Assembly: GCA_030611085.1 (NCBI GenBank)
Contig: JAUWQI010000003.1
Span: forward strand, 4,056 to 68,055
Source of the DNA: Dehalococcoidia bacterium
Lineage (GTDB): Bacteria > Chloroflexota > Dehalococcoidia > GIF9 > AB-539-J10
DNA length: 64,000 nucleotides
Reading direction: 5' to 3'
Positions 1 through 64,000 of this stretch are shown here, piece by piece. How positions within the stretch are numbered: position 1 is the stretch's first letter; each line of letters opens with the position of its first letter. The notes under the pieces were generated by a model that saw only the letters and a program-made list of their open reading frames with translations, was not told where the DNA came from and searched no databases. Position numbers and translations under genes: made by a program.

Positions 1-1
1 T

Positions 2-880
2 ATCCGCACTGACCTTTTTCAGGCACCAATAGTTTTTGCTGGGATTTTTGTGGCTTTGGCGCTGGTTTTTTCTCAGGCGGGTGGGATGGATGGTTTAAGG
101 TTTTCTCTTCCCCCAAATTATTTCTCTTTCCCCGTAAGCCCCGATTTCGGTTGGAAGGCGCTCCTATCCCTTTTAATTCTCGTTGGAGCAACTTATGTAG
201 TGGGACCAGATATATATACTCGGCTTTTCTGTGCTAAAGAAGAAAAAACAGCCCAGTTATCAGCCTTTTTATCGGCATTTCTTTTTATTCCCTTGGCTTT
301 TGCCATTGCTTTGATAGGAATGAGTGCCAAAGTTCTATATCCTGAGATTCTTCCGGAGCAAGCTTTTCCTCAGGTAGTAAGCGGAGTTCTTTCTCCTGGT
401 TTATCAGGATTAATCCTTGCTGCCGTGATTGCTGCGCTGATGTCCTCAGCGGATACTTGCCTCCTTAGCCAGAGCGTCATTTTAACCGAGGACATATTTA
501 AGCGATTTCGCCCCTCGCTTGATGAAAGAAAGACTGTTTTATTAACTCGCTTGAGCTTGGTCACGCTAGGTGCTGTAGCGTTAGTGTTAGCTTTAGCTTC
601 TAAAGAAGTTTATGAGTCCCTGATGTTTGCTTACACCATCTTCACTTGTGGCTTAGTTGTCCCCGTGATTGCTGGGTTTTACAAAGAAAAACTAAAAGTG
701 ACTTCACAGGGAGCTCTGGCTGCTCTTATAGGTGGCGGAGCAATAGGGTTGTTGGGGAAAATTCCCTTTCTGGACATCCCTCTTAAAGGGGACATTGGGC
801 TCATAGGTTTTGCTATAAGTGCCATTCTCCTTTTTGGAGTGAGTTTCCTTACTAGCTCTGATTCAAATTCTAATATCTAA
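2..880 (+). CDS. sodium:solute symporter family protein, C-terminal part (5' end outside window)
   Basis: Frame is open from base 2. The product is polytopic and hydrophobic with Gly/Ala-rich TM helices (LSGLILAAVIAALMSSADTCLL). Family call is from motif memory only. Confidence 0.55.
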   Translation: MRTDLFQAPIVFAGIFVALALVFSQAGGMDGLRFSLPPNYFSFPVSPDFGWKALLSLLILVGATYVVGPDIYTRLFCAKEEKTAQLSAFLSAFLFIPLAFAIALIGMSAKVLYPEILPEQAFPQVVSGVLSPGLSGLILAAVIAALMSSADTCLLSQSVILTEDIFKRFRPSLDERKTVLLTRLSLVTLGAVALVLALASKEVYESLMFAYTIFTCGLVVPVIAGFYKEKLKVTSQGALAALIGGGAIGLLGKIPFLDIPLKGDIGLIGFAISAILLFGVSFLTSSDSNSNI

Positions 881-883
881 TCT

Positions 884-1058
884 CTAAATCCTAAAGAGAT
901 TGCTTCGTTCCTCGCAATGGCATTATTCAAAATTCCAAATCCAAATATCAAAACTTAGCTCATTTTGGATTTTGGTCATTCGATATTGTTTAGCATTTCG
1001 CATTTCGTGCTTAGGATTTTTCTTGTCCATGTTATAATGGGAAAGTGCATGTTGCTAT
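884..1058. repeat. MITE-like composite repeat (family B) copy 1, ending in a 64-bp block identical to the tyrA promoter/start region
   Basis: 995-1058 matches 2091-2154 base for base by eye. The upstream part resembles 1965-2090 and the reverse complement of 4409-4588. Confidence 0.75.
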
Positions 1059-1112
1059 TATGGGATAGTCGGCGTAACATTAAAACATTAAATTGTAGGA
1101 GGGTAAATTGCA

Positions 1113-1919
1113 ATGGGTATATCTAAAAAACAATTTGAAACTGTTCTGGTATCTCGGGAGGAAGGGATAACTACTATTATGTTGAACCGCCCTAAAGTTT
1201 TTAATGCTATGTCTCCACAACTCATGGTTGACCTTAGCGAAGCTGCAGAGGCAGCATCAAAAGATGAGGAAACGAAAGTAGTAGTTGTTACGGGGGTGGG
1301 GAAAGCCTTTTGCGCCGGGGGAGATGTTGCTGAGGATGTTGCTCTTGTGGGAAAGAAAACCCCTTTTGAGTATCGCGAATACATTGCAAGTTTTGCCAAT
1401 GCGATTAAAAAGATTTACTGGATGGAGAAACCTGTAATCGCTGCGATAAATGGAATAACTGTTGGAGGTGGTTGTGACTTGGCTATGGCTTGCGACATAA
1501 GAATAGCGTCTGATAAGGCTAGGTTTGGGGCAGGCTATATAAGAATGGGAATAATATCTGAACTCGGGGGAAATTATTTCCTTCCAAGGCTAGTCGGTTT
1601 GGGTAGGGCTAAGCTTTTTTCATTTACTGGGGATCTTATAGATGCGAAGAAGGCAGAAGAGATTGGCTTGGTAGATGAGGTAGTGGAGAGCAGCGAGTTT
1701 GATGCGCATGTAAAGGGGTTGGCTCAAAAACTTGCCCAAGGCCCTACTAAGACTATTGCTATGTATAAGATTGCTATGAATAGATCTATGAATATGGATT
1801 TGGAAGGTTCCTTGGAGTATTCGCAAAACCTTGCTTTCTTCACTATGCACACAGAGGATCATATAGAAGGTTATCGGGCTTTTCTGGAGAAAAGGCCACC
1901 TGTCTTTAAGGGCAAGTAA
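1113..1919 (+). CDS. enoyl-CoA hydratase/isomerase (crotonase) family protein
   Basis: 268 aa with SD AGGAGGG upstream. Crotonase hallmarks are present: VVVTGVGKAFCAGGD, PVIAAINGITVGGGCDLAMACD. Confidence 0.85.
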   Translation: MGISKKQFETVLVSREEGITTIMLNRPKVFNAMSPQLMVDLSEAAEAASKDEETKVVVVTGVGKAFCAGGDVAEDVALVGKKTPFEYREYIASFANAIKKIYWMEKPVIAAINGITVGGGCDLAMACDIRIASDKARFGAGYIRMGIISELGGNYFLPRLVGLGRAKLFSFTGDLIDAKKAEEIGLVDEVVESSEFDAHVKGLAQKLAQGPTKTIAMYKIAMNRSMNMDLEGSLEYSQNLAFFTMHTEDHIEGYRAFLEKRPPVFKGK

Positions 1920-1964
1920 CTATATGTGATGACATAAATACTTGTGCATAAGATTATGAGGAAA

Positions 1965-2154
1965 TTCTAAATCCTAAGCTCTAAACAAATTGAGATTGCT
2001 TCGTTCCTCGCAATGACCTTATTCCAATTCCAAATACCAAAACTTGTTTTGTTTTGAATTTTTGTCATTCGTGCCTTGGTATTGTTTAGGATTTCGCATT
2101 TCGTGCTTAGGATTTTTCTTGTCCATGTTATAATGGGAAAGTGCATGTTGCTAT
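1965..2154. repeat. MITE-like composite repeat (family B) copy 2, directly abutting tyrA
   Basis: Direct repeat of 884-1058 and inverted relative to 4409-4588. Contains a gattgcttcgttcctcgcaatgac half-palindrome. Confidence 0.75.
2126..2134 (+). promoter_or_regulatory. candidate extended -10 promoter element TGTTATAAT (second copy at 1030-1038)
   Basis: Perfect TGnTATAAT lies 6 nt upstream of the tyrA GTG at 2141, with no SD in between. Confidence 0.4.
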
Positions 2155-2998
2155 CATTGGCCTGGGGCTCATCGGCGGCTCTATAGGGCTTGCCCTGAAG
2201 CAGCTAGCTAAATCGAGATGGAGTATAGTTGGATATGCCCGCCGTCGTGAAGTCGCTTCCCTTGCCTTGAAGTTGGGGGTAGTTGATACAGCAGAAACAA
2301 GTTTAGCCAATGCCGTTAGAGAAGCCGAAATTATCATCATTGCCACTCCAGTTCTAACTATAAAGGAAATCCTGGCACAGATAGCAAATCACCTTCCCCC
2401 CGGGTCTATAGTCACCGATACTGCGAGCACCAAGCTTCAGGTCATGAAATGGGCTGAGGAGATATTGCCGCCGACGGTGGATTTTGTTGGTGGGCATCCT
2501 ATGGTAGGGAAGGAAAGCTATGGCATCCGGGCTGCCGAAGCGGGACTGTTTCAGGGATGCACTTATTGTCTTACCCCAGCAAAGAAAGCTTCGCCCCAAG
2601 CGATAGATAGAGTGACCAATATGGTAAAAATGCTGGGGGCAAGCCCCTTTTTAATAGATGCTCAAGAACATGATGACTTAGTAGCTGGCATCAGTCATTT
2701 GCCCATGTTGCTCTCAGCGGCTCTGGTATCAGCCACGGCCAAGGATGCCTCGTGGCATAAGATGTCCAGGCTAGCTGCCTCTGGCTATCGTGACCTTACT
2801 CGTCTGGCTTCGGGGAACCCTGAGGTAAATGCTCATATCTGTAGTAGCAATCAGAAAGCTATAGTCCAGTGGATTAATAAATTCAGCAAGGAATTGGAGA
2901 GCTATCGCCAACTGGTGATGGTAGGGGATAAAGGTTTGGAAGAAGCTCTAACCAGGGCTAACAAAACAAGACAGGAATGGCTAAACAAGACACAATAA
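2141..2998 (+). CDS. tyrA: prephenate/arogenate dehydrogenase
   Basis: GTG start. N-terminal Rossmann motif VAIIGLGLIGGSIGLAL plus GGHPMVGKE and the HD..VA.ISHLP motif. Overlaps aroA by 22 nt. Confidence 0.85.
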   Translation: MHVAIIGLGLIGGSIGLALKQLAKSRWSIVGYARRREVASLALKLGVVDTAETSLANAVREAEIIIIATPVLTIKEILAQIANHLPPGSIVTDTASTKLQVMKWAEEILPPTVDFVGGHPMVGKESYGIRAAEAGLFQGCTYCLTPAKKASPQAIDRVTNMVKMLGASPFLIDAQEHDDLVAGISHLPMLLSAALVSATAKDASWHKMSRLAASGYRDLTRLASGNPEVNAHICSSNQKAIVQWINKFSKELESYRQLVMVGDKGLEEALTRANKTRQEWLNKTQ

Positions 2999-4365
2999 GA
3001 ACCGTCAAACCTTGCCCCAGGTTGGAGGGGGAGATTATCCTGCCTGGCGATAAGTCTATCTCCCATCGAGCTGTCATACTTAATAGCTTAGCGAGAGGTA
3101 AAGCCGAAATCGGCAATTTTGCCCCAGGCAAAGATTGCTTGGCTACAGTTAGATGTCTGCGGGCTCTGGGAGTGGAAATTGAGAAGAAGAGCAAGTTTGG
3201 AAACCTTCCCGCTAAGGTCATTCTGAGCACTCAACAAACCCAACAAACTCAAGGAACTCTTGCCGTTTCGGGAACTGGTGACTATGGTCTCAAGGAAGCA
3301 GACAGAGTGCTCAATGCCGGAGACAGCGGCACCACTATGCGTCTTCTCTGTGGTCTCCTTTCCAGCCAGCCTTTTATGTCTGTTATCACTGGTGATGCCT
3401 CCCTTCGCTCCCGTCCTATGGGAAGGTTAATTAAGCCACTGAGGTCCATGGGCGCTGAAATTTGGGGAAGAGGTGAGGATTCCTTTGCCCCTTTGGTAAT
3501 TAGGGGTAGGGAACTGCATGGCATAGATTTTACCTTGTCCATTCCCAGTGCTCAGGTAAAATCGGCAATTTTATTAGCCGGACTTTTCGCTCAGGGCAAC
3601 ACTGTATTACACCAGCCAATTCCTTCGCGAGACCACACTGAAAGGATGCTTAAACAAATGGGTGTTAGGATAGAATGCGAAGGAGATTCGATTTCCTTGA
3701 CGCCTTTGAGTAATCCCTTATCTCCTCTCAGCTTTCGTGTCCCTGGCGATATTAGCTCGGCAGCTTACTTTCTAGTTGCCGGAGCTATTCATCCCAATGC
3801 CAGGATTATCCTGAGAGATTGCGGCATCAACCCTACGCGAACTGGAATCATAGATGTTCTTATAGCTATGGGAGCTAAGCTTGAAATAGAGAATGAGAGA
3901 TGGGAAGCTAATGAACTCCTGGCTGATATTGTGGTAGAATCTAGTGAGCTAAAGGGAATTGAGATTGGTGGTGGTAGTATCCCTCGCCTCATTGATGAGA
4001 TTCCCGTATTAGCTGTAGCTGGCTGTGTGGCTAAAGGCAAAACTGTTATCAGAGATGCTGGTGAGTTACGAGTGAAGGAATCAGATAGGATTGCTGCTGT
4101 ATCACAAGAGCTTTCTCGATTAGGTGCTGAAGTTGAGGAATTACCCGATGGCATGGTTATCCATGGAGGGGAATTTTTATCGGGGGCGGAGGTTGATAGT
4201 CATAAGGACCATCGTTTGGCAATGAGTCTTGCTATAGCTGGGTTGATAGCTAAGGGAGAGACAACTATCGCCCAGGCTCAATCAGCAGAAATCTCCTATC
4301 CTGCCTTCTGGCAGGATTTGGTTTCCCTTGTCCCTCAAGCATGTCATTCTGAGGGAGCGAAGTGA
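2977..4365 (+). CDS. aroA: 3-phosphoshikimate 1-carboxyvinyltransferase (EPSP synthase)
   Basis: 462 aa with LPGDKSISHRA, GDSGTTMRLL, RVKESDRI and DHRLAMS motifs. The C-terminal ACHSEGAK and the stop codon are supplied by a family A repeat. Confidence 0.9.
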   Translation: MAKQDTIRTVKPCPRLEGEIILPGDKSISHRAVILNSLARGKAEIGNFAPGKDCLATVRCLRALGVEIEKKSKFGNLPAKVILSTQQTQQTQGTLAVSGTGDYGLKEADRVLNAGDSGTTMRLLCGLLSSQPFMSVITGDASLRSRPMGRLIKPLRSMGAEIWGRGEDSFAPLVIRGRELHGIDFTLSIPSAQVKSAILLAGLFAQGNTVLHQPIPSRDHTERMLKQMGVRIECEGDSISLTPLSNPLSPLSFRVPGDISSAAYFLVAGAIHPNARIILRDCGINPTRTGIIDVLIAMGAKLEIENERWEANELLADIVVESSELKGIEIGGGSIPRLIDEIPVLAVAGCVAKGKTVIRDAGELRVKESDRIAAVSQELSRLGAEVEELPDGMVIHGGEFLSGAEVDSHKDHRLAMSLAIAGLIAKGETTIAQAQSAEISYPAFWQDLVSLVPQACHSEGAK

Positions 4366-4408
4366 GTGAAGAATCTCTTTGGTGAGGGTGGTTAATGAGA
4401 GGATAGTT

Positions 4409-4588
4409 TAAAAATGTAGTTGCCCAATTGACTATAAATCCTGAGCTCTAAATACGAAATGCTAAACAATATCAAAGCACCGATGACAAAAATTCAAAAC
4501 AAAACAAGTTTTGGTATTTGGATTTGGAATAATGTCATTGCGAGGAACGAAGCAATCTCAATTTGTTTAGAGCTTAGAGTTTAGAAAT
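4409..4588. repeat. MITE-like repeat family B copy 3 (inverted orientation), includes family C palindrome arm
   Basis: Its reverse complement aligns to 1965-2110 and to 44809-44914. Confidence 0.75.
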
Positions 4589-4615
4589 TAAAATCTAGCA
4601 TTTAATGGGGGTGAT

Positions 4616-4885
4616 ATGGCTACGGAGTTAGTTCACATAGGTTTTGGCAGTGTCATAGCTGTAAATAGAGCGATTGCTTTTCTTTCTCTGAATCAACAGC
4701 CAGTCAAACGTCTCATTCGGGAGGTAAGAGAGAAAGGACTTTTAATTGATGCTACTCATGGCAGAAAAGCTAAGACTGCTATTGTCTTTGACACCGGGCA
4801 TGTAATGCTGGCTGCCGTGTCATCGGAGACTATCGCTCATAGATTAGCTACTCCATCTTCGCCCGATGAGGAGAAAATTGAATAA
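4616..4885 (+). CDS. remA: RemA/DUF370 family regulator-like protein
   Basis: 89 aa. IGFGSVIAVNRAIAF..PVKRLI...GLLIDATHGRKAKTAIVFDTGHV matches the DUF370/RemA pattern, and the gene has the classical position upstream of gmk. Confidence 0.75.
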   Translation: MATELVHIGFGSVIAVNRAIAFLSLNQQPVKRLIREVREKGLLIDATHGRKAKTAIVFDTGHVMLAAVSSETIAHRLATPSSPDEEKIE

Positions 4886-4899
4886 CGAGATGTCTAGCC

Positions 4900-5103
4900 G
4901 GAGTCTTGAGCCCTTCGCCTTCTGTCCTTCTGAGCGTAGCGAAGAATCCCAGAGACCCTTCACTTCGTTCAGGGTGACAAAAGGAGGTTGTCCTTCTGAG
5001 CGTGTGAGCCGAAGCCCTGAACCCTTCGCTCCTTGTCATTCTGAGGGAGCGAAGCGACTGAAGAATCTCGCTCAGGGTAAACTCCGTGAAGGGGAAGAAT
5101 CTC
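4900..5103. repeat. tandem cluster of family A half-palindromes (gtcattctgagVgagcgaag..gaagaatct type)
   Basis: At least three units are readable: tccttctgagcgtagcgaagaatc, tccttctgagcgtgtgagccgaagcc and gtcattctgagggagcgaagcgactgaagaatctcgctcaggg. Confidence 0.8.
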
Positions 5104-5108
5104 ATCCT

Positions 5109-5690
5109 TTGCTCATCGTTCTTTCCGGACCTTCGGGAGTGGGCAAGGATTTTGTTCTTGCCAGAATGAAAAAACTGGGACGTTCTTATCACTATGTTAT
5201 TACTGCTACCACGCGCCCACGGCGTGCCACAGAGAAAGAGGGGGTAGATTATTATTTCCTTTCCCGAGAGAAGTTTCAGCAGATGAAAGATAAAGGGCAA
5301 CTTTTGGAATGGGCTGAGGTTTATGGCAACTACTATGGTGTGCCTAAGGATGAGATAAGCCAGGCATTATCTAAGGGGATGGATGCTATAGTCAAGGTGG
5401 ATGTTCAAGGCGCTGCCACTATTAAGAAAATCCTGCCCCAGGCGATGTTCATTTTTCTTATGCCTCCTTCAATGGGGGAGCTAGAACTGCGACTGGAGCA
5501 GCGTCGCAGCGAGTCTTCAGCAGACTTAGCTCTAAGATTGGGGAAAGCTAAAGAGGAAATGAAAAGCTTGCCGCTCTTCGATTATGGCATAACAAGCCAC
5601 CAGGGTAAAATCGATGATATTATCTCCCAAATTGATGCCATTGTTGTCGCCGAGAAGTGCCGCGTGAAGCCGAGGGTTGTGGAGCTATGA
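5109..5690 (+). CDS. gmk: guanylate kinase
   Basis: P-loop LSGPSGVGKD plus TTRPRR..E.EGVDYYF. The track ORF (from 4866) has a 5' extension made only of repeat sequence. TTG 5109 is the first in-frame start next to the P-loop, so the start is uncertain. Confidence 0.85.
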   Translation: MLIVLSGPSGVGKDFVLARMKKLGRSYHYVITATTRPRRATEKEGVDYYFLSREKFQQMKDKGQLLEWAEVYGNYYGVPKDEISQALSKGMDAIVKVDVQGAATIKKILPQAMFIFLMPPSMGELELRLEQRRSESSADLALRLGKAKEEMKSLPLFDYGITSHQGKIDDIISQIDAIVVAEKCRVKPRVVEL

Positions 5691-6382
5691 CTTTGCCAGG
5701 GCAGCTTTATAAGTTGCAGCAGATTGATTTAGAACTTAAGGGAAGGCAACAAGAGTTAAACGAGATTGAAAATCAGCTAAATGACAATAAGGCTTTGGTC
5801 GCTGCTGAATCCAAACTTGCCTCACAAAAAGAGCAACTGGCAGGGGTGAAAAAAGAGCAAAAGAACTCTGAATGGGAGTTAGATGACCTCCAGGAGAGGG
5901 TCAGCAAGCTCGGTGGCAAGCTCTATAGTGGCACGACTAAGAATCCCAAGGAACTAGTTAACCTTGAAAGTGAAGTCAAGAGCCTTAAGAGCAAAATCAG
6001 CAAGAAAGAAGACGAACTATTGGAGCTAATGAGCCAGGTGGAAGGGATGGAAGCTGAGGTAAAGGCTAGTACTGGTGAGTTTGAGCGGGTGAAGCGAGAA
6101 TGGCAACAGGGACAGGAGAATCTTGGGCGAAGGAAAACTGAAGTTGAAGCTGCGATTGTTAAGCTTAGCCTAGCCCGTCACAAACTGGCGCAACAAATTG
6201 ATTCCGCAGCACTGGAACTCTATGAGCAAATTGGGCTAACAAGAAAGCCTGCTGTAGCTAAAGTAGAGCAGGGAAGATGTCAGGGATGCTATATCACCTT
6301 ACCCATAAGCCAATGGCAAAAGGCTAAAGCTGGTGATTTAATCCAATGCAATAGCTGTGGCAGGATATTGTATGTAGAATAG
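5687..6382 (+). CDS. COG1579-type coiled-coil protein with C-terminal C4 zinc ribbon
   Basis: ATGA overlap with the gmk stop. Long coiled coil, then CQGCYITLP...CNSCGRILY. Confidence 0.65.
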   Translation: MTLPGQLYKLQQIDLELKGRQQELNEIENQLNDNKALVAAESKLASQKEQLAGVKKEQKNSEWELDDLQERVSKLGGKLYSGTTKNPKELVNLESEVKSLKSKISKKEDELLELMSQVEGMEAEVKASTGEFERVKREWQQGQENLGRRKTEVEAAIVKLSLARHKLAQQIDSAALELYEQIGLTRKPAVAKVEQGRCQGCYITLPISQWQKAKAGDLIQCNSCGRILYVE

Positions 6383-6584
6383 CAGGGATGTGTGGAACGT
6401 CCTCCGAAGCTAATCACAGAGAGCAGATTAAATTCTTGCAAAATTTTTACTCCAGGCAGAGTCCCATTTTCCCGGTTTAGTAATATATAGGTAAGACCAA
6501 ACTGTTATGTTGGACTTAAAATTCATCGAATCTAGGATTAGGGGACATGATGTAATCCAGATAGATAGGAGACACACATAAATT

Positions 6585-7061
6585 ATGAAAAGGTGGGTAG
6601 TCATAGGTTCAGTTATCACTCTAGTAACGGTTTTGGTCTGTGGGGGCGTCGCTTGCTGGTGGCTGTCCCCTGGAGACCTTGGCACAGACGACCTAGACAG
6701 ATTGGGCTTAGAGCCGGGCAAGGGAAGGGTTATTGGAGTTGTTACTGATAAAAAGGAATTCTTGCCACCGGGGGCAACACTGCAGACCTACGAAGGGGCA
6801 TCGATTTCGGTTTGCGAGGCGGTGCAAGCGGGGACCTATAAGTTAAGTGAAGAAGAACCCGAACGGATAAACTATGATGTTGGTGAAATGGTCGCCGAAG
6901 TGAAATCAGGGGAAGACGGCTATTGGCAGGTGGACCTGGATCCGGGCAGATATTTTATTCGGGCTTTCTATGGAGAACGTAGTTACACAGGAGACATATT
7001 CATTGAAGTTAAAGAGGGTGAGGTAGAACATCTCAGTTTAGAACTGATACACGGGGTCTAG
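6585..7061 (+). CDS. hypothetical N-terminally membrane-anchored protein
   Basis: 158 aa with an N-terminal TM/signal anchor (VVIGSVITLVTVLVCGGVACWWL) followed by a beta-rich domain. No family recognised. Confidence 0.5.
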   Translation: MKRWVVIGSVITLVTVLVCGGVACWWLSPGDLGTDDLDRLGLEPGKGRVIGVVTDKKEFLPPGATLQTYEGASISVCEAVQAGTYKLSEEEPERINYDVGEMVAEVKSGEDGYWQVDLDPGRYFIRAFYGERSYTGDIFIEVKEGEVEHLSLELIHGV

Positions 7062-7200
7062 CAGGCGGCTTAATAATCGTTATCATAGTCAAGGAGGGAG
7101 GCTTTTCCTGACCAGCAGCCGGCTTATTTTTCTTCCCGGTAGATTTTCTATTTCTTCCCAAAAGCCACAGAACATAAGAGTGTTTAGCAATCTTGCATTC

Positions 7201-7260
7201 TGTCATTCTGAGCCCCAGGCGAAGAATCTCAAAGATTCTTCACTCCGCTTCAGAATAACA
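7201..7260. repeat. family A repeat, complete hairpin form
   Basis: tgtcattctgagc..cgaagaatctc aaa gattcttcac..gcttcagaataaca is a self-complementary unit of about 60 bp. Confidence 0.8.
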
Positions 7261-7356
7261 ACAAGAAGAGCAACAGCTTGCCGTTAATAAACGCTCTCGG
7301 GAACATAATGCTTGACCTTGCTGATATAATAGTAGTAGAAAAAAAGGAGGCGTAAG

Positions 7357-7503
7357 ATGGAAATAGTAATAGCTATTCTGGTGATAGCTGCAATAATCGG
7401 GATAGCCATAGCATCTAGAAAGAGGAGTAAGGGGAAAGGTGCTAGGGGCGAGGACTATGGTGGTGATGATGACGGTGGAGATGGAGACGGAGACGGTGAC
7501 TAG
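7357..7503 (+). CDS. small single-pass membrane protein with Gly/Asp-rich acidic tail (48 aa, not in ORF track)
   Basis: SD AAGGAGG lies 6 nt upstream of the ATG. Product is MEIVIAILVIAAIIGIAIASRKRSKGKGARGEDYGGDDDGGDGDGDGD. Confidence 0.5.
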   Translation: MEIVIAILVIAAIIGIAIASRKRSKGKGARGEDYGGDDDGGDGDGDGD

Positions 7504-7631
7504 CTCCGGGTCATAGCTTGATTAGGAGTTTTTTGCCATTTTCATACTGGCATTGCCTGGGCATTAAATCGATATCAAGGGGTTTCTCTTGAAGTAAGTG
7601 TATAATAGAGCATCTTCCAGGGAGGAAGAAA

Positions 7632-9164
7632 ATGAAAAGAAGACCTTTTTTGTTAATCGTGGTGGCTCTCATAATGAGCCTCTTGTGTGTGGCTGTGCCG
7701 AGTCCGGTGGCGGCTCAATCTGTGAGCCTGAACCTCGCCAAGATTGAAAAGACGGACAAAGGCTTTGTGGTGAAAGGGACAGTGACGGGGAGCAACCTCA
7801 ATCCAGAGGGCCAGCTCAATATATCTAACACAGTGAGTGTAATCGCCGACATCAAGGAAGGCCCCGATTCCGTGTATCCAAAACTCCCGAAGGGCTGGTA
7901 TGTGCGCCCGCCAGCAGGGGCTGAGACACCCTATACCGAAGGTAGCGGTCCAGGGGGCACCATGACCAAGAAAGAATATTATGGGGTGGGCATAATCTCT
8001 GTGACCATCGCCAGCTTCGGCATAGGAGAGAGTCCAGCGGAATTTGAGGGCACCATCCCGCTGGAATACGCGGGAAAGACGCTGAGAATCCGAGCCAGCC
8101 TCAAACATTATTGGTCAGGAACCTGGCCCGCCATGACATTCCATCACGATACCGGCTATGAAGGGAAACTCGAGGGCGTAGCACCACTGGGTGAAGTGAT
8201 GTCTTTGGAAGATATTCTAAAGGCGTACAAGGCATTTGGCACAAGCGCACATACTTGGCCGGACGGAACGACAGACAAGAAAGCTTTAACAGGGCCAGCG
8301 TGGAATGGTGCCTCGGCCAATTTCTGGTGTAGTTTGGGTTATACTGAATACTGTCGATTCACCTGTACAGCCATGCAGTATAAGGTCTTGTGGTTTCTGA
8401 ATGACCTTGAACGTGCAGGTAAGCTAACAGGTTGGGAATACAGTGCAGTTTATGGTGTATGTCCGCCTTATCCAGAGCACAATGCTGTTGTTATATGGGA
8501 AAAGGGAAAGGACTGGAAAAGGGTTGGCATTATTCTGGATCCCCATGGAAAACAGAAGCCACACTACTGTAGTACAGAAACTTCGATTTTTCCTTGGAAG
8601 CTCGATGAAGATATATTTGGTGTCTATAGTGGCACGAAAACACCGTGGAATCCTACGGGCGAAAAGAAGCCCACTCGCTTCAATCTCAAGGATAACCGTG
8701 GTGCCATCTTCTGCCCAGTGGACGTGCTCATCGTCAATTCAGCGGGTCAACGTCTGGGTGTACTTCCAAACGGTGATAAGGTTTCAGAATTTAAGCCTAC
8801 AGATTCATATTACTGGGAGGATGAGAAGGGCGATAAACAGTGGTTTTTCTCCTTGCCTGATGATACCTATGAGGTAAGCATCACTGGAACCGGCTCGGGA
8901 AAGTTTAACCTTCTGGCATACACTCCAGGCGAGGATGTGCACGACTACGGGGAAAACCCTATAGCTGCTGGTGAGCAAGCTATCTTAACCATGGAGCCAG
9001 AGAAAGGTGACGAACTCACCCTTGCGGACGGGAGCAAGGTAACACCAAAATCTATAAAGGTGGGTGAGCCAGATTCTGCCTCTGAAGGCAGTTTGCTTGA
9101 TAAGTTCAAGAGTCTAATAGATTCCCTCATCACCTGGGTTAAGTCCATATTCCAGGCAAAATGA
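7632..9164 (+). CDS. secreted protein with putative transglutaminase-like Cys-His-Asp core and conserved C-terminal amphipathic tail
   Basis: SD GGGAGGAAG and a signal peptide ending VAAQS. The spacing FTCTAMQ...EHNAVVIW...ILDPHG fits the C-H-D order of transglutaminase-like cores. The tail is SLLDKFKSLIDSLITWVKSIFQAK. Confidence 0.6.
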   Translation: MKRRPFLLIVVALIMSLLCVAVPSPVAAQSVSLNLAKIEKTDKGFVVKGTVTGSNLNPEGQLNISNTVSVIADIKEGPDSVYPKLPKGWYVRPPAGAETPYTEGSGPGGTMTKKEYYGVGIISVTIASFGIGESPAEFEGTIPLEYAGKTLRIRASLKHYWSGTWPAMTFHHDTGYEGKLEGVAPLGEVMSLEDILKAYKAFGTSAHTWPDGTTDKKALTGPAWNGASANFWCSLGYTEYCRFTCTAMQYKVLWFLNDLERAGKLTGWEYSAVYGVCPPYPEHNAVVIWEKGKDWKRVGIILDPHGKQKPHYCSTETSIFPWKLDEDIFGVYSGTKTPWNPTGEKKPTRFNLKDNRGAIFCPVDVLIVNSAGQRLGVLPNGDKVSEFKPTDSYYWEDEKGDKQWFFSLPDDTYEVSITGTGSGKFNLLAYTPGEDVHDYGENPIAAGEQAILTMEPEKGDELTLADGSKVTPKSIKVGEPDSASEGSLLDKFKSLIDSLITWVKSIFQAK

Positions 9165-9220
9165 TACAATGCTAGATACTGATGTTATCCTGCCTGGAAT
9201 ACCTGCAGATACAGGAGGTA
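9141..9220 (+). repeat. 80-bp direct repeat copy A (last 8 codons + stop + intergenic + SD)
   Basis: 78/80 identical to 9821-9900 by eye (mismatches at 9191 and 9212). Confidence 0.9.
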
Positions 9221-9226
9221 GAAAGA

Positions 9227-9844
9227 ATGAGAAAAAATGTCGTATTGATGAACATTCTGGTTGTGACGCTTCTCTTTGCCCTGATGCCCGTGGCACTGCC
9301 TGTCGAGGCCAATTCTGAACTTCCAAGTGACTATGCAACGATTAGAGATTGGGACCAGGCACATGAAGCTTTTAGTTTTTCACTAGGGGAAGTTACTTCA
9401 GAAGAAGGAGTTGGCGATTTCTTTATTGCGGACAGAGGAGAGGGCTCCATAATCCATGTCTTTGACTCGCCAGGAATAATTGATATGGGTGATGTACCAC
9501 TTGATGCTATTACAGAGGCGCCGGAATCTGGATATCAGGAAACGGCAAAGCCAATCGAAGGGCATTCTTATACTATGAGGTCGCAGGGGAAATATGGAAA
9601 GATTCGCATTGAGGATATATTCAGTCCACAGCTCCGTTCGGTTACTGAGTATGAGTTTGAATGGGTCTATCAGCCTGACGGAACAAGGAGCTTTGGCGAA
9701 GGTGGCACATCTACAACACAGGGCGATGGTGACTCCCAAGACAAGGAGTCAGATTCTATCTCTGGAGGCAGTCTGCTTGAGAAACTCAAGGGTCTGGCAG
9801 ATTCCTTGGTCAACTGGGTCAAGTCCATATTCCAGGCAAAATGA
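9227..9844 (+). CDS. secreted hypothetical protein sharing the C-terminal tail of the upstream gene
   Basis: Start at ATG 9227 behind SD AGGAGG. Signal peptide ends PVEANS. The tail is SLLEKLKGLADSLVNWVKSIFQAK. Confidence 0.7.
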   Translation: MRKNVVLMNILVVTLLFALMPVALPVEANSELPSDYATIRDWDQAHEAFSFSLGEVTSEEGVGDFFIADRGEGSIIHVFDSPGIIDMGDVPLDAITEAPESGYQETAKPIEGHSYTMRSQGKYGKIRIEDIFSPQLRSVTEYEFEWVYQPDGTRSFGEGGTSTTQGDGDSQDKESDSISGGSLLEKLKGLADSLVNWVKSIFQAK

Positions 9845-9900
9845 TACAATGCTAGATACTGATGTTATCCCGCCTGGAATACCTGCAGATATAGGAGGTA
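9821..9900 (+). repeat. 80-bp direct repeat copy B
   Basis: See 9141-9220; the two copies lie 680 bp apart. Confidence 0.9.
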
Positions 9901-9907
9901 TGGAATA

Positions 9908-10294
9908 ATGGCAAAACACGCTGAAGACATGATGGTGGACAAGAAAGACCAGCTGGAGAAAATCGAGGGCATATGCTTACCAGATGAGATTATTCGGGCT
10001 GTTTTCGACTTGAAGGGCAGGGGCACAGGATTTATTGGGATTACCGACAAGCGGGTTATCTATTATGACAAGGCTTTCCTGAAGAAGAAAAAGGCCCTTG
10101 TCAGTGTACCTCATAATCGCATTGCGTCTGTGGCTAGTGAGGACCACAAAGGTTTTCTGATTAGAAGTGGTTTTTTTGTCAGCGATACCCTCACCATCAC
10201 CCCGATAGGACTTGAGGCGAAAACCTTTGAATTCAGAGGAGGCGACAAAGCTCACCGGGCTCACAATATCCTTATGGAATACTTGCTGAAGTAG
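9908..10294 (+). CDS. bacterial PH-domain (YokE-like) protein
   Basis: 128 aa. GFIGITDKRVIYYDKAF....VSVPHNRIASV resembles bacterial PH-domain proteins. Call is from memory. Confidence 0.55.
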   Translation: MAKHAEDMMVDKKDQLEKIEGICLPDEIIRAVFDLKGRGTGFIGITDKRVIYYDKAFLKKKKALVSVPHNRIASVASEDHKGFLIRSGFFVSDTLTITPIGLEAKTFEFRGGDKAHRAHNILMEYLLK

Positions 10295-10339
10295 AAATTT
10301 TGTATTATGACATCAAATCTAGCTTAAGGAGGCGAGACT

Positions 10340-10498
10340 ATGGATATAAGCACGACCACATGGTCTATCATCGGAGGAGCAATAAGTCTTATCTTCGGTA
10401 TTGTAGTCGCTGTTTTCCCCAAGATTCTTAACTACCTGGTAGCAGCTTTCTTCATTATAGCTGGCATAGCAGGTATCATCTATGCCTTGGTAATCTGA
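10340..10498 (+). CDS. DUF3096-like small two-TM membrane protein (52 aa, not in ORF track)
   Basis: SD AAGGAGG 7 nt upstream. Product is MDISTTTWSIIGGAISLIFGIVVAVFPKILNYLVAAFFIIAGIAGIIYALVI. The FP..LNY..A motif recalls DUF3096. Confidence 0.55.
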   Translation: MDISTTTWSIIGGAISLIFGIVVAVFPKILNYLVAAFFIIAGIAGIIYALVI

Positions 10499-10617
10499 TT
10501 TTATCTTGTCAAATTCTCCCATTGATAAGGATTCCTTGAGGAGGAGGGCAGGAGCCAATCAGTTAAAGCCTTGAAGCCTTGAGGACATTCCAGGTCAAGT
10601 GTTTGAGCAGAAGTGCT

Positions 10618-11088
10618 ATGAAGCTGCCTAGGATAAAGAAGCAGTTGTTAACTCTTTCCCTTCTGCTGTTGTTATTGGGTACTGCTGCTGGCTGTGTGGT
10701 CAAGGATAGCCCGGCACCTGGATGCGTCAAATATTGGCCGTTTGCGCCGATGGGAGGCTGCTTTGGCAAGAGCATTATTAAGGACCTCAAAGTGGAGCCG
10801 CCAATTGATTGCCTGGCGATTGAGGTGAATAACTGTAACGGGGGCATTCTGGGGGTCAGCAATTCTTGCAGTGAGACTTTTGTTCTGGGCGGGGTTGAAA
10901 TTGGGCCATCAGAGTACAATGTGGGGCTGGATGTATTGGACCAGGAAGACGGTCGCTATTTGCTGACTCGCACTGCTTCCAATTTCTCCGATTACATCCC
11001 TGAAGAAGACGAGCTAATAGAGCTTGTGGGCACTCTGGGCGAGCAAAAGATACGAGTCTCATATACCAAGACCAAAAAGTTGTGCTAG
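10618..11088 (+). CDS. Cys-rich putative lipoprotein
   Basis: Lipobox LLGTAAGC lies after MKLPRIKKQLL, and the mature part has many Cys. No family recognised. Confidence 0.6.
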   Translation: MKLPRIKKQLLTLSLLLLLLGTAAGCVVKDSPAPGCVKYWPFAPMGGCFGKSIIKDLKVEPPIDCLAIEVNNCNGGILGVSNSCSETFVLGGVEIGPSEYNVGLDVLDQEDGRYLLTRTASNFSDYIPEEDELIELVGTLGEQKIRVSYTKTKKLC

Positions 11089-11107
11089 CCTCGGGAGCAG
11101 AGCCTGC

Positions 11108-11148
11108 CTTGAGCGAGATTCTTCGTCACTTCGCTCCTCAGAATGACA
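11108..11148. repeat. family A repeat half-unit
   Basis: Sequence is gagcgagattcttcgtcacttcgctcctcagaatgaca. Confidence 0.7.
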
Positions 11149-11207
11149 GTGGCGAAGCCTACAAGAGGTAATTTGACTTCAAAATTCATCACATATAAAC
11201 TAAACTC

Positions 11208-11591
11208 GGGGGCAAGTAAACCGGGTGACCGCTCTGTATTTAACTTACAGGGAGGAAAGTCCGAGCTCCACCGAGCAGGGTGCTGGGTAACACCCAGGAG
11301 GGGTGACCCTATGGAGAGTGCCACAGAAACATACCGCCTTGCGAGATATTATTTCACAGGGTAAGGGTGAAATGGTGAGGTAAGAGCTCACCAGCAGCCA
11401 GGTGACTGGTTGGCTGGGCAAACCCCACCTGGAGCAAGACCGAATAGAAGGGCGTTTGAAGCGCTCGGCTGAAGCCCTCGGGTTGGTCGCTTGACCCTGA
11501 TGGTAACATTAGGGCTAGATGGATGGTCACCACTTCATTTTTGGAGTACAGATTTGGAGTACAGAACTCGGCTTATAGGTTTACTTCCCCC
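11208..11591 (+). ncRNA. rnpB: RNase P RNA, bacterial type A
   Basis: Universal blocks are present: GGAAAGTCCGAGCTCCAC, ACAGAAACATACCGCC, GGGTAAGGGTGAAATGGTGAGGTAAGAGCTCACCAG and ACAGAACTCGGCTTATAGG. P1 pairs 11208-11222 with 11578-11591. Confidence 0.85.
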
Positions 11592-11752
11592 AAAAATATT
11601 TTCTCAATAATCTTGTGTGTGTCAAAGGACAGAACTGAGACTGAAGCCTTGATTAAGGGATTATCTAAGGCAAAAACAAGGGAGAAGATAGAATCTCACC
11701 AGTCATGAGCAAGTTTGTCTGAACTCCCATCCTGAGCGTAGAATAATAACTT

Positions 11753-12013
11753 GTGGATAACTTATCACCTGAACTTCGTGATTTCGTTCTTTTCTGCGCC
11801 CAGAGGCGGAGTCCAGAGTGGCCAGCTATTTATGATGAAATGACCAGAGTCGCAGGGAGAAAATTGTTCCGAGGATTAGGCTGCCAAGAGCTAAAACAAC
11901 TAGGGTTATCCTTCTCCCTATCTAGCATGGACAAAACTATACAACTGGTAAAAGAGGTTACCTTTCAAGCCCATCAACAGGTAGATAATACCCTGCCTTC
12001 AGCTCGCAGCTGA
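11753..12013 (+). CDS. hypothetical protein
   Basis: 86-aa ORF with a GTG start and no recognisable motif. Confidence 0.3.
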   Translation: MDNLSPELRDFVLFCAQRRSPEWPAIYDEMTRVAGRKLFRGLGCQELKQLGLSFSLSSMDKTIQLVKEVTFQAHQQVDNTLPSARS

Positions 12014-12070
12014 CGCGAAGAATTTGCTCTAGAGTTAATTATAAAACCTCTGATATAGAGATTGTTCATT

Positions 12071-12170
12071 TTGTCACCCTGAGCGGTAGCGAAGGGTCTA
12101 GAGATTCTTCGCCCTGCTCAGAATGACAGGAAACGAAGGGTTCAGTGCTTTAGCTCCCACGCTCAGGACT
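12071..12170. repeat. family A repeat cluster
   Basis: tgtcaccctgagcggtagcgaagggtctagagattcttcgccctgctcagaatgaca, plus a further half-unit. Confidence 0.75.
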
Positions 12171-12258
12171 GGGTTCACTTTCCATCAAAGCGGGGAAATT
12201 TTGTAAGAGTTCATGCGGGATACTATACTATGATAATGCCGAACCGAGGAGCTATGTT

Positions 12259-12726
12259 TTGAAAATAGGCGTACTTGCTGATACCCATATGTATTCGTTT
12301 GGAGACATTCCTCGAAAGATAATTGACTCCTTTTCCACTGTGGATTTGATAATCCACGCTGGAGATTTCATTACCATAGAAGTGCTTAATGGACTGAAGC
12401 AGTTAGGGGAGGTGAGGGCGGTTCAGGGCAACATGGATTCTGCTGAAATAAGAAGCATGCTTCCAGTCAAAGAAGTAATTGAAGCAGGAAACAAAAGGAT
12501 TGGTATCACTCACGGCTCAGGCAGCCCGTGGAGGATAGAGCATAAGGTGAGAAGAATATTTGACCAAGAGCAAGTGGATGTCATCGTTTATGGTCACTCT
12601 CACCAACCCCAAAATAAGGTCACCGAAGGCATTCTTTTCTTCAATCCGGGAAAGGCAACAAACTCTTTTGGCATCCTTACAATTGAGGGTGAGAGGGTCA
12701 AAGGGGAAATAATAAGCTCTAAGTGA
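12259..12726 (+). CDS. YfcE/MJ0936-type metallophosphoesterase
   Basis: TTG start. Motifs are GVLADTH, HAGD, GNMD, GITHG and GHSH. Confidence 0.8.
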   Translation: MKIGVLADTHMYSFGDIPRKIIDSFSTVDLIIHAGDFITIEVLNGLKQLGEVRAVQGNMDSAEIRSMLPVKEVIEAGNKRIGITHGSGSPWRIEHKVRRIFDQEQVDVIVYGHSHQPQNKVTEGILFFNPGKATNSFGILTIEGERVKGEIISSK

Positions 12727-12736
12727 TAGCCAACTT

Positions 12737-13570
12737 TTATCGTCTTATCACAATAGAGCCATAGCCTACCACTTGAGAGAAATCACCAGTTGTGTCTCCG
12801 CTAGTGGCGTATTTCAATAGCTTCACTGTTTTTGCTCCCATTTCTTTAGCTGCTACGATGGCTACAGCCACAGGTCCAAAGCCACACATGGTGCTATCAA
12901 GAAGTTCACGCCGCTTATATAACTCTTCCTCATCAAGGTTAATTATCGCCTCTATCATAGAGTTGTCTTTCTCAGCGGCTACAGAGTGAGGCTCATAGTG
13001 GGTGAAATCGCTGCTAGCTATGACTATGATGTTATTGGCTACTTTAGAAATGGCTTTGCCAACCGCCCGAGCTGTCTCTATATCCTGAGCCATCATAGTT
13101 ATGGGCACAATCTTTATCTCCTTATACAAATGCTGAAGCCAGGGTAACTGCACTTCGACACTGTGCTCATACATATGAGCTGTCTCATCTGCCTGGAGCA
13201 CTCCCCCTAGAAGTTTATGAGCCAACCCCTTGTTTATCTTTACCTCCCCCAGAGGAGTTTTCCAGGCATTTCCCGTCCATAAGGAAACTGCGGCGCCATA
13301 ACCGGTGTGGTTGGGACCGAGTATCACCGCGGTATCGAATATTCCATCATTGGCAAGTTCCTTATAGGCATGGGCTGCCACCGGTCCAGAATAAATATAA
13401 CCAGCATGAGGGACAACGATAGCAATGATTTCCCTTGGACCTGCCTCATTTACCTGAGGCACAGTTCCTGGGCCAAGTTTATGGTTGTAACACCATTCAA
13501 TTTGCTCTTCTAGCTCTCCAGCAGTGCCAGCATAAAATGTGCCTGCTACGACCGGCTTCCTCACCTTCAT
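12737..13570 (-). CDS. MEMO1 family / AmmeMemoRadiSam system protein B
   Basis: 277 aa. PVVAGTFYAG, VVPHAGYIYSGPVAAHAY and SSDFTHY are typical of the family. Confidence 0.8.
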   Translation of the reverse strand: MKVRKPVVAGTFYAGTAGELEEQIEWCYNHKLGPGTVPQVNEAGPREIIAIVVPHAGYIYSGPVAAHAYKELANDGIFDTAVILGPNHTGYGAAVSLWTGNAWKTPLGEVKINKGLAHKLLGGVLQADETAHMYEHSVEVQLPWLQHLYKEIKIVPITMMAQDIETARAVGKAISKVANNIIVIASSDFTHYEPHSVAAEKDNSMIEAIINLDEEELYKRRELLDSTMCGFGPVAVAIVAAKEMGAKTVKLLKYATSGDTTGDFSQVVGYGSIVIRR

Positions 13571-13624
13571 AAGACACCTCCGACCTCACTCAAGGCTGTT
13601 TAATTTTGATTTCTCGTTTAATTT

Positions 13625-13686
13625 CTGTAGTTGCCTGATTCATCAGGCAGAATTGCCCAATAAATTGGGCAATTACATTTTTAAAC
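13625..13686. repeat. family C palindromic repeats (gtagttgcctgattcatcaggca / ttgcccaataaattgggcaa)
   Basis: Two adjacent perfect or near-perfect hairpins. Related copies are at 4411-4440, 18706-18803, 44888-44922 and 61928-61985. Confidence 0.8.
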
Positions 13687-13696
13687 GGCCACATCC

Positions 13697-14359
13697 TTAA
13701 GAATTTTGCTCTGTGGTCTCCTTTTCAGTTTCCTCTTTTGGCTCCTCTTCCTTTGTCACTGCCTGGTCACGGAGCCAACGGTGAATCTCATCCAGCACCG
13801 GTGGGAAAACGCTGAATACTTCTACATCACTGGGAAATTGCACTCTGTGCCCCTCTCTAATGAATAGAAGTCCAGCCTCGTTGTCCTTAAGCGTCTCGTT
13901 TATTCTCTTAGCCATAAGCTCATATCTCTTCTTTGCTGCCTCAGCATAAAATTCAGAAACTTTACTTACTACCTTTTCACTTACAAATCCAATGAACAGA
14001 CATCTCTCCCAATCTATAGTCTCCTCAAGCAACTCTTTCTCCTCAATTGCTTCAAAGACTGCGCCGTTGTCACACTTATTTTTAGCAATTTGATAGCTAC
14101 TCGGATTTAGTTTCTCCACGACCTTCATGCCATCCTCACCAGATTGGGAGATTGATTCATGATAAACTCGGTTTACCCTTCCAATCTTTTCTAAGTTGCC
14201 TAGTTGTTCTGTTACCTGTTGCCAATAGCGGCTGTATTTTTCCTTATACTCAGAAGGAACGCCCTCATTGGAGAATATAAGAGGGACAAGGTAAAGCTTC
14301 TTCCCTTGCTTAAATTGCTCTACAGGTAGCTTCTCTATTTTGCCTACTTGCTCTGTCAT
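13697..14359 (-). CDS. hypothetical protein
   Basis: 220 aa, starting 2 nt after the stop of the upstream ORF. The tail is acidic and Lys-rich. No family recognised. Confidence 0.6.
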   Translation of the reverse strand: MTEQVGKIEKLPVEQFKQGKKLYLVPLIFSNEGVPSEYKEKYSRYWQQVTEQLGNLEKIGRVNRVYHESISQSGEDGMKVVEKLNPSSYQIAKNKCDNGAVFEAIEEKELLEETIDWERCLFIGFVSEKVVSKVSEFYAEAAKKRYELMAKRINETLKDNEAGLLFIREGHRVQFPSDVEVFSVFPPVLDEIHRWLRDQAVTKEEEPKEETEKETTEQNS

Positions 14360-14361
14360 TG

Positions 14362-14685
14362 CTATTTGCCCGATTCTTCTTCCTTCCCCCAGTTCTGCAT
14401 TGTCTCCTTGATTTGCTGGGCAAGCTTGGGATTGTCCTTGAGACGCTGAGTAAATACAGGGCAGCTCTGGAGAATCATATTCTGGCTGGTAGAAGCTATG
14501 CTTTCTAGAATCTGCTCCATTTCAGTTTTAGCTTGCTCAGGAAGATTTGCCCCCTGCAGCATTAGCCTGAATTGCCCTATCTCCTCAGCACCAACCTGAA
14601 TCGGAGTTATACAGTTCTTATACCAGGGACATTCCTTGCACCTGATAAGCGCTGCAGCTTTATCTATAATATCACCCATTTTCAC
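14362..14685 (-). CDS. hypothetical Cys-containing protein
   Basis: 107 aa with SD GGGAGGGAG. Carries [10 protein letters not shown] plus a distal Cys. No family recognised. Confidence 0.6.
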
Positions 14686-15052
14686 TCCCTCCCTGTTAAC
14701 CTAATTTGTAGCAGGTTCACTCGCCTTTTTCAAATTCGTTATCTTCTATCAATTTTAGCACCTTTCCTGGAGCGAAGCATGCTTGTTTTACAGAGGGGAA
14801 ACAAATCTTAGGAATAGCGTATATTTTGGGCTAACTAATAAAATAGCATTAGTTAAGCTAGCGGGATTTCACAAATCAGGAATCTAGAGAGAATTAGTCA
14901 GTAAAAATCCAGGTTGGTGAAATCCAGCAAGGAAGGAAAATACGATGCTATAGGATTATAATAGGGTAGAAAGGTCGGCTAAGCCCCCTGGGTTAATTCC
15001 TCATGGATGGGGCAAAGCTAAATATGCAAAAGAAGGATAGGAGGTTTACTTA

Positions 15053-15574
15053 ATGGCGATTTATTCATTCGAAGGCAAAGTCCCGAAGATAGACCAAACC
15101 GCTTTTGTTCATGAAACTGCCAATATTACCGGAGACGTAGTTATTGGCCAGGAATGTTATATTGGAGCTGGAGCGATAATAAGGGGAGATTACGGAAGTA
15201 TAAGGGTTGGCCCGGGGACAGCAATAGAGGAGGGGTGTATTATTCACTGTCCGCCAGGCGAGATATGTGAGATTGGTAAAAGCGTTACCTTTGGGCATGG
15301 GGCTATAGTCCACTCCTCCAAAATCGGAGATTTTGCTGTGGTTGGTATGGGCGCTGTAGTAAGCATACGCGCAGTAGTTGGAGAGTGGGTTATTCTTGGG
15401 GAAGGTGCAGTGGTAGTTGAGAATCAAAAAGTTCCATCTAGAAAAGTGCTCGTTGGTAATCCAGCTAAAGTAATTGGAGAGGTAACTGAGGAGCATAGGG
15501 AGAGATGGACATACGGTAAAAAAATATATGTTGAACTTTGTAGCCGTTACAGGCAAGGGCTAAAAAGATTATGA
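15053..15574 (+). CDS. gamma-carbonic-anhydrase-like left-handed beta-helix (hexapeptide) protein
   Basis: 173 aa. The sequence P.I...AFVHETA.ITGDV.IG....IGAGAIIRGD is typical of the YrdA/PaaY family. Confidence 0.8.
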   Translation: MAIYSFEGKVPKIDQTAFVHETANITGDVVIGQECYIGAGAIIRGDYGSIRVGPGTAIEEGCIIHCPPGEICEIGKSVTFGHGAIVHSSKIGDFAVVGMGAVVSIRAVVGEWVILGEGAVVVENQKVPSRKVLVGNPAKVIGEVTEEHRERWTYGKKIYVELCSRYRQGLKRL

Positions 15575-15795
15575 AATCCCTTAAAGTCAAGGTAAAACCC
15601 AACTCGAAAACTGAGGAAGTTAGCCAGGAAGGGGATAGCTTTGTAGTGAAAGTCAAAGAGCCGCCCAAGGAGGGCAAGGCGAACCAGGCAGTAATTAAAT
15701 TACTGGCGAAGCATTTCGGCGTTTCCCAAAATCAGGTGAAGATTCTGAGCGGCTTTAAGAGCAAGAATAAGGTTATTGAGATTGGGCAAGGTTAA
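15571..15795 (+). CDS. DUF167 (YggU) family protein
   Basis: 74 aa. Carries KVKPNSK...V.VKEPP.EGKAN.A.I..LAK.FGV....V.I.SG..S..K. Overlaps the upstream gene by 4 nt. Confidence 0.7.
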   Translation: MKSLKVKVKPNSKTEEVSQEGDSFVVKVKEPPKEGKANQAVIKLLAKHFGVSQNQVKILSGFKSKNKVIEIGQG

Positions 15796-15918
15796 TGTGG
15801 GATATTAAGTGTTAGCTGTAGATTTAGATAAATGACGGGCTTATAGTATAATTATCAAGGCCGATAAATGATATAATTTTTTCTGCAAATTGCAAATAGC
15901 GATTAAGGAAGCGGAGAT

Positions 15919-16173
15919 ATGCGTGTGAGGAGTTCGAAGCCAAATGTAGAGGTAATCAAGGAAGCTCAGATTTGGGAAAGTCCTGAGGTAAGAGAGATGT
16001 TAACTCAGCCCTTCGGTGCCCCTATTAAGTTAACTAGAGAGCAGGCAATTGAGATTGTAAAAGATTCTTTTGGAAGTCGCCCTGAGCTATCTGAGGGTCG
16101 CGAATATGTGAGAGATATAAGATTGGCTTTGGGGGAGTCGATATTTAGCAAGTCATCGGGGGAAAGTGGCTGA
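15919..16173 (+). CDS. putative antitoxin of the adjacent PIN toxin
   Basis: 84-aa ORF overlapping the PIN gene start by 8 nt. The call rests on position only. Confidence 0.4.
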   Translation: MRVRSSKPNVEVIKEAQIWESPEVREMLTQPFGAPIKLTREQAIEIVKDSFGSRPELSEGREYVRDIRLALGESIFSKSSGESG

Positions 16174-16599
16174 TTACTTATTTGATACCACTGTTTTTAT
16201 AGATTATCACAGGGGTGATGCAGGGGCTAAGTCCCTTGTTGGATGTCTCATTGATAGCAAGATGTCTGCCTCTTATTGTGCCTTAACGTTGGCTGAATTG
16301 TGGATTGGGATATCTACGATCCCTAAGGAGGGACTTAGGCGCGAGGAGGAAATTAAGTATGAAGCCATCTTTACTTTAATGGAACCGGCGCCTATTTCGG
16401 ATGAAGATGCAAAGCTAGCGGGAATATTGCTTGGGAAATCTGTTGGAAAACTTGACGAAAAGGCACGAAAGGAGTTTCTTAAAGAATTTTTTTTGCAGAT
16501 GCAATTATTGGGGCTGTGGCTAGTCGGCGTGGAGAAATAGTCTGCACAAGGAATAAAGGGCATTTTGAGCAATTGGCAGTGCAAGCTCAAACTTACTAA
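16166..16599 (+). pseudogene. vapC: PIN-domain toxin VapC, frameshifted at a T8 run
   Basis: The N-terminus YLFDTTVFIDY is PIN-like. After the T8 run (16487-16494), the conserved C-terminal PIN segment ADAIIGAVASRRGEIVCTRNKGHFEQL continues in another frame to the TAA at 16597-16599. Confidence 0.7.
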
Positions 16600-16751
16600 A
16601 GGTTAATACATTTGCCTTTCTTCGCTTGGTGGGAGGTGGCATAGGGTGTGAAGCTCTTCGAGGCGAAGGCTAGCTCGGTGGCTATATCTGGAAAATCCTG
16701 CTTCCAAGTCGTCATAAAACATGCAAGTGATTTTGTTTTCCAAGGAAAGCG

Positions 16752-17201
16752 CTACAAATCCTCTTCGTTTATAATCCTGATTCCGTTTCTCTTCAATAAT
16801 GCAACTGTAACACCATCGCCGCTGATTAGTTTTCCTGAGAATGTGCCGTCGTATATTTGTCCACAACCACAGGATGGGCTTTTGGATTTCCCTATAAATT
16901 CTTTAATATGAAATAGTTTGGCAGTTCTCAAGGTTTCCTCTGCTCCCCTAATAAATTCCTGAGTAACATCTTCTCCGTTTCTATTTAGCACTTTGCATTT
17001 CCTATTAAGGACATCCTCGCCGCTGCCTCCCTGAATTTCCTGAGCTATTCTAGGAGTCTTTAATCCTCCTAGCTGTTCGGGACAAACAGGAATTAGAGTC
17101 TCAGAGCGTAAAAGTTCAATTGCTTTATTGCTCTTGTAATTATCTTTGCCGTCCCAGGCACACTTTATTCCCAATAGGCAGGCGCTTATAAGTTTCATCA
17201 A
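16752..17201 (-). CDS. DUF523 family protein (TudS-like)
   Basis: 149 aa. ISACLLGIKCAWDG and SPSCGCG motifs. Confidence 0.7.
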   Translation of the reverse strand: MMKLISACLLGIKCAWDGKDNYKSNKAIELLRSETLIPVCPEQLGGLKTPRIAQEIQGGSGEDVLNRKCKVLNRNGEDVTQEFIRGAEETLRTAKLFHIKEFIGKSKSPSCGCGQIYDGTFSGKLISGDGVTVALLKRNGIRIINEEDL

Positions 17202-17207
17202 GGCATT

Positions 17208-17438
17208 CTATCTCTTTGTTCTTGTTCCTGAATAGGTGAAAGAGCGTTGTTTCATTTTAATCCACTTTCCTTCATCAATCCCAATTAAATTGCCACAGTG
17301 ACATTTAATTTCATTTCCATCTCGAATGCTATAATCCTCGATTATTCGCTCTTTCCAGCAGTGTAATATTCGCCCCTTTCCCACCTTCAAGTATTTGAAG
17401 ACTTTAACCCTACACTTAGCGCACTTTATTATTATCAT
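17208..17438 (-). CDS. hypothetical zinc-ribbon-like protein
   Basis: 76 aa with the Cys/His pairs CAKC...HCW...CHCG. Confidence 0.45.
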   Translation of the reverse strand: MIIIKCAKCRVKVFKYLKVGKGRILHCWKERIIEDYSIRDGNEIKCHCGNLIGIDEGKWIKMKQRSFTYSGTRTKR

Positions 17439-17444
17439 TGCAAT

Positions 17445-17699
17445 TTATCTATCTTCATCTCTGATTGGACTATGTTCAGGCCTATGTTTCATTCTAGATT
17501 TCTTGAGACCGTTTAGAAAGTAGGTGGCTGGCTCTCTGGGTTGGCGTTTCTCAGTGGCTTTGATAAGCTTTTCTAAGACGCCAAGCGGGTAACAGTAAAT
17601 AAGCTTTCTAACCGAGCCAGCGCTAATACCAAACTTAAGCAAAGCAGTTTCGACTCTTTTAATTCTTATCCAGTACCTTTCTTTTTTCTCTGCCCTCAT
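17445..17699 (-). CDS. hypothetical basic protein
   Basis: 84 aa, 6 nt upstream of the zinc-ribbon ORF. No motif recognised. Confidence 0.4.
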   Translation of the reverse strand: MRAEKKERYWIRIKRVETALLKFGISAGSVRKLIYCYPLGVLEKLIKATEKRQPREPATYFLNGLKKSRMKHRPEHSPIRDEDR

Positions 17700-17753
17700 T
17701 GCTCTTATAAAGTTATCATAATCAGAGGTAATTAGTGTAATATTGGTTTTGGA

Positions 17754-18692
17754 GTGCGAATAGAGATAATCGGGGCAGAATCGTTGGGGGTTCGTGGTTT
17801 ATGCTGTGTGGTTGAAACTAAAGGTCGCAAAGTGGTTATCGACCCCGGAGTGGCACTGGGGTATAGGCGACATGGTTTGTTGCCCCATCCAGTTCAGGTT
17901 GCGGCTTCTGAGAGAGTTAAAGACGCCATCGAAAAAGCCTTAAAAGACGCAACCGATGTGGTGATTAGCCATTATCATGGTGAACATTACCCGATGGTCA
18001 ATGCCAATCCTTACCAGCTTTCGGTGGACAGGGTTGCTGAATCTTTGAGGCATCCCAGGTTATGGACGAAGGGGATGCAGAATCTTTCTCTTACTGAGGT
18101 TTGTCGGGCTAAGGCTTTAGCCCAGAGGCTCAATCGGGCTTTTCCAGCTTCGGAAGGGCTGTGCGATGGATGCCTGAGCTTTTCTCCACCGGTCCCTCAT
18201 GGTGAACGAGGCAGGGGTGGTACGGTGATGATGACTAGAATCGAGGAGGGGAACGAGGTTTTCGTGCACGCCTCGGATATTCAGATGCTTAATGATGAGG
18301 CAATCGAGCAAATACTTGAATGGCAGCCGACCGTGGTATTGGCATCGGGTCCGCCTATTTATTTACCAAGCTTGACTTCGGAAAGGCGAGAAGGCGCGCT
18401 GCGCAGGACTTTAGAATTAGCCAAGGAGGTGGATACGCTGATTCTAGACCATCAGCTGATGCGCTCCAAGGAAGGGGAGAAATGGCTGGATTGGGGTTCC
18501 TCTCTGCACGGGTCTAAAGACCCATGCCTACATCGCAGGGTTATCTGTGCTGCCGACTTCATGGGGCGAAAGCGTAATTTGCTTGAGGCAGAACGAGTTC
18601 TCTGGTACAAGAGAATGCCCGTGCCTAAAGGATGGCATGAAGCTTATACTCGCGGGGAGGTAGATACTAAGGCTTATCAAGGAGTCAGGTAG
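17754..18692 (+). CDS. hypothetical protein, possibly metallo-beta-lactamase-fold
   Basis: 312 aa with a GTG start. ISHYHGEHY resembles a variant HxHxDH motif. Weak call. Confidence 0.4.
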   Translation: MRIEIIGAESLGVRGLCCVVETKGRKVVIDPGVALGYRRHGLLPHPVQVAASERVKDAIEKALKDATDVVISHYHGEHYPMVNANPYQLSVDRVAESLRHPRLWTKGMQNLSLTEVCRAKALAQRLNRAFPASEGLCDGCLSFSPPVPHGERGRGGTVMMTRIEEGNEVFVHASDIQMLNDEAIEQILEWQPTVVLASGPPIYLPSLTSERREGALRRTLELAKEVDTLILDHQLMRSKEGEKWLDWGSSLHGSKDPCLHRRVICAADFMGRKRNLLEAERVLWYKRMPVPKGWHEAYTRGEVDTKAYQGVR

Positions 18693-18705
18693 TAGAAAGG
18701 CTGTT

Positions 18706-18803
18706 CAAAAAATGTAGTTGCCCAATTTATTGGGCGAGTTTGCCTAACTACCCGAGGCGACTATATAAAGGTGATTTTGCCTGATAAATCAGGCAACTAC
18801 AAG
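18706..18803. repeat. family C palindromic repeats
   Basis: Contains aatgtagttgcccaatttattgggcga and ttttgcctgataaatcaggcaactaca. Confidence 0.8.
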
Positions 18804-18805
18804 AA

Positions 18806-19789
18806 TCAGGAGAGCTTACGCTCCCGAATCACAAAGTCAAGATTGCGACTGCGCTGCACTATCTCCTCTAAAGTTGCTCGTTCAGGACCACCTCGGGTCT
18901 CAGTCTGAGTGGCATTAAACCCTGCCGCCGCAGTAGCCATGATAAGAGATTTTTGCAGGCTGGTATCCAGAATGTGATAGGCAGCAAAGGCACCCACAAA
19001 GACATCTCCGCAACCTACTGTGTTAATTACAGTTAAGCCTAAATCTTTGAGGGGTAAGGCAGAAATTTCGATTACCGTGCCGGTAGCTGGCTCAAGCAGG
19101 GTTGCTCCTTGAGCGCCGAGCTTGAGCACTGTGTGGTTGCTAAATCCCAGCTCTTGCAAATGTTGCAACCTCATAGCTACTTCTGCAGTTCCGAATAAGG
19201 CAGTTGCCTCTGCTTCATTGAAAAAGAGAATCTCTACTTGTCTGGCAAGTGATTGCAGCGCTTCCCATCCCTGGCTTACCAAAATTCCTGGGTCCCACAA
19301 CAGGGGGATTCTACGCCTTTTCGCCAGGGTTATTAGCTCTTCCGCTACATCTAAAGGAGGGTCGGTGAGGACTATGCCGTGGCACTCTTGCAATAGGAGG
19401 TTGACCGATGGCTTATTTAAGTGTTCGGGTTGTAGCTGGGCATTTGCCCCGAGACAACTAGCGATAACATTTTGCCCCTTTTGGTCAACCATGATATAAG
19501 CTTGCCCTGACTCCTCACCTGATATGTAGTTGATTCCTTCAGTGATGACTCCTTCAGCATCGAGGATGGCTATCTGTTGTCGGGCAATGTCATCCTCTCC
19601 TAGAGTGCCTATCAGGGCAACTTCTTTAGCCTCTAAAATCCGTGCTGCGGCTACCGCCACATTGCCCCCTGTCCCTCCAGAAACCCGTGTGATATGTTTT
19701 ACGGTGACTTCCTCCCCAGGCGTGGGTAAGTGATCTACGAAACAACTGATATCCCAGTTTATGGCGCCACATACTGCCAATTTGGTCAT
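18806..19789 (-). CDS. PfkB-family carbohydrate/nucleoside kinase (ribokinase-like)
   Basis: 327 aa. GGTGGNVAVAAAR near the N-terminus and GCGDVFVGAF near the C-terminus. Confidence 0.8.
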   Translation of the reverse strand: MTKLAVCGAINWDISCFVDHLPTPGEEVTVKHITRVSGGTGGNVAVAAARILEAKEVALIGTLGEDDIARQQIAILDAEGVITEGINYISGEESGQAYIMVDQKGQNVIASCLGANAQLQPEHLNKPSVNLLLQECHGIVLTDPPLDVAEELITLAKRRRIPLLWDPGILVSQGWEALQSLARQVEILFFNEAEATALFGTAEVAMRLQHLQELGFSNHTVLKLGAQGATLLEPATGTVIEISALPLKDLGLTVINTVGCGDVFVGAFAAYHILDTSLQKSLIMATAAAGFNATQTETRGGPERATLEEIVQRSRNLDFVIRERKLS

Positions 19790-19790
19790 C

Positions 19791-20852
19791 TTATTTCTCC
19801 AATTTGGATGTTGTTTTTGTCACCCTGAGCGATAGCGAAGGGTCTAGATTCTTTGCTTCGCTCGGAATGATAGGGCGAGCGAAGGGCCCAGAATGATGAG
19901 TAGTATTACTAGGCGTTCTCAATATGCGTGATAGGAAAAGCTTCAGGAAGCGAGCTCCATCTACACCGGCGGCTACATGGATTAACTGAGAGCTATCAGA
20001 AGGTGAAATGTGGGTAATTCCCCTATCCCAACCATCTCTGGTAACTATCTCTACTGGCACTGATATGAAATTAAATAGGGAAGTGTCTAGCAGCACTGCT
20101 AGAGCTAGAGGGTCGTGAAGTTCGCACCGTCCATGGCGTTTTATAACATATTCTGCCAGTTGCGCTGCCAAGCGCGCCGCAGGGGTATGGCCAGCTTTAA
20201 GTTGTTCTAGATGTTGATTATTCAAGCAAGTTGTGGGATTCGTGGACACATCTAGCCCTACAGCGTAGATGACTGCTCCAGAATTAAGCACTATATAGGC
20301 TGCCTCTGGGTCCTGCCAGATGTTAAACTCGGCGAGGGGGGTTTGGTTTCCTTTGCCATAAGGTGTGAGTCCGTAAGCCCCTCCCATGAAAACCAGTTTG
20401 GTTAGAAATTTAGGCAGTTCAGGATGAAGCTTAAAGGCGTGAGCTACATTGGTTAAAGGACCTGTTGCCACCAGTGTAATCTCACCGGGGGCGCCTGAAA
20501 CCAACTGAGCTATGAAATCCCAGGCTTTTGCTGGGTGTAGTGAAAGCATGGGAGAGGGTAAGCCACATTCTCCTAGCCCATCCGAGCCATGGTAGCTCAG
20601 GGCATTGACTAGAGGGTGTTCCAAGGGTTTTGCTGCGCCCATTGCAACTGGTATATTAGTCACACCCATGTATTCTAATACTCGGCGAGCATTGGCGCTG
20701 GTCATTTCCACCGAAGCATTGCCCGCCACAGTGCTGATACCCAGAATTTGAATCTCTGGCGAGTTTAAGGCAAGAAGCAAAGCTAAAGCATCATCAATGC
20801 CAGGGTCCATATCCAAAATGACTTGAGGATGTTTAGCAACCCGCTTTGTCAT
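19791..20852 (-). CDS. nucleoside hydrolase (IU-NH family)
   Basis: VILDMDPGIDDALALLLAL aspartate motif. Start chosen at M35 of the track ORF. Both termini of the track ORF run into family A repeats. Confidence 0.8.
   Translation of the reverse strand: MTKRVAKHPQVILDMDPGIDDALALLLALNSPEIQILGISTVAGNASVEMTSANARRVLEYMGVTNIPVAMGAAKPLEHPLVNALSYHGSDGLGECGLPSPMLSLHPAKAWDFIAQLVSGAPGEITLVATGPLTNVAHAFKLHPELPKFLTKLVFMGGAYGLTPYGKGNQTPLAEFNIWQDPEAAYIVLNSGAVIYAVGLDVSTNPTTCLNNQHLEQLKAGHTPAARLAAQLAEYVIKRHGRCELHDPLALAVLLDTSLFNFISVPVEIVTRDGWDRGITHISPSDSSQLIHVAAGVDGARFLKLFLSRILRTPSNTTHHSGPFARPIIPSEAKNLDPSLSLRVTKTTSKLEK
19817..19900. repeat. family A repeat inside the 3' end of the nucleoside hydrolase ORF
   Basis: Sequence is tgtcaccctgagcgatagcgaagggtctagattctttgcttcgctcggaatgata. 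Confidence 0.75.
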
Positions 20853-20910
20853 TCTGAGCCCTATGGGCGAAGAATCTCTCTTAGACTCTTCGCTTCGCGC
20901 AGAGTGACAC
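20847..20910. repeat. family A repeat, near-identical to 56342-56405
   Basis: Sequence is tttgtcattctgagccctatgggcgaagaatctctcttagactcttcgcttcgcgcagagtgaca. Confidence 0.8.
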
Positions 20911-21167
20911 TTATCCGTAGTTAATAAACAATCTCTGACTTTGCTCTTTTTCATTTAAGTTTTAGGAGATACACTATCATAAAATTCGGGAGGAGTATAA
21001 ATTGGTAAGCAAAAGTTGACAAATACTGCAAAAATATGTGGAAACCCAAGGATATTAAGAACGTGAACTCTAATGGTTTGGATAAATGTGTGACGTAAAG
21101 AATACTCCTCGGCGACAGCAAAAAATGCTTGAGGCTAATTAAGAACTTTGTTTAGACGGAGGCATGA

Positions 21168-22175
21168 ATGAAAACTCGTTATTTTATAGCAGTGCTAGTA
21201 GGTTTTTTAGTAGGGGTTGCAATTACTTCCATTGCAGCGGTTTTACAAGTAAACGGAATCATTAACCTTGTGAGTATAGATACCGAATGGTCAATTGGGA
21301 TTTATTCATCCTCTTCTTCAGCTCCTCTCAACTTTAGTGATGAAAATGTAACCAATCCAGTTCTGACAGCTAATGATGTATCTGATGTTCCGGCAAAATT
21401 TGTTGCCGATCCCTTTCTGTTTCATGATTAGGGCACTTGGTTTTTATTCTTCGAAGTGTTAAATGAAATCAACAACCAGGGTGATATAGGGTTAGCAGTA
21501 AGTAGTGATGGATTAAATTGGTCTTATCGTCAGATTATTCTCGATGAGCCTTTTCATTTGTCATACCCTTATGTATTTCAGTGGAAGGGCGACTACTATA
21601 TGGTGCCAGAAACTACCGGGGCACATTCTGTCAGATTATATAAGGCGGATGATTTTCCCTATAGTTGGTCATTTGTTAAAATTCTAATTAGCGGGGGACG
21701 ACTTGCTGATCCCTCAATATTCTATCATGGAAATATGGGGTACATTTTTGTCGAGACAGGCAATAATGATACTTTGCGCCTTTACTATTCGGAAGAACTG
21801 GGAGGTCCCTATGCCGAGCATCCTGAAAGTCCTATTATAGACAAAGATGCGAATATAGCTAGACCGGGAGGCAAGGTAACTACTTTCGATGGGAGAATTA
21901 TACGATTCACACAAGATGATGACCCTGCCTACGGGAACCAAGTGTGGGCATTCCAAATAACCAAACTTACTCCAGCCATGTACGAAGAGCAGATAGTTGG
22001 TAAAAGCCCTATCCTAAAAGGAGATGGCAGCGGTTGGAATGCAGACGGAATGCATCACATTGTTCCTTGCCAAGTTAACAATAATGGATGGATAGCAACT
22101 GTCGACGGTTATCATCAAGCAACAAATTTTGGGGGTAAAGTTTACTTGTTAGCGAAGAATATACTTGGTCTCTAA
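21168..22175 (+). pseudogene. membrane-anchored five-bladed-beta-propeller-like (GH43-like) protein interrupted by one in-frame TAG
   Basis: ORFs 21168-21431 and 21456-22175 are in the same frame, and 21432-21455 is open. The motif DPFLFHD*GTWFLFFE is split by the TAG at 21429-21431. Confidence 0.6.
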
Positions 22176-22266
22176 TGAGGAGCAACGAATTCAAAAAATT
22201 AGACACCACGGCTAGAGATGTTCAATAATGCACCCACAATCGTTTATTAGACAAGAGTATATCAAA

Positions 22267-22935
22267 ATGATTGTCACAGAAGTCATCGAGCTATTGGAGC
22301 GGGAATATGGTTCTTGGCAGTGGCAGCCAAACAGAGAGCCTATTGATGTGCTTATAGGGACAATCCTTTCTCAGAATACCTCGGATGTTAATTCAAAACG
22401 AGCTTTTGATTCGCTTCTATCTACTTTTGGTAGCTGGGAGAATGTGGTTGCTGCCCCTGTAGAGCAAATCGCTCAGGCTATTAAATCTGGTGGACTGTCT
22501 CGAATTAAGGCGGTGAGGATTAAGCAGATACTAACTAAGCTTGAAAAGGAGCAGGGTCGCATTAACCTTGATTGGCTCGGCGCGATGGATGTGACTGAAG
22601 CCAAGGATTATTTGATGCGGTTGCCCGGAGTGGGTCCAAAAACAGCTAGCTGTGTGCTCCTCTTTGGGTTGGGGAAGCCGTGCTTGCCGGTGGATACCCA
22701 TGTTTTTCGAGTGGCTAAAAGGTTGGGGCTGATTAGCTCCAAGGTTTCCATAGAGGAAGCGCATGATTTGCTGCAAGAGCAAATCCCAGCCGCAAAGGTA
22801 TATCAATTCCATCTCCACTTAATAGAGCATGGGAGGCGAGTATGTCATGCTCGGCAGCCTCACTGTGGTGAATGTGTATTAAGAGACGGATGCCCCAGTT
22901 CAGTTGTATCTTCCGAAACTCCGCAAATGTTATAA
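22267..22935 (+). CDS. endonuclease III-like HhH-GPD DNA glycosylase with 4Fe-4S loop
   Basis: Carries ILSQNTSD, LPGVGPKTASCVLLF, VDTHV and C..R.P.C..C.....C. Confidence 0.8.
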   Translation: MIVTEVIELLEREYGSWQWQPNREPIDVLIGTILSQNTSDVNSKRAFDSLLSTFGSWENVVAAPVEQIAQAIKSGGLSRIKAVRIKQILTKLEKEQGRINLDWLGAMDVTEAKDYLMRLPGVGPKTASCVLLFGLGKPCLPVDTHVFRVAKRLGLISSKVSIEEAHDLLQEQIPAAKVYQFHLHLIEHGRRVCHARQPHCGECVLRDGCPSSVVSSETPQML

Positions 22936-22942
22936 TGCTAGC

Positions 22943-23731
22943 ATGGCACAGATATTACGAAGTAAAAATCTGGCTACTAAGTTCCAGATATTGCTGGAAA
23001 TAGCGGCAAATCAGCCAAATATACAGCAGAAAGAGGTTGCCAAAAAGCTGGATATTACCTCTCAGGCAGTCTCTGAATATGTCAGGGAATTGATAAAGGA
23101 TGGCTGGCTTAGCTCCCAGGGTCGCTCTAGATACAGGGTGACTCGGGAAGGTGTAGATTGGATTTTAAGGATGGCAAGGCAGTTGCGGAGCTACACTTCA
23201 TTTGTGGGCAAGGTGCTAAGTGATATTTCAACTTCTACTGCTATAGCCGATGGTGATTTATCCATTGGCCAGCCAGCATCTTTGCATATGAAAAATGGCT
23301 TATTGTTTGCCTCCAGCGATACAAGTGGTGAGGGGGCTAGGGGGGTAGTTGTATCTGCAGCTAATAAAGGTGAAGATGTTGGTATCTCCAGTGTGGAAGG
23401 AGTGATAGATCTGAAAACAGGTAAAGTCACCATAGGCAAAGTGCCTAATGTGCAAGATGGAGGGTCTCGAAATATCAAACTTGCTCGATTGAAACAGGAA
23501 ATAAGCAAGGGAATGCTAGTGGGAGCGATTGGCATCGAGGCTATGGTAGCACTGAAGCAGGCAGGTATAAAGCCTGATTATAGTTATGGCGTTAAGCGAG
23601 CAGCCATAGAGGCAGCTTATTGTGGCTTGCCTATCCTGATAATTTGTGCCGAAGACGGTGTTGCAGGGCTAATGCAAAGCCTAGATGAAGAAAACTTGGA
23701 GTATAAAATCGTTGACCTAAGAAAAGAATAG
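22943..23731 (+). CDS. putative winged-helix transcriptional regulator with C-terminal uncharacterised domain
   Basis: The N-terminal QKEVAKKLDITSQAVSEYVRELIKDGWL looks wHTH-like. The remainder is unrecognised. Confidence 0.45.
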   Translation: MAQILRSKNLATKFQILLEIAANQPNIQQKEVAKKLDITSQAVSEYVRELIKDGWLSSQGRSRYRVTREGVDWILRMARQLRSYTSFVGKVLSDISTSTAIADGDLSIGQPASLHMKNGLLFASSDTSGEGARGVVVSAANKGEDVGISSVEGVIDLKTGKVTIGKVPNVQDGGSRNIKLARLKQEISKGMLVGAIGIEAMVALKQAGIKPDYSYGVKRAAIEAAYCGLPILIICAEDGVAGLMQSLDEENLEYKIVDLRKE

Positions 23732-23773
23732 TTCCCCCACCTGTCATTCTAAGCGAAGCGAAGAATCCAAAGT

Positions 23774-24313
23774 TCATTCCCCTCGCTGCATAAAGAGGAA
23801 GGTGAGTAAGGCAGCGATGCTTTTGGCATCACAAATCTCACCTGAGGCAATGAGCTGAGGTATCTGGCTTTGAGAGACTCGAACTAGCTCAATACTTTCA
23901 GTATCCTCAGCTACAAGGCGGCTGGGCACAAGGTCGGTAGCTAAATAGCAGTATAAGTATTCCGTGCCATAGCCGGGAATGGAGTAAAAGCCACCCAGGT
24001 TATCTATTTTGTGGGGCAAATAGCCAATTTCCTCCTGCAATTCACGGCGGACACAGTCAATAGGTTCTTCACCGGGTTCAATGCCGCCAGCAGGTATTTC
24101 TAGCAGGAACTTGCCTACAGCATAGCGAAACTGGCGAACCAAAAGCACATTATCTTGGTCATCAAGAACTACCACAGCGACACAATCGCTGTGCACCACA
24201 ACTTCCCTGGTAGTTTTTCTGCCGCTAGGCTTCTCCACAGTGTCTATATGTAAATTTACTCCCCGACCATGGTAAACCTGCTGGCTAGATAGCCTCTTTT
24301 CTGGTGTTAACAT
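23774..24313 (-). CDS. NUDIX hydrolase (ADP-ribose pyrophosphatase-like)
   Basis: Nudix box GGIEPGEEPIDCVRRELQEEIG. Start taken at M30; the upstream extension is repeat-derived (PKNLAQGKLRE). Confidence 0.8.
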   Translation of the reverse strand: MLTPEKRLSSQQVYHGRGVNLHIDTVEKPSGRKTTREVVVHSDCVAVVVLDDQDNVLLVRQFRYAVGKFLLEIPAGGIEPGEEPIDCVRRELQEEIGYLPHKIDNLGGFYSIPGYGTEYLYCYLATDLVPSRLVAEDTESIELVRVSQSQIPQLIASGEICDAKSIAALLTFLFMQRGE

Positions 24314-24360
24314 AGTCTTGCTCCTTAGTTGAAGTTGTTTCGCTACCTCCTCACGAAGTT

Positions 24361-24464
24361 TACCCTGAGCGAGATTCTTCGGTCGAGTTCCTTCGCTCAC
24401 GCTCAGGACTCTCTCAGAAAGACAAGGAGCGAAGGCCTCAGGGCTTCAGCTCACCGCAATGACA
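24361..24464. repeat. family A repeat cluster
   Basis: taccctgagcgagattcttcgg ... ccttcgctcacgctcagga ... gcgaaggcctcagggcttcagctcaccgcaatgaca. Confidence 0.75.
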
Positions 24465-24917
24465 TTAGAGGTGGCGAATAAGGGCCACTTCGTCACAGTC
24501 AGGAAATTTAGGGCAACGGTAGCATTCCGCCCATATCTTGCGTGGCAATTCCATTTTGTCAACCAGATGAAATCCGTGCTTCTCGAAGAAAGCTGGTTTA
24601 CGGGTGAGACAAAAAACGGTAGGTATGCCTAACTCCCTAGCTTCAGTGAGGCAAGCCTGAACAAGTAAAGAGCCGGTTCCTTGATTTTGGTTTCTCTCGT
24701 CAACAGCTAAGGACCTAATTTCAGCTAAATCAAGCCAGCTAATGCGCAAAGCAACGCAGCCGGTGACTTGGTTTTCATTTCTAACTACAAAGTAATCCCT
24801 AATATTCTCATATATCTCAGATAAGGCGCGAGGCAACATCTCACCCTGGTCGGCAAAGTGATTAATCAATGGGTGCATTGAGGTGGCATCGCCTACCTTT
24901 GCTTTATTGACTTTCAT
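24465..24917 (-). CDS. GNAT family N-acetyltransferase
   Basis: Acetyl-CoA motif RNQNQGTGSLLV. ATGA overlap with the nadK stop. Confidence 0.75.
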   Translation of the reverse strand: MKVNKAKVGDATSMHPLINHFADQGEMLPRALSEIYENIRDYFVVRNENQVTGCVALRISWLDLAEIRSLAVDERNQNQGTGSLLVQACLTEARELGIPTVFCLTRKPAFFEKHGFHLVDKMELPRKIWAECYRCPKFPDCDEVALIRHL

Positions 24918-25753
24918 GCTGCCTTCCCTCTCAGCTTCTGCCACAGTGAGCCATAGAAATAAGCTGGCTGATGAATTCTTAAGAAGCGAGCAGTATTAGG
25001 ACTGAGCTTTACCCTGACACTTTGCTCGTCAGATAGAGACAAATTAACCTGCCCATCAAGGCTAAGCACAGCTTTATCTTCACTAGCGACCCTTAAGTTA
25101 ACTACGCTTTGTGGGGATAATACTAGAGAGTGAGTTAAACCAAGGTGGCAGGATATTGGTTGGAGGATAAATTCTTTAGATTGGGGAGGAAGAATCGGCC
25201 CCCCGGCGGCTAAAGAATAGGCAGTGCTACCTGTAGCTGTGGCAATGATAATCCCATCAGCGCGATAAGTAGTTATTACTTCGCTATCTATTTCCACCTC
25301 TATATTAACTAAGTGGACAGTGGTGCTTCGCAACACCACATCGTTTAAGGCGGGAAGGGAGATTGCTTTGTTGTGCTCGCAATGACATGGCAAAAGCTGG
25401 GCTTCAAGCATAGCCCTCTCCTCAATCCAGCCACTACCATCAAGCAAATCAGGCAAGTTTGCTAATATCTCGTCACCACTTAATTCAGTGATGAATCCGA
25501 GCTTGCCAAAATTTATTCCTACAATGGGCACTGACAGGGGGGTTATAATCCGAGCAGTGTGGAGGATGGTGCCATCCCCGCCAAGGCTTAAGATTAAATC
25601 TGTGCCAGCTACTTGAGGTCTAGCTTTATCGTCATCCCAGGCGGAGCATCGCCAGGAGGAAACTTCTTGCGCCGCTAATAAGCCTTCCAGTTTATTAGCC
25701 AGGCTCTGAGTTTTTTCTATTTGGGGGTGATACAGAATGCCAACTCGCTTCAT
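24914..25753 (-). CDS. nadK: NAD kinase
   Basis: GGDGTILHTAR, NFGKLGF and ATATGSTAYSLAAGGPI motifs. Start taken at the ATG MKRVGILYHP. Confidence 0.85.
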   Translation of the reverse strand: MKRVGILYHPQIEKTQSLANKLEGLLAAQEVSSWRCSAWDDDKARPQVAGTDLILSLGGDGTILHTARIITPLSVPIVGINFGKLGFITELSGDEILANLPDLLDGSGWIEERAMLEAQLLPCHCEHNKAISLPALNDVVLRSTTVHLVNIEVEIDSEVITTYRADGIIIATATGSTAYSLAAGGPILPPQSKEFILQPISCHLGLTHSLVLSPQSVVNLRVASEDKAVLSLDGQVNLSLSDEQSVRVKLSPNTARFLRIHQPAYFYGSLWQKLRGKAA

Positions 25754-26149
25754 AGATAAAGGAAGTCTAGCATTGCAAGCTTCAAGCGTCAAAATCCCCA
25801 ATTAAGGTTGTTGGATGCTCTCTATTGAGGGAATCTACTGTGCCACCGTTGCTATAGCAAGCATCTCTCTCTTCCCTTCTATTGCTACAAACTTGCAGTA
25901 AGGCTATCCTATATAGTAGGCTAGATTATAGTAAGTAAATAGGGTTGCAGGCAAGTGTAGCTGAGTTTACCTGCAAAAGTAAAAATGCAAAATGACAGGG
26001 CAAAGGTAAAAGCATTTTTAAGTTTTGAATTTGTTTAGAGCTTAGAAATTAGGAATTAATTAGGGAGGGTGGAGTATCTCTGGAGAGCCTAAATTTGAAC
26101 AGGAAATCGAGATTGAGCTACCTCTCCACAAGGAAGGAGGAAAGCGAAG

Positions 26150-26467
26150 ATGACTATTGAGGCTACAGACCAAAATTTTGACGAAGAGGTGTTAAAATCC
26201 AATTTGCCAGTGCTGGTGGATTTTTGGGCACCCTGGTGTGGTCCCTGTCGGACGGTCTCTCCCCTCGTTGAGAGATTGTCAGAAAGCCATGTGGGCAAAT
26301 TCAAGTTTTGTAAATTGAATGTAGGTGAGGCTCCCCAAGTAGCTATAAAATATCAAATCATGGCTATACCTACGCTAATGTTCTTCAAAGATGGAGAGGT
26401 AGCTGATAGGGTTGTCGGGGCTGTAACTGAAAAAGTTCTCCAAACAAAAATTGAGAGCCTTTTGTAA
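26150..26467 (+). CDS. trxA: thioredoxin
   Basis: 105 aa. VLVDFWAPWCGPCR with SD GGAAGGAGGAAAG upstream. Confidence 0.9.
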   Translation: MTIEATDQNFDEEVLKSNLPVLVDFWAPWCGPCRTVSPLVERLSESHVGKFKFCKLNVGEAPQVAIKYQIMAIPTLMFFKDGEVADRVVGAVTEKVLQTKIESLL

Positions 26468-26483
26468 CAACTAGGTATTCTTT

Positions 26484-27155
26484 ATGGAAGAAATATCTTT
26501 GCCTATTGCCTTTGCTGCAGGGCTGTTATCGTTTCTTTCCCCCTGCGTGCTACCTATGGTACCAGTCTATTTAGCCAACTTGGCTGGCGCCTCCTCCCTG
26601 ACTCTCAAAATCAGCCGTTGGCACATTTTTCTCCATGCTGTTAGCTTTATACTGGGGTTTTCTCTGGTATTTATTGGGTTGGGTGCATCCGCAGGGCTGG
26701 TAGGTGCGGTTGTCCCCGTTAGCTTGCTTCGTAAAATAGCCGGCGTTCTGCTTCTAGTATTCGGAGCCTACTTACTTGCTGCTGTCAAGCTGCCCTGGCT
26801 CAATTATGAGGCGCGTCTCAAACACTCCTTTGGCAGTAACACAGGATACTTACGCTCCATCCTGGTAGGGGCTGTTTTCTCTCTAGCGTGGATGCCTTGC
26901 GTAGGTCCTATACTGGCTGGGATTTTAGCCCTGGCTTCAAGCTCGCAGACAGCATGGCAAGGGGTTCGCCTATTGTCTGCTTACTCGTTAGGGTTGGGGC
27001 TACCCTTTATCGCTGTTGGGCTAGCGCTGGGAGCGGCAACTCCCTTGATGGGATGGCTTAGCCGCCATGCTAACATAATCTTAGTGCTTAGTGGTTTATT
27101 GCTTATAGCAGTAGGTATATTAATGCTTGCCAACATTGTCCATTTCACTTTGTGA
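26484..27155 (+). CDS. ccdA: cytochrome c biogenesis/thiol-disulfide electron transporter CcdA (DsbD family)
   Basis: Six-TM protein with LSFLSPCVLPMVPVYL and a second Cys in WMPCVGP. Confidence 0.8.
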   Translation: MEEISLPIAFAAGLLSFLSPCVLPMVPVYLANLAGASSLTLKISRWHIFLHAVSFILGFSLVFIGLGASAGLVGAVVPVSLLRKIAGVLLLVFGAYLLAAVKLPWLNYEARLKHSFGSNTGYLRSILVGAVFSLAWMPCVGPILAGILALASSSQTAWQGVRLLSAYSLGLGLPFIAVGLALGAATPLMGWLSRHANIILVLSGLLLIAVGILMLANIVHFTL

Positions 27156-27683
27156 ATGTGGAGGATTATTATGTATCGAGGAGAGGTAAAACAACGAACA
27201 ATACTCAGCATGTTAGCTGTCTTTTTAATATTGATTTGTTGTTTTTCCGGATGTGGCCTAAGCGTAGCTCCAAAGGTGGGAGCCTTGGCCCCAGGCTTCA
27301 CACTCCCCACTCTTGATGGGCAGACAGTGAGCTTGGACGAAATGAGGGGACAGCCAGTGGTGCTTAACTTCTGGGCTACATGGTGTAGGCCCTGTTGTAT
27401 GGAAATGCCCTACCTTCAAGAGGCTTTTAACCAAAAGGGGGAGGAAGTAAGGTTTATTGCTATCAACCTGGGAGAGAGTGAAGGAAGAGCTAGAGAGTTT
27501 GCTCAGGATATGGGAATAAGCTTTATTATAGCTCTGGACCAAAATGGAGGGGTGGGGAGTGCCTATAATATCAGGGGCATCCCTACTACTTTCTTCATAG
27601 ATAAGAAAGGGATTATCTGCCATATAAGGGGGGGTGCCTTTGGTAGTGAGGATGAATTGATGGTGTTGTTGGAAGGCTTGTAG
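27156..27683 (+). CDS. TlpA/ResA-family membrane-anchored thiol:disulfide oxidoreductase
   Basis: Carries VVLNFWATWCRPC and GIPTTFFIDKKG. Signal/lipobox-like CCFSGC. The exact start is uncertain. Confidence 0.8.
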   Translation: MWRIIMYRGEVKQRTILSMLAVFLILICCFSGCGLSVAPKVGALAPGFTLPTLDGQTVSLDEMRGQPVVLNFWATWCRPCCMEMPYLQEAFNQKGEEVRFIAINLGESEGRAREFAQDMGISFIIALDQNGGVGSAYNIRGIPTTFFIDKKGIICHIRGGAFGSEDELMVLLEGL

Positions 27684-27725
27684 GCTATCTGGCTAGGATT
27701 GCCATATATTTACCTTTGCCTTCAT

Positions 27726-28691
27726 CTAAAACGCACATGACCCGCAGGTCTTTACCGTGAAAACTATACTTTTAGTGGCTACGCCCCCATAATTATCAGA
27801 CACTGTTACCGTAACAGTAACTTGGCCTCCTCGAAGGGGGGCAGTCCAGGTAACTACAGGTCCCTCCCCGGGGATATTGCCGCTACCGTATATTCCATCA
27901 TATGCCCATTCATAGCTCAACTCATCGCCATCTGGGTCAGAAGCAATGCACTCAATGTTACAGTTTTTGCCTTTCAAGATTTTATATCCCGTAGATATTT
28001 CCTCTAGGTATCTATGTTCAGCGGTGGCAATTAGGTTCTCGATAATCGGCGGATTGTTGGGCGCTACGTTGATAGTCAATGAGTCTGTGCTTTCACCACC
28101 ATTGTCATCTTTCACCTCAACCGTGATGGTATAAGTGTCCGCCGTTTCAGGAGCGGTCCAGGTGATTACGGGACCTGTGCCGGAAATGCTACCGCCGCTA
28201 GCTGACCACTCATAGCTTAACTTATCGTCATCGGGGTCAAAAGCATCGCAAGTAATTGTGCAGTGGCCCAGGGGGATAACCCGCTCATCACTGGTGCTTA
28301 AGGGGTTAATTTGCGGTGGATGATTTTCTCTTACGCTGATAGTGATTGATTGTGTAGCCTTATTGCCGTCTTTATCAGTCACTTTGACCGAGATGATATA
28401 TTCACCGGGCTCATCGGGAGTGGTCCAAATAGCTACAGCACCTTCCCCCGAGATACTCCCTCCACTAGCCTGCCATTCGTAGTTTAGCTCGCCACCCTCT
28501 GGATTTGAAACAGTACACTCAATCTGGCAACTGCCTGAAGGCAGAACTATCTCTTGCTCAGCTTGGAGGCTAGTGATACTCAAGGAAGGATTAGCTGGGG
28601 CTGGGGCACAGCCAGCTATGAGAAAAATGATGATGGCCCAAATGGTAAAGCAAGGCATCACTTTATTTGGTTTAGAGAAAACTGACTTCAT
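27726..28691 (-). CDS. lipoprotein with three tandem Ig-like (PKD-like) repeats
   Basis: Lipobox LIAGC. Three repeats of about 95 aa each carry C..C...D/NP.G..L.YEW.ASGGSISG.GP...WT.P. C-terminal TCGSCAF. Confidence 0.65.
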   Translation of the reverse strand: MKSVFSKPNKVMPCFTIWAIIIFLIAGCAPAPANPSLSITSLQAEQEIVLPSGSCQIECTVSNPEGGELNYEWQASGGSISGEGAVAIWTTPDEPGEYIISVKVTDKDGNKATQSITISVRENHPPQINPLSTSDERVIPLGHCTITCDAFDPDDDKLSYEWSASGGSISGTGPVITWTAPETADTYTITVEVKDDNGGESTDSLTINVAPNNPPIIENLIATAEHRYLEEISTGYKILKGKNCNIECIASDPDGDELSYEWAYDGIYGSGNIPGEGPVVTWTAPLRGGQVTVTVTVSDNYGGVATKSIVFTVKTCGSCAF

Positions 28692-29200
28692 TTGAGCTCT
28701 TCTCTTTTCCTCTTGGTAAACCAGGGCCGAAAATCTAGAAATCTGCTGGGATGAAACAACAGAATAACCAAAGCTAAACCAAAAAGCACAATATCAAAAA
28801 ATAGAGCTTGCAGCGGCGACATCGCTCCCAGCAATTCCTCCCATATACCAAAACAATAGGCGCATTCGGGAAATTGTTCTATACCCTGGCTCACTGCCCA
28901 AGAATTACTGGCCATAAATCCAATCGTAAGTGGAAGACATAAAGCTGCGGCGACTCTGGGGAGCACGCCCAGGAGTAAAAGAATTCCTAGAGCTATCTCC
29001 CCCCAGGGGAGGCAATAGCCGATAAGGTAAGCCACGGTGGGAGTCCAAAAAGATTGCAATAAGAGGTCGATAAATTCTGTTTGCCCTGGTATTTTACCAG
29101 TGCCGGAGACCAATAGAGTTAGTCCCAAAAATATGCTTGGTCCCAAGATTATCAAGTTCCTTTGCCAGCCGCTTTTTAACTCTTGTTTCATAATGTGCAT
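28688..29200 (-). CDS. MauE/DoxX-like membrane protein
   Basis: 170 aa, four to five TM helices. Overlaps the downstream gene by 4 nt. Family call is from general resemblance only. Confidence 0.5.
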   Translation of the reverse strand: MHIMKQELKSGWQRNLIILGPSIFLGLTLLVSGTGKIPGQTEFIDLLLQSFWTPTVAYLIGYCLPWGEIALGILLLLGVLPRVAAALCLPLTIGFMASNSWAVSQGIEQFPECAYCFGIWEELLGAMSPLQALFFDIVLFGLALVILLFHPSRFLDFRPWFTKRKREELK

Positions 29201-29290
29201 AACTAAATATAACTCAATTCACTCCCATCAAGGCTGCTACCTCAATTGCTTGCCCAAAGCGACAGGGAGAGGTGTAATATTGTAACACAC

Positions 29291-29998
29291 TCAAGTTTGA
29301 ATCCAGAGCACCACATAATATATCCCTACCCCTATAAAGATAATGGAAACTACCACACGAATGATTTTCTCAGCGCGGGTGAGCGCGTTGAGCCAGGTAG
29401 AAACTTTGGCCACGCCAGCAGATATAAGAATGCCAAATACTAAAACGGGGAGTCCAGTGCCTATAGCAAATACCGCTGGCAGTGTTACACCGCCGTCAGA
29501 TTTAAGAGCTAAAGGTATCAATACTCCAAAGAACAGAACAGCACTATAAGGGCAAAAGGCTAGAGCGAAAAGAACGCCCAGGAGAAACCCACCTATCATG
29601 CCCCAGTCAGCGACTTTTCCTCCTACCGAAGATAGCTTTCCACCTCCCAAACCAAAAGAAAGCTTATTGATGTTTAGCATTATTAGCCCTACCACTATCA
29701 GAAGTGGCCCTAGGATTCGCTCACCAAAATCTTGAAGAAATGAAGCAACTCCAGGGATATCAAGCCCAGCCACAATGATCAAGATACCAAGGATGGAGTA
29801 GGAAAACATGCGCCCCAGTGTATAGAGTATTCCAGTCATGACAGCGTACCTGCGGTCTGTCACCCTGCGACTAACATATGCTATAGCAGCAATGTTGGTA
29901 GCCATAGGACAGGGACTAATGGCAGTTAGCAATCCCAGACACAGCGCTGAGAGCACCGGGATATTAATGTTTCCCGTAATGCCCCCCAAATCCATCAT
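29291..29998 (-). CDS. DsbD_2-type membrane protein (ArsG-like / cytochrome c biogenesis-like transporter family)
   Basis: 235 aa, polytopic. LGLLTAISPCPMATNIAAIAYV motif. Overlaps the upstream gene by 4 nt. Confidence 0.55.
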   Translation of the reverse strand: MMDLGGITGNINIPVLSALCLGLLTAISPCPMATNIAAIAYVSRRVTDRRYAVMTGILYTLGRMFSYSILGILIIVAGLDIPGVASFLQDFGERILGPLLIVVGLIMLNINKLSFGLGGGKLSSVGGKVADWGMIGGFLLGVLFALAFCPYSAVLFFGVLIPLALKSDGGVTLPAVFAIGTGLPVLVFGILISAGVAKVSTWLNALTRAEKIIRVVVSIIFIGVGIYYVVLWIQT

Positions 29999-30465
29999 CC
30001 CTCCCCCTTGAAGCTTTTCTCGATTTTGCTCTTCAGTGCCTCGACAAACGCTTCGTCCTTGCCAATAAGAGTATAAATCTCTGTCGCCTCTTTAATATGG
30101 TCAGTGCCATCTCTTATCGTATTAATAAACAGGGATGAGGTAAAAGCGCCATATTTCTCGACAATGGCAGCATTTTCCTCGTTCTTCACATTGAGCGTCT
30201 TAAAAGTCACCTTGCCACTAGCCAGTTCGTCCTTAAAGTAAGTTTCTATGGTATAGCGCGTCCATTCCTCGACGTATAGACAGGAATGGCAGCGCTGTGT
30301 ACGGTGAAAATAAACAACATCAACCCTGTCAGCCGGACCTAAAGGTGATAGCTCCCCACCGTTTGTTATGGGAGGCGCAGTAGAAGATGTTGCACAACCT
30401 GCCATTAGCGACAAGGCTAAACATAGTAAGATGAGAGGGTATAGAATCCTGATTACTTTATTCAT
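29995..30465 (-). CDS. thioredoxin-like lipoprotein (ArsF-like family)
   Basis: Lipobox LMAGC. VVYFHRTQRCHSCLYVEEW is a CxxC-type motif. Family name recalled from annotation practice, not verified. Confidence 0.5.
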   Translation of the reverse strand: MNKVIRILYPLILLCLALSLMAGCATSSTAPPITNGGELSPLGPADRVDVVYFHRTQRCHSCLYVEEWTRYTIETYFKDELASGKVTFKTLNVKNEENAAIVEKYGAFTSSLFINTIRDGTDHIKEATEIYTLIGKDEAFVEALKSKIEKSFKGEG

Positions 30466-30476
30466 TGTAACTGCGT

Positions 30477-30915
30477 TTACTCCCTTAAAATACTATCAAT
30501 AATAAGCTCTTTTGCTCTCTCTACTTCCTCTTCAGAGATGTATTTATCAAGTCCTAGTCCTTTACCAATATCCATATGAAGGGCTTTCTTTTTCATGCCT
30601 ATATCCCTGACCAACACAATGCTCTTGGTTACTTTGAACCCAGCCTCCTCTACAATCTTCTGACTGCATCCCAAGGGACAACCATCAACAGTGATGACCT
30701 TCCTTGCCGCCTTAGTCTTTCCTAGAACAGGCTTTACCTTTAGTGCCACTGGTGGCAAGCAGGCCGATAGCCACTTTTTCCAGGCCAAGCTCCTTAACCG
30801 CTTCCAGGCAAGCTAAGCCGCTAGTTATACCCGTGTTTGAAAAACCGCCAAAACAGGAGAATATTACATTCTCATGAGTTGGCATACCTTCCTGCCATTC
30901 TTTCTCTTCTGCCAT
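30477..30915 (-). pseudogene. DGC-domain putative zinc-binding protein, frameshifted at an A5 run
   Basis: ORF 30712-30915 gives the N-terminal half (VIFSCFGGFSNTGITSGLACLEAVKE). ORF 30477-30788 gives the C-terminal half (CLPPV...VITVDGCPLGC). The frames meet at 30775-30779. Confidence 0.65.
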
Positions 30916-30985
30916 AAGTGCATCTCCTTAATTTTTAGGTTTTAATATTGTCGCTCCTACTCTCTCAAATCAAGCAATCTGTTTG

Positions 30986-31231
30986 CTACTTCCTCTCCTC
31001 AATCCATTCTTTAATCTCTTCAGGGCTGGGAATTCTGCCTTCGGATACCTTGGCGCCATCAATGATAACGCCAGGGGTTAAGAGTACACCTTTAGTAGTG
31101 ATAGCCATTATGTCCTTTACCTCCGACACCTCTACCTCTTGTTCCAAGTCCATCTCCTTTACCATCTTCTGCACATTTTTCATGGTGGCATGGCACTTAG
31201 GGCAACCTGGTCCACAAATCTCAATCTTCAT
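30986..31231 (-). CDS. small thioredoxin-fold protein (Thioredoxin_3 / TM0996-MTH895 type)
   Basis: Start at MKIEICGPGCPKC behind SD GGAGG. Contains TPGVIIDG. 81 aa. Confidence 0.7.
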   Translation of the reverse strand: MKIEICGPGCPKCHATMKNVQKMVKEMDLEQEVEVSEVKDIMAITTKGVLLTPGVIIDGAKVSEGRIPSPEEIKEWIEERK

Positions 31232-31326
31232 AGTGCACCTCCTTACTGGCAATTCAGACAGCCGAAGCTGCCACATGCCGCTTATTTACTCGCCTGCTCC
31301 TTGTCCTGAAAGCCTTTACCTCCATA

Positions 31327-31590
31327 TTACTTCATTCCTGCTTCCCGCAGGGCGGAAATTAAGGACTCTCTACTGGGACAGACTCCCATTATTTTGACCA
31401 ATTCTCCAACAACTACTGCTGGTGCTGCGGTCAGATTGTATTTTCCGAATAACTCATTGCGTCCTTTATAGGTAATTACCTCCACCTTGTCACCAAATTC
31501 CTCTTCAATTTCCTTCAGCAGTTTGGACAGACTGATACCACCGGAGCAAGTTGGTACTGATAAAAATGCCTCAATCTTTACTTTGCGCAT
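31327..31590 (-). CDS. small thioredoxin-fold paralog 3 (CxxG variant)
   Basis: 87 aa with PTCSGG in place of CxxC. Shares the CPSR..L..ALRE.G tail with paralog 2. Confidence 0.6.
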   Translation of the reverse strand: MRKVKIEAFLSVPTCSGGISLSKLLKEIEEEFGDKVEVITYKGRNELFGKYNLTAAPAVVVGELVKIMGVCPSRESLISALREAGMK

Positions 31591-31850
31591 AGACCGCTCT
31601 CCCTTAATGCATTAGCTAAGGTGGTTCGACTGGGACATATTCCTTCAATTCTAATCTTCTCATCAATGACGACTGCGGGTACACAGCTAAGCTTATATTC
31701 CTCAAATTTGGCTGTGGCTTCCTCCCCAATAAGCTTGATTACCTCCAACTGACCCTCATATTTTTGGGCAAAGTCATCAGCAAGTGCTAAAACAGCGAGG
31801 CATCCCGGGCAGGGTGGGTCTCCACTGAACACCTCCATTTTTACCTTCAT
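31578..31850 (-). CDS. small thioredoxin-fold paralog 2
   Basis: 90 aa. PPCPGC, VPAVVIDEKIRIEGICPSR. Confidence 0.6.
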   Translation of the reverse strand: MKVKMEVFSGDPPCPGCLAVLALADDFAQKYEGQLEVIKLIGEEATAKFEEYKLSCVPAVVIDEKIRIEGICPSRTTLANALRESGLCAK

Positions 31851-32113
31851 TACTGTTCTCCCAACTCTTTCTTAATCGCCTTTTCTAATTCACCTTCAGA
31901 CACGACCTTTCCTGCAGCCATAACCTTGTCATTTATTACTACACAGGGCGTAAACATTATGCCGTATCTCCTCCCCTCGTCCGATATAGCAGGAAATTTG
32001 GCTAGTTCTATCTGCTCAGGATATCTCTCAGCCACCTTTGTAGCTACCTTCTCTACCTCCCTACACTTTGCACATGGTGGCGTTGAGTGAAAAACTTTTA
32101 ATGTGACCTCCAT
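31850..32113 (-). CDS. small thioredoxin-fold paralog 1
   Basis: 87 aa. PPCAKC, TPCVVINDK. Confidence 0.6.
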   Translation of the reverse strand: MEVTLKVFHSTPPCAKCREVEKVATKVAERYPEQIELAKFPAISDEGRRYGIMFTPCVVINDKVMAAGKVVSEGELEKAIKKELGEQ

Positions 32114-32146
32114 TTAGCTCACCTCCTTAAATTTTAGTTTTTCTCC

Positions 32147-33190
32147 TCAAGTCAAGATAAATCCAGCTATCCAGCCAACCAGGGTTCCTAGAATAATGAT
32201 GGTCGGGACATAAACCAGAGCTTTCTTAAATCCAAATACCTTTCCTATAGCTAGCCAGTTGGGCAAGCTGATACCTGGGCCAGTAAGCAACAAAGCCAAA
32301 GCAGGACCCTTGCCCATTCCCAGACCCATCAGAGTATCCACAAATGGAGCCTCAGTCATAGTGGCAAAGTAAGTAACTGCACCAATCATAGTGGCAAGGA
32401 AAGATTGCCTTAGCCCGGCTCCACCCAGCCATGTCTCTATCCATTCCTGTGGCAGAGCAGCGCCAATGACCCCGACTATAAACACGCCAATTAGAAGAAG
32501 GGGGAATATCGTGCGCACAAACCACCACGACTCTTTCAGCCATCCCTTTATCTCACCCCATGTTTTCACCCGCCAGGCATAAAGAGCAGCTACTGCTGTC
32601 GCCCCTGCCCATACATAAACCTTAGCTAGATAGGAGCCTCCCGTCACGGCATAATTGGGAGCCAGAAGGGTGGCAACTAACAGTAAGAGCAGTATAATGT
32701 CCCTTTTGGTCATCATTTTCCCCCCAGTAGCCTTGATGGTTAGTGCTCTCTGATGCTCTTCCTTGCGGAAAGCAAGGGACATCACTGCACCAACGATGAA
32801 AGACACCGATAGGGCAGCTACCACTCTGGCTATAACCATTTGAGAACCGAGAATCGAACCAGTATAGACTAGAGCCAAGATGTTAGCTGCTGGAGCAACC
32901 CAGAGGAGGATGAAAGCGGGACCAATTCCAGCCCCTCCATGATAAATGCCGCTGGCAACAGGGATAACAGTGCACGAGCAGACTGATACAAAGAAGCTTC
33001 CGCCGCCAGCAATACCAAAGGATTTGATCTTGCTGGCAGCGCTGCCCAGATAGCCAATAATTGTCTCTCGGGAAACAAAGGATACTATTGCCCCGGCTAA
33101 AAGAAATGCCGGGACAAGGCATGTGAGCACATGCAAAGCAATATATCCTTTCAGTGCATTTAGCCCAGCCAGTAAAAGCTGTTCAGCCAT
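32147..33190 (-). CDS. DUF318/ArsP-like permease
   Basis: 347 aa, polytopic. Has the N-terminal LTCLVPAFLLAGAI motif and the typical position between ArsR and Thioredoxin_3 genes. Confidence 0.65.
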   Translation of the reverse strand: MAEQLLLAGLNALKGYIALHVLTCLVPAFLLAGAIVSFVSRETIIGYLGSAASKIKSFGIAGGGSFFVSVCSCTVIPVASGIYHGGAGIGPAFILLWVAPAANILALVYTGSILGSQMVIARVVAALSVSFIVGAVMSLAFRKEEHQRALTIKATGGKMMTKRDIILLLLLVATLLAPNYAVTGGSYLAKVYVWAGATAVAALYAWRVKTWGEIKGWLKESWWFVRTIFPLLLIGVFIVGVIGAALPQEWIETWLGGAGLRQSFLATMIGAVTYFATMTEAPFVDTLMGLGMGKGPALALLLTGPGISLPNWLAIGKVFGFKKALVYVPTIIILGTLVGWIAGFILT

Positions 33191-33248
33191 CCCATTCTCC
33201 TAAAGTAGAAGCATTTATGCACATAGCCAAATATAACTGTCAAAAAAA

Positions 33249-33599
33249 TTATTTGCCCACTGTCCTCGGCCCACATCGCACAGCGCGACTTAGCCTCTCT
33301 CTGTCCTGCGATATAATCTCCTCGTTAACGAGCGAACGGCGGAGCATTTCAATTAAAGAGGTGGCATAGCTGTTTGCCGTTTGCTCATCAATAGAGTAAA
33401 CAATCCATAATCCGTCTCTCCTGGACTTAACAAAACCAGCGCTCTCAAGAATACGCAGGTTGCGCGAGGCGCGGGATTGGGAGATATCCAGCGCCTGCAT
33501 TATCTCACAAACGCAGCATTCTCTTTCCAATAGGACTTTCAAAATCCTGACCCTGGTCTCGTCGGATATTGCCTTAACTGCTCTGATAAAATCCTTCAT
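33249..33599 (-). CDS. ArsR/SmtB family metalloregulator
   Basis: Carries ISDETRVRILKVLLERECCVCEIMQALDISQSRASRNLRIL, with the CC.C metal-site position. Confidence 0.85.
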   Translation of the reverse strand: MKDFIRAVKAISDETRVRILKVLLERECCVCEIMQALDISQSRASRNLRILESAGFVKSRRDGLWIVYSIDEQTANSYATSLIEMLRRSLVNEEIISQDRERLSRAVRCGPRTVGK

Positions 33600-33714
33600 G
33601 GTTTAATTTTATATGGTTATATGTGCATAAATGCATTTACTTGGCTATTCTATATCAGGAAAATCTTACTTGTCAAGCGACTGGAGATGAGATTGTTTAC
33701 TAATTAGTAGTGAA

Positions 33715-33864
33715 TGTCACTCTGAGCCCTGCGCTACCTGTCATTCTGAAGGATGAGCCGAAGCCCTGAGCATAGCGAAGGGGAAGCGACTGAAGAATCT
33801 CACTCAGGACAGGCTCCGTGAAGAGTCTAAAAGAGATTCTTCGCCCGTAGGGCTCAGAATGACA
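33715..33864. repeat. family A repeat cluster
   Basis: Several units including gtcattctgaaggatgagccgaagccctgagcatagcgaagg and agagattcttcgcccgtagggctcagaatgaca. Confidence 0.8.
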
Positions 33865-33971
33865 AATAGAATTCCTAATTACTCCTATAGCCTGCTTTTG
33901 CCAGTATCCTTTTAACAGATAAGTAAGCAGGCGAATCTTCCGATAATTCAAGCAATGACCTTCCAATTAAA

Positions 33972-34358
33972 TTATATTCCTCTACATTTCCCTGTACAAT
34001 TATACTGGGTAATTTTACATGAATCCTTGGAAGCAAGGCCATGAGTTCTGAGCAAAGAAATGTCACTCAAAATCCTCTCTGTGCTGCCATTAGCAACTAT
34101 CTCTCCTGCATCCAGCACCACAGTCCGCTGGCATAATGCCCCTACCATCTCCAGGTCATGGGCGGCAACGATCTTAGTCACCGGCAGTTGCCTCAACAGT
34201 TCAATTGAACTCCACTTGCTTCTGGGATCAAGATTGCTGGTAGGCTCATCTAGAACCAGAAGCTCCGGTCTCAGGGAGAGAACTGTAGCAGTGGCAATCC
34301 TTTTCTTTTCACCGTTTTTACATTCCTCACAGATTTTGGCAGCATAAGCTGCGACCAA
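33972..34358 (-). pseudogene. ECF/ABC transporter ATPase (CbiO-like) 3' remnant lacking Walker A
   Basis: Begins near the signature region (GEKKRIATATVL). Walker B LLVLDEPTSNLD and the H-loop AAHD are present. There is no upstream P-loop coding sequence. Confidence 0.65.
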
Positions 34359-34383
34359 CTGCAGCGGTAGCCTACAGTCGTCT

Positions 34384-34680
34384 CTACCTTTTTAAGGCTC
34401 TTTTCAAAATTCCTTTGGGGTCACTGACCAGTAGCACAATTTCCCACACTAAGAGGGCAAGAATGATTACAGAAAGTCCAAGCAACGTTGCATCTGGATT
34501 TATTTCAAAAAACTCTCCCCCTTCTGTTAAATATGCTATCACGTGGTCAACGAACCACATGAGTGTTGCCCCCCAGAATATCAAACTCAATAAGCCCAAC
34601 TTATATTTGTCTTCTGGAGCCTTTACATACCATATTGCAGTTGTGATTACCGCTGCTAGAGCGGTCATGATGAGCCACAT
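34384..34680 (-). CDS. hypothetical three-TM membrane protein
   Basis: 98 aa. One-nt start/stop overlap with the upstream ORF. Confidence 0.5.
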   Translation of the reverse strand: MWLIMTALAAVITTAIWYVKAPEDKYKLGLLSLIFWGATLMWFVDHVIAYLTEGGEFFEINPDATLLGLSVIILALLVWEIVLLVSDPKGILKRALKR

Positions 34681-35078
34681 TATTCACCTCCGCTGGTAGG
34701 TTTAACTTTTGCTTCTGGCATAGCCTTGGCCCTTAGTTCAACAACCATAACTATTATTGCCCAGACGACTGTTACGGTTATGGCCATAGCTACACCAAAT
34801 ATCGCCATTTCATGAAGCATTGGAGCTACATCTGCCGGATTTCCCATTGCTGTCAAAAAGGGCGGCCATGGGACAACCTCTCCATGCCATACATGCTCCA
34901 ACGCCAGCAGTGCAGTTCCACCCCATAATAGCTTATTCAGCCAGCTCAATCTCTGGCTCCACTTCAACCCTGCATTATCAGTCCTTTTCCCACCAACTTT
35001 CTTTTCTCTGTTCTCCACAACTTTCTGCACAACGGTTGTCACAATAGCCTCTCCCATAGGTATAAGAAAACATGCCAT
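34680..35078 (-). CDS. hypothetical membrane protein
   Basis: 132 aa with SD AGGAGG upstream. Carries LEHVWHGEVVPWPPF. No family recognised. Confidence 0.5.
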   Translation of the reverse strand: MACFLIPMGEAIVTTVVQKVVENREKKVGGKRTDNAGLKWSQRLSWLNKLLWGGTALLALEHVWHGEVVPWPPFLTAMGNPADVAPMLHEMAIFGVAMAITVTVVWAIIVMVVELRAKAMPEAKVKPTSGGE

Positions 35079-35141
35079 CTTTTTTTACCTCCTTTTAACG
35101 TTTGTGATTAATTGTGATAAGCACTAATAAAAATTTTGCCT

Positions 35142-35267
35142 TTACATTGTCATTTTCACCCCCTTTATTGTATTGGTCGCCCTCACAGCGTAGGCTACAC
35201 AACCGGCAGCTACAACACAGCCAGCCGCTGCTACTGGTGCAGTAATAAAACCATCAGGTATATGCAT
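35142..35267 (-). pseudogene. CbiM-like N-terminal remnant (41 codons, not in ORF track)
   Basis: SD GAGGAGG, then MHIPDGFITAPVAAAGCVVAAGCVAYAVRATNTIKG. MHIPDGF is the hallmark metal-binding N-terminus of CbiM/NikM. The ORF stops after one TM helix. Confidence 0.55.
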
Positions 35268-35908
35268 AGAAACACCTCCTCAAAATTACTTTCTTAAGCT
35301 GCAAGCTGTCAGCTAACTAGGGTATTACCAATTTGGCGGACTTCGGATTATTTCTCATATCCTTAAAGTTATTACAACCGATTGCCATTGCAATCAATTG
35401 CATTAGCGAGGCAAAAAAACTTAGCCTCCCACCTGGCAATCGTGGCACTTTCTTGAAATAGCTAGATGCCTTATGCCAGCATAAAAACTATAATCACGAT
35501 AGCCTTTTTCCTGGAGACCTTTATGGCAACTCATTTTGAAATTGATTGTATCAGGATAAGAAAATTATTGCCAATAGGTTGCTGATGCAACAACTTACTT
35601 ACCATTGGATGTTGATTTATCCCTGAATAATTTTGGGCAACTTCGCTTTTGGATGGCTGAGCTATGGACACTGACTCTGGACTCCCTGCCTTAGGGTCTT
35701 CTTTGCTGGGAGTTGTCCTTCCCTTTCTGTTTCCATCTGCGTATCCATTAGCTTGGCTACTGGGCAGCCTCCACATTTGCTGCAGTGGCTCAGGATTTTT
35801 TTCTGCTATTTGTCTGCCTATTTTCATCTTCTTACTCACAAGTTATGATTGCGATTACTCTCTTTTGAGCGGGTGGGGCTGCGAGCATTAACTTTGTGTT
35901 TTCCTGGC

Positions 35909-36064
35909 TTAGAGTTCTTTGTTCAGTATTTTGCCTTTAAGGGTGTCCCACTGTTCCCTGGTAAGGACGCAGGTGTTGTCTCTTTCTCCTATTTCCACTC
36001 GCTCATCGGTTATCTTGACCACCGGGCAGCACGAGCCTGCACTACATAGGCTTACAATTTTCAT
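35909..36064 (-). CDS. small Cys-rich hypothetical protein (51 aa, not in ORF track)
   Basis: SD AAGGAGGAG 6 nt upstream. Product is MKIVSLCSAGSCCPVVKITDERVEIGERDNTCVLTREQWDTLKGKILNKEL. Confidence 0.5.
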   Translation of the reverse strand: MKIVSLCSAGSCCPVVKITDERVEIGERDNTCVLTREQWDTLKGKILNKEL

Positions 36065-36155
36065 GCTTTACTCCTCCTTTCTTTTAAAATCTCTAGGGTC
36101 CCCTGTTTAGCCCCACCCGCAGCTTAGGAAAGACCCTATGGCTAGGAAAGGTAAT

Positions 36156-36194
36156 ATAAAAAAGCTAATAGCTGATAGCTGATAGCTATTAGCT
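36156..36194 (-). terminator. candidate intrinsic terminator downstream of fdhD
   Basis: 11-bp perfect inverted repeat agctaatagct/agctattagct (36163-36173 and 36184-36194), followed on the minus strand by a T6 run. The stem is AT-rich. Confidence 0.45.
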
Positions 36195-36205
36195 GAAAAC
36201 TATCT

Positions 36206-36991
36206 TCAAATTTCAATCCTCCAACCATGAGAATATATGTTGAACCTTTTTGAATCGGCAAATCCTATAAGTGTTATCCTGTATTTATTGGCTTCTTTTA
36301 CAGCTAAGTCTGTGGGTGCAGCGATGCTTATGACTATGGGTATGCCGCAGAAAATTGCTTTCTTTATCGTGGAAGCCGTTTGTCGGCAGGAGGTAACTAG
36401 GAAGCTATCGGATAAATCGATTCCGTCTCTAATTGCCAGACCGATGGCTTTGTCTATGGAGCAATGCCTGCTTATATCCTCGACAAATTTGCCCGAATGG
36501 GCAAACTCAAATTGATTCACTGTAACTCCTTCGAGGTTTTTGCCCTTCGGCAAAATATCTCCACAAATCCCAATAACATGTGTACATCCAGTTTTTCGGA
36601 ACAAGAAACTATTTTTAGCTAAGCATTCTACCGAATAAAAAATCTCTTTGCTGGTTAATTTTTTATTGGACTCGCATGGTTGAGGAGTCTTCAGTAACCC
36701 TTTAACAAATGAAAGCTCAACATTAAATTCATTGTCTGCAATTTTCCTGATCTGGGAGAAGGAAGGATTTATACCCCTTGATGTCAAATTGCCGAGTATC
36801 ATTTCTTCCAGGTCAGTTGAGATACAGTAGAATTTATGGATCTCTCTGTCTATTCTAACAACAACCTCCTCTTCACGGATGACCTCATCCACCTTTTTCT
36901 CAGCACGGGTCTGAAGACCCGTGCCTACGAATATAGGTGTATCATCCTTGGAAACCACAGAGATTTCTATTTCCGAAATTCTTTTTTCCAT
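36206..36991 (-). CDS. fdhD: formate dehydrogenase accessory sulfurtransferase FdhD
   Basis: 261 aa. GCTHVIG, the SCRQTASTIKKAIFCGIPIVISIAAPTDLAV region and LIGFADSKRFNIYS. Confidence 0.85.
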   Translation of the reverse strand: MEKRISEIEISVVSKDDTPIFVGTGLQTRAEKKVDEVIREEEVVVRIDREIHKFYCISTDLEEMILGNLTSRGINPSFSQIRKIADNEFNVELSFVKGLLKTPQPCESNKKLTSKEIFYSVECLAKNSFLFRKTGCTHVIGICGDILPKGKNLEGVTVNQFEFAHSGKFVEDISRHCSIDKAIGLAIRDGIDLSDSFLVTSCRQTASTIKKAIFCGIPIVISIAAPTDLAVKEANKYRITLIGFADSKRFNIYSHGWRIEI

Positions 36992-37335
36992 GATTTATGG
37001 AAGTCCTTTATATCATCTATTATGCACTTGCAGGCATCGAAGGCTGCCCATCTGTGGGACGCTGAAACCGCTACCAGTAAAATGCTTTCTGATACTGGTA
37101 GAAATCCGACTCGATGTATTATTGCAACATCCTCTATATCAAATCTATCAATGGCTCCTTTTTCTATTTCTTTTAGTTTCTGAACGGCGTTCTCATTGTC
37201 CTCGAATTCCAATCCTGAACCTTCGGGGAATTCACGCACAGTGCCCAAATAAGTTAGTATGGCACCTATTCTTGGGCTCTTCATCTTCTTAACTATTTCA
37301 TCGACGGAGAAATCGCCTTTTCTTATCTCAATCAT
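36967..37335 (-). CDS. moaE: molybdopterin synthase catalytic subunit MoaE-like
   Basis: 122 aa. GAILTYLGTVRE, HRVGFLPVSESILLVAVSASHR and FHKSWKKE. Overlaps fdhD by 25 nt. Confidence 0.8.
   Translation of the reverse strand: MIEIRKGDFSVDEIVKKMKSPRIGAILTYLGTVREFPEGSGLEFEDNENAVQKLKEIEKGAIDRFDIEDVAIIHRVGFLPVSESILLVAVSASHRWAAFDACKCIIDDIKDFHKSWKKEFRK
37265..37311. repeat. 47-bp perfect direct repeat, right copy (inside moaE 5' end)
   Basis: cctattcttgggctcttcatcttcttaactatttcatcgacggagaa is identical at 41513-41559. Imperfect similarity extends to 37256-37365. Confidence 0.9.
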
Positions 37336-37487
37336 TTCAGTATATCCCTTTACAATAACATCAACCTCGTGAGATTGCTTCGCCTTCGGCTCACAATGAC
37401 TTAAAAGAACTGCTTGAGCCCTTACCTAAGGGCTAGGACTTATAAGCTTGTTTTAGCCAAAAATCCATATCCTAAAATTGCCTCTTA

Positions 37488-37964
37488 CTATCTACAATCC
37501 TGTAGTATTTCTTCTGAGTGATTCGTTACAAAATTCGTGATGGTCTGTAATTCCTGCTTTGCAGAGGAGCCAAACATCTTCTCTAATCTTTTTGCTTGTA
37601 GAATGTCTTCAATGCGTGGGATAGATTCAGAAGGCGTTTCTGTAATCCACCACTTTATATAATCGAGGATATGGTGTAAATACCAAGCCTTTATGTACTC
37701 CACCCCCTTTTGACGCAAGAATTTTAGCTGGATTTTCCTGGCATATTCTTTATTTCTGCCAGAATCATGCCTCATAAACTGTCCTATAGTAATGTGGGTT
37801 GGTCTGCCTTTACTATAAATTTTTGCATCTGGGTCTCTATCGCAAAAATCTAAGAACTCTTGGCATTTTTGAGGGAAATCGATTATCAGATTAATAAAGA
37901 CAGAGACTTCTTTGGATATTCCCATTTGTTCAGCCCACTTATTGTGGATTTCCCATTTAGGCAT
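37488..37964 (-). CDS. hypothetical His/Asp-rich protein (islet gene 5)
   Basis: Start taken at the ATG behind SD AAGGGGG. Product begins MPKWEIHNKW...RHDSGRN...YLHHILDY. No family recognised. Confidence 0.55.
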   Translation of the reverse strand: MPKWEIHNKWAEQMGISKEVSVFINLIIDFPQKCQEFLDFCDRDPDAKIYSKGRPTHITIGQFMRHDSGRNKEYARKIQLKFLRQKGVEYIKAWYLHHILDYIKWWITETPSESIPRIEDILQAKRLEKMFGSSAKQELQTITNFVTNHSEEILQDCR

Positions 37965-38037
37965 ATCCCACCCCCTTACCCTTCGAGCCAGATATAAGCT
38001 CCATTGCCAAATGCCAAGCATTTGAGCGAGCGAACAC

Positions 38038-38622
38038 TTAAATTTCAATCCTTCTTTCTTTACCTCTACTTAGATATTGACGATATAATTCGTCACCCAC
38101 CCAGCCAATCTCGGCTCCTGCAGCTGTGGATTCAAGCAATATCCACCTACCATTCTCTTCTGGAATCTCCCTTGTATATGCATTTGTTGGTATTTGGGCA
38201 ATATAGTTTGGGCTTACATATGCTTCAACAAATACATGGACTGGAACAAAAACGAGAGCGACCCTAAAACCATTTGCCCGCAGTAAGGTGGCCAGAAGAA
38301 TAGACTTACAATCACAATCTCCAGCACCGACATATATAGTTTCAAGTGCGTCAGCGAAATAGTCTTCATCCCAAGGGTCTGGCATGTAATCGATTTGCTC
38401 AGCAACAAATCTGTATATTTTCTCAATCCTGCATATCTCGTTCATATTGCAGCCTTCCGTCAATTGGGCTGCTATTCTCCTAATTTCAGGAAGTGTGGCA
38501 TCAGACATTATAGTCTTCTTCATTCCTTTCTCTAAGGAAGGTCTTTCCATGGCTTTCTTTACACCATAGCCGACCAAACTAAGCAATAACAAACCTAATA
38601 ACTTCTCATCATCTTTTGGCAT
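38038..38622 (-). CDS. membrane-anchored transglutaminase-like protein (islet gene 4)
   Basis: SD GGAGGG 5 nt upstream and an N-terminal TM helix. GAGDCDCKSILLATLLRANGFRVALVFVPVHVFVEAYV...WILLESTA fits the Cys-His-acid order of transglutaminase-like cores. Confidence 0.6.
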   Translation of the reverse strand: MPKDDEKLLGLLLLSLVGYGVKKAMERPSLEKGMKKTIMSDATLPEIRRIAAQLTEGCNMNEICRIEKIYRFVAEQIDYMPDPWDEDYFADALETIYVGAGDCDCKSILLATLLRANGFRVALVFVPVHVFVEAYVSPNYIAQIPTNAYTREIPEENGRWILLESTAAGAEIGWVGDELYRQYLSRGKERRIEI

Positions 38623-38786
38623 ATTACCCTCCTCTTCTTTATGTTTCAAAGATCGTGCGACAAAGCCAAAGCAACTCTATCCACAATCGTCGCTATCAAT
38701 TTCATATAACATTTTTGCGTTTGTAAAGTGCCGAAGGCATTTGGGCAAGCGAAGCTCATAATGTTCAAAGTTTCTCCCATGTGCCT

Positions 38787-40163
38787 TTATAGCCAAAACT
38801 CCTTTCCACACCTCTCGCAATATTTAGCAGATATCCTATTCGGTTTTCTGCAAAAATTACAATATTTGATATTCTCTGGTATGGGGGCTTCAGGTCCAAA
38901 TATCTTGGTTTCAATTGGAAACTTTGAGCCCTTGATTGCATATTCCAATTGTTTATCATCTGTCTTTGCTACAATGATGCCTCTCACCTGTTTTCCCTTT
39001 GCAAGATTCTCATGAACCCAAGCCATATATTTTTGGATTTGTCCAACCACTTCATAAGACCCGCTGCCTTTCTTCAATTCCACCACCATAAGGTTTTCGT
39101 CTTTGTCTTTGCACAAGATGTCTATAAAACCAACAGAGGTTGGGTATTGCCTTCCCACCACCCCTAAGCCCTCCTCCAATACACCTGGATTTGATACTAT
39201 AGAGTCCTCTATTTCTGATTCTGACACCTCGCTCACCACTTCAGTATCTTCCAAGTCCCCAAGAGCCCACTCATCTTTTACTCGCTCCTTTGCAATTTGA
39301 GAGACCTTGTCGGAAATACCCTCAATCTGAGGAAGCTTCTCTTTATAAGGTTGCATCACATCATATATAAATTTAGGAATTATGAAATCTATGCTGACAT
39401 TGCCATTTGCACTCACGTAAAACACCCAATAGCCAATGCCCAACTTAACTAATTCGTCCCCAAATTGCCAGAAGCTATATTCGTGTTGCTCATATAGAGA
39501 GATTAAATACAAGCCACTGGGACGTGAGATTTTCTTGAATCTGTATTCCTTTAATTCTTGAGCAAACATCACATTGAATAGATATGTCCATTCTTTTGTA
39601 TCAATTTCAAAGTAGGAGATTTCCCCCGTTTCCTCATTTACTCTGATAGGAAAATCCAAAAGCAGTTCGTATTTATCACTATACGACTCATCTCTTGCCC
39701 TGTGTTCTTCAGCCTTATGCAAAGATTCCTGGATTTTTTCTGGGATATAGTTCAATACAAAGGACAGTATTTGCGTATCTAATCCAGAAGAGATTACTTT
39801 AAGCCTTTCCTCTGTGTTTTCAGCTAACATCCTAGAAGTCCTATTCATCAATATTTTATCCAGCGAGTCTGTATCCTCATCATATGTTTCATAGGATAAA
39901 AAATCAGGCATGCTATTTAAAGATTCTATGAATATGTTCATCTTTTCCTTGATTTGTGGGACCAGCAAATTGTGCCTTTTCTGAAGATTCCTCTTGCAAG
40001 TAGTTCCTAACCACTTCTTGAATTCTCTCTCATGCTTATGGTATCCAGTCTTTGACGGCAAGCAATACGAGAAGACCCACAAGATATCCAAAAGCGTGTA
40101 ATCTCTCTTAGCGAGAACAGAACTATCAACGAATTGCTCTATTAAATCTCTATTGTTGTCCAC
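38787..40163 (-). CDS. fusion protein: unknown N-terminal ~330 aa + NucS/DUF91-like PD-(D/E)xK nuclease domain + C-terminal zinc ribbon (islet gene 3)
   Basis: GTG start behind SD GAGGAGG. GFIDILCKDKDENLMVVELKKGSGSYEVVGQIQKYMAWV carries D...ExK and QxxxY. C-terminal CNFC...CERCG. Confidence 0.6.
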   Translation of the reverse strand: MDNNRDLIEQFVDSSVLAKRDYTLLDILWVFSYCLPSKTGYHKHEREFKKWLGTTCKRNLQKRHNLLVPQIKEKMNIFIESLNSMPDFLSYETYDEDTDSLDKILMNRTSRMLAENTEERLKVISSGLDTQILSFVLNYIPEKIQESLHKAEEHRARDESYSDKYELLLDFPIRVNEETGEISYFEIDTKEWTYLFNVMFAQELKEYRFKKISRPSGLYLISLYEQHEYSFWQFGDELVKLGIGYWVFYVSANGNVSIDFIIPKFIYDVMQPYKEKLPQIEGISDKVSQIAKERVKDEWALGDLEDTEVVSEVSESEIEDSIVSNPGVLEEGLGVVGRQYPTSVGFIDILCKDKDENLMVVELKKGSGSYEVVGQIQKYMAWVHENLAKGKQVRGIIVAKTDDKQLEYAIKGSKFPIETKIFGPEAPIPENIKYCNFCRKPNRISAKYCERCGKEFWL

Positions 40164-40209
40164 CTTTAACCTCCTCTCAACTGTCTATAATGAAAAGTGT
40201 CAAGCTGCT

Positions 40210-40983
40210 TCATTTCTGCCTTTTCTCATCTAACAGTCTTTTGATGTCTTCCTCTAAGGCGTCTCCTCTGAGTATCCTTGGAACTAATTCCCCGTTTATC
40301 AAATGCAAAGCTGGCTGAACCTTCTGTAGCAAGCCAGCAACTTCTGGTCCTTCTATCATCTTGACGCTGTCTTTCTGCAAAACACCTATTTTTGTCAGAC
40401 CGCCACAATCGGGAGCTATTTCTATAACTTCGTTTATGGTGTAAGCAGCTACAGCCATCGCTTCATTGACGGTGATGTCCTGAATCCAGAGATTTTTTAG
40501 AAGCATCTCGGCAAAAGCTGCACCAGAACCGACAGTGCCATAGTCCTCCACTGGTTCTACAGTTCCGTCTCCGTGAACAATCCCCGAATAGAACTCGGTC
40601 TCGTTTTCTTCTATAGCTTTGGCACCAAAGACTAAAATAGGGGAAAAGTATTCCCTCTCATCTATATCTAATAATTTCGACCTTTCTATGTTATATTCCT
40701 TGTGCAAAGCCAACACCGTCTTCTCCAAGGTGTCCACGCATTCGTCTTCACTCAGGGTAGAACCTTTCTCACGCCTCTTTTCTTTAAGCGTAAACTTTAT
40801 AGCATCAACAGCTTTGCGTATATGAGCAACTGCTCCTGCACCAGCAACTATGAAGCTGTCATCCAACTGATACATCTTGTTTGCGTTGAGCCTCTTGATG
40901 GGAACTCCCCTGCTGAACTCGACCTGGCTGTCAGATGCAATCACGATACCGTCAACACATTTGATGCTTATAACTATTGTCAT
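40210..40983 (-). CDS. proteasome beta-subunit-like Ntn Thr hydrolase with ~60-aa C-terminal extension (islet gene 2)
   Basis: ATGA overlap with the upstream gene and SD AGGAGGG. MTIVISIKCVDGIVIASDSQ places Thr directly after Met. D17, K(33-35), AGAGAVAH and GSGAAFA blocks are present. Confidence 0.65.
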   Translation of the reverse strand: MTIVISIKCVDGIVIASDSQVEFSRGVPIKRLNANKMYQLDDSFIVAGAGAVAHIRKAVDAIKFTLKEKRREKGSTLSEDECVDTLEKTVLALHKEYNIERSKLLDIDEREYFSPILVFGAKAIEENETEFYSGIVHGDGTVEPVEDYGTVGSGAAFAEMLLKNLWIQDITVNEAMAVAAYTINEVIEIAPDCGGLTKIGVLQKDSVKMIEGPEVAGLLQKVQPALHLINGELVPRILRGDALEEDIKRLLDEKRQK

Positions 40984-41330
40984 TTTGGATTTCCCTCCTG
41001 TAACATTCCTATCATCTCCCAAATCACCTTTTCCTTCACCCGCACATAGGTCTCGTCATCAATACCAAGAGCTTGCCTACAGCTATCACGCATAATACAG
41101 TCTTTGGCAAGCCCGCAGCAGTAACCTATGTTTTTATAACAGGTAACGCTCATTGCTTTCTTTACATCGGCCTTCGTCTTCCTCACTTTTTGGTCTATTT
41201 CCTTTAATGATTCTAATTTCGTAACCAGTCTTTGAAGTCTGCGTTGCTCCCTCTCATCCTCTTCTTCAGAAATAACTTCTTTTGCCTCCAGAATAACCTC
41301 GTCGAAATTCATAATGCCCAGCTTTTCCAT
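40980..41330 (-). CDS. hypothetical coiled-coil protein with C-terminal Cys cluster (islet gene 1)
   Basis: 116 aa with SD AAGGAGGG. Acidic coiled coil, then CYKNIGYCCGLAKDCIMRDSC. Confidence 0.55.
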   Translation of the reverse strand: MEKLGIMNFDEVILEAKEVISEEEDEREQRRLQRLVTKLESLKEIDQKVRKTKADVKKAMSVTCYKNIGYCCGLAKDCIMRDSCRQALGIDDETYVRVKEKVIWEMIGMLQEGNPK

Positions 41331-41395
41331 CTAGATCTCCTTACCCTCCTTCGTCTTAAAGTTCCATTCCCTATCTGATATTGAAAGCTCACTGT

Positions 41396-41424
41396 ATTTT
41401 ATGCTTAGTGAGAGTTTTAGCCAA
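41396..41424 (-). promoter_or_regulatory. candidate sigma70-type promoter of the islet operon
   Basis: On the minus strand the sequence reads TTGGCT-N17-TAAAAT, about 65 nt upstream of the first islet ATG. Sequence pattern only. Confidence 0.3.
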
Positions 41425-41481
41425 GCTTATATCAATGAAAAGGAACATCCTAAAGCTAGAGCCATCATGCTTCTGCAAGCT

Positions 41482-41583
41482 TCAAATGCTAGTTCTCTGC
41501 GATAGTATCGCGCCTATTCTTGGGCTCTTCATCTTCTTAACTATTTCATCGACGGAGAAGTCGTTTCTTCTTATCTCTACCAT
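41482..41583 (-). pseudogene. moaE 5' remnant (first 27 codons, then divergent, stop after 33 aa)
   Basis: MVEIRRNDFSVDEIVKKMKSPRIGAIL|SQRTSI* versus intact MoaE MIEIRKGDFSVDEIVKKMKSPRIGAIL|TYLG. Confidence 0.8.
41513..41559. repeat. 47-bp perfect direct repeat, left copy
   Basis: Identical to 37265-37311. Confidence 0.9.
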
Positions 41584-41842
41584 CTTAGTATTTGCTCCTT
41601 CGGAGAAATCCTACCAGATATCAAAAATCAAAGATAAAATTTTGCGAAGCAAAAAGGGGACTAAATAAGGAACATTCATTTTAGTTTTGCCAAAGGCAAA
41701 TAAAATTACAACTCAAAATGTAAAAAGGCTTTACTAAACTGATTTTTAACTTTTGCTCTGTCATTTTGCATCTTGATTTTTGCTTTTTGACTTTCCTTTA
41801 GTATTTTGAATTTCGTGCTTAGAATTTATCCGTATTTGGTGC

Positions 41843-42790
41843 TTATTTCAGTATGCCTCTCACAATAACATCAACTGCTTCTTCCTCATTTAATCCCCTT
41901 GCCATCAATGTTTGCATTTGCTTCTTATCTATACTGCCGATGGCAGCTTCATGAGTAACCTTCGCCTGCTTATCATTCACATATACCATCGGTATTGCCC
42001 TTGCTATCACTCCTTCTCCATTCACGATTTCGAGGCAGTCAACATGCCCTCGGGCGAAGGGGGCGTTGCCATATGTTTCACCCCGGACTACTGCTTTGGC
42101 ATTATCATTTAATACCAAACGACTTTTTGCCAAACCGCGAGCCTCGGCGCCATCCAGATGGATTTTCTCCACTATACTTATGTCGTCTTCCTTTTTGCCA
42201 GAGACTTTTACCATGAGCTCGCTATTGCTTTTTTCCTCGCCAAAAATCTCAAAATCGTAGTCCAGCATGCCCACGCAGCCTTCAATTAAGACGAAGGTGC
42301 TCTGCCAAACGCCTTTCTTGCCCACCCTGATTTTTGCCTTAGGAATCACCTTAACCCCACCGAATTCTCCATGATAATGAGTTTCATGATAACTAAACTT
42401 GGCATTATCCCCGATATTTATGTCGGCGTTCATCTTATGTATTACGGCGACGGCGTTGGGGAAAATACAATGGGCAATAACATTTACCTCGCTGCCAGCT
42501 TGCGCCTCTACTTTCAATGTGATTTCTTGCAATCCCTCCTGAGGCAAAACGCCAAAACACAAATGGACAGGGTGTTTAATTTTTACCCCTTCCTCCACTA
42601 AGAAATAGATATTAACGCCAGTTTCTGTCTCCTCTGTCTCTACTTTTATTCCCGCAGCCTCGTTAGCGCTGAGGACTTTATTTTTATGGATAACAAGATT
42701 GCCTGCATCCCTGATTTTCAAGGCATTCAGGTTACCACCTGCCTTGCCATAGGCTTCAAGCATTGCTTCATATTCTTTAACAACAATCAT
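41843..42790 (-). CDS. SufB/SufD family Fe-S cluster assembly protein
   Basis: 315 aa beta-helix-type sequence ending KVTHEAAIGSIDKKQMQTLMARGLNEEEAVDVIVRGIL. Adjacent to sufC. Confidence 0.8.
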   Translation of the reverse strand: MIVVKEYEAMLEAYGKAGGNLNALKIRDAGNLVIHKNKVLSANEAAGIKVETEETETGVNIYFLVEEGVKIKHPVHLCFGVLPQEGLQEITLKVEAQAGSEVNVIAHCIFPNAVAVIHKMNADINIGDNAKFSYHETHYHGEFGGVKVIPKAKIRVGKKGVWQSTFVLIEGCVGMLDYDFEIFGEEKSNSELMVKVSGKKEDDISIVEKIHLDGAEARGLAKSRLVLNDNAKAVVRGETYGNAPFARGHVDCLEIVNGEGVIARAIPMVYVNDKQAKVTHEAAIGSIDKKQMQTLMARGLNEEEAVDVIVRGILK

Positions 42791-42803
42791 TTCTTAAACT
42801 CTC

Positions 42804-43511
42804 TTATACCTCTAGCGTGCCAATGTGGTTACAAGTTTGACAATTACTCTTAAACCACTGACACATTTCCTCAGGTAGTCCGGTATTGATTACTTTCCCT
42901 GCGCACATTACCGACACCTCATCGGCTACACTCACTGCCTCCTCGCTATGCGTGATTAAGAGCACTGCGGAGCCTTGTTTACTCATTTCGGTTATCCCAT
43001 TCATAATATGGGGCAATGAGACTACATCTATGCCGGAATCGGGCTCATCTAATATAACTACTTTCGGCTTTATAGCCATGACAGAAGCAAGCTCCACCCT
43101 TTTCCTCTCACCTCCACTTAGACTCACATCAATGGCTCGGTTTAGATACTCTGTCGGGGGAAGTCCAACCATCCAGAGGTAATTTTCAATCTCACTTAAA
43201 CTCAAATCTCTATTTAAGTTCAGATATTCCTTTATGCTAAGCCCTTCAAACCTCGCCGGCTCCTGCCAAGCCAGGGTTATCCCCATTTTTGCTCTCTGTG
43301 AAATGGTGCACTGAGTGATATCTTGACCCTCAAATATTATGTTTCCCTCATCAGGATAACTTATCCCCATTATTAAGCTAGCCAGAGTTGTCTTTCCGGT
43401 TCCATTTACCCCCAACAAGCCATGTATCTTCCCTTCCTTTACTTCCAGATTCAACCCATCAATTACAGGCTTGCCATTTAGCGTTAGTTTGAGGTTCCTC
43501 ATTTCCAACAT
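42804..43511 (-). CDS. sufC: Fe-S cluster assembly ATPase SufC
   Basis: Walker A GVNGTGKTT, signature LSGGERKR, Walker B VILDEPDSGIDV, H-loop ITHS. Confidence 0.85.
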   Translation of the reverse strand: MLEMRNLKLTLNGKPVIDGLNLEVKEGKIHGLLGVNGTGKTTLASLIMGISYPDEGNIIFEGQDITQCTISQRAKMGITLAWQEPARFEGLSIKEYLNLNRDLSLSEIENYLWMVGLPPTEYLNRAIDVSLSGGERKRVELASVMAIKPKVVILDEPDSGIDVVSLPHIMNGITEMSKQGSAVLLITHSEEAVSVADEVSVMCAGKVINTGLPEEMCQWFKSNCQTCNHIGTLEV

Positions 43512-43608
43512 TTGTCTCGTCTCTCTTTAAGTTTGCTGCCGGTGCTTTAAAATTTAGTTAACATTCCTGACATAGCTTGCCTTTTACCTGCTGTTGTGTA
43601 AGGGGCGC

Positions 43609-44094
43609 CTAAGCAAAAGTTGCCCCAATCCAATCACCAACATAATATGTCACAACTATAACTACTACTGCAATAATCAAGTGCTCTGCAACTGCTTTCC
43701 AAGGTTTCCCTTTTTGTTTCTTAGCGATACTAAAACTGAGGATACTTAGCAGGGATAAGCCCCAAATTATGCTTACCACAATTGCTGTTGAAAGTTCAAA
43801 TAACAAGACTGGAATAATAAATGTTGATGCAAAAATAAACTTAGAGAAAAAGGTAGAAATTGTTGATTCCCATATTTCTTTTGCAGTATGTTTATTTTCA
43901 GATTCTTCAGAAATATGAATACCCAATGCATCTGAAATTGCATCTGCTATAGCTATTGTTAATATACCGCCAAGAACAGCGAGTTTTGAGTGGGTGCCAG
44001 AATATAAGCCAATCATTAGCCCAAGCGTTGTGATTATTCCAGAGGTTAGACCAAAACTAAATCCTACTTTCAGCGAATGTTTCATAATTAGCAA
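43609..44094 (-). CDS. VIT1/CCC1-related membrane protein (short form)
   Basis: 161 aa. GFSFGLTSGIITTLGLMIGL and AIADAISDALG motifs. Confidence 0.6.
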   Translation of the reverse strand: MLIMKHSLKVGFSFGLTSGIITTLGLMIGLYSGTHSKLAVLGGILTIAIADAISDALGIHISEESENKHTAKEIWESTISTFFSKFIFASTFIIPVLLFELSTAIVVSIIWGLSLLSILSFSIAKKQKGKPWKAVAEHLIIAVVVIVVTYYVGDWIGATFA

Positions 44095-44327
44095 AATCCC
44101 CTACAAGCAGTACAACTCGTGGCAGAGCATGTGCTGCAAGGGGAGCTTCCACCAATTGGGGCAGATACTTCTTCCACGCCTTTGGAGAAGGAAGCAAAAG
44201 AAGAGAATACTCGTTCAGCGTCATTATGGCAATAGGGGCAAAGAGCATTTTGGCTAGGCTGGCTTAAGGGGCGAAGCAATTCAAACTTAAGATTACACTG
44301 AGGACAAAAATATTCATAGATAGGCAT
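44088..44327 (-). CDS. FmdB-family zinc ribbon protein
   Basis: MPIYEYFCPQCNLKFE...CPYCH; start taken at this Met. Confidence 0.7.
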   Translation of the reverse strand: MPIYEYFCPQCNLKFELLRPLSQPSQNALCPYCHNDAERVFSSFASFSKGVEEVSAPIGGSSPCSTCSATSCTACRGFC

Positions 44328-44565
44328 TTTTACCTCCTTTCCCCTCCTCAAAGGCTTTTAAGAATGCTTCGGGGACTTGAGGAACATGGGTATCTGCCCA
44401 TCTTTTAAGGCAAGTAAAGGAGCAGAAATTATAGTGCTCAACCGCTCCTAGTCCTTTCCATTGAGAAACCGTGAGCCATCTGCTGAGTACCTCACAAGGT
44501 CGCTCTCCCGTGGCATACTCCAACCTTTTACCACAAGAATGGCAAATAAAAGTTGGCTGTCGCAT
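44314..44565 (-). CDS. hypothetical zinc-finger protein
   Basis: 83 aa. CHSCGK...CSFTC pairs. Confidence 0.5.
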   Translation of the reverse strand: MRQPTFICHSCGKRLEYATGERPCEVLSRWLTVSQWKGLGAVEHYNFCSFTCLKRWADTHVPQVPEAFLKAFEEGKGGKNAYL

Positions 44566-44573
44566 TTTAGTCC

Positions 44574-44792
44574 CTAAACAGCAATCACTTCCTTAACCTC
44601 AGGCACCTGTTCCTTAAGCACCTGCTTAATTCCGTGCTGCAAAGTCATAGCTGCCATAGGACAGCCACCACAAGCACCTGTCAGCCTCACTGTGACTACG
44701 CCTTCATTCACATCCACTAGCTGAATATCACCGCCGTCAGCCAGCAAAGCAGGTCTTATTTGAGCCAGGGCTACTTCTACCTTCTCTCGCAT
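44574..44792 (-). CDS. NifU C-terminal-domain (Nfu-type) Fe-S scaffold/carrier
   Basis: 72 aa. IRPALLADGGDIQLVDV..GVVTVRLTGACGGCPMA. Confidence 0.85.
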   Translation of the reverse strand: MREKVEVALAQIRPALLADGGDIQLVDVNEGVVTVRLTGACGGCPMAAMTLQHGIKQVLKEQVPEVKEVIAV

Positions 44793-44808
44793 TGTTCTAC
44801 CTCCTATA

Positions 44809-44914
44809 AGATCCTAAATTTGAATTTTTGTCATTCATTGGTGCTTTGATATTGTTTAGCATTTCGTATTTAGAGCTCAGGATTTATAGTCAATTGGGCA
44901 ACTACATTTTTAAA
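44809..44914. repeat. MITE-like family B partial copy 4 with family C arm
   Basis: Near-identical to the reverse complement of 4409-4500. Confidence 0.75.
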
Positions 44915-44937
44915 CAGCCTTAACTAGCCATCAGTCT

Positions 44938-45378
44938 TCAGCTAACTGCTGACCGCTGAATGCTCCACTTTTGTCTTTGCCGTTCAAGCAAATCCTGTAG
45001 AGTCGTGGATTCTAGTATGCTATTTATCGCCGTTTTCACCTCCACCCAGACATCATAGATTGCACAGAGAGCTGCTTGTGGATATGTCTCAGGGTCATCG
45101 ACACATTCTGTTGGAGCCATAGACCCCTCCGTAACCTGGATAATTTCGCTGAGCCTTATTTGGGAAGGTGGTTTAGCCAGAGTAAACCCGCCATGTGTTC
45201 CACGACTACTCTTTACCATCCCTGCCACTTTGAGTGAAATAAGTAAATGCTCCAAATATCGCCCAGAAATATGTTGCCTTCTAGCGATGTCTTTTACCAG
45301 GATAGGTCCATTCCCGTAGTGAAGGGCCAAATCAAGCATTGCCATCGTTCCATAGCGTCCTTTGGTAGAGATTCTCAT
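44938..45378 (-). CDS. Rrf2 family transcriptional regulator
   Basis: MRISTKGRYGTMAMLDLA...ISGRYLEHLL..L..AGMVKSSRGTHGGF. Confidence 0.85.
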   Translation of the reverse strand: MRISTKGRYGTMAMLDLALHYGNGPILVKDIARRQHISGRYLEHLLISLKVAGMVKSSRGTHGGFTLAKPPSQIRLSEIIQVTEGSMAPTECVDDPETYPQAALCAIYDVWVEVKTAINSILESTTLQDLLERQRQKWSIQRSAVS

Positions 45379-45461
45379 AGTTCCTATTCCTTTATCATAA
45401 AGTTCATCATAATGATGATATAGTATGGGCTAAGAATTATCAACTGAGCTAGGCTTGTGGT

Positions 45462-45794
45462 TCAGGGCCTACATGTTTCTTCGCTCTTTACTGTAGCTGG
45501 AGGGGAGTAATGTGTATCCATAGTGATAGCTTTTCTGGGGCAAGCTTCAACACAAGTGGCACAATAGATGCAGGCGAAAGGATTATATTTAAGAGTTTTG
45601 GCCTCTTTATCCACGACTATAGCATTTGAAGGGCAAAGTTGGGCACAAGCACTGCAGAGATTGCATTTCTCCATATCGAAATGGAGTTTTCCTCTATATC
45701 CCGAGAAAGGCTCCCTTATATCTTTGAAAGGGTAACGCCTTGTGACAGGTCTAGAGAATAAATTTTTCCAAATTGTGGGCAACATCCAGGGCAT
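45462..45794 (-). CDS. echF: Ech hydrogenase 2x[4Fe-4S] ferredoxin subunit (NuoI-like)
   Basis: 110 aa. CNLCSACAQLCP and CIYCATCVEACP. Confidence 0.8.
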   Translation of the reverse strand: MPWMLPTIWKNLFSRPVTRRYPFKDIREPFSGYRGKLHFDMEKCNLCSACAQLCPSNAIVVDKEAKTLKYNPFACIYCATCVEACPRKAITMDTHYSPPATVKSEETCRP

Positions 45795-45800
45795 ATCTAA

Positions 45801-46883
45801 TCACCTCTCAGTGCAAGCAATGCAAGGGTCGATGGAAAGGGTTATCACTGGTACATCGGCTAACTCGCAACCGGGGAGCATAGTTAGAAGAGGAGGTATG
45901 TTAGCGAATGTGGGAGTTCTTACCCGCAACCTGTCCAAATTGCGGGTACCATTTCCTTTAATATAGTAAACCACCTCTCCTCTCGGCTGTTCTGCTCTGT
46001 GAATCATCTCTCCTTCAGGAGGGTTACCCCTCACCGTAACGGATATATCCCCCTCAGGCATAAGCGATAAAGCCTTTAAGATAAGCTCTCTGGACTGGTA
46101 TATCTCTCTGAGCCTGACTATGGTTCGAGCGTAACAATCTCCGTCGCTTTCCACTATGGGCTCAAAACCAGTTTCCTTATAGGCAGCATAGCCAGTTTGC
46201 CTTATATCTAAAGGAACACCACTTCCCCTCAGAATAGGACCAACAGCTCCCAAGAGATTGGCTTGCTCCTTGGATAGCATCCCTTTGCCTACGGTGCGAC
46301 GCTTTATAGTAGGGTCATTATACACGGTGGGGGAAACAGTATTATCCATAAGCTCTTTAAAATCGCTAAGCTTGTGCTCTACCTCTTTAGCCATCTCCTT
46401 ATCTATATCTCTCCTTATGCCACCGATTATGGAAGTAGATTGGATTATCCTATGGCCGGCAGTCATCTCAGAGATATCCAAAATAATCTCCCTGGCTCTC
46501 CAGCATTGCATGAAGAGGCTTTCAAAGCCCATGGCATCAGCAAAAAGTCCTAGCCAAAGGAGATGTGAATGTATTCGGGAAAGCTCACTCCAACAAAGAC
46601 GAATGAACCTAGCCCTTGGCGGAACTTCAACCTGCATTAGTTTCTCTACTGCCTCGCAGTAGCATAAGGCGTGAGTGAAACTACAAATGCCACAGATTCT
46701 TTCAACAAGAAAAACATTGTTGCGGAAAGGATTAAGTTCGCCAGCTTTCTCAATCCCCCTATAAATATAGCCTATGATGGGAGTGACACCAACCACTGTT
46801 TCATCCTCCAATTCAAGCTTCAGGTGGATGGGTTCGGGTAACACCGGATGCTGGGGACCAAATGGTATGACCGTTCTGGCTAT
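45801..46883 (-). CDS. echE: [NiFe] hydrogenase group 4 large subunit (NuoD-like)
   Basis: RICGICSFTH N-terminal and DPCIACTER C-terminal Ni-binding motifs. The conserved IPFGPQHP lies upstream of the track GTG, so the start was extended to ATA 46883-46881 (see finding). Confidence 0.8.
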   Translation of the reverse strand: MARTVIPFGPQHPVLPEPIHLKLELEDETVVGVTPIIGYIYRGIEKAGELNPFRNNVFLVERICGICSFTHALCYCEAVEKLMQVEVPPRARFIRLCWSELSRIHSHLLWLGLFADAMGFESLFMQCWRAREIILDISEMTAGHRIIQSTSIIGGIRRDIDKEMAKEVEHKLSDFKELMDNTVSPTVYNDPTIKRRTVGKGMLSKEQANLLGAVGPILRGSGVPLDIRQTGYAAYKETGFEPIVESDGDCYARTIVRLREIYQSRELILKALSLMPEGDISVTVRGNPPEGEMIHRAEQPRGEVVYYIKGNGTRNLDRLRVRTPTFANIPPLLTMLPGCELADVPVITLSIDPCIACTER

Positions 46884-47257
46884 GGTGACACCTCCTCTTT
46901 TTTCTCTTTAGTAAGCATAAATTCAGGGCTCTCTTTTGCTCGTAAGAACCTCTTTTTAAAGTCAATAGCAAGGCCGATTATTTTTATATCAAAGTGATCC
47001 TGCATCTCATTTTCACATAAGGTAGCAGCAAGGTAGATGTTGGATATGCTGGGCAAGGTGTCTTCTTTGTTTATCCTAACTTTGATATGCTTGGTGAAAT
47101 CTACACTATCCTCAAGCTGGAAATGGTGGATAATCTCAAATTTATCACCTAAGTCAAGGCAGGTTGAACTGCAATATCTAGCTTTCTGTGCCAGCAAATT
47201 TTGCACTTCAGGAATAAGTTCAGCCTTATCTACTACAACTTCCTTTTCCAAGCTCAT
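46880..47257 (-). CDS. echD: Ech hydrogenase small NuoC-like subunit
   Basis: 125 aa at the position between the NuoB-like and NuoD-like genes. Overlaps both neighbours by 4 nt. Confidence 0.65.
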   Translation of the reverse strand: MSLEKEVVVDKAELIPEVQNLLAQKARYCSSTCLDLGDKFEIIHHFQLEDSVDFTKHIKVRINKEDTLPSISNIYLAATLCENEMQDHFDIKIIGLAIDFKKRFLRAKESPEFMLTKEKKEEVSP

Positions 47258-47694
47258 CCTTTATACTCCTTAAGTTTTCCTAAAGCTATCACTACGGCAT
47301 CGATGATAGCCTCGGGTCTAACAGCACAACCAGGAATGTATACATCGACAGGTATAATCTTGTCTATACCACCTAAGGTGTTAGGGCAGTTATAGAATAT
47401 GCCGCCGGTGCAGGCACAGGTACCCACCGCTATCACAAGTTTGGGTTCGGGCATCTGCTCATATAGGTTACGCAATACACGCTTGTTACGGTGGTTAACT
47501 GGGCCAGTGACGAGGAGAACATCGGCGTGTTTGGGATTGCCTATATTGACGATGCCAAATCTCTCTATGTCGTAAATTGGAGTGAGAGCAGCAAGCACCT
47601 CTATATCGCAGCCATTGCAGCCACCACAATCATAGTGTAACAGCCAGGGTGATTTTATGCGTGACTTAGTTAAAATGCTCATAAGATTCTTCAC
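47254..47694 (-). CDS. echC: [NiFe] hydrogenase group 4 small subunit (NuoB-like)
   Basis: 146 aa. CGGCNGCDIE, GTCACTGG and IPGCAVRPE. Confidence 0.85.
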   Translation of the reverse strand: MKNLMSILTKSRIKSPWLLHYDCGGCNGCDIEVLAALTPIYDIERFGIVNIGNPKHADVLLVTGPVNHRNKRVLRNLYEQMPEPKLVIAVGTCACTGGIFYNCPNTLGGIDKIIPVDVYIPGCAVRPEAIIDAVVIALGKLKEYKG

Positions 47695-47715
47695 TCCGTT
47701 CAGAATGACATGTTT

Positions 47716-48585
47716 TTACATCCAACCTAAATTAACAACCAATATATTTAAAGCTATCAAGCTTATCCCAACGCCCCAAGCAAATTTTACCATCCAGGAC
47801 CAGGTGAGACGGGTGCAAATATTATCTGTGATTAATAGAATAAACCAAATAGCCAAAGGTGTAAGTATTGATAGCCACCATAAGCTGCCTACTATCCAGA
47901 AGAGCCCTAGAATAGCGAGGAGCAAAACAAGCTCATACCAATGTGCTAACTCTATTATGGCTAAGTAAGGACCGGAATATTCGGTGAGCACACCTCTGAC
48001 TATCTCCTGATGGGCGTGTTCGGAACTGGATATATCGAAGGGGGATTTCTTCATAACGATATCTAGAACTATAACTAGGGCAATGAAGGTTAACCATAAA
48101 TTGGGGAGGAGTGGCTGACCATACTCGAATATATTTGTGATAGGGAAGCCTCCTGTCTTTAAGGCTATAGGTATTACTGCCAACAGCAGAATGGGTTCAT
48201 AAGCAAGCATCTGTAAAAGCTCTCGATGACCTCCAAGCTGGCTATAGGGTGACTTTACGCTCAAAGCTCCAAGGACAAGGCAGACGCCGGCAAATCCGAG
48301 GATGAAGAGCACTACCAGTAAGTCTTGCCTTAGGGCGAAAAATACTACAGCAGTGATAATTAAGAAAAGATATCCCCAGGCGAAAACAAGCTGTGGCTTG
48401 CCTGCAACCATCGGTTTCTTCCCAAAAAGCTTTATCAGGTCATAGAAATTCTGAATTATCGGTGGCCCTATCCTCCCCTGCATGTGGGCGGTTAGTTTGC
48501 GGTCAATACCTCGAAGTAAGCCGCCAATTAAAGGTGCTACTATAACAGCGATTACAACACTCCCTACTAACCAACCTGTACTCAT
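47716..48585 (-). CDS. echB: Ech hydrogenase membrane subunit (NuoH/HycD-like)
   Basis: 289 aa, polytopic. RKLTAHMQGRIGPP and PFDISSSEHAHQEIV motifs. Confidence 0.8.
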   Translation of the reverse strand: MSTGWLVGSVVIAVIVAPLIGGLLRGIDRKLTAHMQGRIGPPIIQNFYDLIKLFGKKPMVAGKPQLVFAWGYLFLIITAVVFFALRQDLLVVLFILGFAGVCLVLGALSVKSPYSQLGGHRELLQMLAYEPILLLAVIPIALKTGGFPITNIFEYGQPLLPNLWLTFIALVIVLDIVMKKSPFDISSSEHAHQEIVRGVLTEYSGPYLAIIELAHWYELVLLLAILGLFWIVGSLWWLSILTPLAIWFILLITDNICTRLTWSWMVKFAWGVGISLIALNILVVNLGWM

Positions 48586-48587
48586 AT

Positions 48588-48626
48588 TTCACCCTCACCG
48601 TAATCCTCTCCCTTCAAGGGAGAGGA
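48588..48626. repeat. family D palindromic repeat (tcctctcccttcaagggagagga core)
   Basis: Inverted copy at 57926-57972. This repeat supplies the last codons and the stop of echA. Confidence 0.75.
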
Positions 48627-50578
48627 AAAACTGAGATAGCAAATAGAACTATAAGGAACACAATTCCTATGGGGATAACAAATCTATTTAGATTCTTCTC
48701 TCCCAAGGCAGTTTCAACATAGAAACCACCTGTTTTGAGCGGGGTCCTTTCGTCGGCTACAGCGACAAACTCATCCGCTCCCATCTCCACATTTTCACCA
48801 CACATATAAGCAGCCTGGCTTTCCTCTGGTTTTGTCCTGATTCTAAGAGAGGGAATAATTAGAGCTAGTGCCACCACTACGAAAATCGGCCAGGCAGCAA
48901 AGATACCTATGGGAGATTTTAAGAACCAATGGCCTGTGGTAAAGGCTACGCCATAGCCAGCTTCAGCTAATGCTGGAGCTACAACACCATTATATATCGG
49001 GGTAATGAGGATACTAAATACCACAGCACAGGCGATAAGTAGTATTAAAACGCCATGATAAAGTGGAATAATAGGCTCTGGCTTTCTCGGTCCAGGCAAG
49101 GGACTATGGCACAAAAGCCTACCTGCCCACTTTGTCCAGAAAACGGTGGTGGCTCCCGAGCCAGCCATAAGCAATATAACCACAAGAGTTGACCATACAC
49201 CGATTCCAGATGCTGCCTCCATGGCTCCCCATTTGGTGATAAGAACACCAAATGGAGCTACAAGCATGGAAAGCATCCCAGCAATTGTTATGCCAGCTAA
49301 AATCGGCAATCTAGCGGCTAATCCTTCCATATCCTCTATGTTTCGACTCCAAATATGGCTTTCGATAGCGCCGGCACACAAGAAAAGAAGGCCCTTGGAT
49401 ATGGCATGGAAGATTATAAGCATGATGCCACAAGCTATAGCTAATGGGGTATTTATGCCAGCACAGAGTATAATCAGGCCCAGATTACCTATAGTAGAAT
49501 AGGCTAAGACTCTCTTGCCCTCGCTCTGGCTTATGGCTAATATGGAGGTGACCAGGAAAACCGTGCCACCATAAACAGCCACAAAGGTGGAGAGGTTGGT
49601 TCCCTGGAAGCCAGGGGCTATCCGCAGCAGAAGGTAAACTCCAGCATTAACCATGGTGCTGGAGTGGAGCAAGGCGGAAACGGGTGTGGGAGCTACCATA
49701 GCTCCGAGTAACCAGCCCTGAATGGGAACCTGGGCTGACTTGGTGAAACCAGCAAGACATAGCAAAGCTAAAGGCAAAAGAAGAACAGGGCAGGCTACAG
49801 CGCCACTCTCGATAATGGTCATAAGCGAAAGTGTATGAAGTGGGCTATTCCAGGCAAAGATAATGGCTAAAGTGAAGCCAACTCCACCAATCAAACACAT
49901 CCATAAGGCACGAAAAGCATTAGTTATTGCTATAGGAGTTTCATCATGACGAATCAAGGCATAGCAGCATAGCGTAGTCATTTCCCAGAAGAACGCTAGC
50001 CACAGAAGGTTATTGGAGAAGACCAACCCGTTCATAGCACCAAGGAAGATAAGCATAAAGAAGAAAAACCTGGGCTGATTTGTCTTCTCCACATGAAGGT
50101 GCTCTTCATGGTCTTTCATATACCTTATGGCATAAACGCAGATAAGCGAGCCTATGATAGAGATGATGAGACACATGACTATAGATAGATGGTCAATATA
50201 CAGAGTGGGCTCAGCTTCGAGTGGCAAATATCCTGCCTTGGAGAATTCAAAAACTGCCAGAGGAATACCAGAAGCAAGAGTCAAAATTATAGCAAGGACA
50301 TTGTGTCGGGACATACCTCGTTGGATAAAATCCCTGATAGCAACAAAGAGAAAGTATGCCAATATTACATAATCCAAGACTAAAATGACCCAATCCCATG
50401 TGGGGGGAGGAGAATACGGGAAAGAACCTTGTCTCAGAAAGAGGATAGATGTGACTATAAGAACTAGAGTGGTGAGGGAAACAACGCCAGCTCTTGCCTT
50501 ATGGTTTTTAATCCCAAGACAAATAACACCAGTAAGGATGGGGAACCCTATAGCTAGAGCAAGTAAAATAGCTACCAT
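48614..50578 (-). CDS. echA: Ech hydrogenase antiporter-like membrane subunit (NuoL/HyfB-like)
   Basis: 654 aa, about 16 TM helices. LHSSTMVNAGVYLL and AYSTIGNLG motifs. Confidence 0.8.
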   Translation of the reverse strand: MVAILLALAIGFPILTGVICLGIKNHKARAGVVSLTTLVLIVTSILFLRQGSFPYSPPPTWDWVILVLDYVILAYFLFVAIRDFIQRGMSRHNVLAIILTLASGIPLAVFEFSKAGYLPLEAEPTLYIDHLSIVMCLIISIIGSLICVYAIRYMKDHEEHLHVEKTNQPRFFFFMLIFLGAMNGLVFSNNLLWLAFFWEMTTLCCYALIRHDETPIAITNAFRALWMCLIGGVGFTLAIIFAWNSPLHTLSLMTIIESGAVACPVLLLPLALLCLAGFTKSAQVPIQGWLLGAMVAPTPVSALLHSSTMVNAGVYLLLRIAPGFQGTNLSTFVAVYGGTVFLVTSILAISQSEGKRVLAYSTIGNLGLIILCAGINTPLAIACGIMLIIFHAISKGLLFLCAGAIESHIWSRNIEDMEGLAARLPILAGITIAGMLSMLVAPFGVLITKWGAMEAASGIGVWSTLVVILLMAGSGATTVFWTKWAGRLLCHSPLPGPRKPEPIIPLYHGVLILLIACAVVFSILITPIYNGVVAPALAEAGYGVAFTTGHWFLKSPIGIFAAWPIFVVVALALIIPSLRIRTKPEESQAAYMCGENVEMGADEFVAVADERTPLKTGGFYVETALGEKNLNRFVIPIGIVFLIVLFAISVFPLP

Positions 50579-50588
50579 CGTATAATTT

Positions 50589-51443
50589 TTAATTTTCCGA
50601 GCTGGGTTCGGTAGCTATCCACCCTGGTTCGTACCCAGCTTCATGTGCTTGTCTGTCCATATCAAGGGTAAGAACACGCTCCACAGGGAATAATACCTCA
50701 CCTTCGGCGTGGCGTAAGTCCATAGCCTTAATATATTTGTGACATTGCTCGCAAGTATAAAGGCGGTATAACTCACTTCCGTTGGTGAGATAAGCCAGAG
50801 AGTCCTGGTCTCGATTACCACAGAAGGGGCACTCAAGCCGGAAGAAGAGCCACTCGGTATCGCAATGGGAGCATACTAGCCATCTAGCTCCGTTATCCTT
50901 GCTAAGGAAGGCTAAATCTGGTTTGCCTCCACAGATAGGGCAGGTTCTCTGACGCCAGGAGTCCTGGATTATTAAAGGAGACAGTGCCTCTGAGTACCTA
51001 ATTAAGATGGGATGAACCGCGGCTTGGAAGCAGAGAGAAAGCATTTCCCAATCAATGCCTATTTCATCTGCAATACTGTGCAGTGTGGAGTATTGGTACC
51101 AAGCTTTAGCTCCCCTTTTTATAATCGAAGGCTGGGCGATAAGTTTCTTCAATGCAAGGTTGGTGTCAGGTGAGTATTCAGCGATTATTGAGCTTGTTTG
51201 CTGGAGTAATTTCTCCAATGGTTCCCAGCCAGGAAGCAAATCTTCAAGTTGGAGGGTATGGTTAGCCTGGGAAAACTTCTTGACAATCTCCTCGATATGT
51301 GAGTTCAGGGTGGGCAAATGTGAATCTTCTACCTTGAGCCCGAGCAACCTTCGATAAAGCTCCATATATGGGTGCTGCCATTTTTCTAGCTGCTCTATTG
51401 TTTTATTATCCGCCTGTATAGTCATTTTAAATTTAGTTGCCAA
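50589..51443 (-). CDS. fdhE: formate dehydrogenase accessory protein FdhE
   Basis: Four Cys pairs: CPICGG, CSHCDTEW, CPFCGN and CEQCHKYIK. Only 10 nt upstream of echA. Confidence 0.8.
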   Translation of the reverse strand: MATKFKMTIQADNKTIEQLEKWQHPYMELYRRLLGLKVEDSHLPTLNSHIEEIVKKFSQANHTLQLEDLLPGWEPLEKLLQQTSSIIAEYSPDTNLALKKLIAQPSIIKRGAKAWYQYSTLHSIADEIGIDWEMLSLCFQAAVHPILIRYSEALSPLIIQDSWRQRTCPICGGKPDLAFLSKDNGARWLVCSHCDTEWLFFRLECPFCGNRDQDSLAYLTNGSELYRLYTCEQCHKYIKAMDLRHAEGEVLFPVERVLTLDMDRQAHEAGYEPGWIATEPSSEN

Positions 51444-51533
51444 GCTATACGCGTTATTTTGAGAAAAGTGAAAAACCCCATTTTCTCGCTAATTACTCAG
51501 GAGAACTAAACAGCTATACTTTTCAGTGTTTTA

Positions 51534-52268
51534 TCACTTGGAGATTTCCTCATACCATTTGCCGTAGTGGTTTTTAGCGTATTCCTCAGATACTTTGCCA
51601 GTTATTATAGAGCGAAGGGATTCGCTCATCCTCGGATGTATGGTGCCCAAGATAGCATGCACGATGAGCATACATCCACCAATGATAAAGGCGAGGGCAT
51701 GAGTGAAAAGACTCCACTGGAAGACACCTGGGGCTACAGCACCCTTGGCAAAGCACAAAATCGCTCCAGTTACGAAAAGGATTACGCCGCAGATAATAGT
51801 AGTGAGTTGCCATATTTTCTGCCCTGGGTTTATATGTTCTTGAGGAGGCATTTTGCTCTCATCACCGCCAGTGTAATAATCGATAGCCGCTCTTAGCCAG
51901 CCCAGGTATTCTCTCTTCCAGGTAAAGGATTCCTTTATATAGGATAAGCTGTTTTTTCGATAGGTGACGAAGTAGAGCACTAGAACGGTCCCAAAAACAT
52001 AGGCACAAACTCGGTGAGTGATGCGAGTCCAACATGCTAAGCCAGCTACTCCCCAACCGGGAACAAATAATATCAAGCCTGTTACACCTAGCAATACAAC
52101 CAATATTGCTACTGTCCAGTGAAAGGTTCTCGCCGGCAAGCTAAAGCGCATAACGCCGGGTCTGCCAGGGTCATCGAAGAGGATATCATGAATGAAAGTT
52201 CCTATAATATCTCCAATGGTGCCGAAAATGGATGCTATAAGACCCTGTTCTTTCTTATTCTTTTCCAT
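51534..52268 (-). CDS. formate dehydrogenase cytochrome b (gamma) subunit-like
   Basis: Four TM helices with conserved His (FHWTVA, THRVCAY, THALAF, VHAILG). Start uncertain (track gives 52286). Confidence 0.6.
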   Translation of the reverse strand: MEKNKKEQGLIASIFGTIGDIIGTFIHDILFDDPGRPGVMRFSLPARTFHWTVAILVVLLGVTGLILFVPGWGVAGLACWTRITHRVCAYVFGTVLVLYFVTYRKNSLSYIKESFTWKREYLGWLRAAIDYYTGGDESKMPPQEHINPGQKIWQLTTIICGVILFVTGAILCFAKGAVAPGVFQWSLFTHALAFIIGGCMLIVHAILGTIHPRMSESLRSIITGKVSEEYAKNHYGKWYEEISK

Positions 52269-53061
52269 TTTTCTTCTCCTCGGCAATCATTCTAGCTCGG
52301 GCAACCATGGCTGCTCCAAGCATTCCTGCCCCGGCAAGCAGACCAAGACCCACGCCAGTCCACTCTCCGACGTTCAACGCCGTAGCAGCGGCAGGCATCT
52401 CTGGGTTCACAGGAAGGTCATAAATCTCGGGGTGCTCATCAAGCACATACATCATATGCAAGCCTCCCAGTTCATGCTCACCGTAAAAATTAGCATCGGG
52501 GTGAGTTTTCTGTAGTTCTATAACTCTTTCCCTTCCTTCAATTACTAGTTCATCACGCTCACCAAACTTTATTGCCCCCGTAGGGCAAGCTTTGGCGCAA
52601 GCGGGTTCTAAACCATGGCTAACTCGGTCATAACAAAAATCACATTTACCTCCCATCCTCCCCGAACCGAGCAGTTTATTGGATTCCTTGTCCATGCGAG
52701 GAATAAGGAAGGGACAGAACTCAACGCAGTAACCACAGCCAGTACATCTCTGCCTATTGTAAATAATGAATCCCAAACTTGGATGACGAGTAAGCGCACC
52801 TGCAGGACAAACATTAACGCACGCCGGGTCAGTGCAATGCATGCATTGCTCCTTCCGAAAAAGCCACCGCAGTGTGCCATTTTCCCCAAACTCCTTGAAT
52901 ATAACCTTGGTCCAGGTGTCAGCGGAAAGGTCGGGAGGGTTTTCATAAGTGCCTCGGTTAGTAGTTTCCTCTGCGGGAAGCTCATGCCATTGTTTGCAAG
53001 CCACCTGGCAGGCACGACAGCCAATGCATTTATTGACATCTATGAGCATCGCTTTAGCCAT
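52255..53061 (-). CDS. fdnH: formate dehydrogenase iron-sulfur (beta) subunit with C-terminal TM anchor
   Basis: Four Cys clusters (CIGCRACQVAC, CMHCTDPACVNVCP, CTGCGYCVEFCP, CDFC...C..ACP) plus a C-terminal hydrophobic helix. Confidence 0.8.
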   Translation of the reverse strand: MAKAMLIDVNKCIGCRACQVACKQWHELPAEETTNRGTYENPPDLSADTWTKVIFKEFGENGTLRWLFRKEQCMHCTDPACVNVCPAGALTRHPSLGFIIYNRQRCTGCGYCVEFCPFLIPRMDKESNKLLGSGRMGGKCDFCYDRVSHGLEPACAKACPTGAIKFGERDELVIEGRERVIELQKTHPDANFYGEHELGGLHMMYVLDEHPEIYDLPVNPEMPAAATALNVGEWTGVGLGLLAGAGMLGAAMVARARMIAEEKKNGKE

Positions 53062-53088
53062 TATCTTCCTCCTAACCGTTTACCTTGG

Positions 53089-53211
53089 TGTCATTCTGAG
53101 GGAGCACTTCGATTTCCTGTCATTCTGAGCATAGCGAAGAATCTCATATTGCTCAGGATGGGCGCCGCAACCGAAGAATCTTGGAGACCCTTCGCTTCGC
53201 TCAGGGTGACA
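53089..53211. repeat. family A repeat cluster between fdnG and fdnH
   Basis: gtcattctgagggagcac..., gtcattctgagcatagcgaagaatctc, cttcgcttcgctcagggtgaca. Confidence 0.8.
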
Positions 53212-53239
53212 TGGGGAATGGATGAACACTTACTCTTAT

Positions 53240-56200
53240 TCATTTAGCTCTTATATCACACAGGAAAGCTTTATACTCCGGAATTGTAGTGTTGGCATCG
53301 CCTATATTAGCAGTGAGCAGATTGGCACTATCTCCTTTGGATAGTCCCATATAACCCCAGTGCCACGGCATGCCAATCTGGTGCACCTTAGTCCCGTTAA
53401 TTGAAAAGGGAGTGAACCTCTTGGTAACCACAGCCACAGCTTCTACCTTACCCCGCGCCGATTCCACAATAACTCGCCCGCCATTTTGAATGCCTTTCTC
53501 TTCTGCCAGCTCATGACTCAGCTCGACAAACATTTCAGGCATAAGCTCCACCAACCAGGGCAAATTCCTCGTCATTTGCCCTGCCTGCCAGTGCTCTGAC
53601 AAGCGATAAGTGGTGCAAACGATGGGATATTTACTCGGGTCGCCTTTGCTGTCCATGTCGGATTTCCAGATAGTAATGGCAGGGTCATTCTGAGTACCAG
53701 ATAAAAGGTTCTTCACCGGGCTCTCCCAGGGCTCGTAATGCTCCGGCATAGGTCCATCTTTAAGAGCCTCGCCGGGAGCAAAAAGATGCCCACGCCCCTC
53801 GGAGGTCATAATGAAAGGAAGCTTGGTGCCACTTTGGGACATGGGAGCCCAACCCCCATCTGGAATATCACCCTCCCATTTCTTGAGCAAGGGATGCCAG
53901 CTAACGACTGCTTTTTTGGGGTTAAAAGGATTGCCATCGAGGTCCACTGATGCTCTGTTGTACAGAATACGGCGATTTATTGGCCAGCACCATGACCAAT
54001 TGGGATAAAGCCCAATATTGGCTTGAGCCGGTGTTTGCGTTGAGTCTCGCCGCGCTGCCATATTTCCTTTCTCGGTATAGCTGGCGCAATAAAGCCAATT
54101 GCCTGAGGTGGTTGTGCCGTCATCCTTGAGATTGGTAAAACTTGGGAGAAGCTTACCAGTTTTAAGGTCATACCCATTAATCTCCTTAGCTACTTTATGC
54201 GCATCGGGTTCATCCCCATAATCCCAGGTCAAATTCAAAATGGGGTCGGGATACTTACCACCCTCCCCAGCATATAGCTCTTTCAGCTTCATGACAAGCT
54301 GAGTGACTATCCACAGGTCACTCTCTGCCATGCCCGGACCATCACAGCATTTGTACCTCCACTGCATCCATCTTCCGCTGTTGGTAAGACTGCCATCCTT
54401 CTCCATTGAAGCTTTAACAGGAAGAAGAAAAACCTCGGTCTTTATTTGGGATGGGTCTGCCCCGGGTCTTTTCCAGAAGGCAGCCGTTTCCGTTTCCCAC
54501 AGGTCTGTTACTAGCAGCCAATCAAGCTTGTCAAGACCAACCCTTTCCATATTCGAATTGGGCCCAGAAACAGCGGTATTGTGCCCCGGTGATATAAGTC
54601 CCTTTATTATGCCTTTATGTGTTGCTTCGGTAATAGCAATGTGTGAATGGTCGCCACTATACTTAGGCAGATAATCATAGGCGAAGTCGTTTGAAGCAGT
54701 AGCAGCATCGCCATACCATGCCTTGAGCAAACTAACGATATATTTTTTATAATGCTGCCACCAGTTAGCGCTTAAGGGGTCTTTGGTTGTGGGAGTGTAA
54801 TGTTTGAGATAGGTCTTAAAGTCCACATCCTCAGGCTGAGGTGTCTTGAGATAACCAGGGAGAATATGGTACAGGATACAGTGGTCTGTCGAGCCCTGAA
54901 CATTGGATTGCCCTCTAGCAGCATTGATTCCTCCACCAGCCATACCTATATTGCCGAGCAGGAATTGCAGGATGGCATAGCTCCGAATATTTTGAGTGGC
55001 GTAGGTATGCTGGGTGGTGCCCATGGCATAAATGATTGTGGCAGACTTATCGGGCCTGCCCGTGGCAGCATAAGTTTTGCACACCTCGGAATAGACATCT
55101 TTAGGTGTTCCCGTAATACTACATACGGTATCAACATCATAGCGGGAGAACTGTTTCTTGAGGAGTTGAAAAATGCAATTCGGGTCTTTGAGGGAAAGGT
55201 CTCTCTTGGGAATGCCCTTGTCATCTAGCTGGTACACCCATGTTGACCTATCATAGCTTCTCTTCTTGTCATCATATCCAGAGAAGAGACCATCCAGGTC
55301 TGCGGGACCTTTAAATTTGGGGTCTACAAGCAAAGTGGCATTGGTGTATTCCTTTATATAGGTCATATTATAATTCTCAGGATGCCTTTCAATATCCTCG
55401 ATTACATATCTAATCATGCCCCCGATGAAGGCAATATCCGTCCCCGACCTCATCTTGGCATAAATGTTCGCTTTAGAGGATGTCCTGGTGAAGCGAGGGT
55501 CAACACTGATAAGCTTGGCGCCCTGCTCCATTGCTTTAGTCACCCACTTGAAGGAAAGTGGGTGGTTCTCGGCGGCATTGCTACCGATAATCATGATGCA
55601 ATTGCTGTTCTTGATGTCAATCCAGTGATTAGTCATTGCGCCCCGTCCGAATGATGCTCCTAGGGCAGCTACAGTGGAGGAATGGCACAGCCTGGCACAA
55701 TGCTCCAGATAAGTTATTCCTAGAGTGCGAGCGAACTTTGTGAATAGATAAGCTGCCTCATTATTGACCATGGCGCTACCATCCCATGCGATAGCCTCAG
55801 TATGATTGACGATGCGACCCTTCTTATCTGTATGCTCCCAGTTTTCATCCCGTGTTTTTTTAATATTTCTGGCGATACGCTCTATAGTCCAATCCCACGA
55901 CACTTCTTCCCAGTCATAACTCCCGGGACGCCGATATAAGACCCTGTCGAGACGACGAGAATTATTAGTTACCTGGATTAGGGCAGCGCCTTTGCTACAT
56001 AATGCCCCTTGATTGATGGGGTGGTCTGGGTCGCCTTCGATATTTATGGCTTTACCATTTTCAGAAGCCACGATTGCCCCACAGCCCACGCCACAGTAAC
56101 AACAAATGGTAGTTTTCTCGCCGATTTTCTTTCTGAGCGGGATATCTATGGGAGCAGCTTCAAGGAGTGAATCCCAATTCAGTATTCCCAAAAAGGCAGC

Positions 56201-56254
56201 TCCCGCTGCCCCTGCCCCACTTAGTTTGAGGAAATCTCTCCGAGTTAAGTCCAT
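53240..56254 (-). CDS. fdnG: Tat-exported molybdopterin formate dehydrogenase catalytic subunit, Cys-type
   Basis: Twin-arginine signal TRRDFLKLSGAGAAGAA and an N-terminal CCYCGVGC cluster. The active-site stretch HCARLCHSSTVAALGASFGRGAMTNHW aligns with E. coli FdnG ARVUHGPTV, with Cys190 (55685-55687) at the Sec position. Confidence 0.85.
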   Translation of the reverse strand: MDLTRRDFLKLSGAGAAGAAFLGILNWDSLLEAAPIDIPLRKKIGEKTTICCYCGVGCGAIVASENGKAINIEGDPDHPINQGALCSKGAALIQVTNNSRRLDRVLYRRPGSYDWEEVSWDWTIERIARNIKKTRDENWEHTDKKGRIVNHTEAIAWDGSAMVNNEAAYLFTKFARTLGITYLEHCARLCHSSTVAALGASFGRGAMTNHWIDIKNSNCIMIIGSNAAENHPLSFKWVTKAMEQGAKLISVDPRFTRTSSKANIYAKMRSGTDIAFIGGMIRYVIEDIERHPENYNMTYIKEYTNATLLVDPKFKGPADLDGLFSGYDDKKRSYDRSTWVYQLDDKGIPKRDLSLKDPNCIFQLLKKQFSRYDVDTVCSITGTPKDVYSEVCKTYAATGRPDKSATIIYAMGTTQHTYATQNIRSYAILQFLLGNIGMAGGGINAARGQSNVQGSTDHCILYHILPGYLKTPQPEDVDFKTYLKHYTPTTKDPLSANWWQHYKKYIVSLLKAWYGDAATASNDFAYDYLPKYSGDHSHIAITEATHKGIIKGLISPGHNTAVSGPNSNMERVGLDKLDWLLVTDLWETETAAFWKRPGADPSQIKTEVFLLPVKASMEKDGSLTNSGRWMQWRYKCCDGPGMAESDLWIVTQLVMKLKELYAGEGGKYPDPILNLTWDYGDEPDAHKVAKEINGYDLKTGKLLPSFTNLKDDGTTTSGNWLYCASYTEKGNMAARRDSTQTPAQANIGLYPNWSWCWPINRRILYNRASVDLDGNPFNPKKAVVSWHPLLKKWEGDIPDGGWAPMSQSGTKLPFIMTSEGRGHLFAPGEALKDGPMPEHYEPWESPVKNLLSGTQNDPAITIWKSDMDSKGDPSKYPIVCTTYRLSEHWQAGQMTRNLPWLVELMPEMFVELSHELAEEKGIQNGGRVIVESARGKVEAVAVVTKRFTPFSINGTKVHQIGMPWHWGYMGLSKGDSANLLTANIGDANTTIPEYKAFLCDIRAK

Positions 56255-56341
56255 AGCTACCTCCTAATGTAAAGGCTTTATATTACCATTACTGAAGCTT
56301 GCTTGTCTATACCCCTATACGAAATTGTTTAGCAACCCATT

Positions 56342-56405
56342 TTGTCATTCTGAGCCCTACGAGCGAAGAATCTCTTTTAGACTCTTCGCTTCGCTCAGAG
56401 TGACA
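56342..56405. repeat. family A repeat, hairpin form
   Basis: Near-identical to 20847-20910. Confidence 0.8.
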
Positions 56406-56462
56406 TTTCTTAGTAGTTAATAAACGCCCTCCTATACTTTACTTTCGTTACCCGCTATATTT

Positions 56463-57848
56463 TCAAGGTTTTTGTGAGTGCTCATCAACCATGACCTTAC
56501 TGAGAGCATGGAGCAAAGCCATATCATCATTGGGTGAAATGGTGCGTGGGTCAAGCAGCACGGCATTTTTATCGATGCGTCCTAACACTGGTGGTTGCTG
56601 TGAGCGTAGACTGCGAGCTAGCTTCTCAGCCGCGCCTCCCGTCTTTCTCTTGATAGCTACAAGTTTAGTAGGCAGAGTGCTTCCGGGCAAACTTCCTCCT
56701 CCTACTGTAGATTCGCCATCAATTACCGTGGCCAGTCCATTAAGTGAGTTGGTCCATTTTTGGGACCTCTCTCCTATCGCCTCTAATGGAGTAGCAATCA
56801 TTTTCCATACTGGAATCTTGCCTGTTGCCTCGTCTTTGAGATAGTGAAGCAAGGTGGCAGCTAACCCTGCCAGTCTAATTTTGTCGATGCGCACTGCTCG
56901 TGCCAAAGGATGCCTTGCCAGTTTGTCGATAAGAGATTTCCTTCCCACGATGATTCCAGCTTGTGGCCCGCCAAGCAGTTTGTCTCCGGAGAAGAAAGCC
57001 AAATCCATACCAGCAGCGATGCTTTCCTGAACCATAGGTTCGTAAGCTAGCCCAAACTTTGTAGTGTCCAGAAGGCAGCCGCTGCCTAAGTCGTGTAACA
57101 CCAGGAGGTCATACTGATGACCGAGCTGCACTAGTTCAGTGAGCGAGACATCCTGGGTAAAGCCAAGCATCTCAAAGTTACTGGAATGGACCTTTAATAA
57201 AGCTGCTGTCCTGGTAGTGATTGCCTCTTCATAATCTGTTGAATAAGTGCGGTTGGTTGTCCCTACCTCTACTAACTTTGCTCCACTCTGCCTTATTATT
57301 TTGGGCAGACGGAATCCACCGCCAATCTCTACCTCCTCACCCCGTGAGATAATTACCTCCTTGCTTTTAGCTAAAGCAGCCAGAGCTAGGAGTACTCCTG
57401 AAGCATTGTTATTTACTGCCATAGCTGCTTCAGCCCCAGCAACTTGACATAAAAGTGATTGAATATGAATCTGGCGAGAGCCTCGCTTGCCGCTATCAAG
57501 CTCAAGCTCCAGGTTGGAGTATTCTGTAGCAGCTAAACGCATAGCCGTCATAGCTTCCTGGCTAAGTGGCGCCCTCCCTAGATTGGTGTGAAGTATAACC
57601 CCTGTGGCATTGAGCACTGGACTTGGTCCTACCTGTTGCAGAGCTTGAGCCCGAGCATAAACCGCCTCTATCATTTGGTCAAAAGAGGGGCATGGGTTGC
57701 CCGAGCTGATAAGGGGGCGAACTTCATTGAGGTATTGGCGTGCTAAGCTTGTGATTGCAGAGTGGGAGTAGGCCTCCTCAAATTTCTTGATACGAGGGTC
57801 AGATAGCAACCTGTCTATGCTGGGCAGACCACGGAGCTTACTCTCCAT
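56463..57848 (-). CDS. selA: L-seryl-tRNA(Sec) selenium transferase
   Basis: 461 aa. N-terminal LRGLPSIDRLL, then VLNATGVILHTNLGRAPL and the FSGDKLLGGPQAGIIVG PLP-Lys region. Confidence 0.85.
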   Translation of the reverse strand: MESKLRGLPSIDRLLSDPRIKKFEEAYSHSAITSLARQYLNEVRPLISSGNPCPSFDQMIEAVYARAQALQQVGPSPVLNATGVILHTNLGRAPLSQEAMTAMRLAATEYSNLELELDSGKRGSRQIHIQSLLCQVAGAEAAMAVNNNASGVLLALAALAKSKEVIISRGEEVEIGGGFRLPKIIRQSGAKLVEVGTTNRTYSTDYEEAITTRTAALLKVHSSNFEMLGFTQDVSLTELVQLGHQYDLLVLHDLGSGCLLDTTKFGLAYEPMVQESIAAGMDLAFFSGDKLLGGPQAGIIVGRKSLIDKLARHPLARAVRIDKIRLAGLAATLLHYLKDEATGKIPVWKMIATPLEAIGERSQKWTNSLNGLATVIDGESTVGGGSLPGSTLPTKLVAIKRKTGGAAEKLARSLRSQQPPVLGRIDKNAVLLDPRTISPNDDMALLHALSKVMVDEHSQKP

Positions 57849-57925
57849 TTATGCCATATTATGCCAGTTTTGTATGACTCGTTACAACTCATGTTGTTTT
57901 ATAGCATTCTGCGTTTCTTGCAAAG

Positions 57926-57972
57926 TCCCTCTCCCTTGATGGGAGAGGATTAAGATACGAGGTGAGGGTGAA
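57926..57972. repeat. family D palindromic repeat, inverted copy
   Basis: Sequence is tccctctcccttgatgggagaggattaagatacgaggtgagggtgaa. Confidence 0.75.
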
Positions 57973-58041
57973 TTATAAAATTATAAGAGGTTTTGTGGTT
58001 AACTATAATTTCCATGCTAGAATAAGTTCGAGGAGTGTTCA

Positions 58042-58956
58042 ATGGATATCAAGCGATTAAGGATTTTCTGTGCGGTGGTGGAAAAGGGTAGCTTTTCCCA
58101 AGCAGCTAAAATGCTTCACTTAGCTCAACCAACCGTAAGTTTCCAAATCGCTTCCTTAGAGAAAGAATTAGGGACAAAGTTGCTTGACCGAGATGGGCGA
58201 GAGGTAACGGTTACTAAAAGCGGAGAAGTATTGCTTCAATATGCTTCCAGGATACTTCAGCTAACTCGGGAAGCGAGGCAGGCTATTGATGAAGCCCAGG
58301 GGTTGCTCAGGGGTGAGCTTGTTATAGCCGCTAGCACTATTCCTGGGGAGTACATTCTGCCTCCTATTCTGCATAGATTTAAGGAAAAGTATAGCGGTAT
58401 CGATATCGTTTTAACTATTTCCGATACCAGAGGGGTTATCAGAAAGGTGATGGATAATGAGGTAGAGGTGGGGGCAGTGGGGGCGAGGGAGGAAGAGGAA
58501 AAGTTGGTGTTTACCAAGCTGGCTACTGATAGATTGGTGCTAATCACGCCTCCTGATAAAAGGTGGTTCAAGCGTGAGGTCATAACTTTGGATGGGTTAA
58601 AAAATGTGCCTTTTATCTTGCGAGAGAGCGGCTCTGGCACCAGAACTAGCGCAATGCAAAAACTAAAAGAGATGGGCATAGACAAGGAAGAGCTCAATAT
58701 TGTCATGGAATTGGGAAGCACTACTGCGGTGAAGAAAGCAGTTGAGTGTGGCGGCGGAATTTCTTTTGTCTCTGAGAGGGCGGTGGAGACTGAGATTAAG
58801 CTGGGTTTGCTGAAAGAAGTGTCAGTGAAAGGTTTGGAAATGAATCGAGACTTCTTCCTTGTTCATAAACGGCAAAAGACCCTTTCTCCAGCGGCATCTA
58901 CCTTCTTACAGTTTATACAGGAGCAGAGAGAAGGCGGGCTTATAAGCAAATTCTAA
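58042..58956 (+). CDS. LysR family transcriptional regulator
   Basis: N-terminal HTH: LRIFCAVVEKGSFSQAAKMLHLAQPTVSFQIASLEKELG. 304 aa. Divergent from selA. Confidence 0.85.
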   Translation: MDIKRLRIFCAVVEKGSFSQAAKMLHLAQPTVSFQIASLEKELGTKLLDRDGREVTVTKSGEVLLQYASRILQLTREARQAIDEAQGLLRGELVIAASTIPGEYILPPILHRFKEKYSGIDIVLTISDTRGVIRKVMDNEVEVGAVGAREEEEKLVFTKLATDRLVLITPPDKRWFKREVITLDGLKNVPFILRESGSGTRTSAMQKLKEMGIDKEELNIVMELGSTTAVKKAVECGGGISFVSERAVETEIKLGLLKEVSVKGLEMNRDFFLVHKRQKTLSPAASTFLQFIQEQREGGLISKF

Positions 58957-59024
58957 GGAAGAAGCACCATTCTATTGAAATTTTCTATTTGTCAAATCCA
59001 TTTCATCTATGCTAGGTTTACCGC

Positions 59025-60107
59025 TTGGTGAAACTAGCACATTTAGTTAGGCCAGAAAGATTAATTATCTTTGCCGGCCTTATTTTCGGTATTTCTGCCT
59101 CTCTGCTCACAAAGTGGGGCAACCCACCCAATATGGGCATTTGTGTTGCCTGTTTTTACCGTGATATTGCCGGCGCTTTGGGCTTACATCATGCTAGTGT
59201 GGTGCAATACCTCCGTCCTGAAATTCCCGGCTTTATGCTTGGTGCTTTCACCTCAGCCTATGCCTTCGGTGAATTTCGAGCTCGAGGTGGTTCCTCTCCT
59301 TTAGTTCGCTTCCTGCTCGGCGCCTTCTTCATGATTGGGGCACTGGTCTTCCTTGGCTGTCCTATCCGAGCTTTGATTCGTCTTGCCGGTGGCGACCTTA
59401 ATGGCATCACTGCCTTAGCGGGAGTCGTTGCCGGAGCAGCAATCGGCATCTTTTTTCTCCGGCGGGGTTTTAATCTTGGTCGCTCTGTTAAGGTACTCAC
59501 CGCTGCTGGATGGCTGATGCCACTTTGCATGTTTGGGCTGCTGCTTCTAGCTATCTTTCCCCCCAGTTTTATTTCCTTCAGCGAAGAAGGACCTGGCTCA
59601 ATGCATGCTGCCTTGTGGATATCAGTTCTGGTTGGTCTCCTGGTTGGCTTCCTCGCACAGAGGACACGGATGTGCTTTGTCGGCGGCTGGAGAGACTTGA
59701 TTCTTGTCAAAGACGCCTATCTTTTTACTGGCATTGCTGCCTTCTTCATTGGAGCTTTGGTGACAAATTTTGCTCTGGGCAATTTTGCCGCTGGCGGTCT
59801 GTACCACTGGGGCTTTGTGGGGCAGCCAGTAGCCCAGGACAATCATTTATGGAATTTCCTTGGCATGGTTCTGGCAGGACTGGCAGCTACCCTGTTGGGT
59901 GGTTGTCCTCTACGGCAGACTATTCTTGCTGGTGAGGGCGATACCGATGCCGCCGTAACTATTCTTGGGCTTACTGTGGGGGCTGGCTTTGCCCATAATT
60001 TCCTGCTGGCTTCAAGTCCTAAAGGTGTTGGAGAGTTCGGACCTGCAGCAGTGCTTATAGGATTGGCTTTTTGTCTTGCTACCGGCTTCCTAATGCGGGA
60101 GAAATAA
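59025..60107 (+). CDS. yedE: YedE/YeeE family putative selenium/sulfur transporter
   Basis: 360 aa, polytopic. GNPPNMGICVACFYRDIAGALG and a second RMCFVGGWRD half. Confidence 0.75.
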   Translation: MVKLAHLVRPERLIIFAGLIFGISASLLTKWGNPPNMGICVACFYRDIAGALGLHHASVVQYLRPEIPGFMLGAFTSAYAFGEFRARGGSSPLVRFLLGAFFMIGALVFLGCPIRALIRLAGGDLNGITALAGVVAGAAIGIFFLRRGFNLGRSVKVLTAAGWLMPLCMFGLLLLAIFPPSFISFSEEGPGSMHAALWISVLVGLLVGFLAQRTRMCFVGGWRDLILVKDAYLFTGIAAFFIGALVTNFALGNFAAGGLYHWGFVGQPVAQDNHLWNFLGMVLAGLAATLLGGCPLRQTILAGEGDTDAAVTILGLTVGAGFAHNFLLASSPKGVGEFGPAAVLIGLAFCLATGFLMREK

Positions 60108-60109
60108 AA

Positions 60110-60649
60110 GTGACATTTCTGAGACGAAAGGAGAAGCCTTCCTTCGAAGGTGGAGGATTAATACTCTTTGCCGATGTGCCCGGTGCTATGGGGGCGGAAA
60201 AGATTCTCAAGGGTGTTGGCTATGGCATAAAGCTGGTAGCTCCACCCCCGGCTTTGCGAAAAGGTTGTGATTTAGCTCTGGGAATAAACCTGGCAGAACA
60301 GCCGGGCATTGAGCGGGCGCTTAGGCAGAAAAATGCTGAGTATCTCGGTATCACCCCACTTGGAGGAGAAGCCCAGGAGCTTCTGGAAATCGTTAAGGTA
60401 GTTGATTTTGGCGACTGGGTGATGGTTAGAGCGGGGAATATGAAACTTGCCTTCGATAAAAGGAGTGGTATTATTGCTAACACCTCCGGTGGTGGTTGTC
60501 CCGATATCCCTTATCTTCACGCTGAGTTAGTGGGTAAGAAGCTCAGCGAGGCACCACGACCAAAGGATATTGGCTTTACCCTCTGCGCCTTAATGTTAGA
60601 GCGTGCTCTTGAAGAGTGTCTTACTATCTGGCAGGGAGGCGAAACATGA
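60110..60649 (+). CDS. DUF3343-like domain protein with extra C-terminal Cys-containing domain
   Basis: GTG start 2 nt after the yedE stop. LILFADVPGAMGAEKILKGVGYGIKLVAPPPALRKGCDLALGI resembles DUF3343. C-terminal SGGGCPDIPY. Confidence 0.5.
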   Translation: MTFLRRKEKPSFEGGGLILFADVPGAMGAEKILKGVGYGIKLVAPPPALRKGCDLALGINLAEQPGIERALRQKNAEYLGITPLGGEAQELLEIVKVVDFGDWVMVRAGNMKLAFDKRSGIIANTSGGGCPDIPYLHAELVGKKLSEAPRPKDIGFTLCALMLERALEECLTIWQGGET

Positions 60650-61545
60650 TGCTCATTGCGGGAACAGTTCCGCAGGATTTACCTCTCACTACGGGAGAGG
60701 TCAAAGCTAGTGGAAATGCTATGCTCGTCAACGGAAGCCAAATTCCCTGTGCCCAGGGAACTGGAGCCCTGGTCAAAGCTGCGCTAGCTGTCACCGATTA
60801 TCTCAAGCTCGAGCCTCCAAAGGTTATATTGGCTGGGGATACCGGTCGGGGCGAGGGAAGCAGAGCAATCTACGAATATCTTATTCAGAATATCTCACAT
60901 CTAGCACCAAATGTGCTGGTGCTCCATTATTGCCTTCCTGATATGGCTTTGATGAGAAAGCTATGTCAAGCGGTGGAGGATTGTGGCAAAAAGCCGATTA
61001 TGGTTGCTGACGCTGCCTCTATGTATGTGGCTAAGGCGGCAGGGCTAGCTTCGAGATTTGATATCTTTACCCCCGATGCTACTGAAATGGCTTTCCTCGC
61101 TGACCCCGATGCTATCCATCCTGCCTATATCAACAAGCATCTTTTCGACACTGACATTAGCCAGACTCCAGAGTTGGTTTCTGCTGCTTACCAGCATAAG
61201 AGTGCTGCTAAGATACTTCTGGTCAAGGGAGCGATTGACTATGTAGTCAAGGAAGGGAAAATCGTAGCCACTATCAGTGAGCCCGATGTGCCCGAACTGG
61301 AGGCGATTGGAGGCACGGGTGATACCGTTGCCGGTTTGGTTTCTGCCTTTGCCTATGCCGGATTGGAGTTACATGAGGCAGCTATAATAGCAGCTAAATC
61401 GAATCGCATGGCAGGGAAGTTTGCCCAGGTTACCCCAGCTACTAAGATAGGGCAAGTTATTGAGCAATTCTCGCTCGTATTCAAGAAATATTTGTGTAGC
61501 TGGAGCGGAGTCTGCTATATGGGAGAAGGAGAAAATGATGATTGA
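60646..61545 (+). CDS. YjeF_C/ribokinase-like-fold protein of unknown specificity
   Basis: ATGA overlap with the upstream gene. GGTGDTVAGLVSAF is the anion-hole motif of YjeF C-terminal/hydroxyethylthiazole-kinase-like folds. Confidence 0.45.
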   Translation: MMLIAGTVPQDLPLTTGEVKASGNAMLVNGSQIPCAQGTGALVKAALAVTDYLKLEPPKVILAGDTGRGEGSRAIYEYLIQNISHLAPNVLVLHYCLPDMALMRKLCQAVEDCGKKPIMVADAASMYVAKAAGLASRFDIFTPDATEMAFLADPDAIHPAYINKHLFDTDISQTPELVSAAYQHKSAAKILLVKGAIDYVVKEGKIVATISEPDVPELEAIGGTGDTVAGLVSAFAYAGLELHEAAIIAAKSNRMAGKFAQVTPATKIGQVIEQFSLVFKKYLCSWSGVCYMGEGENDD

Positions 61546-61759
61546 GGTTGATGTGCGTGGCTTTTCCTGTCCCATTCCGGTGGTCAGGACAAAGAAAGCT
61601 CTCGACGAAAATCCCGGCGAACCTGTAACTGTGCTGGTGGAGAGCGAAGTCTCAAAGGAAAATGTGTCACGATTGGCGGGAAGTCGAGGCTGTTCTGTGG
61701 AAGTGAAAGAAGCGCCTGACGGTTTTCATCTCTTGCTCAGCCCACAAAAGAAAAGTTAG
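61535..61759 (+). CDS. TusA/SirA/YedF-like sulfur(selenium)-carrier protein
   Basis: Start at MMIEVDVRGFSCPIPVVRTKKAL, which carries the CPxP motif. 74 aa. Confidence 0.75.
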   Translation: MMIEVDVRGFSCPIPVVRTKKALDENPGEPVTVLVESEVSKENVSRLAGSRGCSVEVKEAPDGFHLLLSPQKKS

Positions 61760-61792
61760 CCAAAATTCCTTTCTTAAGCTAGAATAGCTGCG

Positions 61793-61985
61793 ATGTCATT
61801 GTGGTGAGCCAAAGCCTTGAGCTCTCCGCTTTTTGTCATTCTGAGGGAGCAAAGCGACCGAAGAATCTCGCTCAGGATGAACTCGGCGAAGGGAGAGCGT
61901 GGCAAGCTCAGTCCTGGATGGCTATTTAGAAATGTAGTTGCCCAATTTATTGGGCAATAGAAGCCTGATAAATCAAGCAACTATG
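61793..61985. repeat. family A cluster followed by family C palindromes
   Basis: Contains tttgtcattctgagggagcaaagcgaccgaagaatctcgctcagg, aatgtagttgcccaatttattgggcaa and gcctgataaatcaagcaactat. Confidence 0.8.
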
Positions 61986-62083
61986 AAATGCCTAAGATTG
62001 AGCGAGAGAGCAGAATTAAGCAGCCTCTAGTTAGGGAGAAGATAAAAGAATTTCGTAAATCATGGAGAAGGGGAGGTAAAAGG

Positions 62084-63130
62084 ATGGAAGAGGTGACACC
62101 TCGTCTTACTGAATCCGTTCGCGGGTCGGGCTGAGCATCTAAGCTAGGTCCGGGCGACCTTGAGAAAGCTTTATGTGGGCTTAGTTTGCCCACCAATCCT
62201 AACTTGCTCGTGGGCTTGGAGAACATGGATGATGCTGGAGTGTATAAGCTGACGGAAGATTTGGCTCTCATCCAGTCCATTGATTACTTCACTCCAATTG
62301 TTGACGACCCTTACATGTTTGGGCAGATTGCTGTTGCCAATGCCTTGAGCGATGTCTATGCTATGGGTGGCAAGCCACTTACTGCTATGAATGTAGTTTG
62401 CTTTCCCAGTGAAACCATGGACATAGCCATATTAGGAGAGATTCTCAAGGGTGGATTGGATAAGATGCAGGAGGCAGAAGTAGCCCTGGTGGGAGGGCAT
62501 AGCGTAATTGACACTGAGCTAAAATACGGACTTTCTGTCACTGGCATAGTTCATCCCCAGAAAATCGTGACTAATAGCAGTGCTAAGGTGGGTGATAGAC
62601 TAATACTTACTAAACCCCTGGGCACAGGCATAATAAACACCGCGATAAAAGGAGGGTTAGCGAGCAAAGAGACGATAACCAAGGTTACTGCTTATATGGC
62701 TCGCCTGAATAGAGAAGCCGCAGAGTTGATGCAAGCTGCGGGTGCTCATGCCTGCACCGATATAACTGGTTTTGGCCTTTTGGGGCATGCCTGTGAGATG
62801 ACTCAGGCTAGCGAGGTAGGCATGGAGATTCATTCTGCTGCAGTCCCTGTTATTCCTGAAACAATAGAGTTTGCCCGGATGGGGCTTGTTCCCGCAGGGA
62901 CATATCGCAACAAAGAATTCCGCTCCAATATGGTGGAGTTCGCTGCTAAGATACCCGACTTTATGCGAGACATTCTCTTTGATGCTCAAACCTCGGGAGG
63001 ATTATTGATTTCTATATCCTCTGAAGCAGCGGATAAACTACTTAACGAGCTACATAAAATGGGTGATAAGGAAGCAGCTATCATTGGAACAATCGTGGAC
63101 AAACCTGAGGGAAGGATTATAATAAGCTAA
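62084..63130 (+). CDS. selD: selenide, water dikinase (selenophosphate synthetase), selenocysteine-containing
   Basis: ATG 62084 behind GGGGAGG. The in-frame TGA at 62132-62134 gives VRGSG-U-ASKLGPGDLEKAL, the Sec/Cys position of the SelD glycine-rich N-terminal loop. The rest is the track ORF 62186-63130. Confidence 0.85.
62141..62171 (+). promoter_or_regulatory. candidate bacterial SECIS hairpin for the selD UGA
   Basis: aagc u agguc CGGGC gaccu ugagaaa gcuu: lower 4-bp stem, upper 5-bp stem and a G-rich apical loop, starting 7 nt after the UGA. Folded by eye only. Confidence 0.45.
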
Positions 63131-63143
63131 CATCTCATAGCGG

Positions 63144-63174
63144 TTGTCATTGTGAGCGGAAGCGAAGCAATCTC
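63144..63174. repeat. family A half-unit variant
   Basis: Sequence is ttgtcattgtgagcggaagcgaagcaatctc. Confidence 0.7.
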
Positions 63175-63214
63175 AAAGTAGGGGAGGAGCTTGTCCCCTC
63201 CCTAAGGAGTTAGT

Positions 63215-64000
63215 ATGTTCGTTCTTGGTACTGCCGGCCATGTTGACCACGGGAAATCCGTCCTGGTTCATGCCCTCACAGGCATCGACCCCGACCGCTT
63301 GCAAGAAGAAAAAGAGCGCGGTATGACCCTTGACCTCGGCTTCGCCTGGCTTAAACTGCCCAGTGAGAGAGAGATTAGCATCGTTGATGTTCCCGGACAC
63401 GAAAAGTTTGTCAAGAATATGTTAGCCGGGGTAGGTGGCATTGACCTGGCACTGCTGGTTATTGCTGCTGATGAAGGTGTTATGCCTCAAACCAGAGAGC
63501 ATCTGGCTATCCTCGACCTCCTTGGAGTACGAAGGGGCATTATAGCAATCACTAAAAAGGACCTGGTGGATGAAGAATTGTTGGAGCTGGTATCTCTGGA
63601 GGCGAGAGAGGAAGTAAAGGAGACCACGCTGGCTGAAGCTCCTATCTTGGCTGTCTCTGCAATTACTGGGGAGGGATTACCCGAGTTGGTTTCTGCCATT
63701 GACCATTTATTGGAGCAGACACCAGCCAAGAGAGATGTTGGCAGGCCAAGGCTTCCCATTGACCGTGCCTTTACTATGAAAGGCTTTGGCACTGTAGTTA
63801 CGGGAACGCTAATCGATGGTCAACTTTCCACGGGGCAAGAGATGGAAGTTTTGCCTCCCGCTTTGAGAACTCGCATTAGAGGTTTACAAACACATAAGCG
63901 AAAGATTGATACTGCTTCACCTGGAACTCGGGTAGCAGCCAATCTCGCTGCTGTCACCACCGACGAACTGGAGAGGGGCTATGTAGTAACCAATCCAGGT
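63215..64000 (+). CDS. selB: selenocysteine-specific translation elongation factor SelB (3' end outside window)
   Basis: Not in the track because no stop is reached. [37 protein letters not shown] and the domain II motif [10 protein letters not shown]. Confidence 0.85.

Follow-up and report, generated by a model that had tools for sequence, protein, structure and literature searches.

Results

An islet at the sufBD/moaE junction

The DNA analysed is a single stretch of 64 kb, referred to here as the window. On its minus strand, positions 37256-41875 hold an islet, that is, a foreign block of about 4 kb with five genes (g1 to g5), together with the scars at its edges. The G+C content of the islet is 40.7%, whereas the window averages 45.3% (sd 2.1% among windows of this size), which ranks the islet 3rd of 120. 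The islet neighbours moaE and fdhD likewise have about 40% G+C. Searches with Pfam, PADLOC, PHROGs and NCBIfam found no integrase or transposase in the islet, and none turned up among the other window ORFs scanned. The statement of an earlier note on this DNA that the insert carries no recognisable integrase or transposase was borne out. Meanwhile, no recombinase was found in the sister cassettes described below, and a repeat search found no inverted repeats at the cassette ends. In an independent assembly graph, the Logan unitig L001 (4261 bp) corresponds to window positions 37282-41542; these are exactly the ends to be expected, since at k=31 the graph is bound to break at a repeat of 47 nt, which it cannot phase.

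Duplicated moaE start and edge scars

The left anchor of the variable region is an intact sufBD gene (41843..42790, minus strand; Pfam SUFBD_core, 1e-23). It is 93% identical in nucleotides to sufBD of the related genome L129, and the homology ends at the stop codon. A 250-nt spacer (41592..41842, minus) of small repeated MITE/REP-like pieces follows, and these pieces match the sufC-sufBD spacer of L129 in both orientations as well as window positions 25973-26011, 989-1022 and 2085-2118. At the other side of the islet lies an intact moaE (copy B; 36967..37343 including a -8 leader, minus; Pfam MoaE, 1.6e-29), which is 90.2% identical to L129 moaE along its length.

The start of moaE occurs twice, as the earlier note had claimed, and most other features that it described also lie at the positions it gave. 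The repeat search returned a direct repeat of 89 nt and 89% identity (37255-37343 in copy B versus 41503-41591); its copies are mismatched at 10 of the 89 positions, and the sequences beyond them are wholly unlike. Within this repeat lies an exact core (37265-37311 = 41513-41559, 47/47), the third-longest exact direct repeat in the window; in 20 Markov-1 random windows the longest repeats reached 14-18 nt. The second copy (copy A) is a moaE pseudogene (41467..41591, minus), in which moaE positions -8..+81 (41591-41503, core included) are joined through one extra base to positions 280-314 (41501-41467, 35 nt). Its remnant ORF begins with the ATG at 41583, shifts frame at the join and stops at TGA 41484-41482. 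The dead remnant of the earlier note therefore stands as regards its stop, but it does not simply diverge after the core, since the next 35 nt are moaE 280-314. This 3' piece belongs to a moaE lineage other than that of the resident gene, being identical to L136 moaE at 31 of 35 positions, versus 22 of 35 for the resident copy, and the 5' part of copy A resembles neither L129 nor L136.

Directly beyond copy A is a 42-nt relic of a permease-gene terminus (41427..41468, minus), comprising the last ~14 codons and stop of an ArsP_1/YHS-type gene. In the sister contig L007 its counterpart, by alignment, is the 3' end of a permease ORF (1168-2178). The relic forms the left edge of the constant cassette, as homology between the window and L007 begins exactly there. 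The right edge lies at 37469 (minus), the same base at which the homology to L007 (6393) and L137 (4579) ends. Next comes a spacer (37401..37468, minus) in which direct reading of the sequence showed a perfect palindrome of 18 nt (37417-37434, AGCCCTTAGGTAAGGGCT) with a T-rich run behind it; this is a possible terminator, and the terminator scan of the window did not flag it. A REP-like hairpin element follows (37369..37400, minus; GTCATTGTGAGCCGAAGGCGAAGCAATCTCAC). The same element directly follows the sufBD stop in L132-L136, with further copies at window positions ~63146 and ~7202.

Between this element and copy B lies a degenerate relic of the sufBD 3' end (37332..37368, minus), which leads directly into the start codon of moaE (ATGA overlap) and has 14 perfect bases (GTTGATGTTATTGT) and ACTGAAAT in common with the true sufBD end. 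Because the cassette-free relatives L129 and L136 carry the relic too, in a shorter form of 13-20 nt, it is older than the islet and represents an ancestral overlapping sufBD::moaE junction; L130 has kept a moaE-start relic. Hence the earlier proposal that the whole sufBD-3'/moaE-5' junction was duplicated holds for the presence of the relic, but its sufBD half predates the islet.

The five genes

The earlier note suggested profile and structure searches for all five proteins. These identified g2, g3 and g4 as the note had read them (Pfam Proteasome; NucS_C plus zinc ribbon; Transglut_core), and left g1 and g5 without a family. As it had also stated, no described defence system was recognised: PADLOC detected no known complete system in the islet. 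The PADLOC candidate families PDC-S02/S11 match the nuclease domain of g3 only, and the other islet proteins match none.

Upstream of g1, a conserved leader contains a promoter-like site (41396..41424, minus; TTGGCT-17-TAAAAT). L007 has the same leader, and L137 has it in duplicate; promoter matches of this type are not enriched over shuffles. The g1 gene (40980..41330, minus) encodes a 116-aa acidic/coiled-coil protein with a cysteine cluster, C-x6-CCG-x4-C-x5-C, and a weak match, below the cut-off, to TIGR03277 (methanogenesis marker 9 domain, E 1.5e-7). Its stop overlaps the start of g2 by 4 nt. It was seen only beside close g2 homologs, and both genes occur together in all close relatives. 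Such a Cys-rich partner did not turn up in literature searches for proteasome homologs in phage defence.

The g2 gene (40210..40983, minus) encodes a proteasome homolog of 257 aa with an N-terminal Met-Thr (Pfam Proteasome, 57.6 bits). It keeps Thr1, Asp17 and Lys33, and in an alignment T2, D18, K36 and a GSG motif are conserved in 22 homologs. PDB matches are to archaeal beta and alpha subunits alike, at ~1e-6. The family is rare and phylogenetically patchy, with 28 clusters among 5.8 billion proteins, from archaea and bacteria. Wider homologs adjoin genes for GmrSD_N, a HerA-like protein, four DNA methylases, an RE endonuclease domain and NYN, and they also neighbour IS6-like and IS1595 transposases.

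The 458-aa product of g3 (38787..40163, minus) is a fusion of an N-domain (1-290; helical/mixed, no assigned family), a NucS/EndoMS-type PD-(D/E)xK nuclease (Pfam NucS_C, 1.3e-18) and a C-terminal zinc ribbon. Its AF2 model (pLDDT 83.8) gave Foldseek matches to 2vld/5gke (E 4e-7) for the nuclease domain only, which in this predicted structure superposes on 2vld with an rmsd of 2.3 Å over 111 columns. Homologs of g3 are mostly solitary genes, often amid housekeeping genes. The g4 gene (38038..38649, minus) encodes a transglutaminase-like cysteine protease with an N-terminal hydrophobic segment (Transglut_core, 8.8e-9). It is missing in the nearest sister cassette, L137, where g5 directly follows g3, and it was probably inserted later between these two. 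Finally, g5 (37488..37961, minus) encodes a 157-aa all-alpha protein of an uncharacterised family with ~110 cluster representatives and conserved residues W3, H6, D28, H65-D66, H96 and D100. Its sequence had no match in Pfam or PDB, and its confident AF2 model (pLDDT 95.5) had no Foldseek match in PDB or BFVD. The dN/dS values of 0.11-0.27 across g1 (0.13-0.21), g2 (0.11-0.14), g3 and g5 indicate purifying selection.

The cassette in related genomes

Related genomes have variable content between the conserved anchors sufBD and NAD kinase. The earlier note proposed to look for empty sites, and empty or otherwise occupied ones were found: the order is sufBD-REP-moaE in L136, which is empty, and sufBD-thiF-moaE in L129, both without the cassette, and in L130/L132 sufBD is followed by a 51-aa gene. 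The cassette itself was seen in at least four contexts with 82-88% nucleotide identity, and the sister cassettes come from independent assemblies of other samples, L007/L010 (JGI) and L008 and L137 (ENA). In the sister contigs an ArsP-type permease gene precedes it, and the surroundings there include ArsR, SBF, CutA1, thioredoxin and DsbD; in the islet region, metal/redox genes abound (ArsR, ArsP, thioredoxin, DsbD, AhpC).

In L007 the cassette sits exactly between 174-nt, 95%-identical direct repeats of the permease 3' end, its boundaries coincide with the repeat edges, and what L007 shares with the window is exactly the stretch between the repeats. At the distal end of the repeat the identity drops abruptly from ~98% to ~65%, and element-side sequence provides a new 3' end of the permease ORF. 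As the flanking repeats differ by site (permease 3' end in L007, moaE 5' end in the window), the sites have no att core in common.

The five genes are a mosaic and not one system. Only g1 and g2 travel together, and a nuclease-type gene, either TmtA-like or NucS-like, stands immediately 3' of this pair in every context seen. The third gene is swappable: it is the NucS-type fusion here and a TmtA-like ATPase-nuclease elsewhere (E 5.8e-54 against PADLOC TmtA in L007; L002 also matches TmtA). In L137, a further NucS_C gene separates g1 from g2. The five-gene unit of the earlier note did not survive this comparison, as g3 is mostly solitary, g4 is missing in L137 and g5 is truncated or absent in some other cassettes.

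Discussion

A probable recombination-borne cassette

We read the islet as an integrase-less, defence-type cassette that a Dehalococcoidia-like bacterium acquired horizontally, at a recombination hot spot that follows sufBD, and give this reading a probability of roughly 0.55. The anatomy, the presence and absence in relatives, the context swaps, the domain identities and the purifying selection were observed; the order of events, the recombination mechanism and the defence role that follow are our inference. Recombination would have moved the cassette, dragging or duplicating pieces of its former neighbours. An earlier residence just downstream of the ArsP-type permease gene would have left the 42-nt relic. 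Arrival at the sufBD/moaE locus would have brought a second, foreign-type moaE copy truncated at position ~314, which may later have lost positions 82-279 to become the pseudogene. The 47-nt perfect stretch would be a crossover or gene-conversion tract and not a dedicated att core; a perfect core within an old, decaying pseudogene does call for a special explanation such as gene conversion. The sufBD-end relic would simply be an older scar. The dS of ~0.5 between cassette variants speaks against recent hopping.

The islet is probably a new anti-virus/anti-plasmid module, to judge from gene neighbourhood, that is, guilt by association. Its engine may be the translationally coupled pair of the Cys-rich small protein g1 and the active-site-intact proteasome homolog g2, which is predicted to form rings. 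This pair may control by proteolysis, or accompany, an interchangeable nuclease effector. In the window this would be g3, the NucS-type fusion, and in the sister cassettes a GHKL-ATPase/NOV_C nuclease resembling TmtA of Tiamat. The transglutaminase-like g4 would be an accessory, as would g5, a putative metal-dependent hydrolase whose fold matched nothing in PDB or BFVD. It should be pointed out that the link between g2 and g3 may be mere adjacency, because g3 homologs often stand alone amid housekeeping genes.

Alternative explanations

A tentative alternative, which we would not dismiss lightly, is that the islet was integrated in Campbell-like fashion through the host's homologous recombination. 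Here a circular cassette with a captured host segment (REP, sufBD-end relic, moaE 1-314) would have undergone a single crossover with the chromosomal moaE in the 47-nt stretch. Upstream this would leave a truncated hybrid of moaE, and downstream a restored, working gene; with a 231-nt permease fragment, such an event would yield the L007 arrangement. Both loci fit this geometry, as each has the insert between an intact target gene and a broken copy of it, and in L007 the shared segment is precisely the inter-repeat segment and the identity shift is the expected edge of a crossover or conversion tract. Moreover, two features recall L136, namely the 3' piece of copy A and the REP that lies upstream of copy B. 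However, copy B is L129-like (native) throughout, including the 26 nt before the core, and the 5' part of copy A is like neither relative; therefore the two copies are not clearly the reciprocal hybrids that this model predicts. A prior illegitimate capture of host DNA would be needed as well, and no circular junction was seen. The Campbell-type element of the earlier note, taken as a site-specific one that has a 47-bp att core, rebuilds the moaE 5' end and would be moved by an integrase acting in trans, appears improbable. Islands that target and restore gene ends, such as dusA- and tRNA-specific ones, do exist, and the perfect core in flanking direct repeats with an intact target gene would suit such an element. 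The insertion was indeed horizontally acquired, and the 174-nt geometry of L007 fits. But a recombinase is absent from the islet, the sister cassettes and the window ORFs scanned, the repeat flanking the sister cassettes is unrelated, with no common core, and there is no clean attL, as the upstream copy contains moaE 280-314; the sufBD-end relic, moreover, is older than the islet.

Regarding function, the protease pair and its neighbours might serve proteostasis or metal/redox stress, with the nuclease genes as unrelated neighbours. Because the region is rich in metal/redox genes, a stress role for g1 and the protease is conceivable, and the older home of the cassette directly downstream of the ArsP/YHS permease, the g1 cysteine cluster with its weak methanogenesis-marker match, and the housekeeping surroundings of g3 relatives point the same way. 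This reading is nevertheless unlikely in view of the nuclease-type gene immediately downstream of g1-g2 in every context, the extra NucS_C gene of L137, the restriction-modification genes, GmrSD genes and transposases beside wider g2 homologs, and the patchy phyletic distribution of the g2 family. An assembly artefact, in which the remnant and duplication arose from a chimeric join of strain variants, is the least credible explanation, although the window was assembled from a metagenome, mis-joins classically fall at repeats of such length (47-89 nt), and the k=31 unitig ends at this one. Between the two copies there are 10 mismatches in 89 positions and the sequences that follow are wholly unlike, the cassette recurs between gene-fragment repeats in the independent assemblies (L007/L010, L008, L137), and the internal deletion and permease relic are unlike the product of a chimeric join.

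Comparison with known systems

With HslV, Anbu, BPH and the WPH/ACC and other uncharacterised prokaryotic proteasome homologs (PMC8665760), g2 has in common the fold signature, Thr1/Asp17/Lys33 and a C-terminal helical extension. WPH resembles alpha and beta subunits to about the same degree (Fuchs, Alva & Lupas 2021, PMC8665760); the same is true of g2, which is found in archaea and bacteria. That paper gives WPH no gene-context or functional link, and a term search of its text for 'nuclease', 'defense', 'operon' and 'transposase' returned nothing. Unlike HslV, g2 has no HslU-type ATPase partner, and unlike Anbu it lacks the operon partners ATP-grasp and Alpha-E. The C-terminal domain of g3 resembles the mismatch endonuclease NucS/EndoMS in sequence and predicted structure. 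However, no NucS N-terminal DNA-binding domain is recognisable in g3, which has the 290-aa N-domain and a zinc ribbon, and it scores 79.7 bits against the NucS NCBIfam equivalog, far under the cut-off of 216 bits. The sister third gene matches the N-terminal sacsin/GHKL ATPase part of TmtA, the single gene of Tiamat (PADLOC model), but the match spans only ~570 of 1300-1780 profile positions, and the sister protein (840-850 aa) ends in a NOV_C nuclease domain. In the window, g3 occupies this position.

Genomic islands of the tRNA/tmRNA and dusA types integrate into gene ends and restore them. The islet is similar in its target-gene direct repeats with one intact and one fragmentary copy, as is L007 in that element-side DNA supplies the new permease ORF 3' end. 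It differs in having no tyrosine/serine recombinase, in its long (89-174 nt), imperfect and site-dependent repeats, and in an upstream moaE copy that holds internal gene sequence. Defence islands and hot spots hold exchangeable cassettes between conserved core genes. Compared with these, the islet is very small and lies among metal/redox genes, not known defence systems. It is nonetheless alike in its variable content between the sufBD and NAD kinase anchors, in the effector genes swapped beside a constant module, and in the restriction-modification genes and transposases that neighbour the wider g2 family.

Duplicated sufBD/moaE junction around the islet

The window encodes a bacterial class A RNase P RNA and SelA, so the host is a bacterium. 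An archaeal host, raised by one Thermoplasmata label among the protein names, was ruled out by these two genes, and the nearest SufBD proteins bearing names are from Chloroflexi/Dehalococcoidia.

A repeat search of the window recovered a direct repeat of 89 nt and 89% identity on the two sides of the islet (37255-37343 versus 41503-41591), and its exact core of 47 nt (37265-37311 = 41513-41559) ranks third by length among the exact direct repeats of the window. The longest repeats in 20 Markov-1 randomisations of the window reached only 14-18 nt. Both the duplicated junction with its 47-nt perfect core and the anatomy of the islet were right as described in the earlier note, and Pfam confirmed its gene calls (Proteasome, NucS_C plus zinc ribbon, Transglut_core, MoaE, SUFBD_core and FdhD). 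Every gene involved is encoded on the minus strand. The 4261-bp Logan unitig L001 spans exactly window 37282-41542, and ends at these positions because a k=31 graph must break at the 47-nt repeat. The G+C content of the islet is 40.7%, compared with 45.3% on average in the window (rank 3 of 120 among same-size windows). It is AT-rich as had been noticed, but the flanking moaE and fdhD are equally so. Two other exact direct repeats were observed in the window. The pair at 995-1058/2091-2154 (64 nt) overlaps a small repeated element that recurs in the 250 nt between sufBD and the moaE pseudogene, and the pair at 9141-9190/9821-9870 (50 nt) is located at the ends of two ORFs without a Pfam family (7632-9164 and 9182-9844).

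Variable sufBD locus in relatives

The stretch from sufBD to the NAD-kinase/acetyltransferase/NUDIX block is a mosaic across relatives. In the related contig L129 (SufBD 95% identical in amino acids) the order is sufBD-thiF-moaE-fdhD, while in L130 and L132 a 51-aa gene comes after sufBD, and ArsR/ArsP, thioredoxin, DsbD and other genes lie beyond it. The search for empty sites, which had been proposed as a check, succeeded in L136, where only a 60-nt spacer with a REP-like hairpin separates sufBD from moaE. A sufBD-end-like sequence of 13-20 nt is found just upstream of the moaE ATG in L129 and L136, and a moaE-start relic is kept directly after sufBD in L130. These relics point to an ancestral overlapping sufBD::moaE junction that has been broken open repeatedly. 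A degenerate second sufBD 3' end likewise occurs in the window at 37332-37368, upstream of the intact moaE (36967-37335); it consists of 14 perfect bases plus ACTGAAAT and joins the moaE ATG through an ATGA overlap. As similar sequences occur in the cassette-free L129 and L136, this relic predates the islet.

Other changes were observed in the same region. In L129, the closest relative, a thiF/moeB-like gene lies at the sufBD/moaE junction (1564-2578), with a sufBD-end-like sequence of about 17 nt (AGAGGCATATTGAAAT) repeated just before the moaE ATG; it entered this point independently of the islet. The REP-like hairpin GTCATTGTGAGCCGAAGGCGAAGCAATCTCAC is dispersed, occurring at 37369-37400, about 63146-63175 and about 7202-7231 in the window and just after sufBD in L130-L136. 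It sits exactly at the broken junction in several relatives, and in L136 it is bracketed by a 13-nt duplication (ATATTGAGATGAT / ATATTGACATGAT). Window 25830-27725, a block of about 1.9 kb on the opposite strand that is extra relative to L129, carries genes for a DsbD-type membrane protein and for an AhpC/TSA-thioredoxin-like protein, and is a further indel of the same variable region.

moaE pseudogene and permease relic

The earlier note regarded the moaE copy beside sufBD (copy A; ATG at 41583, stop at 41484-41482) as a dead remnant. It is indeed a real copy of the moaE 5' end, but more of it survives. The 35 nt (41501-41467) following its 27 moaE codons match moaE positions 280-314, with an identity of 31/35 to L136 moaE and only 22/35 to the intact resident moaE (copy B) and to L129. 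Copy A is thus an internally deleted moaE pseudogene that has lost positions 82-279, is cut at about position 314 and is frameshifted. The next 42 nt (41468-41427) form a second relic, whose sequence is homologous to the final codons and the stop of an ArsP_1/YHS permease gene like that of the related contig L007. Between sufBD and copy A, the 250-nt spacer consists of small repeats present elsewhere in the genome and in L129.

Sister cassettes beside a permease gene

Homologs of g2, the proteasome homolog of the islet, form just 28 clusters among 5.8 billion proteins. Every close relative (87-91% amino acid identity) is accompanied by g1, the Cys-rich 116-aa protein. In L007, L008 and L010 the order is full-length permease, g1, g2, a sacsin-ATPase/NOV_C protein of 824-850 aa, a C-terminal fragment of the His/Asp-rich g5, a permease 3' fragment and NAD kinase; the 3' fragment (231 nt) derives from the same permease as the full-length upstream copy. 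The L007 cassette is exactly bounded by 174-nt repeats of 95% identity (1960-2133 and 6397-6570), and the DNA homologous to the window (2137-3360 and 6086-6393) is precisely the segment between them. In L137 the end of an SBF gene and the final 86 nt of the permease precede a Vsr-like gene; then come g1, an additional NucS_C gene, g2, the nuclease fusion g3 (82% nucleotide identity to the window g3), g5 and a permease 3' fragment, without the transglutaminase-like g4. In L002-L006 and L140, g1, g2 and the ATPase/NOV_C gene are found in surroundings that differ again, and no flanking repeats of at least 18 nt were found round the L002-type cassette.

The right edge of the shared DNA falls on the same base in three copies (window 37469, L007 6393, L137 4579). 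Together with the layouts of the sister cassettes, this common edge suggests that the older home of the cassette was downstream of the permease gene. The islet of the window would be a relocated cassette that retains 42 nt of that gene. L137 shows further rearrangement: its leader/promoter region is duplicated (225-301 and 827-903; 77 nt, 84% identity), an extra 159-aa gene with a weak homing-endonuclease/Vsr-like match (299-778) is putatively driven by one leader copy, and a stand-alone NucS_C gene (1227-1721) is inserted between g1 and g2, truncating the g1 C-terminus. In L140, an ORF of 142 aa ahead of g1 (330-758) contains an HTHPxSG...S-x2-D stretch that looks JAB/MPN-like by eye; its assignment as a JAB/MPN metalloprotease was dropped, as Pfam gave no support even at E<=5.

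Movement of the cassette

No recombinase or transposase was matched in the islet in Pfam, PADLOC, NCBIfam or PHROGs, which bears out the earlier observation that no integrase or transposase gene is recognisable, and no recombinase was found in the sister cassettes. The repeat search gave no inverted repeats pairing the two cassette ends. No att core is common to the sites either, the flank being the moaE 5' end in the window and the permease 3' end in L007 and L137. Since every copy lacks a recombinase in or near it, the ends lack inverted repeats and the flanking repeats differ from site to site, the site-specific att model is weak. The interpretation of the islet as an att-mimicking, Campbell-type element was thus an over-reading, the duplicated junction being made up of a pseudogene and an older sufBD relic. 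A transposon was rejected for want of a transposase and of an inverted repeat joining the cassette ends, and a tRNA-linked island because the window contains zero tRNA. A phage or plasmid origin was rejected as well: apart from one distant g2 match, IMG/VR gave essentially no g2 or g5, and g2 is absent from the PLSDB plasmids. PHROG matches of the islet proteins were generic, and the spacers gave no riboswitch or ncRNA match in Rfam even at E<=1.

Two recombination models remain. In the first, a captured host segment would have mediated a Campbell-like single crossover, which agrees with the geometry of both the window and L007 loci, and also with the abrupt drop in identity from about 98% to about 65% at the distal end of the L007 repeat. 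Alternatively, a block transfer could have dragged in a foreign moaE fragment, with later gene conversion making the 47-nt identity; this fits a copy B that is L129-like along its whole length and a copy A whose 5' end is not native-like. In either case the moves are not recent, as synonymous divergence between cassette variants is about 0.5.

Properties of the islet proteins

g2 matched the Pfam Proteasome family (PF00227) with 57.6 bits (cut-off 22.4) and keeps the N-terminal Thr, the Asp17/Lys33 equivalents and the GSG loop of the proteasome/Ntn-hydrolases. Among 22 homologs T2 and S153 are nearly invariant, and D18, K36, G152 and G154 are invariant. Its similarity to archaeal beta (9.9e-7) and alpha (1.3e-6) subunits is about equal (PDB phmmer), NCBIfam matches both, and its C-terminal helical extension is conserved. 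The family is found in archaea and bacteria with a patchy distribution.

g1 overlaps g2 by 4 nt and combines an acidic coiled-coil half with a C-x6-CCG-x4-C-x5-C cluster. Its Cys-rich half (40980-41330, minus strand) gave a sub-threshold match to methanogenesis marker 9 (E 1.5e-7; residues 48-107 aligned to profile positions 48-107 of 109), an NCBIfam hypothetical-equivalog model with no function assigned, for which only incidental mentions were found in the literature. The host of g1 is a bacterium and not a methanogen. Iterative HMM searches gave no g1 partner for distant g2 homologs, g1 being found only beside those of 87-91% identity.

The AF2 model of g3 (pLDDT 83.8) resembles NucS/EndoMS in its C-terminal domain only. 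Bins of ANME, Methanoperedens, Asgard and Dehalococcoidia contain about 80 full-length g3 homologs, often as solitary genes; an obligate g3-g5 pair was rejected, as g5 is missing from solitary g3 loci. The alternative third gene matches PADLOC TmtA of the Tiamat system (E 5.8e-54) and has a NOV_C nuclease domain. The insertion of g4, the transglutaminase-like protease, between g3 and g5 is particular to this copy. With g4 confined to one copy, the third gene swapped and g3 often solitary, the five genes were over-read as one system. Purifying selection acts on g1, g2, g3 and g5 (dN/dS 0.11-0.27).

g5 (37488-37961, minus strand) belongs to a family of about 110 cluster representatives with conserved W3, H6, D28, H65-D66, H96 and D100. 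Its AF2 model is confident (pLDDT 95.5), but Foldseek matched it to nothing in PDB or BFVD, and sequence searches of Pfam and PDB were likewise negative. A P1-nuclease/phospholipase-C-like zinc enzyme, guessed from the W/H/D pattern, was not supported by Foldseek or profile searches. g5 may represent a new metal-hydrolase-like fold.

Possible function of the cassette

Distant g2 homologs (30-50% identity) adjoin GmrSD_N, HerA-like, N6/N4 DNA methylase, RE-endonuclease and NYN genes, and also transposases and DUF5678/retropepsin pairs. A putative conflict or defence role is indicated by these neighbours, by the exchangeable nuclease-type third gene and by the patchy occurrence in archaea and bacteria. 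In PADLOC the nuclease domain of g3 alone gave matches, to the candidate families PDC-S02 and PDC-S11, with no complete defence system in the islet and no match for g2, g4 or g5, and our search of the accessible literature found no paper linking proteasome homologs to phage defence. A stress or metal-related role, suggested by the surrounding genes, is a possible alternative. In the boldest reading, considered unlikely at a probability of 0.2, g1-g2 would be the core of an undescribed immune module, in which a self-compartmentalising g2 with a metal- or Fe-S-binding Cys-rich partner would license interchangeable nucleases (NucS-type or Tiamat-like) by proteolysis; the module would spread with no recombinase of its own, and an exchangeable piece of host gene would direct single-crossover integration and rebuild the target.

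Distant g2 homologs (25-50% identity) repeatedly lie directly by transposases, of IS1595 type in L033, L034, L035 and L037 and with SWIM plus IS240/IS6-like DDE genes in L014, L016, L058 and L062 (Pfam-confirmed for L014 and L037 only, the rest called by eye from ORF translations). Such homologs may travel as passengers of IS-derived elements. The same pair of genes, for a DUF5678 protein and a retropepsin-like aspartyl protease, comes after g2 homologs of 44-48% identity in three independent cases (L013 10716-11545, L015 655-1484, L059 1955-2661; Pfam-confirmed for L013 and L059 only), which links a second protease to the g2 family.

Significance and comparison with known systems

The islet is real and horizontally acquired, and it bears informative scars. 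Most interesting are the undescribed link of a proteasome homolog and its Cys-rich partner with interchangeable defence-type nucleases, the recombinase-free movement leaving long gene-fragment repeats, and g5 as a family that is confidently modelled and yet has no fold match in PDB or BFVD. If the association holds, one of the numerous orphan prokaryotic proteasome homologs would gain its first functional context, and a Thr-protease ring would become linked to defence genes that target nucleic acids. Protease-gated immunity exists elsewhere, and the role proposed for g2 echoes such systems. In addition, an uncultured Dehalococcoidia-like lineage documents the movement of a small cassette without its own recombinase, with long gene-fragment scars that could be mistaken for att sites. 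Structural and biochemical studies of the conserved His/Asp family of g5 would be inexpensive.

Compared with an integrase-dependent integrative island, the islet lacks a recombinase gene and the same att core at independent sites. In contrast to transposons, IS elements and MITEs, it has neither transposase nor terminal inverted repeats, and its duplications are 89-174 nt rather than short. g3 reached 79.7 bits against the NucS/EndoMS cut-off of 216 and shares only the C-terminal domain of that two-domain architecture. The TmtA-like proteins of the sister cassettes match the Tiamat TmtA profile over its N-terminal part only, and the window has no TmtA. As for proteasome-type systems, g2 scored 26-27 bits against HslV cut-offs of 137-158, and the islet encodes no AAA+ protein, so an adjacent HslU ATPase is missing. 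The Anbu operon comprises Anbu peptidase, ATP-grasp, Alpha-E and transglutaminase genes, of which the islet has only the transglutaminase-like one, and this sole match is missing from the nearest sister cassette. Another prokaryotic homolog is the Widespread Proteasome Homolog (WPH; representative WP_040339656.1), described with comparable alpha and beta similarity and from both archaea and bacteria (Fuchs et al. 2021, PMC8665760). The text of that article contains none of the words nuclease, defense and operon and gives WPH no gene-context link. In its likeness to both subunit types, its archaeal and bacterial spread and its C-terminal helical extension, g2 agrees with the published description of the uncharacterised WPH/ACC homologs, of which it is a candidate member.

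Follow-up and report, generated by a model that had tools for sequence, protein, structure and literature searches.

A proteasome-like threonine protease carried as cargo of a repeat-flanked island at moaE in a Dehalococcoidia genome

The stretch of DNA analysed here, 64 kb from a Dehalococcoidia bacterium and called the window throughout, contains a 4.2-kb island of five genes, which encode a small Cys5 protein, a proteasome-like protease, a NucS-type nuclease, a transglutaminase-like protein and a protein of up to 186 aa. The features of the window on which the analysis is based are the following:

11213-11591: bacterial RNase P RNA.
36967..37335, minus strand: intact moaE.
37255..37343: first copy of the flanking direct repeat, which is the 5' end of the intact moaE and translates to MIEIRKGDFSVDEIVKKMKSPRIGAIL.
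37488..38048, minus strand: fifth island gene, an open reading frame of up to 186 aa.
38038..38649, minus strand: 203-aa transglutaminase-like protein (cysteine-protease fold) with an N-terminal hydrophobic segment (Pfam Transglut_core, 8.8e-09).
38787..40163, minus strand: 458-aa protein whose C-terminal domain is a NucS-type PD-(D/E)xK nuclease and which also has a zinc ribbon (Pfam NucS_C, 1.3e-18).
40210..40983, minus strand: gene of the proteasome-like Ntn (Thr1) protease, 257 aa (open reading frame, Pfam PF00227, AF2, Foldseek).
40980..41330, minus strand: 116-aa Cys5 small protein, predicted to bind metal and 'methanogenesis marker 9-like' (open reading frame, TIGR03277, homologues).
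40993..40998, minus strand: Shine-Dalgarno box GGAGGG, 9 nt 5' of the protease ATG and within the 3' end of the Cys5 gene.
41503..41591: second copy of the direct repeat, upstream of the Cys5 gene; it duplicates the moaE 5' end without the rest of that gene, and its translation reads MVEIRRNDFSVDEIVKKMKSPRIGAIL and then diverges.

The island was inserted at the 5' end of moaE, where it is bracketed by the two direct repeats (89 nt, 89% identity, spacing 4248), and the protease belongs to its cargo. It contains no integrase or transposase gene, no terminal inverted repeats flank the cassette in the window, GC content does not set it apart, and promoter and terminator scans were uninformative. 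The nuclease matches the PADLOC candidate PDC-S02 in its nuclease domain only (1.4e-24) and aligns along its whole length, at 48% identity, with a 465-aa protein of the related locus L056; a 72%-identical copy follows the protease in locus L060. No copy of the transglutaminase-like gene was found in any related locus compared. For the fifth protein, Pfam gave only Death_3 (E 0.051, 14 bits against a cutoff of 27) and PADLOC gave no match, while an 84%-identical fragment of it lies at the distal end of a related island in L061. The host of the island is bacterial, and the window carries the bacterial RNase P RNA listed above; in addition, the clusters of relatives with at least 90% identity bear Chloroflexi or Dehalococcoidia names. 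Most of the protease family is found in archaea, and its occurrence is very rare and patchy: 5.8 billion proteins yielded 28 clusters, and 185,579 species represented by one genome each yielded only 34 loci, about 12 of them with 29-51% identity along most of the query. Roughly 1000 relatives are reached at E<1e-10.

The protease gene is real and under purifying selection, with a dN/dS of 0.11 against its relative in L005. As the original prediction had it, the reading frame begins with MTIVISIKC and carries no propeptide, and its ATG overlaps, as ATGA, the TGA of the 116-aa gene upstream; the sequence bears out both points. A start with MT is found in nearly all members of the family. Translational coupling of the two genes is suggested by the position of the Shine-Dalgarno box within the 3' end of the upstream gene. 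In the Pfam scan, PF00227 alone was matched (57.7 bits against a cutoff of 22.4, E 1.6e-15, residues 4-194), with no match to DUF2121/connectase.

The protease is a member of the proteasome-like Ntn-hydrolase superfamily, and among proteins of known structure the archaeal 20S beta and alpha subunits come nearest to it. Its AF2 model (pLDDT 90, pTM 0.86) shows the alpha-beta-beta-alpha Ntn fold with helices H1-H4 and was aligned by Foldseek to 20S beta chains with a probability of 1.0 and with a TM of 0.87 to 3h4p_a, the 20S beta subunit of M. jannaschii; the best 50 matches were essentially all 20S beta, 8w2f_E being perhaps an alpha subunit. Searched alone against the PDB sequences, the protease found beta (E 9.9e-07) and alpha (1.3e-06) subunits about equally well, and the family profile retrieved archaeal 20S beta at 1e-15, followed by alpha at 8e-13. 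In the HMMER alignment to 3h4p_a, numbered from the methionine, Thr2 corresponds to Thr1, Asp18 to Asp17, Lys36 to Lys33 and Gly50 to Gly47, while G152-S153-G154 occupies the Ser129 position. Lys36 reaches its place through a 2-residue insertion, in keeping with the shift foreseen for the Lys33 equivalent. These five positions are invariant or nearly so in sets of 24 and 78 relatives. The catalytic set had been expected to be intact, and this holds for Thr1, Asp17, Lys33, Gly47 and Ser129, but not for the second shell, where Ala190 takes the place of Asp166 and Cys193 that of Ser169. In fact, the family consensus is I-D-P-x-C-G-G, which keeps Asp166 and has Cys at 169, whereas in the window protease and those most similar to it the motif is I-A-P-D-C-G-G, with Ala in place of Asp166 and an Asp two positions after it. 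Activity in this clade could, because of that Ala, be reduced or altered. The helices H1 (52-73) and H2 (79-105) are present in the model, and two further helices (213-239 and 244-256) form a C-terminal extension of about 30-45 residues instead of the approximately 60 originally proposed, since the alignment with the beta subunit already extends to residue 222-226.

Regarding the assignment of the family, the protease had been placed outside HslV, Anbu, BPH and the canonical 20S proteasome, and model scores, best matches and gene neighbourhood agree with this. Canonical 20S beta was rejected on scores far under the cutoffs (TIGR03634, 55.5 bits against 224; TIGR03690, 29.2 against 191.9), as was HslV, whose models match residues 1-69 only (26-27 bits against cutoffs of 137-158) and whose partner HslU has no gene in the window. 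Concerning Anbu and BPH, the best 60 PDB sequence matches and the best 50 fold matches were all 20S subunits, which shows only that 20S is closer, and no chain named Anbu appeared among the sequence or structure matches listed. Connectase, which constitutes a Pfam family of its own, lacks the first helix pair and has a helical insertion between S3 and S4 (PMC8665760), was ruled out by the presence of H1 and H2 and by PF00227 being the sole Pfam match. A viral origin, or a phage-type homologue (PPH/AAH), was also discarded: the protease has one weak relative (25%) in IMG/VR and the partner none, and the viral structural matches (TM up to 0.72) are poorer than those to archaeal beta. As stated in the original prediction, no alpha-subunit or ATPase gene is at hand, there being neither a second proteasome-like reading frame nor an AAA+ gene within the 64-kb window, a result which holds for this stretch and does not extend to the genome.

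The list of bacterial proteasome homologues from which that prediction started was, however, out of date, since a 2021 survey by Fuchs, Alva and Lupas added 22 families of stand-alone homologues, including WPH, ACC and PHI (PMC8665760). These three occur in archaea and bacteria, possess neither propeptide nor AAA+ partner, are both alpha- and beta-like and end in a C-terminal coiled-coil helix; for the 22 families no informative gene context and no functional clue was reported, and the authors lean towards a proteostasis-type reading (PMC8665760). The protease fits these stand-alone homologues, in the neighbourhood of WPH, ACC and PHI, a match made by description and not by the representative sequences; since homologues with such traits were already catalogued, it does not constitute a new class. 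Cluster look-ups and a profile search with 78 sequences gave no link from the family to the named representatives (WPH WP_040339656.1, ACC WP_161937350.1 and PHI WP_012956871.1; PMC8665760). Mycobacterial relatives annotated as 'proteasome protein' reach 64 bits against the family profile and a canonical archaeal beta subunit 61 bits, so that the mycobacterial sequences do not settle the assignment.

The protein encoded upstream begins with a helical hairpin and has, at its C-terminal end, a cluster in which the predicted pattern C-x6-CC-x5-C-x5-C is indeed found, its five cysteines being invariant in 28 homologues. Among 43 homologues, some are named by JGI 'predicted metal-binding transcription factor (methanogenesis marker protein 9)'. 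TIGR03277 matches residues 48-107 only, with 31.6 bits against a cutoff of 96.2; the protein has the Cys-rich domain of methanogenesis marker protein 9 without being an orthologue, and no account of the function of that marker was found in the literature. The gene of the 116-aa protein is likewise conserved (dN/dS 0.16). Its AF2 model is helical (pLDDT 70, below 50 in the Cys region), and Foldseek returned nothing better than E 3 for it against the PDB.

The comparison of related loci bears on mobility. DNA similarity to three related contigs covers positions 40244-41351 only, exactly the partner and the protease, at 88%, and the flanks are unrelated; a related island occupies another site, with a permease gene on one side and NAD kinase on the other, and identical cassettes with different flanks are found in L001 and L002. 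Archaeal relatives of the protease are carried by transposons with terminal inverted repeats (TIRs) at both ends and an IS240/SWIM-type transposase. In six loci the protease, with or without the transposase, lies inside repeats, two of them perfect TIRs of 60 and 64 nt and the others measuring 25, 22, 51 and 21 nt, and a SWIM/IS240 transposase is found at most four genes away in 12 of 48 distinct loci. Outside the window clade, the protease is preceded by an AbrB/MazE-like small gene, often so in archaeal relatives, or by nothing of the kind, many loci having no small upstream gene. Such a gene stands directly 5' of the protease in L008, L009, L067 and L069, with a 4-nt overlap in three of the four, and that of L009 has a MazE_antitoxin-like domain (20 bits). 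In a tally made without a background control, the commonest neighbour families were transposases, DNA methylases, PIN and HEPN_AbiV; some loci are flanked by housekeeping genes, metabolic or ribosomal. The gene 3' of the protease in L005 and L061 matches the N-terminal part of the PADLOC model TmtA (Tiamat), with E 1e-51 for L005 and a best value of 5.8e-54. A ThiF/JAB operon adjoins the distant member in L004; it was seen in no other locus and was therefore not used for the mechanism. The 4.2-kb island flanked by the 89-nt moaE duplication and the archaeal TIR-transposon contexts of the protease are new here.

In this context, we favour as probable the reading in which the protease is an ATP-independent threonine peptidase serving a conflict or maintenance module of mobile elements, as a stand-alone Ntn-hydrolase cargo whose mechanism we infer as follows. 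Methionine aminopeptidase would remove Met1 and expose Thr1 as the nucleophile, and the product would probably be an oligomeric peptidase working without ATP, with a task in the service of the mobile element and not in housekeeping. As the regulated proteolytic component of such a module, it may cleave or turn over the co-translated small metal- or DNA-binding regulator, or another protein of the module, and this cleavage would switch a neighbouring nuclease or effector, or the expression of the element itself, by analogy with the dedicated proteases which act on repressors and antitoxins in other mobile elements. The contexts which suggest this role are the repeat-flanked 4.2-kb island, the transposons with TIRs of 60-64 nt, the coupled small regulator-like genes and the recurring nucleases. 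Nevertheless, several results weigh against it. No PADLOC v2 family matches the protease, and its partner gives only a 13-bit match at chance level; the window island is without integrase or transposase, the small upstream gene is missing from many loci, some neighbours are housekeeping genes, the neighbour tally is uncontrolled, the window clade has Ala at the Asp166 position, and the 2021 survey reported no informative gene context (PMC8665760).

A broader version can be put forward only tentatively, namely that the whole family is a recurrent functional cargo of mobile elements, serving defence or addiction modules of a class not described before, as their proteolytic switch or effector. 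Such a class might possibly include, on the one hand, the IS240/SWIM transposons with an AbrB/MazE-like gene in Nitrososphaerota and in untyped lineages; on the other, and just as tentatively, a 'Cys5 regulator - protease - NucS-type nuclease' island in Dehalococcoidia. No paper tying proteasome homologues to defence or toxin-antitoxin systems was found in the literature. If true, this recurrent-cargo reading would give the orphan homologues of 2021 their first functional context. Moreover, should the mobile-element idea hold, a new type of protease would enter the defence and addiction repertoire, in compact systems of two or three genes amenable to biochemistry. In any case, the window gene adds a member to the catalogue and a bacterial host to a mainly archaeal family.

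It is unlikely, in our opinion, that the protease is an accessory housekeeping or stress peptidase, self-compartmentalising and ATP-independent, which clears unfolded or damaged proteins and whose mobile location reflects horizontal spread only. The proteasome-beta fold with its catalytic residues, the lack of an ATPase partner in the window and the metabolic or ribosomal surroundings of some loci are what such an enzyme would show, the same role having been proposed for uncapped 20S, Anbu and BPH, and it is the reading favoured by the 2021 authors (PMC8665760). However, the family is very rare and patchy, it is found repeatedly in repeat-bounded transposons and small islands, and it is tightly coupled to small regulator-like genes, a combination typical of selfish or conflict cargo and not of a proteostasis enzyme.

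Quite doubtful is a pair resembling a type II toxin-antitoxin system, with the protease as toxin and the small upstream protein, Cys5 or AbrB/MazE-like, as its antitoxin and autorepressor, the two together stabilising the island or transposon. The 4-nt overlaps, both the ATGA of the window and those of the L009-type loci with their MazE_antitoxin-like domain, the movement of partner and protease as a unit, and the PIN, HicB, ParE and HEPN modules nearby would suit such a pair. Yet in many members of the family the small upstream gene is missing, and homologues of the partner are also paired with nucleases, a more conventional kind of toxin. In addition, a proteasome-fold subunit of some 250 aa, probably active only once assembled, is an unusual toxin.

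The original prediction saw in the protease an unrecognised orphan class and in its 116-aa Cys-rich neighbour an obligate partner; taken here as a structural one, such as a gate, chaperone or cap, this now appears very improbable. In its favour, the ATGA overlap comes with a Shine-Dalgarno box inside the partner gene, the pair is conserved in its DNA to 88%, purifying selection acting on both genes, and it persists where the partner has diverged to 70% identity. Nevertheless, stand-alone homologues with such traits had been catalogued in 2021 (PMC8665760), and the partner proved to be confined to one shallow clade, in which the proteases are about 87-100% identical and the partners as little as 70%, being missing from every other protease-family clade in the related loci compared. 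Elsewhere its homologues keep other company. One with 69% identity heads a different, uncharacterised two-gene cassette without protease, and more distant ones (45-60%) adjoin NucS-like nucleases or other genes, the partner lying upstream of two of these nuclease genes and downstream of one. Homologues of 45-48% identity are found 5' of a 121-aa NucS_C protein in L053 and of a 240-aa zinc-ribbon protein in L051, the latter with a PD-(D/E)xK-like motif by eye and no Pfam nuclease match, while in L056 a 60% homologue adjoins the orthologue (465 aa) of the window nuclease, with no protease. The islands of these three loci also hold restriction-modification, HicB, MNT/HEPN and ParE genes.

Finally, a non-degradative role, either as a sequence-specific transpeptidase or ligase like connectase, itself a proteasome homologue (PMC8665760), or as a catalytically weakened scaffold, the latter proposed because IAPDCGG with Ala at the Asp166 position and Cys at Ser169 replaces the family IDPxCGG in the window clade, is most improbable, given that there is no DUF2121/connectase Pfam match, that H1 and H2, missing in connectase, are present, that Thr1, Asp17, Lys33, Gly47 and Ser129 are all retained under purifying selection, and that the Asp two residues downstream might compensate.

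Among known systems, the regulator-plus-protease modules of mobile elements such as ImmR/ImmA, and the type II toxin-antitoxin modules with MazE-type antitoxins, offer a functional analogy to the conflict or maintenance module favoured here. They share with the present loci a small upstream regulator-type gene, a translationally coupled enzyme, mobile DNA and nucleases nearby, whereas the fold is Ntn/proteasome and not that of the ImmA-type metalloprotease. Archaeal PsmB (TIGR03634) is the best match in both sequence and structure, with the same fold and the same Thr1, Asp17, Lys33, Gly47 and Ser129, although identity is only about 20% and the protease, from a bacterial host, has neither propeptide nor alpha partner nearby, contains about 20 additional internal residues (a longer H2/pore-loop region and a hairpin) as well as two C-terminal helices, and replaces Asp166 by Ala and Ser169 by Cys. 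HslV resembles it in exposing the Thr right after Met and in dispensing with an alpha ring, but H5 and the C-terminal elements of the protease are absent from group I homologues (PMC8665760). Anbu is also stand-alone, without ATPase and with a long C-terminal helix, and its operon of transglutaminase, ATP-grasp and Alpha-E proteins (PMC5666114) recalls the transglutaminase-like gene two genes downstream of the protease; in contrast, the island genes include neither ATP-grasp nor Alpha-E, and the transglutaminase-like gene is kept in no related locus. WPH, ACC and PHI agree with the protease in the Thr1/Asp17/Lys33/Gly47 core, in resembling alpha and beta subunits about equally, in the helical extension at the C-terminus and in the absence of a propeptide, an AAA+ neighbour and a fixed gene context, and they are, like this family, patchily distributed over Euryarchaeota, Crenarchaeota, other archaea and scattered bacteria including Actinobacteria and PVC. 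While no informative context was reported for them in 2021, the family described here is found as cargo of islands and transposons, together with small regulator-like genes.

The main new observation here is mobility: the protease gene belongs to a five-gene unit of 4.2 kb that is inserted in moaE at its 5' end. The relevant features of the window are:

40210..40983, minus strand: protease ORF, 257 aa, N-terminus MTIVISIKC
37255-37343 and 41503-41591: direct repeat, 89 nt, 89% identity

Both repeat copies encode the first 27 moaE codons, the intact gene reading MIEIRKGDFSVDEIVKKMKSPRIGAIL and an orphan fragment MVEIRRNDFSVDEIVKKMKSPRIGAIL, and enclose five co-oriented genes, those of a 116-aa protein with a five-cysteine cluster (Cys5 protein), the protease, a NucS-like nuclease, a transglutaminase-like protein and one further protein (up to 186 aa). 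No integrase or transposase was found within this insertion. When the window was compared with the three contigs carrying an 88% copy, DNA similarity was limited to 40244-41351, exactly the two-gene cassette of Cys5 protein and protease, with unrelated flanks. Related loci on other contigs, which carry protease or Cys5-protein homologues, are denoted by L-numbers. In the related island of L061, located between a permease gene and NAD kinase, Cys5 protein and protease occur with a protein of 850 aa and a fragment that has 84% identity to the 186-aa protein, and in L060 the NucS-like nuclease (72% identity) again follows the protease. The downstream protein of 840-850 aa in L005 and L061 aligns with PADLOC TmtA (Tiamat) over the N-terminal part of that model, with E 1e-51 for L005 and 5.8e-54 as the best value in the neighbour tally, and ends in a NOV_C domain.

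The surroundings of the island consist of Fe-S/redox housekeeping genes (41843-46844 and 53240-56254, minus strand), recognized by eye as SufD- and SufC-like, a CCC1/VIT-like membrane protein, an FmdB-type zinc ribbon, NifU-like, an Rrf2-type regulator, a 4Fe-4S ferredoxin and the [NiFe] hydrogenase large subunit. SufD and a formate dehydrogenase major subunit are backed by the source names of sequence clusters, and FdhD and MoaE (by eye) lie downstream of the island.

Among the archaeal relatives, the commonest neighbour (12 of 48 distinct family loci) was a transposase of ~375 aa with SWIM, InsA-zinc-ribbon and DDE_Tnp_IS240 domains, and terminal inverted repeats enclose protease and transposase together in the following loci:

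L015 (Nitrososphaera RefSeq contig), 2322-2381 / 7340-7399: perfect inverted repeat, 60 nt
L073, 99-162 / 5915-5978: perfect inverted repeat, 64 nt
L094, 4808-4832 / 8530-8554: perfect inverted repeat, 25 nt
L080, 4878-4899 / 8041-8062: inverted repeat, 22 nt, 95%
L009, 4567-4617 / 7747-7797: inverted repeat, 51 nt, 78%

In addition, a 21-nt repeat (95%) in L008 encloses an AbrB-like gene and the protease alone, and the cassettes of L001 and L002 are identical, with flanks that differ. The elements of L015, L073 and L094 look like members of a transposon family, carrying the protease as passenger, in Nitrososphaerota and other, untyped metagenomic lineages. Transposases, N6_N4 DNA methylases, PIN, IS1, HEPN_AbiV and AAA are the leading Pfam families when 147 neighbours at 39 loci are counted. 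That the protease is an incidental housekeeping peptidase seems unlikely. The L015 and L073 repeats have the motif CTGTTAACTGTCGGC in common, and the transposase of the L015, L073 and L094 set is either of the SWIM, InsA-zinc-ribbon and DDE_Tnp_IS240 type or IS1-like.

The protease is translationally coupled to the gene ahead of it. An alternative, TTG-initiated reading extends to 41022; the ATG is taken as the real start since GGAGGG stands 9 nt ahead of it (40993-40998), nearly all relatives have an M/V/L-T start at the same aligned position, and this ATG overlaps as ATGA with the TGA of the 116-aa gene (40980..41330). Both the N-terminus with Thr after Met and the ATGA overlap had been noted before, and both are present in the sequence. 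Selection thus maintains both genes, with dN/dS values of 0.11 for the protease and 0.16 for the 116-aa gene (against the 88%-identical copy, from another metagenome). A helical hairpin, predicted with confidence, forms the N-terminal part of the 116-aa protein, and its C-terminal half is rich in cysteines; the cluster noted before is found there, with C64, C71, C72, C78 and C84 invariant in 28 homologues. Its match to a methanogenesis-marker-9 domain is weak (31.6 vs 96 bits), and some homologues bear the JGI label 'predicted metal-binding transcription factor'.

The Cys5 protein had also been proposed as an obligate partner of the protease, which is not borne out: the two are paired in one clade only (proteases ~87-100% identical to that of the window; L005-7, L058 and L061), and elsewhere its homologues adjoin nucleases or other genes. 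The pair is also present in L055, where the Cys5 protein is 70% identical and the first 100 residues of the protease are still ~90% identical. A 69%-identical homologue in L049 is followed by unknown proteins of 404 and 570 aa, and homologues of 45-48% identity precede a 240-aa protein with a zinc ribbon in L051 (5001-6075), which shows a PD-(D/E)xK-like motif by eye and no Pfam nuclease match, and a 121-aa NucS_C protein in L053 (4714-6559). Furthermore, at a locus devoid of protease, a 60% homologue comes directly after a 465-aa protein that shares 48% identity, over its full length (E 1e-156), with the 458-aa NucS-like nuclease of the window. Cys5 protein and nuclease thus form the recurrent pair, between whose genes the protease sits in the window. 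The L051 and L053 cassettes lie between carA and carB, in the pyrimidine operon, a site which looks like an integration hotspot, and that of L053 adjoins restriction-modification, HicB and MNT/HEPN genes.

In other protease clades, either a 59-66-aa AbrB/MazE-like gene overlaps the protease start (L008, L009, L069) or there is nothing. The behaviour of these small upstream proteins is that of leader or regulator genes which can be exchanged, rather than that of a dedicated structural subunit. The Pfam MazE_antitoxin match of the small gene reaches 20 bits, and a TA-like toxin is considered a rather improbable role for the protease; with pairing confined to one clade, the original prediction of a new class with an obligate partner is very improbable.

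The exchange of neighbours extends to two further families, A (~385-429 aa) and B (~537-667 aa), placed in a protease operon, beside an AAA ATPase and directly after the Cys5 protein, respectively:

L016 (Methanobacteriota contig), 2199-6780: A/B locus
L088, 2421-7589: A/B locus
L049, 5001-8399: A/B locus

L016 is a tight operon of A (385 aa), a 217-aa protein, B (667 aa) and, last, the protease; its A and B have homologues in the L049 proteins of 404 aa and 570 aa (E 3e-27 and 4e-23), and in neighbour clustering they fall together with the proteins of 423/429 aa and 537 aa in L088/L089. The 570-aa protein matches the 537-aa protein weakly (E 0.002-0.003), and the 404-aa protein has no direct match to the 423-aa protein. 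In L088/L089 the pair sits with a classical AAA ATPase (PF00004 at 6e-51, PADLOC IetA at 5e-39), convergent to the protease. Neither A, B nor the 217-aa protein matched Pfam or PADLOC. Guilt by association thus presents Cys5 protein, protease, nucleases and A/B(+AAA) genes as interchangeable neighbours, as is typical of conflict systems.

Other arrangements were also observed. In the Dehalococcoidia loci L012 (6716-7545) and L014 (655-1484), an overlapping DUF5678 gene and a retropepsin-like aspartyl protease gene come after the proteasome-like one, and in L012 a 554-aa protein, DUF262/GmrSD-like by eye, stands ahead of it. On a 93-kb metagenome contig (L004, 6799-10786), a distant member (36% identity) closes a co-oriented run of 100 aa, 162 aa, Prok-JAB, ThiF/E1-like, 168 aa and protease, which, at this one locus, looks like a ubiquitin-like conjugation operon with a proteasome homologue as its last gene.

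Members of the protease family are rare: 28 clusters were found in 5.8 billion non-redundant proteins, a search of 1.84 billion gave 82 representatives at E<1e-30 (1035 at E<1e-10), and 185,579 species, represented by one genome each, gave 34 loci. Closer relatives (29-51% identity) occur in Bathyarchaeia, Nitrososphaera, Nitrosotalea, Methanobacteriota, Desulfurococcales, Thermoproteales, Thermoplasmata and Dehalococcoidia, and distant ones (23-26%) in mycobacteria ('proteasome protein'), Opitutaceae, Verrucomicrobiia, Acidobacteriota and others. Window proteins share clusters of at least 90% identity with proteins named Chloroflexi or Dehalococcoidia bacterium. A bacterial class A RNase P RNA (11213-11591, plus strand, 306 bits) shows that the host is bacterial, in contrast with the mostly archaeal relatives of the island genes. 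The sole relative from a viral collection (L138, IMG/VR contig, 5001-5600) is 25% identical, and phage proteasome-like proteins matched in Foldseek against viral models with TM <=0.72, poorer than archaeal beta. On four archaeal MAG contigs (L013 5992-6803, L017 2084-2754, L023 816-1611, L085 257-1022) a frameshift breaks the gene up into two ORFs, which represent decaying copies or assembly errors.

The protease is a proteasome-fold Ntn hydrolase. Residues 4-194 match PF00227 in Pfam (57.7 bits, cutoff 22.4, E 1.6e-15), and its best solved relatives are the M. jannaschii 20S beta (E 9.9e-07; 1.2e-15 with the family profile) and alpha (1.3e-06; 8.1e-13) subunits. The AF2 model, built from 24 relatives (pLDDT 90, pTM 0.86), superimposes on 3h4p_a with TM 0.87, its best 50 PDB neighbours being essentially all 20S beta, although one chain, 8w2f_E, may be alpha. 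As for the catalytic set, which had been described as intact, HMMER alignments place Thr2 at Thr1, Asp18 at Asp17, Lys36 at Lys33 (after a 2-residue insertion), Gly50 at Gly47 and Gly152-Ser153-Gly154 at Ser129, all of them fully or almost fully conserved among 24 close and 78 broader relatives. In the Asp166/Ser169 loop, however, the family consensus is I-D-P-x-C-G-G, whereas the window protein and its relatives of at least 87% identity have I-A-P-D-C-G-G, with Ala at the Asp166 position and Asp two residues later, and the set is therefore not fully canonical. A ligase or impaired enzyme is scarcely to be expected. The C-terminal addition comprises two helices (213-239 and 244-256) and runs ~30-45 residues past the end of the beta-subunit alignment, instead of the ~60 claimed. 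With these two corrections, the original observation was largely right.

Methionine aminopeptidase permits Thr after the initiator Met, so Met1 removal would expose Thr1 of the protease, whose family is free of propeptides and whose activity probably depends on oligomerisation, as in proteasome subunits. Judging by its context, the protease probably serves the mobile element; the mechanism favoured here is regulated proteolysis of a co-encoded small regulator or other module protein, and this would act as a switch for the nuclease or for expression of the element. What is shown is the fold, the conserved nucleophile set, purifying selection, translational coupling to the Cys5 protein and a place on mobile DNA beside nucleases. 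On balance, identity and cargo status, taken together, are reasonably probable; the specific proteolytic switch, suggested by context, is tentative at best.

Regarding known systems, the protein had rightly been set apart from HslV, Anbu, BPH and 20S subunits. NCBIfam equivalogs were missed widely for archaeal beta (55 vs cutoff 224), archaeal alpha (32 vs 287), bacterial beta (29 vs 192) and HslV (26-27 vs 137-158, over the N-terminal 69 residues only), and no Anbu, BPH or HslV chain was among the best sequence or structure matches listed. The Anbu operon is marked by transglutaminase, ATP-grasp and Alpha-E, whereas only a transglutaminase-like gene lies near the window protease and it is absent from every related locus; connectase is without helices H1/H2, which the protease has. 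As noted before, neither an alpha subunit or other proteasome-like ORF nor an AAA+ gene was found within the 64-kb window, which says nothing on the remaining genome.

The set of known homologues to which the protease had been compared was, however, out of date, since HslV, Anbu, BPH and connectase were joined by 22 new families of proteasome-like proteins in the catalogue of Fuchs, Alva and Lupas in 2021 (PMC8665760). These include WPH, widespread in archaea and bacteria, resembling both alpha and beta and with a C-terminal coiled coil, the archaeal ACC, with a coiled coil, and PHI, with a helical insertion after H2; all the new homologues were without propeptide, and neither an AAA+ partner nor an informative context was found (PMC8665760). 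The window protease shares the traits of this catalogue and its family is distributed like WPH, as compared by published descriptions. It belongs to a catalogued, uncharacterised kind of stand-alone proteasome homologue, and the original interpretation was right only in part. What is of interest is that it occurs with regulators and nucleases on mobile elements, a context unreported in the 2021 survey, which makes the function testable.
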